This document shows, one piece after another, positions 1-64,000 of a stretch of DNA of 64,000 bases. The translations under genes and the position numbers were made by a program. Location: assembly GCA_000708835.1 (NCBI GenBank), contig DF237113.1:1-64000 (forward strand), written 5' to 3'. Source of the stretch: Klebsormidium nitens. Taxonomy: Eukaryota > Plantae > Klebsormidiophyceae. Within the stretch, counting starts at the first letter, position 1, and each line of letters starts with the position of its first letter. The notes under the pieces are model-generated. The model worked only from the letters and a program-made list of their open reading frames with translations. It made no database searches and was not told the DNA's origin.

Positions 1-2
1 TA

Positions 3-143
3 GGGGTGGCGCCGACGGATGAGACTGCGGAAGCGTACTGGTACGAACTAGCGGCGAGAGAGTTTCGCGCGGGGCTGGTGGCTTTGCTGGGTGTGCGGGA
101 GGAAGACGAGTCCGGAGACGAAGAGACTGGGGAGGAGGAGTAG
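3..143 (+). CDS. 3' end of a gene paralogous to the F-box-like ORF at 14076-15584 (partial, starts before the window)
   Basis: Frame from nt 3 reads GVAPTDETAEAYWYELAAREFRAGLVALLGVREEDESGDEETGEEE* (TAG 141-143). This matches the C-terminus GAAPHDEKVHVYFYELAAREVRAGLVTLLGVQEEG* of the 502-aa ORF. Confidence 0.85.
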   Translation, partial: GVAPTDETAEAYWYELAAREFRAGLVALLGVREEDESGDEETGEEE

Positions 144-399
144 GCCCCTACAATTAAAAGAAGCGGCTTCCGCACATTAGAATTACTTTAAGGTAGGCTC
201 CACGTACCCTACAGTGCAGGCACTGCCTCCGTTGTGAGCTAGCTGCAGAGCCTACATACTACTAGGACTGGTAAAATAAAGGAGCCAAGTACCTGATAAG
301 ACTGTGTAAGCTTGGACTTGGCAGGTAGTGCGGATAGGTGCACGAGCTTAGTAGCCAGGGCTACTGGTAATCATGTTCAGGTTGACTTACACAGACAAT

Positions 400-1350
400 G
401 GTTAGTTGCTTGCGCACCATGGGATCCGTTCACGTTCATGCATTCCCGCGATGATGAAAGCCTTCAATTTTAAAGCGGTTTGTGGCAAGTTACGGTTGTA
501 TATAGCTAACGAAAATGGTCTGTACGAACTGTTCAACCGGAGGCCGCGACTTATCAATTGTTGCATTGCATCAGGCCCGTCAGATGACAGTGCAATGATG
601 TCTCAGACAGTACGTCTGATTCGATTGTAGGTAGGCTTGGGCCGTCAATCAGCTAGTTCATTAGATCATTTGGCGGCCGGGCTGGCATGCCATGATGCAT
701 GATGCACAGCAGATCGAATCACGATCAATCTGTTATTGACGGGCGTAGTAAAGACTCTGAAACTAGTGCGATTGACGCGATTCAGTGAACTTCAACGTGA
801 CCGCGACGCGAATATGCGCGTACAATTCGACAAGTTGTAGCACGGCGGTGCCCGCGCGGCCTGGATCATACGAGGCGGCCGGGCCCTCGCAATTGCATTG
901 ATGTATCTATATACGTCATTGAATTATACACCAAGCTGTACACGCATATGTCGGAAACATGCACCCGTTCAATCGGTCGTTACAAATTGATCGAGCAGGG
1001 CCCGGCGGCCGGTGCACGCTTCATGCTAAGTTGGCCGGAACGAAGGTAAGTGTATGTACAGGCTCTGAGTCTCAGCATGAATCATTGTCTACTAAAAGTA
1101 AACCTGTACTAAGTACTAAAACAGGGTTATGTATATTCCTTATGGTTCCATCGGAAAGCTGAAGCCGCCTCAATCAAACGGCCATATGGCAACGAACAGC
1201 CTCTGCTCTCGGCCGGGCCGGGTCCTGACGGTCATGGGTATTTGCCTATCATTCCCCGACCATGCGCATTAACAAATCTACATATTCGTTGCCAGCCGGC
1301 CCATGTTGCGAGGATTAGTACGAAAGACCGAATTGTTTGTGTGCAAGAAA
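400..1350. other. Non-coding island rich in short palindromes, between convergent 3' ends
   Basis: Dense CATG/TGCA/GATC/CGCG/GGCC/GTAC, e.g. gcatgccatgatgcatgatgca and ggcggccgggc at 672 and 874. Similar islands lie at ~13050-13650, 16500-17300, 26450-27350, 42450-43150 and 50640-51150. Confidence 0.6.
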
Positions 1351-1512
1351 CTTGCTGCAGCGGTGCAAGGCTGGGCGAACACAACACGAATGAAATGGGC
1401 TCAGGAGGGCTCGCAAGGAATCATTCTCCCACGCCTGTCAAGATGTGTATGAATACAAGAAGAGCTCGGGTACAAGTCTCGAATACGACACAACATGAAC
1501 CTGCGCCCTGCT

Positions 1513-4500
1513 CTAGAACTTGAAGTCTTTTTGCTTCTTGCCCTTGGAATCCTTTTCTTGCTGCTTCCGCTTCCGCTTCTTCTCGTTCTGCATAAGCGCA
1601 AGCGCAAACTATCAGAAGAAGTGATGCAATCCAGTGGCGCTCAAGAATACAGAGGCGAAGAAAGCCAGTATGAAATAAAGAGCACTCGTCAGGGATGATC
1701 AACTCAGAGCTCAGATTGGGGAAATGATGAAGATCTTACGCAAGATCCGAGCTTCAAATCTGAAAGAGAAGATCCATCTCAACCGAAGCCTCCTGAAAGA
1801 AATCTCCAAAACGCGGAAGACGACCCTCTGATTTGGCATATAGGAACCCAGGCTGAAACGAGACAATCGATTTTGGTCCCAGGTTGTCCAAACAGGAAAC
1901 CTGGTCCGCTTGGGAAGACTCTGTCCACTTTGGGGAGCTCTCCAGGTTTGGAACAATCGTGCAGAGTTGGGACGGCAACTCACTTCTGCAACCAGATCGC
2001 TGAAATCCTCCTTTGCAGGCTGTAACTCGGTCTCCCTGTCTTGCTCCACTTTTCGAGCCTGCTCGTACCTGCCGCACAGAAAAGACCGACTTCGTTCATG
2101 CACACCGGCATGTTGCTATTGGTATGAGTAGACCAGCAGAGCCCGGACCCACGGAGTGTTCAAGAAGAAACCTGGTTGTGCGGTGTGACCAAACAAACCT
2201 TGTGTCCTTCGAAAAAACACGCACGTTAGTTGTATTAAAAACCAGAAGGCATACCAGGCTTCGCGATCAAACTTCGTAAAAGCTGGGACTTGAAGCGTTC
2301 GGATCAAGCTCTCTAGTTCCACCGTCGACAAGAAAGCCTTCACCGTTGACGAGGGAGCCTGTGTCCCTTGGCTCTTTAACTTTCAACTTAACCAAGAGAC
2401 TTTTCTGGTTTGACAAAGATAGCCAGAGAGATTGGGTCAGGCATCTTACCGCGCTGCCAGGGAGGCGTCGTCCAGCGCCTCCAGCTCCTCTGGCCGCAGC
2501 GTGATGTCGATTCGGTCGCCCTTTTGGGCCTGCACCAACAGAGACAGTCAGTTTACGATCGAGCTAGGAACGTAACCAATCAGCTTTTGGGCACAACGCT
2601 TGATCACAGGGAGAAGCGACATATAAAGAACAAGGGAACCCCAGCAACCTGCTGCAGACCCTCCTCCACAGTAAAGCTCTTCTTTTGGCGGTTCAGGAGG
2701 GCCCAAGCTCTACTGCCGACTTTATATTGGCGGCTGTGACCAAGTTGAACTTCCAATGGTTCACGGCACAGCCCCTCAACTCATTTATCAATCTTAACAA
2801 TAGAACATGTTTCCGTCTCCCGCTTGTTAAGTTCCGTGCACGGCAACAAATCCAGATCTTAATGAATATGGTGGGATATCTGGAAAAAAGAGATTGGCAA
2901 CACTGACGTGCTTTCGTGCGTCAAAACTGGTTCGACAGTTTGTGCACGGCAATCCCGATTACAGTGAGTGATTGGCTACACAGACAATTTTGTTGCGATT
3001 GCAAGGCTCAAGGACTCGGAGATGAATAAGCCCTCCAACCCCCAGATAGAAAACCTACCTTTTTCGCCCCCGGCACTGCGTATGTGTGCGAGCTGCCCAT
3101 AAGCTCCCCCTCCGCGACCCGCCCCTCTCTCTGCTCCAACACCTGATACAGCGGCTTTTCCGGCTGACCCTTTCTCAGGTTAATCAGATCCGGGGTTTCC
3201 AGTCCCGCCGGCGTCGTCGAAACGGTGTCGACCGACGCCATCCCCGCCTGCATTTGTTCCTCGTCCATGCCCGCGTCCTCCTCCGACTCCGCTTCGGACT
3301 CCTCCTCTTCTTCCTCGTCGGACTCCAGCTCGCCCCAATGCTTGGACCGGTCGACCGGCTCGTCCTGCAGAAGTGGTTAGAAAAGAGGGTTCACGATTCA
3401 TGATTAGGAATCCGAAGGTCTGAATGAGTTTGATATTTGGATGAACTTTGAGCTTCGTATGATCAACAAGGGCTCCTCCTCTTCTTCCTCGTCCGATGTC
3501 AGCTCGCCCCAGTGCTTGGACCGATCGACCGGCTCGTCGTGCGAAGTGGCTACAAAAGAGGGTTTAGCAATCAGGGTTTCAGAGCGATCTCCAGATTTCA
3601 AAAACTAAAGATCCGGTGTGAAGGAGCTGAGCTCCTGAGAACTAACATCAAAACCCCTCTTTTTTCTTGTCGAACTCCAGCTCGCCTCAGTGCTTGGAGC
3701 AATCGACGGGCTTGTCCTGCGGAAAGGAGATTTACAGCCCAGGTTTAGGAATCCCAGGTCCAGAGCTCTTTTATTCGAAACAAACAATCTAAGCTCGTCA
3801 AACTCGAGCTCGCCCCAGTGCTTGGACCAGTCGACGGACTCGTCATGCGGGATTGGTTAGGAAAGAGGGTTTGCAAACCAGAGTTAGAGGTTTGAAATGC
3901 ACCGTCAAAGTTCGAAACTTGGTAACGAGAGTGTGAGCTTCTCAGGGTCCGTATCAAGTTGTATCCGTCTCCCCTCACTGGCTTCGAGGTCGCCCGGGTG
4001 CTTGAAACTATTAATAGGCTCGTCCTGCAACAACGATTCATGGCCTAAGGGCGAAGCACAGGGCTGAAAAGTGGACACTAGGGTTTGGTTATGAATGACT
4101 GGGGACACACGTGAATGATGGGAACTGCGCAACCATCATGAACCGCTGACAAGTGCTGCCTGCTTCAAACATCAGGACCAGGAAAGTGTTTCAGAGAGCC
4201 ACTTGCAGGATCCGGCTTCGGACCGGAATCTAAATAAGAAGCTGGACGACTGCGACTTTCCAGCGTTTCCTTCCGCTCAATCCAGCCCATCTTCAGGGCC
4301 CTTGATATATCAACAGCTTTCTAGAGCCACATCCAGCAGGCCTTAATGGCTGCTTACCTCAAATACCTCCTCTTCTACGTCCTTCTTCGTCGTTCCAAAC
4401 ACGTCCCCGTAGATAGGCTGCCCGTACTCGTTAACAGGAGGTTTGCCCCAGCCCCCGGGGTGGTACCCGAAGGAGGCTCCTTCGGGGATGGGGGCGTTGA

Positions 4501-7500
4501 GGCCGGGGATTTTGAGGCTAGGGTAAGAGGGGGGGGGACCATACCGCTGCAACACACAAACAAAGCCTGTCAGATTGAAAAACGTAAGATCGAATACTTG
4601 AATCTACGGTAAGAGGGGGGGGGAGCGTATCGTTGTCACACGGGCGGGAAATGGTAAGATCAGGGAACGGTAAGTCTAAGTGGAGCTCTCGCGCTGGGAC
4701 TCTGAAGGTGCTGGCAAGCCAAACTTTTGGAACCGGGGACTTGGAGGCTAGAGTACGATTGGCCCAATTTCGCTCTGTGAACATAGGCATTGGGTTCGTT
4801 CTTGCTCTGGCTTACTTTCATTCTGTGAACATAGGCATTGGGTTCCTCTTTGCTCTAGAAGGCCCAGAGTAGGGCAGAAGACAAAGCGGGCAGTTTCCCG
4901 TACCTGCATGTTGACCAGCCAGGGCGGAGGGGACTGCTCGTCCATTCCCAACGCTTCTCGCAGCTCCTCCGAGAGCTCCCCCGGCTTATAGTCGTTCATT
5001 TTTCGCTGCAAGATGATGAAGGGACAAGTATTGAACAAAGCTTTTACAGGGCCAAGGCGGAGCTCAGACACCGAGCAGCAACTTCATGACCCACGACAAG
5101 ATGTTAGACGGGTTGGAACGCTGGCATGGGATCCGTTCTTGGAGACAGCAAATGCCGAGGAGATGATTGCCTTATGAGTAAAAAACAGACCAACAGATCG
5201 AAAAAAACGATAAAATTGACTTTTTTAGATTGACTAAGTGTGTGGGATCTGTGTAGACACAAAACAGGTTCGGAAGTATCACCCATTCCGATGCGGGCGA
5301 GATGTCCAATCAAATTATCAGGGTGGCTTCTGATCGACATATACGGAGAATCCGGTCGACAGTCGCTCCGATTGACAAGAAAGTATTCTTAAGGCGCAAT
5401 TCTTCTTGACTAACAATCTATCTGCCAGTTGATGTCTTGATCACAAATCACGGGTAGTGCACCACACGAAAGAGCACAACCCCGCTTCAGCATGCTGCGA
5501 CTTGCGGTATGTTTTTATGCAGATTCTGGGGTTAACGGACCTAACGAAAACAGCTCACCTCGTACTCCTTTCCCTCATAATACAGGTCTCCTTGCCCCGT
5601 CAACTTCGGCTTCGTCTGGTGCTTGAAGAACGCGTCGTGTAGCACCTGCACCAGAAGCGCAACATAAGGGAGCTTCCTGGGTGTAGAATTCCAAGAGCGA
5701 TCCTGCACCGGACGTCCCTTCCTAATATCGAAGCTTTTCCAGTTCCTTAAGAAAGGAACACTCGTGCTTTTCTGGTCTAAGACTGTGAGAGACTGCGGAA
5801 AAAGTCGGTGATACGAGTGCAGCGTGATCGTCCTGACGTCTGGTGACTGCTAAGAGAAAGATATGCACTCACTGTGCAACTGAACGATTTCAGATAACCT
5901 TGGATGCCTTGCAACTTTCGAGAACGCCGTTCTCTGCTGTCCAGTCGGAACAACGGGAATCAAGGAGTGTAACTGGGTCACCTGGTAGTCAATGTCGAGC
6001 TTGCCCATCTTGGGCTGCATCCGCTCCCGCTGCTTCTGCTTCAACTTCTTTGAGTCCTCTTTCTCCTGATACGCCTGCGCGAATTCAACACGAGAAAGAA
6101 TGTCATTACGACGCTCAAACGAGGTGTCAAAAGCCGGACTAGCTAGTGTGTCAAGTGGATTGCTTCTTTCCTCGTATGCCTAAATGCGTAAACTGTGACC
6201 ATAAGAGTAGCAGAGCAACGCACGCTCATCTCATCCAGGAAGCAGTATCGTCAGAAGTTCAAGCTGTGGATCCGGCTGACAAGCACGTTTCACATGTCTT
6301 GTTTGCGAGCTTGTCAACCCGTCAAAGAAATCAAACACGCAGCGGGCCAGAATTGATCCACCTTCTATAACTTACGAACATCAGTGGTCTCACCTGTCGA
6401 ATCTTCTCGATACCGGTGTTTGCGATGAAGTCTGGCAGTTGGAACGGAATCTTCTCAATACCTCGTTTTCCCTGCAACCAGAAGCACGCGTTAAGCCTTT
6501 CTCAACCCATTGAAGAACTCCCTCTTCAAAAAGCTCGTCAGCATAGCGCAGAAGGGTTCGTTATTGTGTATCCCACCACCAACGCTTTCTGTTAAGTATG
6601 ATGGAAGCAGGTTCCAAGGTTTGCAAAAGCGGCTCCATTGCCACCGCCGTCTTAGATCAGCAAAATTGCACCATCTGTCGTGTGCCAGCTTCGTCTTCTT
6701 TTCACATTTGCGTGAGGCGACCTCTCAAGACACGTCAACACAAATGAAGCTGCCGGGAACAACGTCACGAGGGACTCGTTTGCAATGGCGCGAAAGCTTT
6801 CGCTGTACACCTTGGTTGGACAACGGGGCATACTTCTCTGGCACACACGACCAGAGGCATGGGAGGTTCAGGAGTTGCTTTTAACCTGCAAAAACTTTCG
6901 CTTCTGCGACCAGTGCCGCGGCACGGGCACCGTGTTTCTATATGCTTTCAGGTACACCAGGAGCTTCGGGTCCATCGCTGTTGTGTCCCAAATCTGTGCA
7001 CAGACACAGTTGCTTTAGAGAGCAGAATCTACAAGCTAACAAAGGGGCCGGCCACTGCGGCAAGAGGTTGCGATCACAGGAAGTTTTTCATCCAACAGCC
7101 GGTTGCTCATTCAATTGTTCTGCATATAAGTATTGGCTGAGCCGAAGAGGATAATGCAGGCTTTCTCAAGATAGCTTCAAGGCAGTGCGGGAAAATCTAG
7201 ATAATCATCCCACTTTTGAGTTGGATGAGTAGACCGTGGGGAAGGGTTCAACAACCTGATTCACTCTTCCGCATCTCCGCAAACGGCGGCACTTGCTGCC
7301 ATAGGGAGGTCGGTTACGACCAACTTTCTGAACGACTGAGGAAGACAGAAACCACCACGATAAGATGCCGACTTCAAGTCGTGGCCTTCATGACTGAACT
7401 GCAACTCAAACGGCTTCGTCTTGCCTTGGATTGAGGATGAAGAGAAGATCACAATCAAGGCAGAACGGATGACATTTGAAACTGCTCACCTCAACAGTCT

Positions 7501-9879
7501 CGGGTCGCCTGCTCAGCTGCTTCAGCTCTGCAATCTTTAACCTCTTCAGCAACTGCAGAAAGCGCGCAAAACGTGGTTTCAAGTGGGAACTCTGATCAAA
7601 CACGGCTGGTTTTAGATTAAGTGTAAGATGCATGGAGCGACATCAAAACGAAGGATCAGAGCAATAACACAATGAACTGCAACTTCTCTACACAGCTCAG
7701 CGCGTCGAGGAGCTTAGAGCAGAGTTTGCTGTTAAGGCCAGCAATACACGTTAAGCAGACTTGCTCTACAAGGAAGAGAGAAAACGATACAGTCGAATTG
7801 AGTCAAGGATTTCAAAGTTATTGTCATAGTACAGACAAGCAGACTCTCCGGGCAAAGTGCGGGTCTCCCACCAAAACGTTGAGACAAAAGACCAACCTCA
7901 AACCCATCGAAAGAAGTTAAGAACAAGCAATTCTGCGGAAAACGATCAGACATGGTGGATCTTTCACCTTTTTCTTCTTGTTCGACATCTTCCCCTCCTT
8001 TTCTTCATCGTCCTCCTCTTCCTCCTCCTCTTCTTCCTCCTCCTTCTTCTTTGCCTTCTTTGCTTCTTCCTCAGCTGCGGCCGCCGCCTCCTCCTGCATG
8101 GCACATGACCAGAAAATCTAGACGTTGCCCTTCGAATCAAAATTGTCCGGGCTCTCCCAGATTGCAAAGAAACGTCCGGCAAGCACCTGAAGAAATGCGT
8201 ACAAAGATGTATCTGATGATGTCACGAAATGGCTGCACAGTGCTTCGCCTGCTTTTTGTTTCAACGGAGGACCAATATTTCGGGATTTTGTTCCTGAGTA
8301 TAAGATGGTGCTGAAGGGTCACCGGTGCTGCCGTTTTCAACCGCCCTCTTTAGGATTACTTTTGACACCATCAATTCAGGTGAAGCACGGTACTAGTCAG
8401 CAATACTTCGTGAAAGGAACGTCACAACAACAAAGCCACTGCAGCGTCAGTCAATAGGAAGAACTTTCTAAGAAAGTGAAGATCAGCAACTTACGTCGGC
8501 TTTGGAAGTATCCTCTGATGGCGTGAACTTGTTGAATACTTCCAGAAGCTCTTCATATCCTTCTGCTCCCTCAATCACCGGCTTCTCTGCAACGTACTCA
8601 ATCTCAACTTTCTCAAGAGGCTGCAAGGGAAAAGGAACGTCAGCATAACGCAAAGAATTGAGCCGCTGATCATAGTCACAATTAGAGAGCATCAAACAGA
8701 TCCGAAGCGTGTCAAAATCGCCTGATTTGCTAACATTTCACCAAAGTATCTGCAAGTTCAAGGTGAGCAATCCATCCGAGCACCCCAATCAACGCCTCAC
8801 CACTTACAAAAAATCCATTATATCCCATTAGGGACTTGCCCAACCATGCAAGCTCATCATGCCTCTAAGACAGAACCTATGTCACAAAAGAACATTAGCT
8901 CAAGAGAATGGCTTTTAGATCCACAACGAAACGAGCCATAGAGACGAAGCCCGCACTTCATCCAATACAGGAATGGTCACGAAAATCACTTCAAGGGTTA
9001 CGAAAGTATTTCCGGCCGAAGTTCGCGGTTTCAAACATGCATCCTGCGCGGAGGAAAATCCGCAATTTGCGAGCTTTTGATTGCACTCTGCATGTTCTGG
9101 AACCTGAATTGCCCCACCAATCGGTCGCTAGCTTCTACTCCCATACTTGCACTGTCCAACGCCAAGCGACAAGAGCGTAAAGCAATCTTGCAATTGGTGA
9201 TCAAACAAAGAAACATAAAAGAGGAATGAGTAGCGAAGCCGATCATAGAGATGTAGCTCTTGAGAGATTGCATACTTCTTAGGAACCTTTTTTTTGGTAA
9301 TGGTGGATGCATTGATGCAAGATGAATAGGCAACTTTTCACATTCTGTGAAACTTTCTGACAGCTCCTATGAAGTTCGATACCATCTCTGTCGAGCTTTT
9401 ACCCAACCTCAGAACCATTTGATAAGGAAAACTTGGCTCCGATTACTAAAAAATGCGAGCCAGGCTCTGTCATGAATAGAAGAACCGAAGGGGGAAAAGT
9501 TCAGGATGATGAAGAATTCATTCAACTGAAAAGGAAGATCCAAAACTTTTCAAAAATGTAGCTCCACCTGCAAAACCCTCAACATCCAACTCGAGAAGCA
9601 CATACTAGAGGATCAATTGTAGTCAGAGCAGAACAGCAAAATGCATCAGTAGCATATTATGACCCAGGTTCAGGGATATGTTTGCACCTCTTCAGCCTGC
9701 TGCTTTGCAGGCTCTTCAACCACCGCCTTCACTTTGTTCTGTTTCTTTTTCTCCCTCCGCTTCTGCCTCTTCTCTGCAGCCTTTGACTTCTTCTGAGGGG
9801 CGTCCCCATTTTCCAGCTTATTGGCGGTGCCATTCGCATTTGGAACAACTACGCCATTCTCTGCACCGTGAGCCGCCAT
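1513..9879 (-). CDS. SF3B2: Splicing factor 3B subunit 2 (SAP145/Cus1), 14 exons, ~569 aa
   Basis: Exons: 9688-9879, 8495-8620, 7968-8093, 7490-7552, 6886-6993, 6394-6471, 5982-6074, 5559-5645, 4904-5005, 4358-4546 (or 4367-4546), 3059-3364, 2450-2529, 1984-2068, 1513-1587. All are GT-AG and phase-consistent. Motifs: AYRNTVPVPRHWSQKRKFLQGKRGIEK, KMGKLDIDYQVLHDAFFK, PPPWLVNMQRYGPPPSYP, GGWGKPPV, KHWGEL, EDFSDLVAE, C-terminal KDFKF. Confidence 0.96.
3473..4030 (-). repeat. Four decayed copies of the SF3B2 exon-11 acceptor and exon start, in intron 10
   Basis: Real exon starts DEPVDRSKHWGELESDEE (acceptor 3365-3367). Copies: ~3473-3575 DEPVDRSKHWGELTSDEEEEEE; ~3655-3725 DKPVDCSKH*GELEFD; ~3794-3880 DESVDWSKHWGELEFDE; ~3970-4030 DEPINSFKHPGDLEASE. 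Confidence 0.92.
4600..4762 (-). repeat. Decayed copies of the SF3B2 exon-10 5' region, in intron 9
   Basis: 4607-4640 cggtaagagggggggggagcgtatcgttgtcaca resembles the real gggtaagagggggggggaccataccgctgcaaca. 4731-4755 aaccggggacttggaggctagagta resembles ggccggggattttgaggctagggta. Confidence 0.7.
4774..4856. repeat. Intronic tandem duplication, period 48 bp
   Basis: tctgtgaacataggcattgggttc starts at 4774 and at 4822. Confidence 0.85.
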
Positions 9880-10895
9880 GACGAGCGATGCAATTAGTAT
9901 TCACAACTGGGAGTATTACCAGAGCTTGCCCAGAAATGCCTTTATACTGCCTGCAAGGACAAGGGCGCAACCCTGGTCTTGGCGCCCTTCCTTGTGGCGC
10001 TTCCTTGCAGCGCACCTGGTATCCTCCCTGGCCGCAGTTCGTCTCGTTGGCCTGTCCAGAAAGAGGTGAGGCCCAGGCCCTTCCCCTCAACTCTTGAGCA
10101 AAGTTTTCCACCAGGTCTAGTTCAAACAGAAAACCCACAGACTTCAATCTAATTCAACCAATCAGAAGTTTCCCTTTGAAACTACCATGCTACCAACTTC
10201 AGATTCGATGCGTGGGTACCAACCATTCACTGGCCGAGCATTCACAAGTCGCTACGTCGAAAGCAAGCCCAATCACAACCAGCCAGATATTCCTAGGATA
10301 TTATCCTTTCGCACAACTCTCGACAAATCAAAGACTCCACAGTGGCAGGTCGGCACTTTTCGTGCCAGCAAAACGATCGAAAACTGTACAAATCGGCCCA
10401 CCATGTGCAACGTGGCAAGCCAATGGCAAGGGCACATTGCAATCTGCACTTTTCAATGGACAGAACCACAACTGCAAATGCAGCTCTGATCGAATTCAGG
10501 ATGGGCGCCTTCGCAACTTTCTTCAAGTCCTTGTCCTGCATTCCAACGCGCATCTTCTGACGTTGAACAGCACTTTTGATTGATAGAGGCCGCTGCACTG
10601 AAGAGGCGCAACTTCCTCCACCTGAACTCCGCCGTCCATGACTTTCTTGCATTTCCCTTTTCGCAATTACATCCCACTTAGGGGACCCTGACCTATGTTT
10701 ATCTGGGATTGGGCTTTGGCGCTGCCAATAAGTTGCCACTCAAAGTATTCTTGCCAATTAGGGGCTTGAATAAGTTCGCACCCACTTGCAAGCTCCACCT
10801 GTAAAGTATGCAGATTCAAACGCAAAGGACGTAGGAACTGCTCATAGACAGATAGAGCCAGATACACAGAATGACCTCTCTGATCATCCTGCCAG

Positions 10896-12395
10896 ATGCT
10901 GGCATGTTCAACGCACTAAGTGGACCTTTCGCGTGCACTAAGGTTTCCTCTGGTTCAGAGGAGAAGGGAGTTCCCCTCGAGAAGAATTGTGTCCTGCCGA
11001 CAATCTCCACTGACACGGTGAGTCCAAGTGTTGATGACAGGTCATCTTCTGGTTGGTTATACGGTGATCACCGAGGCCTACTCGATCCTGGAAACGCTCT
11101 ACTTGTCTGATTGGCAATGACTGCTGGCATTTTTGTAGCTCTTCATGCTAGCTAAGATTCTGAACAGCAATCCTCCCCTGTGGACATGCTGCATTCCTTG
11201 CCTCAGCAGCTCAGTTCCGCAATCTTTTGCAGCTTGTCCAACTGCTGTCGAGGTCGTTGACCAGCAGCTCCTTTGACACGGTGAAGGTGTTGGACACAAG
11301 GTTTCCCTATGAGTATGATGGCGGTCATATCACAGGTGCGTTTTTGACTCAATTCAAGCCAATGAAGATGCTCATGTTTGTTAACCTTTCCACCCGTCTG
11401 AAGGCGTATCCGTCTCCTGCTAACGCTGTTGTTGGAGTATGGAACTTTTGGTGAAATTTCAACCAAAGGAGACCTGTCCTTCAGGACTTTCTCTACTTCC
11501 TCCGTACAAAACCTTAGGCCAGAAAACCCACTGTATTGGTGTGACACTGTATGCTCTGTTGCAGGAGCTATGAATCTCTACCAACCCCAAGACATGGAAG
11601 ACTTCTACCATGCCAACTCTGGTAACCATGAGAGGACCTGCCTGGTATTCCACTGCGAATTCTCGTCTTCGCGTGCACCCAAACTGTAAGTACACATTGC
11701 CACTCTGCAAATCTGTTCTCTTCATAAGCTCCTAATGTCTTGTCAGGCAGAGAGCTGTGTTCTAGTTCCCTCCAGATATTCTCAAAGACCTTGGGACGAC
11801 TTGACCGTCCTGCAGTGGAATTGGCAGCTTTGGCAAAGCTTATTCGTGCTGGTTTGCAATACATGCTTTGATCATTTGTGCAATCTTGGCACTTCTCACA
11901 GATGTGCTAACGCCCTTTATAACTTGCAGCTTCCAGTTCATGCGCAACCTGGACCGCAAGATGCACGCTGACTCATATCCGAAGCTGAGCTTCCCAAATA
12001 TGTTTATCCTGGAGGGCGGCTATAAAGCCTTCTTTGAGAGCAAAAAGGTGCGTCCTATCGCACGAAGTCTATTGCAAAGTAGCAGCTTCCAACTAAGTGT
12101 GCTTGTGACCTGCAACCGTCTCTTTATCTTCAAGGCAGACAAAGGTATTTCTTGCTGAACACACTAGCTTTCGTTCTGGCTGCCGCAGGTCCTTTGTGAA
12201 CCAAAGGCATATGTTAAGATGGTGGATGCTGCCTTTCTACCGCAGCTTAAGAGGCTAACCAGCAGTCTTCGAAAAGGCTGGTCTAATCGGTCACGATCTG
12301 CATTACAAGACATGTCAAACAGCAGCGATCCTTCACAAGAAAAGGATCGCCAAGAAAGATCTAAGAGGATAAAAAGGTGCAACTTCCTTTCTTAG
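10896..12395 (+). CDS. CDC25: Cdc25 dual-specificity phosphatase, rhodanese catalytic domain; 5' end unresolved
   Basis: Exons: 10896-11017, 11233-11335, 11565-11685, 11930-12047, 12189-12395. The spliced protein contains ISTDTLVQLL, LDTRFPYEYDGGHITGAMN, active-site loop VFHCEFSSSRAP, RNLDRK..YPKLSFPNMFILEGGYKAFF and LCEPKAYVKM. In-frame ATGs exist at 10871 and 10904, and upstream exons are possible. Confidence 0.9.
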
Positions 12396-14075
12396 AAGTT
12401 GCAGCCATCTAGATCCGGTCACGTCCCGTACCAGGTGCAACTCCTCGCGCATGCGATGTTGACAAAGTTTTAGAAAGCCTGGAGACAAAGCACAAGTCAA
12501 GATAGAGATCTCAAAACAGCGACTCGCTAGCATAGATGAAGCACCGCCCTAATCACTGAGCATGTACTCAGGCCCGAGAACGTGTTGATCATTCTTCATA
12601 GTTTGGACTAGGCTAATGTGGTGTGTCTGATGTTGTCTCCCGTCTTTAGACGCTTCTTGCACAGCTCTGCCATGCTGGGTGTTGGCATCACCCCCTGAGT
12701 GTGGTCAGTGCTGACTAACAACTTCAGGCCATATCAGAGCATGTCTCCATAGCGTGTGCACAATGCAAACAGGAAGTAGGCCTTGGGAGCCTGCCGGTGC
12801 TTCTCTCCCGGGTCACTGAGACTCAGAAGGACCTGTCTTCACAAGTATACATGATCCAGCACACTCGACTGTCTGCATATTAGCAAGTATACTAAGCTTA
12901 AGGTATGGTACCTGATTGCAATCGTTAGAAAGTCATTACGAAGTTGTTGGAGATAGACTGAGGTACCGTCACGGTCCTTGTTGATGTTCAGCTAGAAGAT
13001 AACCTGCCGGGTCTTTTGCCAAGGTGGATGTCATGGTTACAGTCTTCATGACGCGTATGCAGAGTTAGCAGCGTCGTGTCGGATTGGGGTTTGTTAAATC
13101 GGAAAGGTGGACCCAGTGCGCGCTAGCGCCGATCAGCTCACGTACTATAATTGGCAATTCGCAAGCTATGCATATGATGCTGCCGCGCGCATGAGCCTGC
13201 GCGCCTGGTTGGCTGAGATGACATGCTGAGAATCCCCGTACAGTCGGATCTGATTCTTGTATCAAGCTATAGATATCGCGCGAGCAGCATGCGCATGATC
13301 GACTGAGTACTTACATCTGGTGGCACGTGCGTAAAACGAAGGCCAGTGACAATCCGGATGGCTGCCGCGCACATATTGAAGGTCAGCAGATGGTCTTCGA
13401 CATCATAAAAGAACTTCATGCAGTTTTGAGGCCATGTATGGTTACTGATTTGAGTTGAGTTTGAGTAGCTCCACAGAAGGACGTGTACGAACTTACCGGC
13501 TCGTCCGCCCCTGAGAAGGACCGCGCCGGGCGGCAAAAGGGCTGGCATGGGCGAGATGTGTAAGATCGACTGAAGACGAGTCCGACCACGGATTGGGCCA
13601 GCTACCAAATACATCATGCAAAGCCGGGCCACGCAGGACTCCGAGCGGCTTCGAAACTCAAACACCAGCCGTAACTTATTAGTAGCAAATTTTGCGTTTG
13701 GTGACTGGACGATTGCCTTCAGCTAGCAAGACACTGTGATAAACGAAGCAAAAGAGACAGATTAATGAACGCTTGTAACAGAGGAACGAGCTTGTAAGCT
13801 TGGCTTCCGATCACGCATCACGGCTTTCCGGCCTCATGGAGCGAGACAAGAACGTATTCCGAAATTTGTCAGGGACATGAATGGCTGCTCTTTTTGAAGA
13901 CAAAGGATAGTTGCTCCTGCTGCAAGTTTAAAAGAAACAAACGACGCTCCGTTAGATTGACACTACTTCTGAATTCCTGGACGACCAGCTGGGCACGGCC
14001 TCTGACCATCATTAACAATCACCTCCGCGAAGCGGTCCCATGAACAGCTTTGCTGACCTGCAATATGTATGGACC

Positions 14076-15584
14076 TTAACCTTCCTCTTGCACACCTAGC
14101 AACGTCACAAGGCCGGCACGAACTTCTCTCGCGGCTAGCTCGTAGAAATAAACGTGAACCTTCTCATCGTGTGGGGCCGCCCCAAGCCACATTCCGCTGT
14201 TCAGGATCGCCGGCAGACACGGGTATAGCGGAAGCGCGGTCCCGAGCACCTCTAGTCCGACCACCGCGTGAAAGTTGCACGCTGACTCAGCGATCTTGCT
14301 CTCTTCGGCCTGTTCCACAAAGCTTGGCACAAGATGTGATAAACCGATCACAAAGCGCTCTGGAACGTTCGTCAAGTCCAGCGTGCGACAAAATCGGAAC
14401 CATCGTAGACACGTGGCGTACTCCGCGCGCTTCAAACCATCTTCGAGCGCCTCCAGCGTCCGAGCGTCCAAACCATCTTCCAGAACCGCCGTCCCGATCG
14501 TGTCAACCAGGACACGCATCCATGACTCCGCCATCTCAGGATCCCCATCCAGCGGCAGTGACGTCAGCAGCTCCTTGACCAGGGTTCCGGGAAGTCCGGC
14601 CTTGCAAGCGGAGACGATTGCGTCTGCTAACCTTGCCATGGCCAGCTCATTGATCGCAGGGCTTCCACCAGCAGGGATGAGCATACGGTTCCCGATCACA
14701 AGAAGCGCAGGGAACTCGTTGCTTGCGCTCATGATCTCCCTTGTGAAGCGCATCAGGCTTTCGTAGCTGTCCAGCATATGCTCCCTCCCTGTTCTTGCGC
14801 TGGTTTCGCCGGGATGCTCTTCCGAATCACTCCCCTCTTCTTCAGAGTCTGACTCAGACGATGCTGATTCCATCTCCCAGTCTGAAACCTCTTCTGATTC
14901 TTCCTGCGTTGCTAAGCTCAGACTTGAGAAACTCTCCGCTAGAGCGCCAGCCGCTAGAAGTGTTCTCAGCTCTTGGACAGGAGTTTGGAGCCACCAGAGA
15001 GCGAGTTTCTTCATGTCTTGCCACCATTCTTCTCCAACCCAGGGCTTCGAAGCTCCTACGCTCTTTGAATCCCCATCTTTCTGATTTTCAGACCGTTGGT
15101 AGCTGACAGACTCCTTGATTCCAATCTTTTGCTGTACATGTTGCAACATGTCCAGTCTGTTGAGCGCCAGCATGTCTGCTACCAGGACTCCTTCGTGCAT
15201 GGACTGGTCTGCTTTTCCTATTTCAACCAAGAACTGAAAGGTCTTCGGCAATCCAAGGAGCACGGACGCGCGGGCCACAGCAAACGTTCCATGCCAGCTT
15301 GACTGACCATCCTCCGACCGTTTCCTTAAGATGCAAAGCAGGAGATCGTCCAGGTTGTCAGTTGAAAGCGAGGCCTTCTTCAACCATTTCCACCTGAAGA
15401 GCCGCAGGAGAGAAGTCTTTCTCTGGTGAAGGTGCCACCATTGCGCTTGCGTATGGATATCCTGAGCGGCGGCAAGCAGGGAGCGGCAAGTTGCCGTCAG
15501 ACTTTGGGGATCCTCCGACCTGGCGATAATCTGCATGATCACTTCTTCAGGAAGCCTTGAGAAGGAAACTTTAGAAGGCGCCAT
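14076..15584 (-). CDS. Intronless 502-aa protein with an N-terminal F-box-like motif and a central acidic tract; function unknown
   Basis: Single long ORF. N-terminus FSRLPEEVIMQII...SLTATCR is F-box-like. Acidic stretch EESEEVSDWEMESASSESDSEEEGSDSEE. A paralogous C-terminus is present at 3-143. Confidence 0.8.
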   Translation of the reverse strand: MAPSKVSFSRLPEEVIMQIIARSEDPQSLTATCRSLLAAAQDIHTQAQWWHLHQRKTSLLRLFRWKWLKKASLSTDNLDDLLLCILRKRSEDGQSSWHGTFAVARASVLLGLPKTFQFLVEIGKADQSMHEGVLVADMLALNRLDMLQHVQQKIGIKESVSYQRSENQKDGDSKSVGASKPWVGEEWWQDMKKLALWWLQTPVQELRTLLAAGALAESFSSLSLATQEESEEVSDWEMESASSESDSEEEGSDSEEHPGETSARTGREHMLDSYESLMRFTREIMSASNEFPALLVIGNRMLIPAGGSPAINELAMARLADAIVSACKAGLPGTLVKELLTSLPLDGDPEMAESWMRVLVDTIGTAVLEDGLDARTLEALEDGLKRAEYATCLRWFRFCRTLDLTNVPERFVIGLSHLVPSFVEQAEESKIAESACNFHAVVGLEVLGTALPLYPCLPAILNSGMWLGAAPHDEKVHVYFYELAAREVRAGLVTLLGVQEEG

Positions 15585-17396
15585 TCAGAAGAAGTTTTCT
15601 TAAAGCCTGCCAATAACTTGAAATCCCCTGCGATAGAAAGCTCCTGGTGACTTTTGAACGGTCACTAACTCTCAACCATGGAGGAGCCTTATTCAACTTT
15701 CTTACTTTCGACCATTGGCAAATGGTGAAGCGCACGATAGATCATCTAATCTGCCGTCTTTACAGGAGACTGGAAACGAGTTCAGAGCTGCTTCGAAATT
15801 CTCTGCTTCAGCGTTGCGTTCTGCGCATCTCGCTGCGTGCGCCATGCCTGTAGGCGCGCGGCCCGCCTGCTTGCTTTGTTTGAACTGCCAACTTAGCATC
15901 TGTACGCGGTAAAAGCAGTCTCGAAGCGGAGAAGAAAAGGCTTAAAATGCTGACGAATTGGTGACGAACCTGAGCTCCGCGGCGTAGCTAACGAGTGAAG
16001 TACTGGCAACGCCCTTGTCTCCTAATTCAAGATTCACAGCCCCGGGCACCTCAACCAAGATCTTAACCCAAAATCCTACGCGCTCCGCACCCCCACCCAC
16101 CCTAACCACAACCTCCAAACCAACCCTACCCGTCCCCCGGCTGTGAACCTTAGGAGACAAGCTAGGGAATTGCCAAACCACGAGTGAAACCATTGAGGCG
16201 GCCAGTACTGCGGCCAGGCATGACGAGCTTACTCCGCTCTGAAGAAGCCGCGCTGACGAACCGTCCTCTACTAAGGCCGTACGATCCGCGTCGTACGGTA
16301 GAGGCAAGGAAGTGTCTACTAAACAGAACTTTCATGCAGTATATTAAATCTGAATCTTCTTAGATTCAGAAGCCCTCGTCAAAAACCTAACCTAGAACAT
16401 CACGGGCTCTGCAGCTCCCTACCCACCCTAACCAACACTAACCGGCCCTACCCGTTAGTGAGTCACTTTCCCGGGTGCAGCTGTGTTAGTGAACACTTCG
16501 TTTACTGACCGTCGTACCACGTATTCCGTTGGGCCAGACGCATTGAATCCGTGATCGACTGATCGCGAGTCCGTCGTATAGCTACCTATTCGGTTGCGCC
16601 GCCGGATGGCTAAGTTCCAACACCATACATGCCTGACATCTAGCTGAACATGTAAGTTCGATCGAGCCTAGCTCAGCATGATGATCCATGTGGCAATCTT
16701 GCGCATGGGTATCATATACAAACAACGCGCAGCCGAAGTGGACTCGTCACGTGGCGGCCGCCCGGCTTGCATGATGATGAGATGAATGATCACGACAGCA
16801 GGCTTGATTCCTCGGACTCATCGTATACTTAGTATGACAAGCTAGCGTCTATTTACGATCGCATGCCTAGGCTAAGCCATATACCGGCGTCTTTCCTGTA
16901 CATGGAATTGGACGATTGCAGCGCTTGTGAAATATGTATCGTTAAAATCTCGTCTTCAAGGGCCGGGCCTCCACTGCCAATCGATCTGTATCAGGATTTC
17001 GTAGCAACCTAACATGACCTCATGGTGAATCGTCTATGATGCAACAACGCCAACATAATGATCAGTGTGCGTCTGCTTGGCGTGTCAGATTATTGCAACG
17101 ATACCTTGTCGGAGGTTATAGCATATTCGGCCAGCTTACCTAGTTTTGACATGCGCAAGCGTTTGACTAGCCTCAATCAGCCTACCCTTCGGTCTTGTCA
17201 AGAAGGACACGACTAACGACTGACAGTCAAGAGACCCGCACTCCTCCATTCCGGTTCGGACGAGCTACTAGTCGACCCCTTCATCCAGACTCTAGAGCAT
17301 GAGCGTGTCTCTCTCTTGGTTTGTGCTAGCGAGCTTTTCTGTTGGTCTGCTCATCCGGAACTTGACGACTATGTACCGGGCTTGCAAAGACTATGC

Positions 17397-20300
17397 TTAC
17401 TGAGACCCTGCAGCTGTTCTTCTAGTCCTCCCGCACACGTGGTTCAGTCGCGTAGCATGATCTACCTTATGCCGCTGCGTCCTGCACTCCCAGCCCCACC
17501 AGCAGTCTGGCCTTGTTGAATACGGGGCCGGCAGGTCCTGCAAACCATCGGGCTTTATCAGTTCAGGGCCCTAGCGAAAGGCTTGCGAAAAGTCCGTGCA
17601 AGCGGTGGAACTTAGCTTTCAGATTGAGATGAGCTTACTGAACCAATGATAGGGCATCACAGCAGACCTCAGAGCGTGCCAAAGGAGAAAGTGACTCCAG
17701 GAGATACGGACCATGTAAACGAAGCATCGGGGAGACGGCTGCTCCGTTTCCATTTCAATTAGAACATCATGTTTCCATCCAATTGCTATTTCCCACACAC
17801 GGCCCCTGGTTCATCCGGACGGGCGAGAGGCGAGGACAACTCACCGCCGCTTGTATCCCCTCCCGGTATTTGTACAGGAGCCCGCCAACGACGCGATCAG
17901 AACAGATCCTGCAACAAGCAAAGGACGGGGTCAACTGCCAACGAGCTGACGTGTCTGCCTGAACCAGGGCCACGTGGAGTCAATGATGCAGCTCCTGCCG
18001 CCTTCAAGCTTCCAATCTCTCCGATCGAGTGCAAGCGAGTGCACTTCCGCAACTGTACCCCTGTCGCACTCGTTCGAGCAGCAAAGCACGCTGGCCTTCG
18101 TCCTAGATCTGATACGCCTCCACCATGAGCATTTCAGTAATGTGAGAAAGCGGGTGCGCACCGTTGCAGCCGCGCTTTAGAGGACAGATCGTCAGAAGCT
18201 TGTGAGCTCACCCGCATAGCGGCGAGTCGTGGGCTAGGTCGGCCGGGAGGGGCGTCCCGATCGGCCCAGTTGGCTGGATGTGGTCCCGGGGAAAATCTGC
18301 ACCAAGGTGCAGACGAGTCAGCGTCAGTCTAAGGATGTCACAAGCAACCAACTCAGCCTTACGGGTTCGGGTGTTAGTAGTGAACTACGAAGGAAAAAGT
18401 CAGCCTGTAAATGCAAACAAAAAGATGGAGGCCACGGCGAAGATGACGCCGATGGAATAAACGGAATGGAATCTGTAGATTACTCAGAAGAGAGCGGTGA
18501 ATGAGCGGATCTTTGACCGCAACTCATCAATCCAAAACCTTTGCCTAAGTTTGGGGAAGCAATCTCGAGACGAGAGGGTTCCCTGTCCTCGAATAACAGA
18601 CTTCTCGTGGTAGGAACCGTTGAGCAAGCCAAATATGTCATGTGCAATCCGTGCGTAGCGTCAATCTCCTCGTTTGAAGCTCAACATGAGGACTAGAATC
18701 ACGCGAACTCTGTTGCGGGAAGCAAGGTGTCGTTCTCTGAGTATAGCCTTGGCAAGCTAAGGGCAGTTTGCCCAGTACTTCATTTCGGAAACAAGCCAAT
18801 GGATCTTCGGAGCACCTTACCCCAGTCCCCTGTTTCGACTTTGCCCAGCGATTCTTGAACCGCGTCCTGGACCGTCTTCTGGTGCTCCACGAGGTACTGC
18901 CGAAGGACCTGAGAGAGGCCGCAGCTTTGAACATTGCAGATCCGGAAGGGGGCGGGACTAAAGCGCCGTGTCTACCTCAGCGCTAACATAAACGTAGACC
19001 AAAGCATCTTCTCAGCTTTTAGCGGTTGTGGACCTGAGACATGAATATAGACGGCCTGGTCCGCATCTGTCAAGGCCACGATCTTACCCGTAATGCACTT
19101 AAACTGAAACTTGAGCTCCAAAGAAACCGCGCAAATGCGCAAGGATTTCAGCTGGACAGAAGGAAAGCAGACGTCAGAGCTGCTTGCACCGGCGGCGATC
19201 GTGCCGCCGAGGAAAAGCAGGCTTAAGGCTGAAGGTTACCTCTTGCTCAACCTGGTTGGAGCTGAAACTAGAGACGGGTAGAACGTTCCAAGTCCTCGCG
19301 TTCAGCTGCAGCCGAGCAAAAAAAGGTCACATAAGCAGTCAAAACAGTAATAGAACCATCTACAACACTGTGAGAAACCATCTTTGAGGAACGGCTCTCC
19401 ACTGACACGTGCCATCAATTACTAAAGCCATCTGTTTCATTAGCGTGAGTGAATCGGAAGTTCGGAAGATGCTGAAGAGCGTGAGAGCTTCTGGCAAGAC
19501 TCCAGTCGGGTTTGCAAGCAGGAGGGTCTAGCGCGAATTAGGTACCTGTCAAATCGCTTTTTGTTATCCCAGAGAGAGAGACTCGATAGCGCGGTCGAGC
19601 TATTAGGCCCATCCAGCGACGGCCACAAGCCCCTCTCTCGCTCCTAGCGTTCTGCAGTGAATCTTCAAACCAGTCTTTCGACACGGGGAGCCTCTACTTC
19701 ACGCTTGCCAAGACATGCGTACGTGTCTCTGAACCGACAGACGAAATAGTCCTCCCGATTGCTCGCCTTCTTGAGGCGCATGGATTCGTGCCCGGTGCAC
19801 TCGTTCGGGAGGCCGTCAAGGGGCGGGGGCAGGCTCCGGAAGTAGAGGTCGCAGCCCGGCTGCTGGCACCAGTGGCCTGAAAGAGTGTATTTGCAGGTGC
19901 TTAAGGTCCAAAGTTATGGGGGGCTTATCAATCCTCCTGACTTGTCTCTTAACGCCAAATCTGCCCATCAATGCAGGTAGTGGGTAGGAGGATTGGTGCT
20001 CAGACACCCTCTTCGCCCTATCGCCAAACCCTATACTCAGGCAAAGACGGAAAAGCCATTCCCAGGGAAAGTTATAGACTTTCATAAAGAAGTGACTGCT
20101 ATAGCCGCACATTCCAACCAACAGATTGCAGGACCGGACTGGTCAGGTAATGAAAAAGATGAGGAGCTCAAACGAGGATATCGTTGTTGCCTCGAAAGAT
20201 TGCAGCACCAAGCACCGACGCCCTAACAATCATAGGGACCAAGTCGCCTCGAATCGCACGTTCCTTTCTCAACCCAGCCTCGTTCTTCTCGCCAGAGGCT

Positions 20301-23300
20301 AATCCCCCTTGGCATCGACAGGTTTAGTGCACATGATTTTCAAAATGGCGGACGGACAGAAGCCGTGCTTTGCTCACATCTCTGCGTTGGGAGCCCTCGG
20401 TTGGGCATTACATTGTGGCAGGCGGCGCACCAGAGATGCGCCTGATTGGGAGCACAAGTGAAGCCCCCGCGCTGAGCTGCGAAAAAAAGAAAAGCGGGTG
20501 GAGATTGAACCGTGTGTGCTTTGCTCCTGTCTTTGGGAGGACCTGGCCTTTGAAAATCTGAGGGTTTTAAAGTGCCCGGGAGTCCCGATCCAAGTGATTT
20601 CAGGGTGGGAGAACGAGAAACAATCCCACGGTGAGCTGCAGAAAAAAGGAAAGAGGCAGCAATGACCAGCTCTTGAGCTTTCATGCCCGTCGTAAAGTTC
20701 ACACTCCATTATTGGCGAACATTGCATGAGGCTTTTTCAGACTCAGATTCAGACACACTACTCATCTGACTGCTCGAGCGACGCAAATCGGAACTGTGAC
20801 CGCTAGATCGACTTAGCATACTTCTGAAAAGCTGCCACGATTTCGTAAAAATCGCGAAGCGAGGTGTCAAAAACTGCATGGATGGCGTTTTTGCAGAGGC
20901 TCACTCGTCCAATCCATGGCCGTCTCCTTTTGCCAAACCTTGGACCTGTGGTGAGACGAGTCACCAGAATATGCACTCTGCTGCTTAATCTGACTTCAAG
21001 TGAGGGCAGCTGACGGCCTTTGGATGAAGCAGGTTCTTATTGCAGCGAACGATAATTGATTGGAATATGCGAAATCCAGAAAGTACATACCTGGCGGGCA
21101 TTGTGGACAGAGGTTTTCTTGCAGGTCGTCGTCGCTGTTGTCAGCGTCACTGTCGTACTCGTCACTGTTGTCCACGTCACCCCGGTCAGCAACCGGTAGC
21201 GGGAACTGCAGAAGTCGGGTGTACACGATATGTTAAAGGGGAAAGGTGAAAATAACTTTTCGGAAGGGCTGCTAATTGGATAGTAGAAGGACGGGAAACG
21301 CGATGGTCACGAGGCCGGTCAGTGAAACGGTCAAGAGATTGTTTATAAAACACGACAGCTTCGTCGTGAAGTAGGACCTCATAGCAACTCACCGGATCCT
21401 TGTCGAATATGTTCTCCTTGTCGGCTTGTGCAAGGTCCTCAGGGTCCCTTTGCTTGTCGGGGTTCTCCTTCAGGAAGTCCTGAGCGGAGAGCAAAGAAAA
21501 CAAAGATGTATTTTAGCGAGTGACATGCTATTGAACCGTCAGAGCCTGCCTTTTACATATTGACAACCGGAAGCGTTTCTTTCTTCGTCACGAGTACTTT
21601 ATGAAAGCCGGAAGGCGCTCCCAGTACCGGATGTCTTGCAATGTTTTCTCAATGAACATGAAAGTCACGAGATGTAAGTCCAGCTCTCCTTGACAACGGG
21701 CAGAGCAACTTCGAGAGACTCGCGTCTTGCAAGATGTCGTTCTCTGGACGAAAATGGAATACGTCAAGGATCAGGATCGTTGTGAAGATGGTGCCAGCAA
21801 TCCTCGGGACGAATGAGAGATGGCAGGTTGTTCACTGTAGCCGACTTCGGACATCAAAGCGAGTTCCCATTGTGGAGGCTTCTGACGGGACAAGCACAGA
21901 TGGCGTTTAGGCGTCCTACCTCCACCAGGGCATTCAGATCACGATTCCTGCTGACGGCGGTCAGTTGGCCACGACACTTCGGACACGTGTTGGACCGCTT
22001 GACCCAGCCGGAGAGGCAGGCGGCGCTGCAGATGATCGGATGACGGGGCCTGTCAAAACCTTCTGGAAAGAATGAAGGATCCAAGGAGTATGAGCAATGC
22101 AGTTTTGGTCGGAATCAGGGGCTGGTCAAAGGTTTGCAGAAGCTCTGAGAAGGTAGCACAGACGGAGAAAAGAGAGCCACCAAAGCATGTACCTTGTTGA
22201 AAAGGCTGTACAACAAGGGCCTGCATGATGACGTAACTTGTAGTCCACATGTCCTCAAAACGGATTACAGTCACCTCATAAATCGGATGTGGAACATAGC
22301 TCACCAAAATGTGTGGAGGCAGGGAATGGTTGACACACAGTTGTGCCAGATGTCGTGGCAGATGCCGCACTCGAGCTTCTCCGACTTCTCGGCTTCACTC
22401 AACTCAATGCCCTGCGAGGTGCATATGCCGTCAGAAGAAAGCCTTTTGAGACTGCCGACTTTGGAGATGCCTCTATGGCCTCTGCTGGTGCCCACTGAAT
22501 GACAAAAGGTCCAGATAGGCTGTCTTTCTTTGTCAACCATCTGACTTTATGTGGACACATCCGTCTGCCAGAACTCAAAGCAACAGGAGGGGAAAACCGC
22601 GTGAATCATGTGGGAATGAGGCTGCCTAACATCACCTTCAAGCGTTTCAGCGGGGATCCATTGATTGATGTTTGCGTTCCCCCTTGCATAGATGACCCTG
22701 TCTGAAGGGAGGATGCTCGGCTCGGACTTGCAGGTTGTGCAGACGCTTCCGACTGGCTTGCCTCCTGCAAACATATGGACTTGCATGTAACTTCTTTAAG
22801 TACTGCATAGGGTGTGAAAGTTGAGTTTTCAAATGTCTGCTTCAGTGTCACAAGACGGTCGTTTAAGGAAGAATGCTCTTCATGAATGGCAGCTGAACTG
22901 CAGCTGAATTGCTATGTCAAGTTCAACACGAGAGAGAAGTCAAAAGGGACAATGTGCGATTTAACAAGCATCAATGTGACCAGGCGCCAAGCGGACTGGT
23001 TTCCGAGGGTGCGGGACTAAGAGGGAGGCAACTTCACTCACTTCATGTGTGCGCTTCTTCGTTTCCGTCACCAGAAATATGTATTGGGGACAGCCTGCAG
23101 ACAGGGTGGGCATCACTCATAGGTCCGCAAGACTGGATCCAATAGGCAATTTGAACAAAGCCAGCTCAGTTACTTCTTCTTGGTTGGCTAGGACTAGCCC
23201 CTGTCAACAGCTCTGGTTTCAAGGGTTGCCCAGACTCTTCTGTAGAACCTAGCCGTCAAAGATTGGTGGATAGAAAACCTGTCCTGAACGACATGGTGTA

Positions 23301-24455
23301 AGGACATAAGGCCCAAACTTTTGATAATGCTGATTGGCTTGAGCTAAGTCCAAGCAAACAGAGATGCTTTGGAACCAGTCAGTGTTCCGTACCAGCCTCA
23401 GGCACCCCCAGCGTAATCGTATCCTTGTCCGCCATTTTGACCAATCTGCCTTTCTCAATTGAAGAACCATTAAGCTGAAGACCAGTAGAACTGCAACAAG
23501 CACAACGCAATGGCAGCCTCAGTCTTCCTAGCTGATTGTTGCCTTCTAACACATAGGCGCTCATAGACAAAGATTACGTACTTTGTGATGGAGCTTCGAT
23601 CTAGAAAGCTAAGAACGTGCTCTTCTGTCCGTTATTGCCTGGGATGCCATGATGCCCAAACGTACAGGCAATCTCTGACAAGAGCAGCAAACTAGGAGTC
23701 GCACTCCCTGGAATCTGTCGTACCACCAATCGTCAAAAAGGAGTTGTTCAGTATACCTCCAATTCTCAATTTGAGCTCCTTCGAGGGCATCTTTCAGAAG
23801 GCGACAGTGCTGTCGGCTGACTTTGGGGTTATCCCCCGCATGCTTTCTTCCAATGATGTGTTCGGCATCTGCCAGTATGATATCGGGCCATTTGCCAGGG
23901 TCCAGGCTAGCTGCAAGAGGCCACGCAACAGAACCTGGTCAGATTGGATTGAGGCAGCAAACACTTGGCTGTTCAAAGACTGTGGAAAGCAGGCTGTTGC
24001 ACAGAATGTGGCACATATTCCACAGTAGTTTTGGCAAACAGGGCCGCCCTCACATAGCTCTGGTCGGGCAGCAGGTTAGCGATCTGAGAAGGATCAAGCT
24101 CCTGCTTTGCAGAGGGTTTCTCATTAGAAAGCATCCAAAATTACCACAAGCAGCTCGCAAGATGTTCTGGGGACTAGCACAACGTTCTCCTCCCCTTATC
24201 CTCTTCAGATAGAAAATGTAGCATTTCTTGGTAATTGGCGGCACTTCGCTTTGAGAAGCTATCTGCAGGAAAACGCTTTAAGAGACAATTACCAAGGCGA
24301 CCCCACGCCTTTGTTTCTTGCGCCTGCGGTTGCGGCAACTCCATGGTGCCCTCTTCGTCAGCAATGTCCGGCTCTTGGGTATCCTCAGCCAATGCTGCAA
24401 GATTTTGTTCTCGTTCCCGACAACCTGCTGACGGTTCAACCGAAGCGCTCGCCAT
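17397..24455 (-). CDS. CHFR: CHFR-like E3 ubiquitin ligase (FHA, RING-HC, Cys-rich region, C-terminal PBZ), 16 exons, ~554 aa
   Basis: Exons: 24293-24455, 23757-23910, 23393-23490, 23042-23094, 22636-22764, 22305-22411, 21920-22025, 21393-21479, 21091-21205, 20378-20476, 19767-19876 (GC donor), 19240-19305, 18821-18908, 18212-18296, 17845-17908, 17397-17537. FHA: IIGRK..VSRQHC..SSTGLQLNG. RING: CGICHDIWHNCVSTIPCLHTFCAACLSGWVKRSNTCPKCR. PBZ: RPDCWWGWECRTQRHKVDHATRLNHVC. Confidence 0.9.
20600..20660 (-). repeat. Decayed copy of the CHFR exon-10 acceptor and exon start
   Basis: The copy ttcctttttt-ctgcag|ctcaccgtggg (AG at 20636-20638) lies 159 nt upstream of the real tttctttttttcgcag|ctcagcgcggg (20477-20479). 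It reads AHRGIVSRSP versus the real AQRGGFTCAP. Confidence 0.6.
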
Positions 24456-24957
24456 GTGGACTCGATTCTTCCAGGACTCAGGAGTTCCTCGGACCTCCCT
24501 GCTTCAGTGCTTGAGACTTGAGTCCCTGAATGAGAGCGCCTCCCCAAACCCTAGAATCCGCTTGCTTCAAAGTGAAAGTCAGCGTGGGCCGTTGCTCCTT
24601 TCGTTCAACGTCTCAGATTGCTTGGGATAAATCGACGGTCCATCTTCCTGGCTTACGCGTCATCCGATGAGAGGTAGGTCATATCGACGGTCGACGTTTG
24701 CAGATTTCCCTTCAGGATAATGACAACAGACTTGTTGAATCTGAACAAACTGCACAGTGCACTGAGTGCAGACTCTGCAGCCTAGACTCAGACTCAGAGT
24801 GCTCATGCAACAGTTCTTGCTCAATGCAAAAACTGTTTGTCAATTGTCAAATGCTGCTCAAATTGTCCAGCGTTCATTTTCAGCGCATGACGCGGGTACA
24901 ACTGTCAGCTAAGATTATGTTCCGAGTCTGATAACAGGTTGCAGAGGCGCAATCAAA

Positions 24958-26253
24958 ATGGAGAAGCTATCCAGGGCTTCCTCTGCCACTGGATTCGACA
25001 GATTACCTGACCACCTGGTCACTCGCATTTTAGTAGCAGCAAGCTCTGGGATTGTCGAGGGGCTGTGTCGATATAGGACAGTTTGTTCGCGCTTCAACAA
25101 GATCGCCGCTCAAGCGGAGAGGGTGACTTGCCAATTGGAGGATGCAGGAACGCTGAGAAGCGGAGTTGTGCGATACCTCCAGGACTGTGGTGGGTTAAAG
25201 TCCCTTTGTTTCACCAGCCCAATCAACAACGCAGGTTCCATCCCAGATATCTTCTGGCCCGCAATCAGCGGAGCAACCCCCAGCCTAACTCATTGTGAGA
25301 TCTCTCACGCAAACTTGTGTCCATCTGACGTTGCCAGTGAAGAGCCCACCCACGAACTGCTGAGAACCATGGCAAAGTGTCCTCAATTACGGCTTTTGAA
25401 ACTAGACAGCTGCCGCGCGCGCTTAGACAAGCCCGTTTCAGCTCAGTACACCTTCAAGTCCCTCACCAGTATCGAGCTCTCTGACTGCTACCTGGAAGAC
25501 TCCTGCCTGCAAGGCCTGATGAAAGCGTGCCCGTACTTGAAGAACCTGGCTCTGGATGGCATAAACGGACTTGTTTTTCCAACGATATCATCAGGCTCGA
25601 TTGAGTCGCTGCTTCTTAAGCCATGCGACGACATAGAGAATGTGCGCATCAGAATGCCGCAGCTCGTGCATTTGGAAGCCATATTCATTGATAGGCTTTG
25701 GATTGACGCTCCAAATCTTGTGGAACTCATATTGGACACCTGCTGGGAAATTGAGAGAGAGGTGCCATGGAAGGTTGCCACTTTGGAAATTAGAGAAGGG
25801 CCAAGATCACAAGAGGAATTGGACCAAACTCTAAGTTTATGTCCTGATGCGAGAACCGTTATCTTGGGCGACGCTTTCAATGGTGATGCCTATCAGGACG
25901 GGGTGGACCTTGTAGAGCTTCTTCAACCTTTTCGGCACCTTGAAAGTTTGACGCTCCCCTCTGACATGCACCCTTTCATTGCACATCCAAAGCACGAAGG
26001 GCCACTCCTGTTGTCGAGATTTTTTTATCTCAAGAAGTTGAAAATTGGTCTCAAAGACATGGACGCAGAGTACGATCTTGGTATGGAACTCGTTAAGCTT
26101 GCCCCAAACTTAGAAAGTATTGTCATTGATGTCAGGGACATGCTTGACGGGGAGGTAAATGACCTGGTAAGGTCGTTCCTAGAAATCCAAAAGCATTATC
26201 CCCATCTTGAGGTAGTTGTTGAGTGGCCGAAGGGTCTGAGTGTAGGGGGATAG
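24958..26253 (+). CDS. Intronless F-box/LRR (RNI-like) protein, 431 aa
   Basis: F-box FDRLPDHLVTRIL...CRYRTVCSRF followed by LxxLxL repeats (LRLLKLDSC, LTSIELSDC, LKNLALDGI, LESLTL, LKKLKI, LESIVI). Confidence 0.88.
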   Translation: MEKLSRASSATGFDRLPDHLVTRILVAASSGIVEGLCRYRTVCSRFNKIAAQAERVTCQLEDAGTLRSGVVRYLQDCGGLKSLCFTSPINNAGSIPDIFWPAISGATPSLTHCEISHANLCPSDVASEEPTHELLRTMAKCPQLRLLKLDSCRARLDKPVSAQYTFKSLTSIELSDCYLEDSCLQGLMKACPYLKNLALDGINGLVFPTISSGSIESLLLKPCDDIENVRIRMPQLVHLEAIFIDRLWIDAPNLVELILDTCWEIEREVPWKVATLEIREGPRSQEELDQTLSLCPDARTVILGDAFNGDAYQDGVDLVELLQPFRHLESLTLPSDMHPFIAHPKHEGPLLLSRFFYLKKLKIGLKDMDAEYDLGMELVKLAPNLESIVIDVRDMLDGEVNDLVRSFLEIQKHYPHLEVVVEWPKGLSVGG

Positions 26254-27506
26254 GTGTTCTTGTGGAGGGTTGGTGTTCTTCGATGAAAGCGTTGGGTGGG
26301 CATCAAATTAAGCTCCTTGAGTACAAGCTGGTCAATCTGATTTGATATGTGTTCAAGCAATGTAGAAAACAGTCTCGGTTCATGCATAGCCGTTGCAATC
26401 TTTTGGTAAAGACTTGGCTGTCAATAAGCAATGCAACATTTTCTATGTTGGGTAGGTTCGGTCAATGTCCTGTGCATAATTATTAGTCGGTTCCTTGCGT
26501 TTTTTCATTGCAAACGCGTGAAGCTCTGCATGTAGTCCGCGACAACCATGAATCACTTTGGTCCAAACCATACGCTCACGGGACGGCCAGTCCGTTGATC
26601 AAGACATGATGAATGGTTTGTGAAAGTTAACTAAGCGGATCAATCTGATTCAAATTTGACCATGTTGTGCCGCCGTGTCTCCCTGACACATGAATGCAGC
26701 TTATCTGAATTCCAGCTGCATGGTCGATCTGGGCCAGACCTGGCATGTGACTCCCGCGGGCCCGGCGCCTAGACGTACCCTAGGTTTCAACTGCTATAAT
26801 GACGGTACCATGATTGGTTGTCGGATCGATCTCGGATCGTGCTTTCGATAAAATGTTCATGTGCACGATGCAACCAATGGATATATGGCCCTTAAATTAG
26901 TTCGATCCAAATGCATGTGATCGTCACTCTTGCCAGGAGTTCGCGCATATATACGTAACCTGGCCGCCGACTCTCATTCAAACATCACCGTCTATGCAAG
27001 ATTCAATGCAGCGGAGAGTGTTATGCTATAAAAGCTGAGTTCATGTTGTCCTGCCAATCAATGCAGCTAGTCCCTTCGACATTGCTCATACACACGGTCG
27101 GCCTTTGTGATGCATGAACCCAGACAACCAGGCAGTGACTACAGTACGACACAACTTTGTGTCGCAGCTGACCAGCAACTTTTGCAATCCGCAAACAGGC
27201 TGTACCCGTAATGCATGCATACTATATACAAACCGCTATGTTGGATGTCTTTCAGCATGCCCCGCAAGCCTGCATGCTTAACTGACTTATGACTACTCTA
27301 AGAAATACTACCGAAGCCATACCTCACCTGATCTATACCGCACGTCTTTCCAGTTTTCACGTATTTACAAAAGCAATGTCCCTCACTGCTCCTCAGTTTG
27401 CCCACCTGAGGTAATCTCCTCAATGTGACACATGCTCTACAGTGTGCCACCAGCTAAACAACATTGTATCAGAACAAAACCCTCTTAACCACCGATATCA
27501 GGAACT

Positions 27507-30500
27507 TCAAAAGTACTCAGCACATCTTTCTCTTCGTATCCGACTATACTCGAGGAGGCTACTATACGTCCGATCCGAAACACCCACGAAAAGGGCCTCC
27601 CCGTCGGGGCTGAAAGATACCCCGGCAATCTGCAAGGCCGAAGTATTCAGAGGCATGTTACAAAACAATTCAATGCCCTATTCGGCAGACAGACCTCTTG
27701 GCAAAGGCGTTCACAGGCGGCATCTGGCAGGGATGCGACTTTGAGCCCAAATTGAAACCACCCACCATGCTTCAGAGCCTCTGGAAACAACAGTCTGTGT
27801 GGACGACACACTTCCTGGATCAACTCGAGGGCTGAAGCTAGACCAGAGCTGTGTCAAACTGGTCACAACGTCTGAATGAACGCAAACGATATTCGACAAA
27901 CAGCCTTGTACTAACATCTCAAGATCCTCGAGCTCCTGACACCGCCCGTTCTTACGCGTTTTGGTTTACGAACGCACGACATTACAAGAAAAATTGAAGA
28001 GCCTTGTCCATACCTCCCCAAAGAGGTCAATTTCTTGACACCGCCCGTAGTCCCTCCCCGTCTCGAAGACGTGGACAAAGTCCGCGGGCTCCACCATCGC
28101 CAGGTGCCGCCCGTCGCCCGAGAAGCGCAGCGACCGGATGGCGCCGATGCGCCCCTTCAGCACCTTCACCGACTCCTTCAGGTTTCGTACGTCCCATAAC
28201 CTGGGGAAGGGTTACTGTGAAGTTAGGGTCATAGATAGCATGGTAGAGGAAAGCGGGGCCAGGATATGAGCTGCTGGAAATTGGTGCACAGACCTGGAGC
28301 GACAGAACGGAAGCAAGGAGATCACTCCAGGAGCTGCACGTATCACCCCCATACCAACTTGCCCGCTTTCAGCCCCATCGCAAGAAACAGCGGGGTGAGG
28401 ACAATCTGGCATAAGGCAAGCTGGTAATAATTTCGAACAGGGCAGCATTTAGGACCAGGAACTGCAGGAGGACCCGAATGAAACATAGAGTGCATGATCA
28501 CGTGATTGGGCGAGAAAATCGCGCTTCAGACAAGAGGCTCGAACAACAGAAAGAAGGGCACCCGGATGTTAGAAAGAGCAGTAGGGGGAATATCGGGATT
28601 AGCCAAAAGCAGGGACCCGGAGGATGGGCATCAAAAGTAACCGCAAACGACGGACGCGAAACATCCCAGTGAAGTATCGTGGATCGTCGAACCTCGCAAC
28701 GAAACGGATTGCTGAAAGCAGCTTCGATTCTTCCGACTATGTGCGAAACGATTATGACCAGTACGACTGCAAAGAAGACGCCGCCTCAAAGCCGCAAACA
28801 AATCGCACCCGAAACAGAATTTGAACCCTCCGCAACACCAGCTTAAAATAAGCTAAACTCGCCTCCCACTTCCGTTGATTCATCTCGCATCACGCATACC
28901 ACCTTTAGTGTCAAAGTCGGTGGTCAGCACCAGGTCAGCCTGAGATTCTTCCTGAAAGCCAGCTTGGAACGCATAGCATGGGAAAAAGATCTAGCCTTAG
29001 TCAAAAATGCTCTCAACCACCACGCCAGACCCCAACGCTGAAACACCTTAACCTCCAACACAACCCTTATGCCAAACAGCACAACACTCCCTGAAAAGGT
29101 CTACCCACCCCACTCACCTTGTCGTCGTGTCTTGGTTACCCGTCGCAAACACCCGCCCGTCTGGGTGCCACGCCGTCGCAAACGAGAAGTCCAGATGGCC
29201 CCGCAGGCTGGCCACCGGTTTCCCCGTCTGGAAATCAGCGATCAGGCCCTCGGGATCGTCCCCGACCACGCAAACCAGCTTCCCGTCAGGGCTAACCGAG
29301 GTGTGGTTAACCGCCCAGGGAAAGGAGAAACGGGAGAGGATGGCGAAGGAGGCGCCGTCGAAGACGCGCACGATGCAGTCGTTGTTGGACGTGAGCATGC
29401 GGACAGCCCCGCTGCAGAAAACAAAGAAGCGGTGTTAAGTTGGTTCTGAGAATATTGATATTGAAGTCTCGGTTTTGATAAGGATGGAAACGAAAGATTG
29501 CCCTGTCGAAGACGCGGACGAAGCAGTCGGTGTTGTGCCGACTGCCTCACTGCAAAAAGAGAAGAAGTGGCAAGCGACTCTGCCTCAAATCTTCAAAAGA
29601 ATGCTTCGAGAAATCGAGGGTGTCGAGTTGTGAGGAGGCGTAAGATGCTGGCACGGAGAAACGTGCAATTATCAAAGGACGTGAGACCGCCCAACTGCAG
29701 AGAAAAGGGAAGCGGTGATCTCCTGAGCGTTTAGTCTCGATCTCCAATTTTGACAGCGAAGGGTGACGGCATTGAAAGCCCGGCCACTGCAGTCGTTGCT
29801 GGGAGCCCGCAGACCGCCCCGCTGATGGGAAAGACAAGGGCGATGGGCAATTCCAAGTTCCGAATTCATACCTCAATTTTTAGGGCTTCGTAGTCTTTAA
29901 TGCCTAAAGGACGAGCTTCCTAGAACGCGCATGATGCAGCCAAACCGTCCCGCTGCAGAAAGGCGACGAGCTCTGAGCCTCTTGGTCGTTCAAACTGCAA
30001 CACTAAGTTTTCTGCAATCCCGATCTTTACAGGTTGTAGATACGAACAGTCGGTAACACGAGGATGCGATCACCGGTTATAAAGAGTTGCGGGAGGCCCC
30101 ATTGGAGAGAGTAAGGGAGAGGAATGCGAAAGCAGCTGTAGATGGGACGTTCAGACAGGGCCCGCTGTTGCAACGAGGAGCAACTAGCATCGACACCGGG
30201 GCGCTTCAAGACTGGCGGCGCATTCTTAGATATCGCTCCCTGAGGACTTTGCTTGTACAGACTTTGTTAGCAATCCGAGCTACCAACATTTGCGACTTTG
30301 TCAGCATTTCGAGCTTGAGACGAACGCGTGGCGGATGAAACATTAAAGTTGGGAAAACCTTCCAAACAGGAACCTCGAAAAAACCAGAAAGGCGCAAATC
30401 TTCGCGACAGCATGACGGTCCCCTTGTGCCCCAAGGTAAGCGTCGTGCTCTGTTGGTGGCACGGAGACTCCCACTCGAGGTGCAAGAAAGCGGGACGCAA

Positions 30501-33500
30501 AAAAGCGGTCTTTACCTTGGACTGTCCGTGACCTCAATTGCGTTTGTGATTGCATTGTCTGCGTGCGTGATGCGGCCGCTGTACGAGACCGTGGGAGTCT
30601 CCAAGTTCTGCACACAGGTTGCTGTCTACTTCAGTAGTGGCTTTTGCGGCTCGCTAGAGGTTAGACTATGTCTACGTTAAGTGGTGCTCAACGAAAATCA
30701 GCAGTTCCCTCGAAAAAATTAACGGGGGGGTGTTTTCTCAACGGGACGCCCGAAGAAGGGCTGCTTTCTCCTGATGAAACCGCCTTCTCCACAGACAAAA
30801 CGACACTGTTTGGGTTGAGACAAAGAAGATCTGTCTGCCTGAAATTTCCAGAAAGCCTAGATGCGGGGCAGGAGTTCGTTTATCGTAATCGTCATGATGC
30901 AAAGATCCAACGGTGTTTTCCCTAAAGCCGGACCCTGATGCTTTCAAAACTCCGAGACTTGCGAACCGCACCACAGAATCCTGAGGTCTCAAGTTCAACC
31001 TGATGCCTTGCGCAAAGCGTACCTTACAGACCATCTCGCCGTGGAACCCGCCTGCCACCAGCAGGTTCTTGCTGACGCACATGGTGCTGATCTGCACCCG
31101 CTCCATGCCGCCCGTCGGGATCCCGCTCAGCTGGTCCTGCCAGCTCTGGGGAGGGGAGAACAGAGACTGACGTCAGCAAGGGCAATATTTGGCTCAGCTG
31201 GTCCTGCCAGCTCTATGGACGGGGGAACAGAGAATGCCGTCAGCAAGGGATATTGCCAAACACTGAGTCGCACACTTCAGAAGGACAACGCTGACTTTGA
31301 CACAGCGCTCTCTGCCTCGTTGTTTCAGGGAATCTCTGGTCCCTGTCGAGAGTTCTCCTCACTGTGATCCCCTATCGGACGCAAATATTGTACCAGACCT
31401 CGTGCACGTTTTGTTATTGCACGTGACGAGGAGAGCATGACTTTCTCAAACAGCCAGTCAGGCCTTTTCCACCTAGCATTGACACTACTTTTGTACTCTG
31501 AAAGCTTCAAAGGCTAGGCCGATGTACGTTCGATGATCACACGACGTGCAATGAATGCTGACTGGCGTTGTCGTGTGTTAACACGAATACACGTGCCTTA
31601 CCTGTCCACTCAGATTGATGACCTGTGTCACTTTGTTCTGTAGTGGCGACCAGTGGTTGATCGCAAAGTGGTGCATCACGTAGATGTCGTGCTTGGAGTT
31701 CGCCCACACCAAGTTTCTCAACTGTCAAGGAAGGGATTTCAAGTCTTTTATCGTCCCTCGTTAATTACTCACGTGTCAGAGATAACCCTCAAGAGCCTAG
31801 ACGATCAGGCTCATCTTCCTTGTATGATTCCATCAGAATTTCGCGCCAACTTGAATTGAATACAACAGCGTATCTTGTCAAACAGAAATCAAGGCATACT
31901 AAACCGTGGAAAGTGTTGCAGAAGAAAAGCCTGGGTCACCAGATGGACAGGGACAAGACAAATTAGCAAAGACAAGCCTGTTCACCAAATAGACAGACAG
32001 ACAGACAGACAGACGCTAGACACACAGAGGCCGAACAGAACCAGCAACAGCGCGCAATCATTTCTACAAGTTTGTCGGAACCTGTTTGCGTTTCATCCGC
32101 TACTTAAACTTGGGCCTTCTTTTTCATGCCCTACATTAGGCCTCACTTACCCGAGCATAGCAAGACGTTCCCAACTCACAGACGTTCAAACCTCACAGTC
32201 CATAAAGGAGTGGGCCGACTGACCGATTACAAGACCTGCTACACAACGGCTCACACTCTGGTGGGAATCGTCCACTCCTGCCAAAACTGTTGCCTATCTC
32301 TGTAGACCTGGCTTCCCTGCAACTCAAATGGCTGGCCGCGAGCTTGCATGTCATCATTGCAACCTATTTGTGATCTAACCAGGGGCGATCAACTGTTTGT
32401 TATCTCACCAGGGGCGATCAACTTGCCTACCGGCATCCAGCTCGCTCATAATCACGCGGTCGTCTCGTAGAGACTTGCTTAACTAATTTCAGGAAACCAG
32501 GATCAACTTGCATCTTCCTGGTTATTCGAGCGCTGGACCACCATCGGCACAATAGAGTTCTTGATCCAGATTGTGCATTTGTACATATAGCCGAGTAAGA
32601 CTAAATTGAGATCAACGAGAGAAGACGCCAGAGGATGCACACATGAGATCTGAGATAGTCCATAAAAACGCACCTGGAAGTGGACTACAGTCGACTTCAC
32701 CCCCCGCGCATTGTACTGGAAGTCAAACAGCTTGGCACCCGAAGTGACGGGCTGGCAGACCTGCGAGGATGGGGAACACCAGAAAATCAGTATTTCCGGG
32801 GGCTTATAGGCACACAATAGCCAGACAGGTGAAGATGCACGTGAACCAGTATCTGTATATGGTCTAGTTCACTTTTGGAAGCTTTGCCCAGACAAGAAAG
32901 ATTTAAGTATTTGTTCGTTAATAAATTTTCACACAATGTCCAACTGTTTGGATGTACTGTGGGGTTAAGCTGCCTGGCGCTAGTAGCATCTCAGAAGTTC
33001 TCTGGGCGTGCGGACAAGGACAACTTGGCTGCTGCAGTCAGGTTAGGGAAAGTGTTTTGGCTTAGTCAAAATAACCTGATTCAGGGGCTTTTGGTCCAAG
33101 GCTTTTTGAGGAAGGATAACGACTGATACGTGCTAGAAGAGTGACATGCTTTGCGCAATGCCTTCTCCACTCCTTGGTTGTCAAAGTGGCTACGTGGAGA
33201 AACCAGGCAAAAGATGGGGAGGGGGCAAACTTACATTCGAAAAGTTGGCTGTGTGTCCCTCATTTTGAAGCGAAAAAAGGGAGAATTTCAAAGAAGGAAC
33301 GAACCTTTTCTAGCTCTTCATGCGCAACATCCAGGTTCTCATAGTTTTTGTACTGTTGCAATCGGGTCTCCCTGTAACGTTCCCTTGTGAAGTGCATTCG
33401 CTCCCAAGGGATCCCCTGAATATCCTTGCCTTGTCTGTGCTGAGCCGCGGTGGTGTCTAAGGATTCTTCGCCCTGCACAGATAGTAAGAAAACGTCTTAA

Positions 33501-34273
33501 AAACCATGCAGATGGATTGTAATGGTGAAGAATATGAGCAATGAATCAAGTTGAAGACATACAAGAGAATGTATTGTACTGCCAAGTCTTATCCTTCAAG
33601 CCTGTCAGAATCTGCAGGAATAGGAGTTTTATGCGACCTAGTTCAACGACAATGGGCAGGATGATCGGGCCCCTTGCAGAACTTTTTACTATAAGTGGGC
33701 TATGGAACTTAAAATCAAAGTGACGACGATGTGGTGGTTTGCAAGAAAAAGGGACAGGAAAACTCCCTACTCTTTCACCTTCAATTGCATGTGAAATAGA
33801 CAGATTGAACTGCCAGATTCCTTAATGAACATGACTGCCACCACATGCCCTCTTCACAAAGTTTCAACATGCATTGGATTTCAGAAACAAGGAAAGCACC
33901 ATGCGTTTCAGTGATGTCAACCATAAGGGTCCCCAAGGTTCACCTGCGGGTTTGAAAACATTTTGGCTGAAGTAGTGAAAATGACAAAGGTTTCGTGAGA
34001 AATGTTAGTCTTCAGTCGAAACAGGTTTACAGCACTCAGCAACGTCTACTTTTCATAAGCAATGGAAAGTGCAGCTAAACAACAATCTACAATGACACGG
34101 GGCTGGCTCCTCACCTCTTCTTCCTCTGCATCCGAGTCACTCGGAGATTCTTCCATCGGTTGCAAGTTGCTCTCGTCCTCGTGAGACTCTGCCTCAGACC
34201 CGACCTGCTCCCCAGCCAAATCATCTTCTATTTCATCGTCACTAAAGTCCGCAAAGTCAAACTCGTGGTCCAT
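27507..34273 (-). CDS. Plant-type WD40-repeat protein (DUF2415/C2A9.03-like family), 9 exons, ~450 aa
   Basis: Exons: 34115-34273, 33305-33472, 32674-32760, 31602-31721, 31023-31145, 30516-30607, 29118-29411, 28014-28200, 27507-27629. Motifs: GKDIQGIPW, QYKNYEN, VHFQLRNLVWA, LLVAGGFHGE, DNAITNAIE, SNNDC, WAVNHTSVSPDG, GHLDFSFATAWHPDG, GAIRSLRFS, EPADFVHV, SFSPDGEALFVGVSDRTYSSLLEY. Confidence 0.93.
29505..29960 (-). repeat. Four decayed copies of the WD40 exon-7 acceptor and exon start, in intron 6
   Basis: Real acceptor CAG is at 29412-29414. Copies have CAG at 29550-52, 29695-97, 29822-24 and 29953-55. Examples: gtcgaagacgcggacgaagcagtcgg versus real gtcgaagacgcgcacgatgcagtcgt; PSNDCSGRAFN versus SNNDCIVRVFD. 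Confidence 0.82.
31192..31255 (-). repeat. Duplicated branch point, pyrimidine tract, AG and first 21 nt of WD40 exon 5 (period 67 bp)
   Basis: gctcagctggtcctgccagctct occurs twice. Both copies are followed on the plus strand by gg..ga.aacagaga...cgtcagcaaggg. Confidence 0.9.
31991..32014. repeat. (AGAC)6 microsatellite in a WD40 intron
   Basis: agacagacagacagacagacagac. Confidence 0.95.
32378..32423. repeat. Short intronic direct repeat, period 29 bp
   Basis: accaggggcgatcaact at 32378 and 32407. Confidence 0.8.
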
Positions 34274-35250
34274 GTTTCACAAAAGTTGGCTGTGCCCTGC
34301 AGAGGGGGTGGGGTTTGACGAGCGCCAAGAAGCAAAACCTAGCAAACTACCACTAAAAGCAAACGTTGACCCCGACTCTAAATGTTCCAAAAACTCAGAC
34401 GGAACTTGGGAACCGAGAAACTGGCTCTCTGATTTGTCAGACTTGCCCCGTCTCTATCAAGTGAGAGAAACTTAGCATTTCTCAAACCGCAAATGCAGCA
34501 GCACAGCTGGTTCTATGAAGGGTGAGAACCAGCTAGCTAGAACTTCGCCAGATCGTTAGGCACCAACCATTGCTGAAGCAAGAAAGCAAACGGCGGCCCT
34601 TAGAATTTTACAAGGGAAGGGAACGCCCTACAGTCTACTGCCACTGGCAAAGCTGGCAAGCAAAGCAAAGCTGCATATAGGCTATGTATGAGGCGCTGGT
34701 ATAGGGTTTGGCAGAACCCTAAAGCCTGTGAAATTGAGTCTGGCTCAAGGTAGCTGGCGCGCGCGGGCGCGAGGGCATGACCGGAGTCCGCTGCACGGCG
34801 GGGCGGCGCCGGCCTGGCATATTAAAGGCGGCCAGCGCCGGGGGCTCGTCGCTGACGGATTTACAGGCACAAAAAGAGGGTCTGCGCAGAACACAAAAGA
34901 ATGTGAAGTGAAGGCAGTCGTTGAAGAGGAACTTCTATTATGGCTATTGTTACTAAGGTAGAAAGAGCCGCTGAGCATCGCTGCACCGTACATCTGCATG
35001 ATTGATGGTCCTGCCATTCATATAGTAGAATACGGTCATTCTCGCAGATTGCATGCAAATCTATGGACAGGTGGTCTGCAATAGCAAGGTGTGCAACCAG
35101 GCTTGATTCACCACCGACCGGCAGTGCAGAATATGATTAGGCACAGCAGGCAACCTGCGAAAAGGGCATGGGGATCTTCCGAGGAGCTGGCAATCAATCT
35201 TTGCCTAGACGAAAGATGTCATTCTCATCATCCAATTGTCCCCTGGAACG

Positions 35251-35316
35251 GGGGCAGCTTCGGATGATCTGAGAGTTACATATGGACTGGGGCAGCTTCG
35301 GATCAATTGAGAGTTG
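35251..35316. repeat. Direct repeat upstream of the ELO-kinase gene, period 38 bp
   Basis: ggggcagcttcggat....tgagagtt occurs twice. Confidence 0.8.
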
Positions 35317-35408
35317 AGCTCGCAAGATGGCTCTGAGCTAGTTTATTGATCGCCGCACATGAGCTACCTGAACTCCCAACACTCGGGATTCTAAATAGAA
35401 AGGACACA

Positions 35409-38400
35409 ATGTACTTGCTTGTCCTGTTCAGAGCTCTATGGCTGCTCTCAGTCTGGCTCGTCTACGCCGTGGCTCCAGACTTTCTTCTCCTATTCTTCAG
35501 TCTCGCGTTGCTTCCATTCCAGCCCAAGGCCCAGCCTTCAGTCAGCTCATGGCTTTTCTTGGACGATTCCAACATCATCCAGCTCAGCATCATCCACCTC
35601 CTTGTCCTGGGTAAGCTCGTCATTTACATTGCTTAGCTCTGCCAAACGATTCGCCATCTTCACAGAGTGCTGCTCTTGCAGTCTGCCTGAGCATAAGGAG
35701 TGTTTGAGAATAGTCTGGGAAGCGGGCTGCATGTAGATAAAGGAAGCTTCGTTTCCGACAGTCAGTGGTCAGCTTTCGAACGGGGCAGCAGCTAATGACT
35801 TCTGTAGAAAGCCCCTGGCATCTGGATGAAAGAAGACAATCTATGCACCGTGTGGCTAAGTAGATACTGATGTCAGAAATCCAGCAAGTTCACACTCATC
35901 TCAGTGTACAATCAGGTGCGCAGACACAGCCTCTTAAACGCATTTTGTTACAGACTCCTGGCTGGTAGACGAGCAAGCCTACCAGCCAAGCGAGGCCGTC
36001 TTTCTGGTGAAATCCTCTAGGTCTCCTACAAACCCAAAGGAAATGACGCTTTCAACCCTGTAGACTTGAAATTTCAACATCCTGTCCTGCAGAAACATGC
36101 AAGCGGCAGGTCCAGAAGCGCGGCCGTGCCTTGCAGCGCCCCAAGACCGCCCGCGCCACCAGCAGCCTCCTCCGAGCGATCCTCAACGTCGCACTCCTCC
36201 TCTCCCTTGCGCCCCCACTCTTCTCCAACATTCTTCCAAGCTTCCTCACGTCACAGCCAGGGTCGTCTGAAGGGAGGCAGGAGGCAGCAGCATTGAGTAG
36301 GGGAAGGAATCCGGGAGGGTACTGTTGGGGAGCAGATGGAGGAGCCTGTGTGCTCTGGGTGTTCTTTGTGGCGAAACTGGTCCAGGAAGTTGCAACTGGG
36401 GTACGTGTTGTGCTGGAGAGTCACCCCCACATCACAACATTGGACGTGTTTGCGGTGCTTAGGAACAACCCGCCCACGTATTGGGGTGAGTGACCAGTCC
36501 CCGCACCTTGAAAAGAACCTCTTTTGCAAGGGCAGTGTGCTGTGGATGTTGTTGTCATGACAGACTCCGTTAATGCGGTTTCACATGGCCAATTGTTGCT
36601 ACGGTCCAAAGATAGGCTCTCGAGAGTAAACATCGTGGAATCTTTCGTTTATTATCAAGTTGGGGTCGACCCGAGGGGGCTGCTACAATCGAGCACCATA
36701 AAATGTTTCTTTTTTGAAAAGCCTCGCATCTAGTTAAACAATCAATGGGGGGGCAATCTAACATTTCCGGGGTCTGAATTGTTTGGCAACCAAAGAGCCA
36801 GGGTTGTCAAAAGAAACTGCACTCCTGATGGCGAAGCCACGACCGCTGCAAGCTAGTCAACCCTCAAGCTTCACACTTCGGATGATGTACGCCCTGAGAA
36901 AGTTGTCTTTTGGCAACTCGCCAACCGCTCGTCTCCCTTGCCCTAGATTAACTTGCAGTATGCATATACTCTCAAAATTCGTCTCTTCCTCTCGAAAGAA
37001 CAAGAAGAACCGTTTCGAAAAATGGGAAGCGGGCATGTGTGCCTTTCGTTATTGCAGGAAAGAGGAGAATTCGTAGTATTCAAAAAGGGACGTAAAGCAA
37101 AACGGTATCACCTCCTATGATTGCGTCAGTAAACATTCCGTCAAAACACAATCTGGGCTTATTCTTATTGCAGTCTGGTGGCTCCTGGTTCGTCACAGTT
37201 CCGGCCCAGCCGCCTGTTTTGCGGCCGCCCTTGACTGCGCCTGCCAGGTCCTCATTCACACCGGCAAGGTCGTCGGTGTGAATAGCCACTTCCTGGCCAG
37301 CTGCCTGGTCTTTCCCCAGCTAGCCCAAGTGCTGTACCTGCTTATTCACACCGCCTGCCCGCTCCCACTCCTGGTCAGCCTGCCAGGGGTGGTGGTGGGA
37401 ACGGGCGCGTTTGTCTGGACGATGGCAGGGCGCTCGAGTGAGAGCACTCCCGCAGCTTTCTCGCTACATCTGTCAATGCCAAAAAGAAGCATAAAGCTGC
37501 TCTGATCCGTTATTTGTGGACCCTGCGAGGGACCACCTTCACCGTCCTCGTTGTTGAGACGTTACGTCTTTTATCGACATGCCGGAGAAGGTAGTATTGA
37601 AATCTATGGAGTCGAGGCCATCTCTTTGTGGATTACTCCAATACGGATGTACGAGGGGAACGAAGCCCATATCAAACTTTCTCAATTGATTATGAAGGGC
37701 AAGGGATCTCCGAGATTTTGGGATTTGAAGCTCGTTCACCTATCGGTGTTGCGGACAGATGTTTCAGGAAAGACGGCGTTATCGACGGTCTCACACGCTC
37801 CTTCCGTTCTTTTGCAGCTGAAGGCAGCACGGCTGCATCCGACCGCGTCTTCGACGCCGCTTATGGCTGGTCGCTTATCATAGGCACCTGCCAGCGCATC
37901 GCGTATGGCGTCCTCCTCCGAGACAAGAGCGAGACCTGGAGCTTCAGCCGCAGAGTCCTCTACCTGATCCTGCGCGAGAAAAGCGCGGTCTGGGAGATCC
38001 CGCGCAAAAGCCTAGAACTAGGGGCGCGGCTCGGGGGCGGGGCATACGGGGAGGTGTATCTCGGCAAGTGGCGCGGATCCACGGTCGCGGTGAAGCGGTT
38101 CAAGCGGCAGAGCAAGTCGGAGTGTGAATACGAGCGGTGAGGCTGACGCAAGAGGGTTCGGCTCTTGAGCACTTAGGCTGCTGGAAACTTGCAGGGCTAT
38201 GCTTTCCCTGTTTACCTCGGAGATTTGAAGCGTCATGCTTCTCCAGAACTGAAGGTCGACCATGCTTCAATCAAGGCAAAGCTTTTGGTGCGCACATCCA
38301 TTTTTAGAGACGAGGAAAGAAAACGGAGTCCATAAGCTGGAACAAGGCGCAATGACTTCTAGCCGTATCACCAAGAGTGGATGCATCTTCCATCCAGCTG

Positions 38401-41400
38401 TCGAGACCTCGAAGCGTACGACGTCAGCATACACAACTCGCACTTCAGAGAATGTATTCGCAAGAGAAGGGCTTTACCAGAAGAGGCGCCGTGCAAGCAG
38501 GCTTTACAGGGAAAAAAGGTATCGTCCTCAATCGGACCCGCTCCGAGTGTGCTGCAAGGAAAGCCGAGGAAAATGAAAGGCCCGGTTGATCACCCGTCAA
38601 GTTTCGCAAAGTACACCATTCTCTCTGACGACGTACCGAGCGTTTCATCACCTTGGTGACCTACGAGAGCTCACTTTTATTCTAATTGATTATCGAATAT
38701 TTTTTCTAGGTATCTGACTTTCAAGGAGGAGGTCAACGTGTTGAGCCGCCTTCGGCACCCCCGGATCGTCGAGTTCATGGGCGCCACTAGCCGCGGGGGG
38801 GAGCTCCAGATCGTGACGGAGTTGTTGCAGGTAAAGACAGCATCCTCCTAGGACAGAATCAGCGCCTGTTTACTCATCGACGAAGGGAACTCAAAATTGT
38901 GAGAAAAGGTTCTGCAAGCAACTAGCGGAAGGGAAGTTTTGGCTTTCACCATCAAAGTAGATCCGATGTTTAGAGTTAAGCTGGGCTCATCAATCTGCAA
39001 CGAAAGCTACCAATGTTGGACACTGGCAGGGCCCAACTATGTGATTATGAGCAAAGGCTGCAAATCTATGTCAGCTCAGAACTTTCGCACAAAACCACGG
39101 CTGTGATGCCGATTGAGGCTTCACACTCACTACCTTCTCGACTGCATTGGGAAGCTTATGCGACTTCCTGCACGCATTTTACAAGAAGGCACGAAAGGAA
39201 CTTCTGTTCATAAAGACATCACACTCAGCATATCCCTTTCTTAAGATCGACTTTCTGCACGGCCCCAAGGGCACGCCTTACTTAGAATGAAGCTTCTGAA
39301 CCTTGACATTTTGCGCAGATTGTTCCTTGAAGCAGTTTGGTAGCTCATACGTCTTTCTGCACGGCCCCACAGGCACGCCTTCCATAGAAAGCCAATAATA
39401 AAAGCTTCTGAACACGACTCTCTTTCTCTGACTGCAGTTCGGCAGCTTGTACGACTTTTTGCACGGGCCCAAGGGCATGATCCCACGCAAAAAGGCCCAA
39501 ACGAAACCTCTAGATTCCGGCAGTTCGCGCTTAGCTCTTCCTCTGATTGCAGTTCGGCCCAAGGCCTAACTCCGCAAGACGACACGAAGGGAATGTACTC
39601 AATGTTTGCACTAAAATCTTCCTCTAATGACTAGCACTTTTTACTCAGCCCATCGTCTGAGAACTCAGCGCTTGTTATTCAATCTTCTCTGACTGCAGTT
39701 CGGCATCTTGTACGCCTTCTGCACGGCCCCAAGGCCATGCTCTTACACAGAACGACGGGAAAAAGCCTCCGAATCCTGAAAGTTCGCTTCTTCGGCTGCA
39801 GTCTGGCAGCTTCTGCGAAATCTGCATGCCCTCAACAAAAACAACCGAAGGAGCTCATTAAAAAGAAATAGTTCGCTCTAAGCTTTGTCTCTGACTGCAG
39901 TTCGGCAGCTTGTACGACTTCTTGCACGGCCCCAAGGGCATGATCCAGCGCAAGAAGGTCGCGATGGACGAGCGGCGCGCGGCCAAGATCGCGGAGTCGA
40001 TCGCGATGGGCATGCAGTTCCTGCACACCAACGAGCCGCCTATCCTGCACATGGACCTCCAGGTGAGACCCTCTTGAGTCGTCGCGCTTTTCTTCATCAT
40101 TCCTGTCAAAACTCAGTTGTGTTCTCACTCCTCTTTCCAAACGTTTCTAAAGATTCCGGTTGAATATTCATTGCTTCGTCACGCGTCGTTCCTTCAGATG
40201 ACGATCAGTTTTCTTTGCGCTCCTCTTCTTGTTGTTCCTAATTTCATTTGAGGACGCCTCTTAGGGTCAGCCCCGAGCACATTTCGCTTGTGAAGTAAAA
40301 GCTAGATCCCGCGCGATTAGCGCCGAGCCTTTCGAACGTGTCTGCGCGTGATGACTGAAACAAACCTGCTTCAAGAAATTTTCTAACCGTACAAGCCGTG
40401 CTCGCATCTTTTTACGGGAGTTGGAACATATTGAATGGGTCACTGAGGGGGTGCTTCGGTTTACAATTGGTGACTTTACTTCTTACCAGAGAAGTCCTTA
40501 TCAGAAAAGTATGTTAGAAGAATCAAGCCTGCCAGTGCAGGATTGCAACGGAGTGAGAAAACCCGCGGCTGACATTCATCTTCCCTCACAGCCCGGCAAC
40601 CTGCTGATGGTAGACGTCTGGTCCTGTAAGCTATGCGACTTTGGGCTGTCGAAGTTCAAGTTTAAGAGCAAGGGCGACCACAGGGAGGCGCCACGTGGCG
40701 CGCCGCAGTACCGCGCCCCCGAGTTGATCGAAGGCCACTGGGACCTGCTGTCCGAGAAAGCGGACGTGTACAGGTACGTGAAAGCGGATTATTCGAGAAC
40801 TTGGTTTTGCCTGCTTCCGTTAAGCACCTGTCAAGGTCAGGAACTTCACATGGATTCTTGTCTTCGGTTATTCGTCATTTCTGTGAGGAGACAACGATCC
40901 TTGAGGGGGAAGGTATGCGCTGCGAAAAGGTAGGCGGCTTTGTGACAAAAGCTGACGTGCGAAAGTAAACCCAGTTTTTAAGATTTGCGACTTGACGTTG
41001 CTTGCTATTTGAGAGAATGGAGTCCTGATGTCTGTGCGCCCTTACGTTGTGGTTTTTGACCGCGCAGGGATCTCAGAAACCACGTAGACAAGTTTCATTA
41101 CTTTGAACCAAGCTACACCCACATCACGGGATCGGAAGCCCGCGAGCGCCGCAGACTTGGCTTTTTTGACGAACTGAACGGCCTCTTAGATTCCTGAGGA
41201 GGAACATCAAGTCCCACGTAGTCGGCACCGTTCCATATGACGCCAGCACCTTGCCTGTACTCCTTGCGGACAAGCTGACAGTACATTCTCTAACTTAGAT
41301 CCTGATGCCTTGGCCGTTCCGTTTTTGGTTGCAGCTTTGGCATCCTCCTGTGGGAGATCTTCACGTGCCAGATCCCCTGGGACGGCCAGATCATCGAGCA

Positions 41401-42022
41401 AGTCTTCTATAGCGTATCCGACAATCAGGAGCGGCCCCCACTCCCGGAGAACGCCAGCCCCGCTTATCAGAAGCTCATCCAAGACTGCTGGGCCCCGAAC
41501 CCCGAAACCCGCCCGACGTTCACCGAGATCTGCGCGCGCCTGCGCGAGCTCGTCGGCAGCGCGGCCGCGCCCGGCTCGCGCGCGGGGTCCTTCACCGAGG
41601 CGATGTGCGCGCAGAACGGAGTTCCGCCCGCGCAGAACGGAGCGTCCGCCGCCCACTTTGCCGCGGTCGGGTTGAGCCCCCCGACCTCCCCGGTGCACCG
41701 AAGCGGGGGGTCTTTTAGCATGGGGAACGGTTCCCCGCAACTATCCCCGGTCGGGGGAGACTCGGACTCTCCCCGCCGGCGCACGTCGTTCACCGTTCCA
41801 CGCGAAGACGTGGCCGGAGAACCGTCCACCGAGGAGAAAGCCGGGAAAACGCGAGAGGAAGAAGGCGTTGCCTCGACCGGTGCAGGATCTTCCGGGCACA
41901 AGGCCGCGGCGCCGTGGGGCGTCGTCGGCGGGTTGCACCACCATGCGCGCGCGCACAAGAGCCGCTTCTCGTATGCGGGACCTAGGATAGTGACCCCTGA
42001 TGCCGCACCGGAAGCGTCTTGA
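35409..42022 (+). CDS. Multi-pass membrane ELO/GNS1-SUR4-like domain fused to a Raf-like (TKL) protein kinase, 8 exons, ~776 aa
   Basis: Exons: 35409-35610, 36093-36485, 37174-37437, 37818-38136, 38710-38830, 39901-40062, 40592-40773, 41335-42022. The total of 2331 nt is phase-consistent. Kinase motifs: [72 protein letters not shown]-like motifs: [42 protein letters not shown]. The start codon and the fusion splice are inferred. Confidence 0.75.
39240..39830 (+). repeat. About six decayed copies of the kinase exon-6 acceptor and exon start, in intron 5
   Basis: Real: ctctgactgcag|ttcggcagcttgtacgacttcttgcacggccccaagggcatg (39901). Copies have AG at 39334, 39436, 39551, 39697 and 39800; an acceptor-less copy lies at ~39248. 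The 39436 copy reads [19 protein letters not shown]. Confidence 0.93.
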
Positions 42023-43202
42023 GTAGGTGAAGAAGTAGAATATTCCTTTGAGTTGCAGGTAAACTCAGGTAGCCAATCAGGTATGCTGCTGCATAGGCTT
42101 TTAAAATTTACGAGCGTGCCCGATCCCAGGAGGTTTATTCAAGATCGCTTACACGTGTCCGGCACTGATTGGCAGACTTATTTGTGAGCGGTTTGTGTAT
42201 CTAAACGTGTTGTTCAGCGCACTAACCAGATGGACCTAGACGAAGGATTTTGAATAGTTGATACGACGTCAATTGAAGGTCTCTAAAGTGACGCAATTTG
42301 TACCAAGGCATTTGGAGCCGACTAAAGCGAAGGGGCCACATCACCGTCTTCCAATATCAAATGCGTTTCTGCATGATGCTAAAAAACTCGCAAGATATCA
42401 CTGTGCATTCATAAATAAGAAAGGCATGTCTAGAAAACGATGGGGAAAGCTATAGCGTTTGTAGCAGGACAGTACTCATTGTTTCTGGTGGTCTCGGCGG
42501 CCGGGCTTGCCGGTGCGCACAAAACGTACCTCATTTCATCTTTGAAGGCAACGTGTCGAACATAAGCGTAGCGGTGCACTGACCCTCTATTCAGAACCGG
42601 CTACTTGTTGGGCCCGGGTGCCTGAGTCCTATGATTGGACACTTGGAACCGGTCTCGAAGGGGCGGCCGTCCAATCTTCCGCCCGAGAATGAGGATCGAA
42701 TCCAATTTTATACTAGGAGAAACTTAGCAGCGCCATTCCGGGCCACCACTTCTATTCCCCACCTTGGGAAGCGCGCGAAAGCCATGCAGTTCATATTCCG
42801 ATCGAAACTTCGGAAGTAAACACGAAACCCGGCATGCCAGGCGACCGTCCGTTCTCACTTCATAGACCACATGAACGTGCATGCATATAAAGCTCCATCA
42901 TAAGTTAATTAGCGAGCGCCATGCACTCAAAAAGCCTAGCTCAAAGATGCCGGCACGTCGCTAGGTGCCTGACGTACGTTCGAGTTAAGAGTCCAGACAT
43001 ATAATTGTCATGGGCCATACGTTTGAGCCGTCAATAGACGAATGAATGATCGAACACGGCGCGGCCACATGCAGTCAACGAGTAAGGCCTCGCTTTCATT
43101 ACGACTTGAGATGGTAATTGGATTTCATTGCATCAATTCCGTTCGAACTCGGATCATACAGCTTCCCAGTTCCTGCAACAATTTCGGGCCGGTGCCTAAT
43201 TT

Positions 43203-46200
43203 TTATAAATGGTAACCCTTTAAAAATGACTGTACAGCGATCATTGCCTCCGTCCACAGTCTTCGTGCCTTTTGATACTCTCTTAGCCGCTGCAAGTACT
43301 GCTTTTTCCCCGTTCCAAATCGAGCGGCCTCAATGCAACCAGAGCAGGACCCATTTTTACCCTCTGCTTGTAGATCTGCTGCCGCTTGCCCGTCAGATCC
43401 ATTAGAAGAAAGCGAGGAATCAGCTTTCTGTAAGGTCTCCTTCTCCAGCAGATGGGCGCTTAACCTCCTATCCGCACATTTCTCGCTCTTCCCAAGCGCC
43501 TGGGCTCGAACTCGTCCCCAAATGTACTCAAACTCTGACTCAACCGCTGCTTCCGTCAAAATGAAGTCACCCAGTGCAGTAGAAGCGGAGGTAGCTTTTG
43601 TTTCAACCCCGATCTGGGAGACCGCCGTATCTAATGCGCTTTCAAATACCGAAATATGCTCAATGTTGGACTTGCCAAGAGGTCTGCTCGCTAGGCTTTT
43701 CTCCGGGTCTTCATTCCATTTGACATTGCTTGCGCCGAACCCATCCGAATGGGAGGGCTCCGAGACTTTCGCCACTCTCAAAGCGCTCCGATGAGCGACT
43801 TCCGCAGGCATCCGGTTCCGTTCCGGTTCATTACTTATAGACGAAGCGAGGCTCCCGCTGCCCTGAACCGCGCCAAGTAGGCAGGCCTTGCGGAGCTCCG
43901 GAATCGAGTCGGCCACAACGTGGACGGCTGCGAATAAGGCCACGTGGCTCAATCAGCGTTAGTTGAGAACGGCAGGAAATTCTGAATCTAATGATACTGT
44001 CCACATCTGTTCCTACCCGTGATCGTAGCAGCGAGCATTTCAAAACCTGACGGGTGAGAACCAAATGGTCGCCAAATCATTTAAAAGGAACATCACGAAA
44101 TAGTAGAACTTTGGTTAAGCAAGGAGATTGATAGAGACAATCCCATTACGGTTCAAATGCGGGTCACGCCTGACGTGGACCGCGGGTACAGAGCCCAATG
44201 GTACGATGAAGCAAGATTCTTTTCAAAAATGTCGTCCACGACAATTGCTGGGAGGGATGCGCCTGCCTGAAGTTCCAGAGCAAAGATTCGTACAGATGCC
44301 ACAGCAGATGGAGACACAGGTCAAACCTTCAATAACGCGTATTCCAACTCATTCGAAGTGAAATTTGGAAAGATGTTTGGCAAAAGAGCTTCATTCGACG
44401 ACGGGAGGAAATCATGATGACGGACCCCCAAGTTGATCAGAAAGAAGCCGTGCAGAACGTAGGAACGTACAATTTGGTGTTTGGGGGCAGAGAAACCATC
44501 TGCCGCGTGTATTTCAGTGGCCAGGGCAGATTCTGACGATTGCGAGGGCGACACCAGAACCGGACACTGGATTTTAGCGTCCTTCACAAGGGGGTTCAAC
44601 TCGTTCTAGTAGTTGAAACCTTCTCTGGCAAAGCTGAATAATTCCATCTCCAAATCTGGGCGACTCTCAACCTGGAATATCTTGAAGACACCAAATAGTA
44701 TCCACGGTTCTCACAGCCAGTAGTCCAAAAAGCCCAGCGGCTGGCTTACCTTCATAGCATCGACAGCAGGGCCGCGGATCCCCCGACTTCGCAACGCTTC
44801 CGCTGGACACCCTGCTTTTCTCGGAATGCCCTCCGCCGGAAGGCGAACTGACCGGGTCGCGCATTGAGAGAGGACATTTCGGCGGTACTTCGACCGACTG
44901 TTCGGATGGAAAACCGGAAAGGTCGACAGGAAGAGTGGCGGCCTGGACAGCAGCATTGAGGAAGCCTTCCCAGCTGCGAAGTGCGACAGGAACACTTGTC
45001 AGGAACCCTTCGCGGTAAGTGAGAGGATTGATAATTTTAGGTGGGCTTGCTAGCTCGCGCACGTATCTGGCCCCGGTGGCCTGACTTCGAACCCCGGAAA
45101 ATTGACAGCACTCTTTTAAGCTGTTCTCATACTCTCGGGCTCTTTGCACGGAAGCCTGCCCGTACGTAGACAGTTGATTCGGTTTCCGAGATTTTCAGAT
45201 GGCATGACTTCGTAACCCGCACAACCTGACATCACAATCTTTTGTTGCTCTGACAATATCGCGCTCTCTGCAAGGAAGTCTGTCCGTACGTAGACACTTG
45301 ATTCGATATTTTTAAGCTGTTGTCATACTCCTGCGCTCTTTGCACGGGAATCCGTCCGGACGTAGACACTGAGCATTTTATTGGATGTTGCCCCCATGCT
45401 TCAGAAAGATTGATAGCGAGACCCTGAGGAACGATAACGGTGATACCCCTGAGTGGCAAACTTCTAGTCTCGTGACGCTCGAGACTCTCCTCGAAGCTTC
45501 TAGCGAGCAAGAAGTCTTATAGAGTTATTGACTTTTTGTAATCAATTGGCTGCCTCGAAATCTGGGGAATACTCCGGCGACGCGTCAAATCAGGTCGGTT
45601 TCAAATGTTGCCTTTTTCAGGCGACAAGTGGTTGCTTTCGAAACGAAACATGTGGCCGGCCCACCTGAAGGGCTCCTCGACTTCGACTCCGAACGTCACG
45701 TGCAGCGACTCCACGTCCAACGCCGTCGCGACGTGTGTCCATCCCCTCGGAATATACAACACGTCTCCTTTCCGCATCTTAAACTCGCTACAAATACTCC
45801 CGGCGAGTTCCGGTTCCAATCTGGGAGCATACAAACGCGGCATCTGCTCGCTCTCGAGCGGCTCGTAAAGCCGCCAGAGCTTGGACCCCGCCAGCTGGCA
45901 GACAAACACGCAGTGGTCGTCGTAGTGGGCCGCTAACCCCTGGGAGTTAGCGGGGGTTAGATAGGCGTTAACCCCGACCCCCGCTTGGCCTAAAGCGAGT
46001 GCCATGTTATTGGCTAACTGCGCAATCTCCGAGATCCGGCACTGGAGGCCCCGTACGGCAACGCTAAACCCGTTTTTGAAGGCTTCCCGGCAGTCACCAG
46101 CGCTCACGAACCGTGGGTTAGCCAAGTTGGTTTCGGTGACTGGAAGGGATCCCCCTGGGCCATCGACATCAGTCCGAGCCGATTCTGCCGAGCCCACTTT

Positions 46201-48665
46201 CGAAACCGCTTCTGAAGCTGAACCGGATTGCCCCGTTTTGCCATCGAAGTGCACAAGCTGCCCGGCAACTGTCTTGACTAAAGTGACGTCACGCCCATAC
46301 ACGAGCGGGCCCCCGAGCTCCTCCGAGGCCTCCCGCAACGCCGTGATGACGTCACACTCCTCGGCGGCTGGGGAGGGGCATCCGACTGCCCCTTCCAGGA
46401 ACTCAAAGAACTCTTCTGAATCTTCCGAACCCTTTACCCCACTCAGGGGCCACGGAAAGCCCCTTCCGTCAGCCTCAGGCTCCTTACTCGTATCAGCTGG
46501 AAAGAACGCCGGCCGCTGTTCCCACACCGTTTGCAGAAAACCCCCCAACCCCGCCGCCCCAAAACCGACCAGAGTCCCAAAGCCCGAGCGTGCTTCTTCG
46601 ATAGCAGTGCCGTGGGCCTCCGCACTGGCAGTGACGTCATTCTCGAAGCTGAAGTCAGCAGCACCCCCCTCGAGGGAGAACCTTGCGGCCAGCGCGCAGA
46701 CTTTAGCCGTCTGTTTCGGGGACAGTTCACCTCTGATTTCAGCATCGCTAGTTGCTGACGAGAGTGCCTCAAGGGCCAGGGAGGACCTGCCACGTGGCAG
46801 CTCGCCAATGGCTGGAGCGGCTTGACAAAAGAGCAGCGCGAAGATGGCGTCGAGCAGGGGGAATAAGGCGGTAGGGGTGTTGGATGCTCTTCGTTTGCGT
46901 TTCCTGGGGGTGGTGGGGCAGGTGGGAGCAAGGTCGATGAGGCGGTCCCTAGAAGAGCAAGGGTTGGATTAGCGCAGAATGCTCATTGAAGAGGGGTGAT
47001 ATTGTCAACAGCAGGCTTAAGTGACTGCCATTGACTGCAATACTTCATTTTGACAATGAGCGAAGCTGGGCTCACCAACACTATCCAAAAGTGGCTGATT
47101 CAATGGGATTCATGCGGCGTTGCATTAGGGGGAGAGGGAAAGCGATGACATGATGTGCGCGAAGACTAATCAGCATAGTTCAGGTGCTAGGTATACATGA
47201 GCAGAGGCAGCAAAGGCACCTGCATCTTAAGGCTAAGACGTGAAAAGCGGCACTGAAAATTTGACCAAGTCAAACGCTCCTGATTTGCCTTCTGCATTTC
47301 GCACTGCTGTGACGGACATACAGTCAGTAATCAAGAAAGAGGAGACAGGGAGAACAACAAGAAGGAAAAGGAAACATGAAAAACCTTGCAGTGTTGCAAC
47401 CAGACCATATCTTGCCAGCTGGATTGTCTCCCAATCATCCCTCTGTTTCCCACTCTGCTTACTCACATGAGCACTGGGAGCGCCCCTTGTGCAACCAGCG
47501 CTGCGCTCCCCTCGTCTGAGGTCGCCAGATCTGAGAGTGCATTCACACAGGCCTCGAGAACCTTGCCTGAGCCAGCGTCTGCCAGGCATGCCACGAGGGT
47601 GTGAATGAGCCCCTCCTGCTGCGCTAGCGCCCTGTTGCTAGCCAGGGAATGGAGGGCAAGGGCGCCAATGAGTCTGAGTGCAGAGACAGACCTGCAGAAG
47701 GAGGAAATCTTCGGAGACCAGTCAGCGATGAGAGTTTGTCTGGCAGCTTGTTCGCAGTCAGCTTACGAAAGACACCGGACGGACATAAGCCGGGAGAGAG
47801 AAGACGAGAGTTAAAAGATAGACGTGACCAATTCACCCCATATGCGGTCCTTAGAGTTCTTATCTTCAAGGGGCCAGTCCAGCCAACGCTTTCGAAGGCG
47901 ACAGAGGGCCAAAGAAGACAGCTTGAGTGCCTATGACTTCATACCAGACCTTTGGATCCAGGCAGACTAAGTTGAAGACATATTACATAGACCCATGCCT
48001 TCAAATTGAGCTACTGCCATCCTCCAACTACACTGAACAACGCTGCTTAGTGCCGGCCAACTGGGGGCACATGATTGCTGCCCAGCTTTGAGAGACTCTT
48101 AATATTCACTCATCCATCATCTTTGCAACACGAAGTAGCCCCACTCCGCTTCAATCTACCTCCCAAAGTCTCACAAACGACAAAGTATCAGCAAGTACAT
48201 TCTGGAAAAACGGGTCACCCGGCTTATCCTGCGATGAGGGGTGGTGCAACAGAATGTAATCACCGCAAGCCATTTCAAGGAAGCAGATTAGCAATGCTGA
48301 CCCGCCCCAGCCCAAGTTTTTCTTATTGTTCAACTTCTAAGCAACTCAACATTGAGCTCTCTTGCGCAGTAAGTCTCAGCATTGAGTTTGATTGACATGG
48401 TGTTTTGAAAACGAGAAACAACACAACTTTGTTTCAACAAAGGAATGTATCCAACCTCAAATACGTACTTGTTCTTCACTAGAGTTACAAGAACTGAAGG
48501 CATAGGGCGCAGGCAATCAGGGACGCTGGGACCATCTTCTTCCTTCGCAATGGCTCTGCGCAGATGCTTGCAGGCAAGGTCTGCAGCGGCCAGCTTATCT
48601 CCAGTCAGCTGGCCATCCTCCTCACACTGCGAAAGACATCGCCATGCGGCTTCTGCAGCAGCCAT
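43203..48665 (-). CDS. JmjC/cupin_4 (NO66/MINA53-RIOX-type) 2OG-Fe(II) oxygenase with an N-terminal ARM-like helical region, 5 exons, ~884 aa
   Basis: Exons: 48469-48665, 47467-47691, 45665-46948, 44750-44973, 43203-43927, phase-consistent. JmjC core: [32 protein letters not shown]...GDVLYIPRGWTHVA...SLHVTFG, then WEGFL and ELRKACL. Basic NLS-like RKRKRR. Confidence 0.88.
45113..45372. repeat. Imperfect intronic tandem repeat (2-3 partial units)
   Basis: ttttaagctgtt.tcatactc...gctctttgcacgg occurs at ~45114 and ~45310. ccgtacgtagaca or ccggacgtagaca occurs three times. Confidence 0.8.
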
Positions 48666-49200
48666 GATTGCTCTGGATACCACATTCGATCACCTGCTTG
48701 CAGAATCTCATGAGCAATCCGAACAGGGGGAAGATGTTTGTTTTGTTAATTCAGGACTCGTCTTCGTATATTATCCAGAAAACTGACCTCTTATGTTTGT
48801 CGCATGGCCTAGCTGAAGCCAACCGGCTCTACCGGTACTTGTATTAAGCCCGGTGAGCTTGGAGGCCATGAGCCCTCACTCTGAACTGCGGCCGGGCGAA
48901 GGAATACTTATACCCGGTTGTTCCTCAATTAAACCCGCTGGATGTACGTGGATCTATGGATCTTAGGTTCGCGTGAATTTATGAGGCTTGCTTGGGCTTG
49001 CTGGGAAATCGGCAGCTTGCCAGTGCTGACCAGCTTCCAACTTCTAAGTTCTAGCAGAAAGGGCGTCATTGTACAATTTTAAAGACAAAGGCGTCATCCA
49101 AAAGACCTTTCGATCAAAACCAAAAGACACCCACCTGCTTAGGAAATCATCAAGACTATTACTTGAGTCTTTAGCGACCGCTCTTGCTATGATCGCAGTG

Positions 49201-50456
49201 ATGAGCTCCACACCAACGCCCATATGGCGGCGACCAGTAGACCTCTTCTTTGTTCTCTTCTTTGTTGTTCACATTCCCACCGCTGCACTTCTTGACGCTC
49301 AATCGATCCTGCCTAGAGATTGGTTCCATGAAGAGCTTCAAAATCTTATGAAGTCTCATATTGACTCGACTGGAGACCCCCTGGTGTCAGCGAATCCGCC
49401 TTGGTTCAAAGCACTGGTCTGGTGTGAGCTGATTCTCCAAGTGCCCTACTTTGTGGTCGCAACTTATGCATTCATCAGAGGTGAGGAAATTGCGGAGCAC
49501 CCAGATTCTACCGCACATTTGTGTCCGACATTGGCAGCCCCCGCTCATTTCTTCACCCTGGCCGATGCTTCATAACACACTGCAGGAGCCGCTGTCAAAT
49601 CAGCCTTCACAGCCTCTTTGTCTTGAAGCCTTATGAAATGTTCTCATCCGCAAGAGCATATTCATCAGTGCTTGGAAGTCTGCCACCACCACAGTGAGAG
49701 AATCACTAGGTTGCAGCGCCTCTGCGCTCTGCACCCATCAGTGCCACCGCTTGTGTGAGGCACCCGCAAAGCGAAAGTGAGTAAGCTTGTTGACACTCGA
49801 AATCTATCTGCAGAAGTATAAATTGCTGAAATGGTAGCCTTTCCCGGTCCATTGTAGGAAAGAGGTGGATCAGGACGCCAACAATCATGTACTGTGCTCA
49901 CGTAGCTACCACCATGGTGAGTATGCGCATCTTGTTAGAACTTCAATGCAGGGGGTTTCAAGGCTTGGGCTTTCGTTCTTTCAAAGTATTTCTCATGAGC
50001 CCAGACATTTCGATTGGTGTGAGTAAGGCAACTTTTCTTCTGGGCCCTCATCTTATCATCTTATGTGTTGGGGGGCCGGTCTACTGTGTTGCACTGGCAG
50101 CCAGCGCAAGACTAGTCATCGATGATTGTTACATTCCCTATGCGGCTGGATTGACATTTTGGCCTGCTCCATGGGACACTTTTTCAACCAGAAGGAGGTT
50201 TACAAGCTTCTGCTTACTATATCAAGACATCTTGCCTGTGTACTGGGTTGCCAACGTTTGACACTGCTTTGAGGTATTGCAGGTGCCTATCTTCTTTGAG
50301 ATCATGAGTGCCGCTTTGTCGTCAGAAAAACGATCAACTCTTGTTGCTATCTATTTGCCATTTTTGGTCGTCCCGCTCTTATTGTTGGCTCGCGTACTGT
50401 CTAGTAGTCCGGACAAGCTTTTTTGCGCAAAAGAGAAGAATACAAAGAAGGAGTAA
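49201..50456 (+). CDS. TMEM97: TMEM97/sigma-2 receptor-like EXPERA-domain ER membrane protein, 3 exons, ~170 aa
   Basis: Exons: 49201-49480, 49858-49916, 50283-50456. Motifs: FFVVHIPTAALLDAQ, GDPLVSANPPWFKALVWCELILQVPYF, WIRTPTIMY..HVATTMVPI, IYLPFLVVP, Lys-rich C-terminus. Confidence 0.88.
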
Positions 50457-51258
50457 GTACTACAGAAGACTGGTCGTGTTGAGGACATATATCATTGATA
50501 TTGCCACATGGTACCGTCAGATTCGTCAGGAACATTGCTTAGAGTCATTCGCAAAGGTGCGTGGATGCCCGCTGCTCTCGGGTGGTGGCAAACGCAACCG
50601 TCAGCCCTCAGTGTGCGTTGGTGCCGGCTGATTTGTTTAACAGAAATGTAAAACAAATGCATGACGGTCATAGCTCGCATGCTTTCTAATACTCTGTGTC
50701 AATCGACGGTGATGCACGCGCAGCAAGCTGGCTCATTTCAGCATATAGTTTCTCTAGGAACTCCTTCGCAGCATATACATACGTGCTGCATGGTATGCCA
50801 GCGGCTGCAGCATGATTATGCATATATAGCTAGGCGGCACATGGGTCATGTGCGCGTCGAATGTGTCACATGCCATGGCGACTCGACATGCAGGCTACTT
50901 CGATCGAATCCAATGTTTCAACATCGAATCACTTAAAGCTAGTCGGACGGTGTAACCAAGCTCACAAAGACTGGCGGCACGATTGGAACATAGCTAGGCG
51001 GCATACTACATGCTGCGCAGTACCGCCGCATCATTCCAATCCACGCTAGATCCTCATCAGATTTGTAGGCTGGCATGACGGTGCAGGAACCGTCATTGGA
51101 TATTTTGCAGGTCTCTCAAACATAAATCTAAAAGTATCGAGTGGCATGACCTCCTTATGATTGGTGCGTGAGTTTGCTATACAAATTCCCACGAGTTCAT
51201 CTTTGGTCAGTCGAAAAACATCGAAATCTCTTCAGACTACTTAGGCTGTCTTCGAATG

Positions 51259-54200
51259 TCATTTTACCTTCTTAAGTTCTCTATGTTCGTTTGACTCTGT
51301 CTCCCCCTCTGCTTTGATAGCGTCTACCTTCTCCGTCACAGCTGATTCGTCAAACGCTAACAAATGCTTGAACTCCCCGTTCCAAGCGCAGTGCGTTCCT
51401 AGGAAACTGATCACAGCTGGTACGATGTAGAGCAAAGCTGGCTGAGCAGCTTGGAAAACGTTCATGACCACAATCGTCAGCCCTAAACCAAACGTGTATC
51501 CCGCAAAAGATGACCAGAAGTATCGAGGGCCGGTTTTCCGCGACACATCGAACCGGAGAGCCAAGGCGACAAAGATGCCTGCATGACAAGGGGGATGAAG
51601 GCTCAGTGCGTGAAGTATCAGCCTTCCAATTCTTATACCCCAGTTTCACTGGGATCCGTTGGCCACTCAGGTTGGACAGCCACCATCGTCACGAAACAGT
51701 ACACCTTTGTCTGGCACCGAGCTTGTCCGCGCCCAAATGTTAACTAAGTTCTATGTCCTCCACTCGAACAAAGTCAGAGACTTCCTTTCAAACGTGCGAC
51801 ACTCACAATCAGTACGATTCGAACAAGCAACTTGCATGGTCGGACCGAGAAGCAGTTTATGCACGCCTGACGCAATCTTGTAGCCGAACCAGGTCGAAAG
51901 GTAGCCCACGGCTCTGACCTGGAATCACGATATCCCCCAGTCCCAGCATGGAGAAGGGGCGCCCCTCGATGCCCGTTGGGAACAGCAACTGTGGGTGCAA
52001 GAACATTCAGAGCGACTGTTAGTACCGCCCTCGTATCGGTCTCCAAAGAAAAAGCAGTCATGTAGAAGCTGTCTCTGTAGCGACTGTCTCTCCAGCCCCA
52101 GAGCGTTTTGAGCGACGCTGCAACTGGCATGTAACCAACGCCAGCTCGCTTCAAGACTGATCAGAGACTTCTGAGCAGCGACCTAGGACGCTGACGCTTC
52201 AGGCGCAAGAAACAAAATGGGCGTGTGCCGAGCATAAGCGGAAAATGTATGTCGAGCAGATTGGGAACTACCAACCACTCGTAAACTCCCGGTTAATCGT
52301 TCACACCGACATAGTATTAAATTGGAGTTGCCTCAGAATCTTGAGCATGAAGAACCCTCGCAGAAGTTCAAGTGCTCTTCCTGGCCGGCAAATAGCGGGA
52401 ACAGATTTAGGGAGGGGGAAGAGCGGCGGCAATAAGGAAATATGCAACGGGGGCCAGGTCAAGGGGGCCCCCGAGACCGCTTACCTTGATTGGGGCGTCA
52501 AACGACTTGGCCACGCTGACCATGACGGGGGTGCAGAAGACCCAAAAGATGTCGTACACGAAAAGGCCACACTGCAAAAAAAATCAACAAATCGCCGTCA
52601 CATTTCCTTCTTCGAGGCAGGGTCTGCATCAGGCCGCTTCAAGCAGATGGGTACGGGAAAAACTACCCTCACCGTTATGCTGTCACTAGGAGCTGACCGG
52701 ATGCTTAAGGGAAACCCAGAAGCGAGTTGGATACGCTCGAAGCCGCCGCATCTAGAAGATGATCTACAGTATTGACGACTCGTTCCAATTGGACGGATTT
52801 CAATCAGCTGCAAATGGGTCAGAGCCAACTATAACGTCCATGGTACGGCTGCAGTTGCCCTCTCGACCGATTTGAGAAGAACCAGACGGCTCAGATCATC
52901 CCAAGTGCAATACTCCCATCGGCGCTGTCCGCAACGACTCAAGGGTACTACTTACGAGTAGGATGGCGCCGATCTTGAACGACCCTAGAGAAAGCATCTC
53001 AATTCCCTGCAAACACAAGCAGAGAGGTGGATTGGAACAGAGAAGCCTGATGGGGGCGCAGTGCAATTACTGCAGTAATCTCGCGTTACGATCATTGCAT
53101 GCAGCTGTGACCACGCCCAAGGCATGCCGCTAGCCAGCCGGAAATTTGACTAAACTGTAGATTAAAATTCGAGGATGACGTTACACCCATGGAAAGTTTG
53201 TTAAACAATGTGACATGTCAATCGAAGATTTGACCGATGTGACGCGCTGCTATACTTTTCGTACACGATGCCAGAGCAGGGGCCAGAATGTAACCAAGAA
53301 GCAAGTCGTCCAAAGCAACCAGACTTTCGACAAGCGAGCACCAGTCTCGTCGATTGGATGACTGGTAGAAATACTTGCTTGTAATTGCCATCTTCACTTC
53401 CAAAAGCTCGTCAACCGAAGCGAACGAGGTCTTTTAGGAGATAAGTTGAAGAAAATGAATGCAAAGAGCAGGAGCAAATGCTCGAAACAAGACTCAAACC
53501 TGGTCCAAGGTGATGAAAAACGAACAATTGTCCGCTTTCGGAGAGTCAAAATTAGCCTCAAAAGCTGCTTCGTGTGAGAGCGTAAGGTATTCGCATCTTG
53601 CTCGAAAACACCAATAAAACGCACCTTCGAATGTCGGAATTTCAAACACAATCCCCAAAGAAAACCGTTCGGAAGCATCACTCTGGATTACGACCGTCGC
53701 ACCTGTATAGAGAACGCCAGCCCGAGCGCGTTGTTCGCCAGCCAGTGCTTCTCCATGAAGTACCATGCACAGAAGGCGGTGCTCGGGATGGCCGCAAAGA
53801 CCTGGGCGTAGTCGAGCTCGAGATCGACGGCTGCAAACAACGCGACAAAAGTATTCTCTCTGAGATCCAAGGCTGCAGAAAACCGTAGGGAAACGCAGTC
53901 GAGTTCGAAATCGACGGCTGCAAGTATAGCGAAGGAGCTACTCCAATCAAGGCAAGAAACTCGCGGAGTTGTCTCAAAGCACACCATCCGTGTGGTCTGA
54001 TTTCGGTATCTACTCGCAGCAGAGAGAGGGCTGAGGTAACTTTCATCAGATGGCGGTGGGATCAAAGTGTGTACGTAAGATGCTCAAGCTTTGATTGACT
54101 GATTGACAGGAGCAGAAGGTGCCACATGAGACCAGGAAGTGAGGGAGAGGACACAACCTCAACCCAAAGTGACGAGTCAAAGTCAGATTAGGGCTTGGAT

Positions 54201-56055
54201 ATCACTTTCGGGTATTATGACTGTCGACGACTTGAATAGTGGCACTTTACAGGGAATGCCAAGCACTTGCGCTGCCTCCTCCTGCGCGGCAAACTGCCTC
54301 TCACCTCCGATGAACGGGAGCGTCAGAGCCGGGACTCGCTTCTCATGCCACGACTTCGGAAGGAAGAAAAGGAATGAGACGATGGTGGCACTGCAAAGAT
54401 CATAGAAGGCGGCTTTGGCATGGGCGTTGGAGTGGTTTCACAAGCACGAGGGGATTACGAATGATTTGACGGAAATATGCAGCATTTCTTCCGTCGGGTG
54501 CTCGCTTAAATTGTCCAACATCTTCTCTCTAATTTATCAACGATTCTGAAGGACAAGGCACATGTGCAGAATCTAGGAATTGGCTTGGCAACATGCTCTG
54601 CAAAGGACAAGCTCCGCGGCCTTTCTGCAATTATCGAAAGCAAGATCTGCCTCGATTTGCTGTTGTCAGGTCAATCGCTCTTGCTGCTGGCTTCCTATGC
54701 GAGGCTCCATCTTTTTTGAATATTGAAGCGATTGTTTGTTTCAAGGCACCGTAGAGCCAGCACAAAGGAATTGATACTGAGTCCTCACCTAAGGGCCAAA
54801 ACGCCCAGGCAGACAAAATACAGTGTCAAGACGGTGTTGACCAGATCCTTTGGTAGGAACTTGAAGAGCAGGAAGAGGGAAAAGAGGACTGCGCTGCCGA
54901 TCAGGGGGAATCGAAGCGCGGCATCCCTCGACATGGTTTCCTGAGCACAAGAAGCAAAAGTCAGCCTCAATCTAACGAAGCTGGGCATTTTGACTTTCTT
55001 TGCACCGGTCGCGGAGGAAGACTTAAGTCACGAAAACGGCAAAAGCTTCGCATCTTAATGATTCTTCAGGCAAAGGTACCCAAAGAGAACCGGAGGAAGA
55101 GCCGGACCGTAGACTACTTGTCGCAGCTGGTTAATCACAACATGAGAATGAAGAAGGTCCTAGGGGATGGCTTTATTAACACCACCGCTTCGCAACATCG
55201 TGCTCTGACCTCAGATGTAAAGAACAAACCTGATCTAAGAGCCACAAGTCCGACGTGTGTATCTCTATGATGGATTTTGTCAAGCGCGAGCCAGCGAACT
55301 CCAACGTCGCAGCCCCGTTCAGGAATCGAGTGTCATGAAGAGATAGTTGTGTCCCAGCAGGTAGTTGCTCAAAGAAAATTTCACCACCATCTTTTTTCTC
55401 CACTCTAAATACTTTTGTTCACCACAGAAAGAGCTGGGGTGCGTGAGCGCCCCTGAAGACTCACCGTGGGAGGCATGGGCTTGACCGAGCGTAGGCACCC
55501 GATGAGGACCGTCAGGCATGCGGTGATGACAACATTGTAATTTGAGTTGACTGTCATCACAAGCGGTAGCAGTGACACACCTGGAGGGTCGAGGACAGTA
55601 GAAGTTACACCAAGGGCATAACGAGTAGCTGAATTTTGAAAGAGGTCAGTTCACAGGTAATCTAAAAAAGGTGGACATCATTGCACTTTGCGTGCAAAGC
55701 TTTCCACAAACTCGGAGTAGGGTTCACCATGACGTGCCTCTCTTTGATGTGCCTAGCGGCCAGCCAGCCACATGCTTCAGCTGCTAGGGGCAAAGTGCAA
55801 ACAGCAGTAGATCCTTCCAACATGTATGTTCGGGACCGCCACTGGTTATCAAGTCCAACTGGTGCGGGAAATTGGATCAATAATCATGTGACAGCAAGAT
55901 AAATGAGAGCACGCAAAGCTGTCTGATGATGCAGTTGAAGTGTGCCACCGGTGACATGACTCGCACGCTTCTTTCCTTGCCGCTTCAGACCTCTCACCTG
56001 TCAGAGCTGCAAATGCAACATTCTCCAGCCGAGCGATCCAATCGAGGGGCGCCAT
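51259..56055 (-). CDS. SPP: Signal peptide peptidase (GxGD intramembrane aspartyl protease), 9 exons, ~355 aa
   Basis: Exons: 55998-56055, 55465-55580, 54789-54940, 54305-54390, 53703-53830, 52956-53006, 52485-52571, 51919-51988, 51259-51578. Catalytic motifs LFVYDIFWV, LGLGDIVIPG and QPALLY; also KHWLANN and VAKSFDAPIKLLFP. Confidence 0.96.
53858..53930 (-). repeat. Two decayed copies of the SPP exon-5 acceptor and exon start
   Basis: Real cag|ccgtcgatctcgagctcgac (AG 53831-33). Copies: cag|ccttggatctca (53873-75) and cag|ccgtcgatttcgaactcgac (53918-20). Confidence 0.88.
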
Positions 56056-58022
56056 GATTTCAGTCACCAGATGTAGGTTGCTCCCTTCCAAAAAGCTTCT
56101 CAGAGCTGCCGAGTCCCCTTTGAACCACTCCTAATGCTCTGAACAAGGCAAATGCCTACTCAATTGGCTCTGCCTTTTAGGTAACTCCCTTTATTGCAAG
56201 CTCTTAACCCGCCATGGAAAGACGAGTAGCACATGTGATCTCCCAGAAGAGCTACAATGATCAGTGCATACAACGCCACTGCTTCCTGTAGAGCTAAACC
56301 CTTGCCCACGCTCCAGAACGAATGCTGATCAATGCTTCCTGCACTGGGTGCAGCAATTGCCACATGGACTTTCACGACAGTGGACATGCATCATAGGTAA
56401 TCATGTGCCAGCTGAACGAAATTTCAATGAATTCTTGCACTGTTGCAGCTAGATCCATTAATTCATACCTAGTCGAGCGTCAACTCGTAAGTTGTAACCC
56501 AGATCTCGTAACAGGACCCCAAAACTTAAAGGTTACGCCGTACACATATCAGTTCACCAGGTACCGTTGTACCGTCATTTGCCAATACTGGTCCAGCAAT
56601 CCCCTTAAAGATATTTCATCCCAACACATCCACATAATACATAGCTTGCCTTCAAAATGCCCGGTCACCATAACCCGAAATGGTAACCCAAGGGACTTAC
56701 GAGCCCCGGATCCCTACCCACCCTACCTACCATACCAACCAAAACCATTCCCCGGCCTTCGGACCTAACAGGAGACAAGCAACAAAGCGAGACAAGGGAT
56801 CGAGTTGCCACAATATCGTATGACTTTAGACCAACATGGGTAATACATTATGTATTTTATAGGACGGGTTTTAATGTGTTACAAATTAGAGAGAAGTTGG
56901 TTACGTCGAAACCGGTATCGACATTGGAATGATGTTGACCACGTTGAAATTGCAAAAAGTTTGGGAGGCATGCAGAGAGGCGCGGTGTACTTCCCCACCT
57001 GGGCCCAACCTGGGGCCAGATGCCAATGCCAATGGTGAAGGGCCACGGACCACGGTTCCACCCTTCAGGCATTCCTCGAAGCAGCAGGAAGGCCCGAGTA
57101 CCCCGCGCTAGAGGCAATGCCCAGTTTATGCTGAGTTTGCTAGGTTGTTGATGTCAGAGATCTGCAAAGGATTCAATCCAGAGAATTTTCACGGATAAGA
57201 CTTGATCCTGGGTGCATTCTGCAATGGGTACAGGCGTGGGCACTGTTCACAATTGCATTTTGATGAGCGTTAAGGGGAAAATAGGGACTTTGTCAGGAAG
57301 ACTTGATTTCCTGACTGTCTGCGTGTAGGAGGGTTCTGACGGCGGGAATTGCCGGTCTTCCAGACTCGAAGAGACGCAGTCCTTGCTGCCGAGGAACGGA
57401 TTGAATTGGTTGGACTTGAGCAGTCAAATGGGATTGGCTGCAACTAGAACTTGAAGGATCGAGGACTTAAGACCCATTAGAAAGCTATTTGACACTTGCG
57501 CACAATTTACGCAGCCGCCGTTGGAAAGAGATTGGGAGTACTTGAGAAGACCCTGTGATATGCAGATGCAATAGCCTAAGGTCAGGGATTGATGGTGAGT
57601 CACTGCCTTTCTTTGATGCAATTAGGAAACTGCTTGTCAAGTTGTTAGGATTGATCTGACATGGTCCAATGTAACTTGATCACTCTCTGATTGTCCCATC
57701 ATTGGTAGCTTAGCATAGGAGTACAACCCAATCCTTTCCTATCAGATGTTTTACCTTCAGCTGTCCATCGAAGATCAGAGTGCGCTGCAAAGCCATCTGT
57801 GGAACTTGTTTTCATTTGCGGATCTTACTAAGTAAGAACAGCGATTTCAAAGATGTGGAGCACTTCACTTCAAGGGGCTCTAGGGTTCTGCCATTGCCCA
57901 TGTGCACATTTATGTCAGACTAGCAACTACTTCTTGGTTGGCTCTCCACAGAGCAGTCATTAACTGCATTGAGAACTATTCTCAAAAACGGCGACCAGCA
58001 GACCTGCTGAGAATCTGCAGGC

Positions 58023-61000
58023 ATGTTTACTCGAGGGGGGGCGATGGATAAGACCACTGAGCAGGTGAATATCTCTTGACATTCTCTGAATCAGCATGAA
58101 GTTTAGTCACGAGTACGTGGACAGGGACATATGTTGCAACGCTATCGCACAACTTTCAACGGAAGAATTTGCTGATGTGCACATTGCATGGGTCACTTTG
58201 AGAAGTGGCTCTGAGGGCTATCTTCAGACCCCTGACAACAAAGGCATGGCATCACGATCAGAAAAAGAGCGCAGTGACCATCACAATGGCAATCAACCGA
58301 ACTCAAACGCACCCCCAATCGGATTGACAATGCAAGCAGGACTTGTGGAGAAAACGTGACCAGCTGGTCACATAAGAAGTGTTCGTTGCGGCAACTTACA
58401 ACAACAAGAAGGGGTTGCTAGTGTCGAAGGGTCTGCAGGGTGGCCCCGCTCAGTTGCAACTTAGCATTCAGTCCAGAATCAATTCCAAAATTGTTCCCCA
58501 TTGACTATTTTCCTCCCGTGCATCTGTCAAGGACCAGTCACCTCCCGCTTTATTTAGTTTTTGATGCAGATTTTCTGAACGCTTAAAATTGAGGTCACCA
58601 GGATTCTTCTTGTATGAAGATCATAAATCAAGCGGCTGATTGACGCATCCAGCGCCTACCCAACCTGGACCCGTGCAAGGAACAGGCTGCTTGGCCTTTC
58701 TACTTCGCCTCTGCTAGCTTGGATAGCCCCATTGCATGTCTGAGCAGGCCATCACATTGAAGGGACCGGGGCACAAACTCTTGTTCCTTTCTGGTCCTAG
58801 AAGCTTCAAAACTAAAATAGAGGTAGAGATTAGTGAACCACAGCCTTGACGAGAGGCCTGCAAGGGGATCCCTCACAGGGATGCGGTTGCTACTTCTGAC
58901 CGTTTTCCTTGACGACATTGAGATGAACACTCCTACAAACAGGTTCCCGTGGAAACACTCCTACTAAAAGGTTCCCGTGTGATGAGGAATCTGCATTTGA
59001 TTCTTCCCTGCAGTATATCACAGCGCTCAAGAAGCCGCGTTCCTCGTTCCTTGTAGTATGAACAGCGCTCAACAAGTTGTGTTCCCTTCTTTCTTGCAGT
59101 ATTATGACAGCGCTCAAAAAGTTGCGTTTTTTTCTTCCTTGCAGTACGTTACGGCACTCAAGAAGGGCGCCACACTGCTCAAGTATGGCCGCCGCGGCAA
59201 GCCCAAGTTCTGCCCGTTCCGCCTGTCTCAAGACGAGATGGAGCTCATCTACCACCTGGGAAAGGACGAAAAATACCTGAAGCTGTCCACCGTAACCTCC
59301 CTCTCGACGGGCCAGAAGACTGCCGTGTTTCAGCGGCACCCGCGCCCCCACCAGGACCACTTGTCCTTCAGTCTGATCCACAGCGGTGGAGAGAGGAGCC
59401 TTGACTTGGTGAGTAAATGCAGCGGCGCTCAAAGTCTATAGATTCATGTATTCTCGAACACTGGAAAAATGTTGGGAACATGTAGCTGAAGCCTGCAAGT
59501 AGCTGAAACTTTTGGCAGCCGCTTTCTGTTGGCGCTTTTAGTGAAAGGCTTCAATGTGCTCCAAAGTCCTAAAAAGACTTTGCATATAGTATCTGCCCGT
59601 ATGGGAGATTTGGATAAGACATTAAAGCAGAGGAGGACAGCAGATACCTCATTGCTAACAGTCTCGAAGTCTGTGGTCGCTGTAATTGTCCATGCTAAGA
59701 AGATGACCACTCTTGCTATGACGAAAAGTACACTTACACTCGAAATACTCTTGCCTGCAGATCTGCAAGGATGAGGACGAGTTCGAGATATGGTACAAGG
59801 GCCTGAAGGCGCTGTTTTTGGCTCATCAGCGACGGCTGCACTCTGCGGGTCAACAGAGCAGCCCTGTTCGTTCTTTGAAGGACGCGGCAGGGTACTTTCA
59901 CAGCGAGTCGAATCTCACCAACCGGACCGTGAGCACGCCTGGACCAACTTACCTTTGCCCATTTGTTTGCCGCTTTACCTTTCGGAAGCTATGAACACTG
60001 CTCTCTGAAGAACGCTGTATGATGACTTCCCAAGTGAGTCCCCCCTCTTGGATAAAACAAGCGATTATGTTAGGTGCATTCGTCAGTATCCTGGATCCGA
60101 CAAACAACACGCGGAGTCAAAGCTGGTCAATCCTCTATGTTGTACTCCGTTTTCTCGCAATCTCTGCGACCAGAATACCATATTCAAAGCATTCCGCTCA
60201 TTCCGCCCATCCCGCTCCCTTGCAGACCATCTCCACGAGGTCCACCCCGCCTGCATCTCCCCAGTCCGCCCTTTTGGAATACCACCCCCCCGCCAAGCCA
60301 GACGCGCGGCCCCTCAGCCGAAGCGCCTCAGCAGGAGAGGCCATCGCAACCGTCCGATCCCTGGACGGCAAACGGCCGACGTACGAGCCGTCGGACAGCG
60401 GGGCCAGCGTCGTCGAGGGGCTGCCGATGCGCTCGGTCTCGTCCGAGCTCCCGCGGGTGCTCCTCTCGAGCGCCGCCAGCACGTCATCGAACAACGACGA
60501 CGAGAACCTGGGCGACGTGTACATGTGGGGGGAGGGTCTTGGAGACGGCGTTCTTGGGGGGGGGAGCTTACGCGTCGGGAGCGGGGGGCCGGGGGCCCAC
60601 GTGGACGCGTTGATGCCGAAGCTGATGGAATCGACGGTCGTTCTCGACGTGCAAATGATTGCGTGCGGGGGCCGGCATGCGGCGCTGGTGAACCGGCAGG
60701 GGGAGACGTTTTGCTGGGGGGAGGAGGCGGGGGGGCGGCTCGGGCACGGGGTTGATAGCGACGTGCAGCAGCCGGAGATCGTGGACGGGTTTGCGGGGGT
60801 GCAGATGGAGAAGGTAGCGTGTGGGGAGTACCACACATGCGCGGTGTCGACATCGGGTGAGTGGAGATGCGTTTTACGGCCCGATTCTGCTTGTCGCATC
60901 AAGAGGGGTTTGAGCTGATGCGGCAATGGATAGAGATGTAAGTGTCGAGAGTGTAAATGAGGGGCAACTCGGCGCTACCTCTACTCAGAGACGAGTTTGA

Positions 61001-63636
61001 TTTCGGACTGCACGCTTACGGCTCACAGCCTGAAGTCAACCATACCGCTATGTGATGCAGGGTTTGCAAGAATCAGGAAATGAGTAGAATGCTCTTGGTT
61101 CTCGCAGGAGTCGATGAACGTGACAGAGACAGTCACGAGGGAGTCACGAGCATCACCTTTTGGAGTTCTTTTTGCAAGCGTTGTCAATCTGCAGGCGAGG
61201 AGAGTCTCGGCTGTCAGATCTGCACTCATAGTTCCCGATCTGGCTCCTACGGATCTTTTAAAGACGAGCAACGTGAATGTTCTCCCAGCTTCAACTTTCT
61301 CTGCTGACAAAACAGTCCCATCTGCAGGCGAACTCTTCACGTGGGGGGACGGATCGTACGGCTGTGGGCTGCTGGGTCACGGAAACGATCTGAGCCATTG
61401 GATGCCAAAGCGGATCGAGGCTCTCGACGGGATCAAGATCGCGGAGGTTGCTTGCGGTCCCTGGCACACGGCTGCGGTCTCGACGTCGGGGCGACTTTAC
61501 ACCTGGGGGGATGGCACGTTTGGAGCGCTAGGTGAGTGGATTGGTTGGTCTCTGGGATTCTTTATCCGTTGTTGTTTTGGGAAAATGGTTAATCATGCAT
61601 CCTTCGATCGTGTGAGGACGTAGTAGGAGAACGGCAGAATCGATGCGTTCACTTAGCTTTGACAGGAGCGGAATCCTCCACCTTTCGCTTTTCAGAAAGA
61701 GGACTCTGGTTGACGCGGAAAGGATCACAAATCTGGTCGAGGTTACCACGAGAGTCAAGCTTCGCTTTACAAGCGCTTGCGGAATCCCCAAATCACCGTA
61801 TGTCTTGACCTTGACCGAGTTGTTGTCTTGACTTTGGGACCTAGTCAGCAAAGGGCTTTTCAACAATGTTCACTCGTCTTGTACCTGAATATCGTATACC
61901 TCAACAAGGAACCCCCACTGATATTTTGGCTTCTTCAGGACTATATCGTCTTAACTAGATTGTCTCGCTTTCCAGGGCACGGGACAAGAGCTACCGTAAC
62001 CACGCCGCGCGAAGTCGAGACGTTGAAGGAGCTCCGGGTGTCAAAAGTCGCATGCGGGGTGTGGCACACTGCGGCCGTTGTCGAGCACACGACTGCAGAT
62101 GGGCTTTCGTCACTCAACCGGCTATACACGTGGGGGGACGGGGATAAGTGCCGGCTGGGCCATGGGAACAAGGTGAGGGCTGCTTTCAAATCCCCTTGGC
62201 CCTGGGATAGATATGATTGCTCTGCTTTGTAACCTGCTTGTCAGCACTGGTGCTCTCAAGTATCAGTACTGAGTAAGGAACAGGTGTGTTTTGATGGAGA
62301 GCCAGCACGCTTTCTCGGGCCAGCACAAAGCAGCTTTCAGGTTGCCATACAGTTCCGTGTGTGCTTCTCTCCGCAGCTTTGAGGACTGGGATCGGAACAT
62401 TTTCCAAGTTAAAGCGAGAAGTCGTGGTTGAGGGGACCACTAGTTGGCCAATCCTGGTCGAAGCCTTGCGCTTGCTTCTTCTGATACGTCTCGCTTTTGA
62501 GGGGACCACTAGTTGGCCAATCCTGGTCGAAGCCTTGCGCTTGCTTCTTCTGATACGTCTCGCTTGCACCCACTGCGTCCTGGCTTTCTAAGAATTGTTG
62601 TTGTCACCTGGACCGAAGGAAACGAATAGAAGTCAACACCTACATGGATGTTCAGCATTAAGACACTCGGGGTTGGAAAGGCGGTTCGGGTGGGTTTGAT
62701 GCGGAGCGCGTGACGTTTGTGGTTTGGAATCTTACCTAAACCCTACACGAGGTACTTTCTTTAGAGGTAAAACTTCTTTTACGTACTAGAATCTACGGAT
62801 ATCACTGATGTTACGAACTTCAATCTACCCTTGCAGGAGACCAAATGGGTCCCCACCGTCGTCGAGGCGCTGCTGGGGGAGTCGGTGGTCCAGGTCGCAT
62901 GCGGGCACAGCATGACCGTTGCCCTAACTAGCGCGGGGTCCGTTTTCACGTGCGGCAGCGGGGTGTACGGACAGCTGGGCAACCCGTCCGCGTCCGGAAA
63001 GGTGCCCCAGCTCGTTGAGGGGAAGCTCAAGGTAAGGGGTCGTCCATATAACGAACAGATTCTTATATGGTTTGGAGCATTGCATTGAGGTGAGGGAAGA
63101 AGGCTCAGAGGAACATTTTCTGTCACAATTGGTTTAAGATTTGACAGCTCAGATCGAAGTGGCGGAAGAAAAGGGCAAAATCCTGAGGCGCTTGTTGACA
63201 TTGAAGTGAAGCACGAAGCTGGCTGCAGCGATTCAAAGACATGGTGTGCCATTTTTGATTGTTCACGCCTTCTTAAGCACAAAAAGCAGATGAGTAACGT
63301 TCGCAACTTGGACCAAATAAATTGCTTCGCTCGTCAAAGTGCTCTTTATGAGCATTGAACAGACTCATCAGAAAAGCCCCCTCAAAAGTGACGCTGTCAC
63401 TCACACCACTTACCCATTCTGAGCCAGCTTCTAAGATGCCATGACCCAACGATCGAATCCGATTTTTGCAGGGCCAGTTCGTGGACCAAATTGCCTGCGG
63501 GGCCTTCCACGTTGTCGCGCTAACCAGCACGCAGCACATCTACTCATGGGGAAAGGGCGCGAACGGACGCCTCGGGATGGGTGACACCAAGGATCGGGAG
63601 TTTCCCACACTAGTAGAAGCGCTGAAAGACAAGCAG
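58023..63636 (+). CDS. PRAF/RLD-family PH + RCC1-repeat protein (3' part, expected FYVE/BRX, lies beyond the window)
   Basis: Exons: 58023-58064, 59145-59408, 59761-59928, 60226-60856, 61328-61531, 61976-62172, 62837-63031, 63472-63636. PH: [48 protein letters not shown]1: [64 protein letters not shown]. Confidence 0.93.
58926..58979. repeat. Short intronic tandem duplication, period 28 bp
   Basis: aacactcctac....aggttcccgtg occurs twice. Confidence 0.8.
59000..59144 (+). repeat. Three tandem copies of the PRAF exon-2 acceptor and exon start
   Basis: Copies: cag|tatatcacagcgctcaagaag (AG 59012-13), tag|tatgaacagcgctcaacaag (59055-56), cag|tattatgacagcgctcaaaaag (59098-99). Real: cag|tacgttacggcactcaagaag (59143-44). 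Spacing 43, 43 and 45 nt. Confidence 0.92.
62430..62565. repeat. Near-perfect 69-bp tandem duplication in PRAF intron 6
   Basis: gaggggaccactagttggccaatcctggtcgaagccttgcgcttgcttcttctgatacgtctcgctt starts at 62430 and at 62499. Confidence 0.95.
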
Positions 63637-64000
63637 GTAAGAAGCGTTGCCACTCACGATGCTGCTTCGGTGCGTCGTCTCTGAACTCGATGCAGCGCTT
63701 CATGAGCAACCTGCCGGTTTCAGAAGGCATAGGAAGCCTTGAAGTTAGACGACTAAGCTCGTCAAGTCGCAGATACATAGCAAGAACTTTCTTGGGGAAT
63801 TTTGACAGTGTTGCTTTCAGTATACAATAAGCAGGGTGCTTGAAAAGCGCTGTAGTTTCTCCTGGTTTGGTAGGGCCTGGTAGCAGCATCGTGGTTGATG
63901 CAAGAAATTGGTTCAGTGGATTCTGGAGTTCGGAGAAAATCGTGAGCAGAATCCACACACAAGAGTCCCCTGTCCTCTTTTTGGTGGTCATGCCTTTGTT

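Follow-up and report, generated by a model that had tools for sequence, protein, structure and literature searches.

The question raised by this locus is whether a multi-pass membrane domain and a protein kinase, encoded on the + strand between positions 35409 and 42022 of the window (the whole 64,000-nucleotide stretch of DNA that was analysed), belong to one protein, and where the membrane domain comes from and what it might do for the kinase. The reading that we consider fairly probable is that the gene encodes an expressed and conserved polytopic membrane kinase of 776 aa, in which a pseudo-elongase domain for ligand binding or docking steers a TKL kinase.

Transcript Evidence for a Single Gene

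The membrane domain and the kinase are encoded by one gene and found in one protein. The preliminary description had proposed a single fused gene, in which a phase-1 donor at 37438 is used with a phase-1 acceptor at 37817, and had suggested looking for transcripts across 37437/37818. Both splice sites are used; the spliced junction 37437->37818 is found in transcript contigs of all four runs, which come from four studies and carry two organism labels. All of the transcript contigs match the window at 99+% identity. Contigs from the four studies carry the first six exon junctions, while the seventh is implied by the loose end of the contigs at 40773, which continues with the first letters of exon 8. 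A single contig of 3168 nt extends from 5' of 35200 through exon 4.

One of the runs also contains an unspliced contig covering 37408-37847, and if intron 3 were retained, translation would terminate at the stop codon at 37503-37505. This contig is what speaks for a wrong gene model, in which the gene of a membrane protein with its stop at 37503-37505 has been fused to a separate kinase gene. However, the junction is present in each of the four runs on contigs that connect exon 1 with exons of the kinase, the first kinase exon (exon 4) was confirmed to have no in-frame ATG of its own, and the phase-1 donor and acceptor are kept in three species. The two-gene reading is exceedingly improbable, and it was rejected on the spliced transcript contigs.

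Gene Structure and Splicing

The sequence reads as an open reading frame of eight exons and 776 aa, from the ATG at 35409 to the stop codon ending at 42022 on the + strand, and every intron has the form GT..AG. The main frame is closed 5' of the ATG by an in-frame TGA at 35334-35336, and the sequence of the 5' leader (35327-35394, + strand) contains two short out-of-frame uORFs with ATGs at 35327 and 35359. Transcript contigs are unbroken over 35200-35609, that is, the leader and exon 1. Exon 1 (35409-35610), as defined by the transcript contigs, encodes aa 1-67 and holds the start codon. Residues 1-38 form a hydrophobic extension at the N-terminus, in which AVA/PD at 20-24 is signal-peptide-like, and residues 49-67 form the first helix equivalent to those of ELO. 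This exon and its phase-1 donor are kept in loci L001, L002, and L044. Exon 2 (36093-36485) encodes aa 68-198 with a basic loop of 21 residues, a helix (aa 92-116), a variable loop (aa 119-149) and a conserved core. Exon 3 (37174-37437) encodes aa 199-286, including a stretch of 17 residues at the place of NxxxHxxMY, the sequence VFPQLAQV and the last helix, and has its phase-1 donor after 37437. The ELO-like core (36338-37410 minus the intron 36486-37173; aa 150-277) spans the junction between exons 2 and 3 and aligns to ELO TM3-TM7.

Intron 3 (37438-37817) joins the membrane part to the kinase part. Exon 4 (37818-38136; aa 287-392) starts with a conserved juxtamembrane segment (aa 287-345) followed by the start of the kinase, and exon 5 (38710-38830; aa 393-433) encodes the helix C region with FKEEVN at 397-402 and is 100% identical in L044. 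The last residues of exon 6 (39901-40062; aa 434-487) are HMDLQ of the catalytic loop. Exon 7 (40592-40773; aa 488-547) encodes PGNLLM, DFG (503-505) and APE (529-531), while exon 8 (41335-42022; aa 548-776) encodes the kinase C-lobe to about aa 620, and then a tail and the stop codon. The tail is Ser/Pro/Gly-rich and its DNA is GC-rich. All of these exons lie on the + strand.

Intron 5 contains about 5-6 decayed tandem copies of the start of exon 6 (39248-39958, + strand) with a period of about 100 nt. Each copy consists of the acceptor and the first ~60 nt of exon 6, and they are found 5' of the real exon. In the transcript contigs examined, exon 5 is joined solely to the acceptor at 39901 and not to the decayed copies. 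Similar pseudo-exon remnants are found in the intron of an ortholog (L044, 13076-13117 and 13224-13286). The kinase gene is neighboured by a JmjC ORF.

Orthologs and Selection

Orthologs with the same exon phases are found in two further species, and one of them is complete. Exons, phases, and splice sites are retained in L001, L002-4, and L044; the complete ortholog, L044, has an intact frame of 772 aa and the same gene neighbourhood as in the window. When the window is compared to L044, dN/dS is 0.19 for the N-terminal part of the membrane domain, 0.15 for the ELO-like core, 0.16 for the juxtamembrane segment, 0.04 for the kinase and 0.29 for the C-terminal tail. The kinase is under very strong purifying selection despite its atypical catalytic loop (HMDLQPGN). 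Locus L065, from a human-gut metagenome, is not taken to be human DNA, but as a precaution it was left out of all alignments. A phmmer search with exon 2 against 1.84 billion representatives returned only ORF fragments of the orthologs and two spurious repeat proteins, and scanning metagenomes for a spliced metatranscript with a profile of exon 3 gave no match.

The Membrane Domain

Exons 1-3 encode a hydrophobic protein, as had been proposed, and hydropathy indicates that it is multi-pass, with seven hydrophobic segments between aa 49 and 283 and a first loop (aa 68-88) that is rich in Lys and Arg. The profile comparisons below suggest that this domain is very probably ELO-derived, as a remote and degenerate relative of the ELO/ELOVL proteins. 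The ELO profiles were built from retrieved ELO proteins, the identity of which was confirmed by matches to Pfam ELO (1e-31 to 1e-68), and included a first, narrow profile, a virus-heavy profile and a broad profile cut at <50% identity. Using hmmsearch --max, the spliced domain scored 14.4 bits against the first profile, 10.9 against the virus-heavy and 17.0 against the broad one; the per-sequence P-values corresponding to these 11-17 bits are about 1e-5 to 1e-7. The ELO-like core is credited with 13.6-17 bits, for which P is about 1e-6 to 1e-7, and the best score, 17 bits, is below the Pfam ELO cut-off of 27 bits. Using hhalign, the score was 39.6 (probability 61%, P 8e-5) for the first profile, 31.3 (18%, P 1e-3) for the virus-heavy and 49.1 (90%, P 2e-6) for the broad profile. 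The hhalign probability thus varies from 18 to 90% with the ELO sequences that make up the profile, and it is higher with a broader profile. The query alignment is very shallow (three species, Neff 1.3), and the fold is putative, being read from sequence profiles.

The two methods and four ELO profiles all gave alignments in one register, and the similarity spans residues ~150-270, the better conserved half of the hydrophobic span, corresponding to ELO TM3-TM7. None of 20000 sequence shuffles reached 14.4 bits, and none of the 560 plus 300 local column shuffles reached the hhalign scores, the reversed query scoring 17. Local shuffles that preserve the hydrophobicity pattern did not come near the real score. 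When the exons were used separately in hhalign against the ELO alignment, the exon 2 profile matched ELO columns 108-135 (P 0.0028) and the exon 3 profile columns 162-248 (P 0.006), and these matches are collinear. In the reciprocal search, the HMM of the domain placed ELO proteins at ranks 1-3 among 331 giant-virus ORFs.

The preliminary description had listed ELO motif matches by eye and extended the similarity over residues ~30-290. Both HMMER and hhalign reproduce its register for residues 150-260, and the profiles bear out similarity over about 150-270 rather than the whole span. The N-terminal third of ELO aligns at low confidence only; the matches listed there (20 residues) recur in the same register in the low-confidence extended alignments and are insignificant alone. 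A search with Pfam ELO (PF01151), which had been suggested as a check, gave no match with single exons, and at E<=10 Pfam found neither ELO, GPCR, nor any other family in exons 1-3 taken singly. Likewise, when the PDB was searched with profiles made from the alignments of exon 2 and of exon 3, ELOVL7 (structure 6Y7F) was not listed, and a language-model feature search of the ESM Atlas with exons 2 and 3 gave no usable match. Gene models that use Pfam only miss the architecture, as the ELO signal does not emerge until exon 2 is spliced to exon 3.

The domain might instead be a multi-pass domain that is specific to its lineage and has no relation to ELO, the profile similarity being due to chance or to convergence between helical membrane proteins, and the gene would then simply encode a polytopic TKL kinase with an unknown type of sensor. 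Such an origin would fit the missing Pfam, PDB, and atlas matches for the exons, the near restriction of the exon 2 matches to ortholog fragments, the hhalign probability of 18% with one of the ELO profiles, and the fact that every ELO signature box is degenerate. Nevertheless, the register agrees between methods and profiles, the score climbs as the ELO profile is broadened to reach P 2e-6, far above the shuffles that keep the hydrophobicity, the two exons independently match collinear ELO segments, and ELO proteins come first in the reciprocal search. We therefore regard an unrelated domain as quite improbable and ELO descent as the better reading.

Replacement of the Elongase Catalytic Boxes

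At the position of the HxxHH box (FLHxxHH) the protein has TTLDVFAV (aa 182-189), the aligned residues being D185, V, F, A188, and V189 in all three species. This replacement of the catalytic His box had been noted previously, and the HMMER and hhalign register agrees with it. The site of the box also has an insertion of four residues (RNNP), with two prolines. KxxExxDT corresponds to AKLVQEVAT (aa 161-169), where K162 and T169 are kept while Glu is changed to Gln (Q165) and Asp to Ala (A168). The NxxxHxxMYxYY box, also described as replaced, is D219-C-A-C-Q223-V-L-I226-H227 in the profile alignments, with N, H, and MY all substituted, and at the TxxQxxQ position (V244-F-P-Q247-L-A-Q250) both Gln residues are kept and the Thr is lost. 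Because the histidines of the His box, the Asp of KxxExxDT and the Asn, His, and Tyr of NxxxHxxMY are replaced, condensing activity by the ELO mechanism would be impossible. Given ELO descent, the protein very probably has no elongase activity. The box replacements as well as many buried polar residues are unchanged across the three species; K162, Q165, E166, R172, E176, H178, H180, D185, N192-N193, R205, H206, D219, Q223, H227, K230, Q247, Q250, and H257 are invariant.

The Kinase Part

Exons 4-8 are collinear with Pfam PK_Tyr_Ser-Thr (PF07714), matching positions 1-43, 47-83, 86-128, 132-188, and 190-258, respectively. The nearest solved structures for the two lobes are MLK1, MLK4, CTR1, and B-Raf/Src, and for the C-lobe MLK1, MLK4, and CTR1. 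By sequence the kinase is of the TKL type (Raf/MLK/CTR1-like), in agreement with the Raf-like kinase of the preliminary description. It starts at WEIPRK (345), followed by the G-loop GGGAYGEV (359-366) and VAVK (376-379, with Lys 379). FKEEVN, DFG and APE are likewise found. In the catalytic loop HMDLQPGN takes the place of HRDLKxxN; Arg is changed to Met and Lys to Gln, while the Asp and Asn are kept. The loop, which had not been mentioned in the preliminary description, is identical in L044, and the transcript contigs have no variant letters there.

The Lys to Gln replacement may mean low or no phosphotransfer. A pseudokinase or a very weak kinase that signals by scaffolding would account for both replacements and for their identity in L044. 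Yet the G-loop, the VAVK Lys, the helix C Glu, the catalytic Asp and Asn, DFG and APE are retained, and a dN/dS of 0.04 suits an active enzyme, although it would suit a constrained scaffold too. We consider a pseudokinase or very weak kinase unlikely.

Proposed Role

The ELO-like topology and the Lys/Arg-rich loop at aa 68-88 would place the C-terminus, and thus the kinase, in the cytosol. The pseudo-elongase barrel is probably situated in the ER membrane. It would keep a polar pocket that might bind acyl-CoA, CoA or a lipid ligand, or it might dock to the elongase machinery. The conserved juxtamembrane helix (aa 287-345) could then relay the state of the barrel to the activity or the partners of the TKL kinase. 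To ligand sensing over mere anchoring we give somewhat less than an even chance, and 'receptor' and 'lipid-sensing' are words for a function that we infer. A more doubtful proposal is that the tunnel inherited from an elongase has kept the ability to bind a very-long-chain acyl-CoA or a related lipid, and that its occupancy switches the fused kinase.

Alternatively, the role of an ELO-derived domain could be limited to anchoring the protein in the ER or docking it to the elongase complex, siting the kinase by the enzymes of lipid synthesis with no sensing of its own; we hold this possible, though its probability is well short of even. Canonical ELO proteins reside in the ER, the catalytic residues are gone, and the kinase evolves under much tighter constraint than the membrane domain (dN/dS 0.04 vs 0.15-0.19), all of which speaks for an anchor or dock. 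The buried polar and charged core residues that are invariant in three species, on the other hand, exceed the needs of a plain anchor, but they remain compatible with partner docking.

If the domain does bind acyl-CoA or lipid, the protein would offer a testable path from the membrane-lipid or VLCFA status to kinase signalling. A kinase switched by occupancy would represent, in the plant lineage, an intracellular receptor kinase for lipids that is derived from an enzyme, and would link the ER lipid status to MAP3K-type signalling in one chain, in a form missing from land plants. The host, probably Klebsormidium, appears to be an early-diverging streptophyte alga, and this group serves studies of plant adaptation to land.

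Comparison With Known Systems

The combination of an elongase-like domain and a Raf/MLK-type kinase was not found in the literature or protein libraries searched, in line with the earlier statement that no described protein with this architecture was known. Pseudoenzymes as sensors and multi-pass membrane kinases are known already; what did not turn up in these sources is an elongase fold wired to a Raf/MLK-type kinase.

The protein resembles the ELO/ELOVL family (PF01151) by its collinear profile similarity over ELO TM3-TM7. It keeps the Lys and Thr of the KxxExxDT box, WW after TM4, Gly before TM5, and the two Gln of TxxQxxQ together with the His after them. The hydropathy and the basic TM1-TM2 loop also agree with the ELO topology, a seven-helix barrel that has its N-terminus in the lumen and its C-terminus in the cytosol. 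It differs in lacking the HxxHH histidines, in the RNNP insertion and the extra N-terminal hydrophobic stretch, in carrying a C-terminal kinase plus tail of 490 aa, and in scoring under the Pfam cut-off.

CTR1, a plant Raf-like MAP3K, is soluble and acts at the ER bound to the ethylene receptors. CTR1 and the animal MLKs have the closest solved kinase C-lobes, and CTR1 is likewise a TKL kinase at a membrane. While CTR1 is recruited non-covalently, the algal kinase has its membrane domain in the same chain, and its catalytic loop is HMDLQPGN rather than HRDLKxxN.

TMEM120A/TACAN has an ELOVL-like fold and is CoA-binding and non-catalytic (PMC8376247, PMC8480983). It provides a precedent for an elongase-like barrel without catalysis and with a CoA ligand, the two being likened by description. 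Unlike the algal protein, TMEM120A lacks a kinase, and it starts with a coiled coil at its N-terminus. In a further group, transmembrane kinases with a multi-pass, GPCR-type membrane part are found in oomycetes, ciliates, and amoebae (PMC10463195), and GPCR-PIPKs have also been described (PMC5784254). These share the order of domains, with seven membrane helices first and then, at the C-terminus, a cytosolic kinase, which is TKL-type in some lineages. Their membrane domains are, however, GPCR-like, while that of the algal protein resembles an ER lipid enzyme, and they differ also in lineage, the algal gene appearing to be from a streptophyte.

Gene Structure and Transcripts

The region 35409-42022 (+) was read and its candidate exons were assembled into an eight-exon open frame of 776 amino acids, in which all introns have GT..AG borders. 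The membrane domain is encoded by exons 1-3, at 35409-35610, 36093-36485, and 37174-37437, and the kinase by exons 4-8, at 37818-38136, 38710-38830, 39901-40062, 40592-40773, and 41335-42022; all are open and on the plus strand. A TGA at 35334-35336 lies in the main frame 5' of the ATG at 35409. The transcribed leader (35327-35394) also contains two short out-of-frame uORFs of 5 and 12 codons, stops counted, starting at 35327 and 35359.

The stretch is present wholly or partly in 18 public runs from six studies, and four of these runs (four studies, two organism labels) were compared with the window over 35200-41199. The contigs compared all match the window with an identity of 99% or more and are spliced, which marks them as transcript assemblies. 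The interval contains six junctions, and each was seen with GT..AG borders in every one of the four runs; the first bases of exon 8 are read at the loose end 40773 in every run as well. The contig X5 (3168 nt) starts more than 300 nt 5' of 35200 and spans exons 1-4, a coverage shared by X9 (2034 nt) and X11 (1504 nt). The proposed joining of membrane and kinase exons through 37437/37818 is thereby borne out by spliced contigs in 4/4 runs, which excludes two separate genes as the main product. Run X1 has an additional unspliced contig (37408-37847) at a depth not far under that of the spliced form, so some intron 3 retention or pre-mRNA exists. The retained form would reach a stop at 37503-37505 and encode a predicted membrane-only isoform of about 308 amino acids; transcripts ending there, which the preliminary description had named as speaking against a single gene, are not the main form.

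Intron 5 harbors about five to six decayed tandem copies, with a period of about 100 nt, of the acceptor and first ~60 nt of exon 6 (39248-39958). Similar exon-5-like and exon-6-like remnants are found in an intron of L044, a contig from a further species, at 13076-13117 and 13224-13286. Exon 5 is spliced only to the acceptor at 39901 in the transcript contigs examined, and the copies could be remains of a duplicated exon or act as decoy acceptors.

Orthologs and Selection

When 1.84 billion representative proteins were searched by phmmer with exon 2, only two matches were real (78% and 70% identity), both ORF fragments of related organisms; one more fragment came from a subsequent profile search. 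The contigs carrying the fragments (L001, L002-L004, and the 182-kb L044) display the same exons, exon order, and splice phases as the window gene; where the membrane part meets the kinase part, donor and acceptor are again of phase 1. L044 encodes a complete ortholog with eight exons and an intact frame of 772 amino acids. Genes encoding WD40-repeat and JmjC-cupin proteins flank the gene in the window (~29000-31100 and 45601-46548, minus strand) and in L044 (189-656 and 19946-20597) in the same order and orientation, making the locus syntenic between the species. An ORF at 49069-49575 (+) of the window resembles, by eye only, a membrane-protein exon of the TMEM97/EXPERA type (sigma-2 receptor/sterol isomerase-like). 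Two protein libraries contained no full-length product of the gene or its orthologs; the fused architecture seems to be absent from the protein sets searched because these gave only prokaryote-style single-exon ORF fragments.

Comparing the window with L044 gave a dN/dS of 0.19 for the N-terminal membrane part, 0.15 for the ELO-like core (aa 150-286), 0.16 for the juxtamembrane segment, 0.04 for the kinase (96% amino-acid identity), and 0.29 for the C-terminal tail, the loop aa 119-149 being saturated. The low values of the membrane domain indicate a constrained protein domain and not a leader. The tail is rich in Ser/Pro/Gly/Ala and less conserved except for a conserved ending of 23 residues; the last ~500 nt of the coding sequence (41500-42022) have about 70% G+C.

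The Membrane Domain

Hydropathy indicates a multi-pass N-terminal region with seven hydrophobic segments between aa 49 and 283, and an additional hydrophobic stretch at aa 1-38 with a signal-peptide-like AVA/PD site. This domain had been described as collinear with the ELO fatty-acid elongases. Pfam scans run per exon gave no ELO match, exons 1-3 matching no family even at E<=10. ELO profiles were built from three sources: a His-box DNA pattern that gave 39 loci on viral contigs (ten ORFs matching Pfam ELO at 1e-31 to 1e-68), two homology searches that gave ELOVL4-like animal proteins and virus/cryptophyte ELOs, and a metagenome scan that gave 68 diverse full-length ELO ORFs; L065, a human-gut metagenome locus, was excluded as a precaution. 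ELO genes of 223-303 amino acids with an intact His box are common on giant-virus metagenome contigs (L005-L043, IMG/VR), and close ELOVL4-like copies occur in genomes of the avipoxvirus type, with Magpiepox, Pigeonpox, and Turkeypox as the names of the best database matches.

The spliced membrane domains of three species scored 14.4 bits against the first profile (51 sequences) in hmmsearch with filters off, 10.9 against a virus-heavy profile, and 17.0 and 13.3 against broad profiles at <50% and <60% identity; the per-sequence P was about 1e-5 to 1e-7. The corresponding hhalign scores were 39.6 (61%, P 8e-5), 31.3 (18%, P 1e-3), 49.1 (90%, P 2e-6), and 47.9 (89%, P 2e-6). The alignment is constant over the profiles and pairs aa ~150-270 with ELO TM3-TM7, crossing the exon 2/3 junction, which is why single exons fail the Pfam filters. 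In 20000 shuffles of the sequence, global or local, 14.4 bits was never reached. Local column shuffles never reached 39.6 (0/560) or 49.1 (0/300; maximum 31, Gumbel-fit P 5e-8 to 1e-6), and the reversed query scored 17 in hhalign. Taken singly, the two exons aligned collinearly with ELO, exon 2 over columns 108-135 at P 0.0028 and exon 3 over columns 162-248 at P 0.006. When 331 ORFs from giant-virus contigs were searched with the domain HMM, ELO proteins took ranks 1, 2, and 3 (rank-sum P 1e-13; 0.002 vs eight non-ELO membrane ORFs). ELOVL7 was not among the matches of PDB sequence-profile searches with exon alignments, and an atlas search with the exons gave nothing. The collinearity stands for aa ~150-270, and the register proposed for the N-terminal third was recovered at low confidence only. 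Probably the membrane domain is a remote homolog of ELO, the fold being predicted from profiles.

In the common alignment the KxxExxDT position reads K162-LV-Q165-EV-A168-T169, the NxxxHxxMY position D219-CAC-Q223-VL-I226-H227, and the TxxQxxQ position V244-FP-Q247-LA-Q250, with the next His kept as H257. W200 and W201 keep the WW, and G209 one Gly of the following GG. The FLHxxHH position is T183-L-D185-V-F-A188-V189, directly preceded by an ESHPH motif and followed by a four-residue insertion, RNNP. Neither the aligned motif residues nor ESHPH vary in the three species. The ELO-type condensing reaction requires the His box, and since this is replaced in 3/3 species, including, as previously proposed, in the gene of the window, the domain is, judged from its sequence, no elongase. 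Many conserved buried polar residues suggest that a putative pocket is still of importance. A very basic loop (aa 68-88) corresponds to the cytosolic TM1-TM2 loop of ELO and, together with the seven segments, would leave the C-terminal end, with the kinase, on the cytosolic side.

The Kinase Domain

Per-exon scans showed exons 4-8 to be collinear with positions 1-258 of Pfam PK_Tyr_Ser-Thr, and the G-loop, VAVK, helix-C Glu, DFG, and APE are retained. The solved structures nearest to the kinase lobes are those of MLK1, MLK4, CTR1, and Src/B-Raf, which by sequence comparison makes it a TKL kinase, and the label "Raf-like" is fair. The catalytic loop, HMDLQPGN, keeps the Asp and Asn, with Met for the Arg of HRD and Gln for the Lys; it is identical in L044, and letters varying from it are absent from the transcripts. 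The dN/dS of 0.04 indicates that the kinase domain clearly matters; its phosphotransfer may be normal, low, or absent.

Possible Function and Precedents

The fused membrane-kinase gene first observed is confirmed, and a dead ELO-like domain and a TKL kinase in one predicted chain are well supported by sequence profiles. It is plausible that the membrane domain senses acyl-CoA or a lipid and would thereby control the kinase; that it merely anchors or docks is a serious rival. A limited literature search, which is no proof of absence, found no paper describing a kinase fused to an elongase-like domain, in line with the earlier statement that no described protein of this architecture is known. 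The papers searched offer two precedents. TMEM120A has an ELOVL-like fold and binds CoA without catalysis (PMC8376247, PMC8480983), and protists have GPCR-type multi-pass kinases with TKL domains (PMC10463195). The gene can be regarded as a lineage-restricted variation on two themes already known, pseudoenzymes acting as sensor domains and membrane kinases of the multi-pass type.
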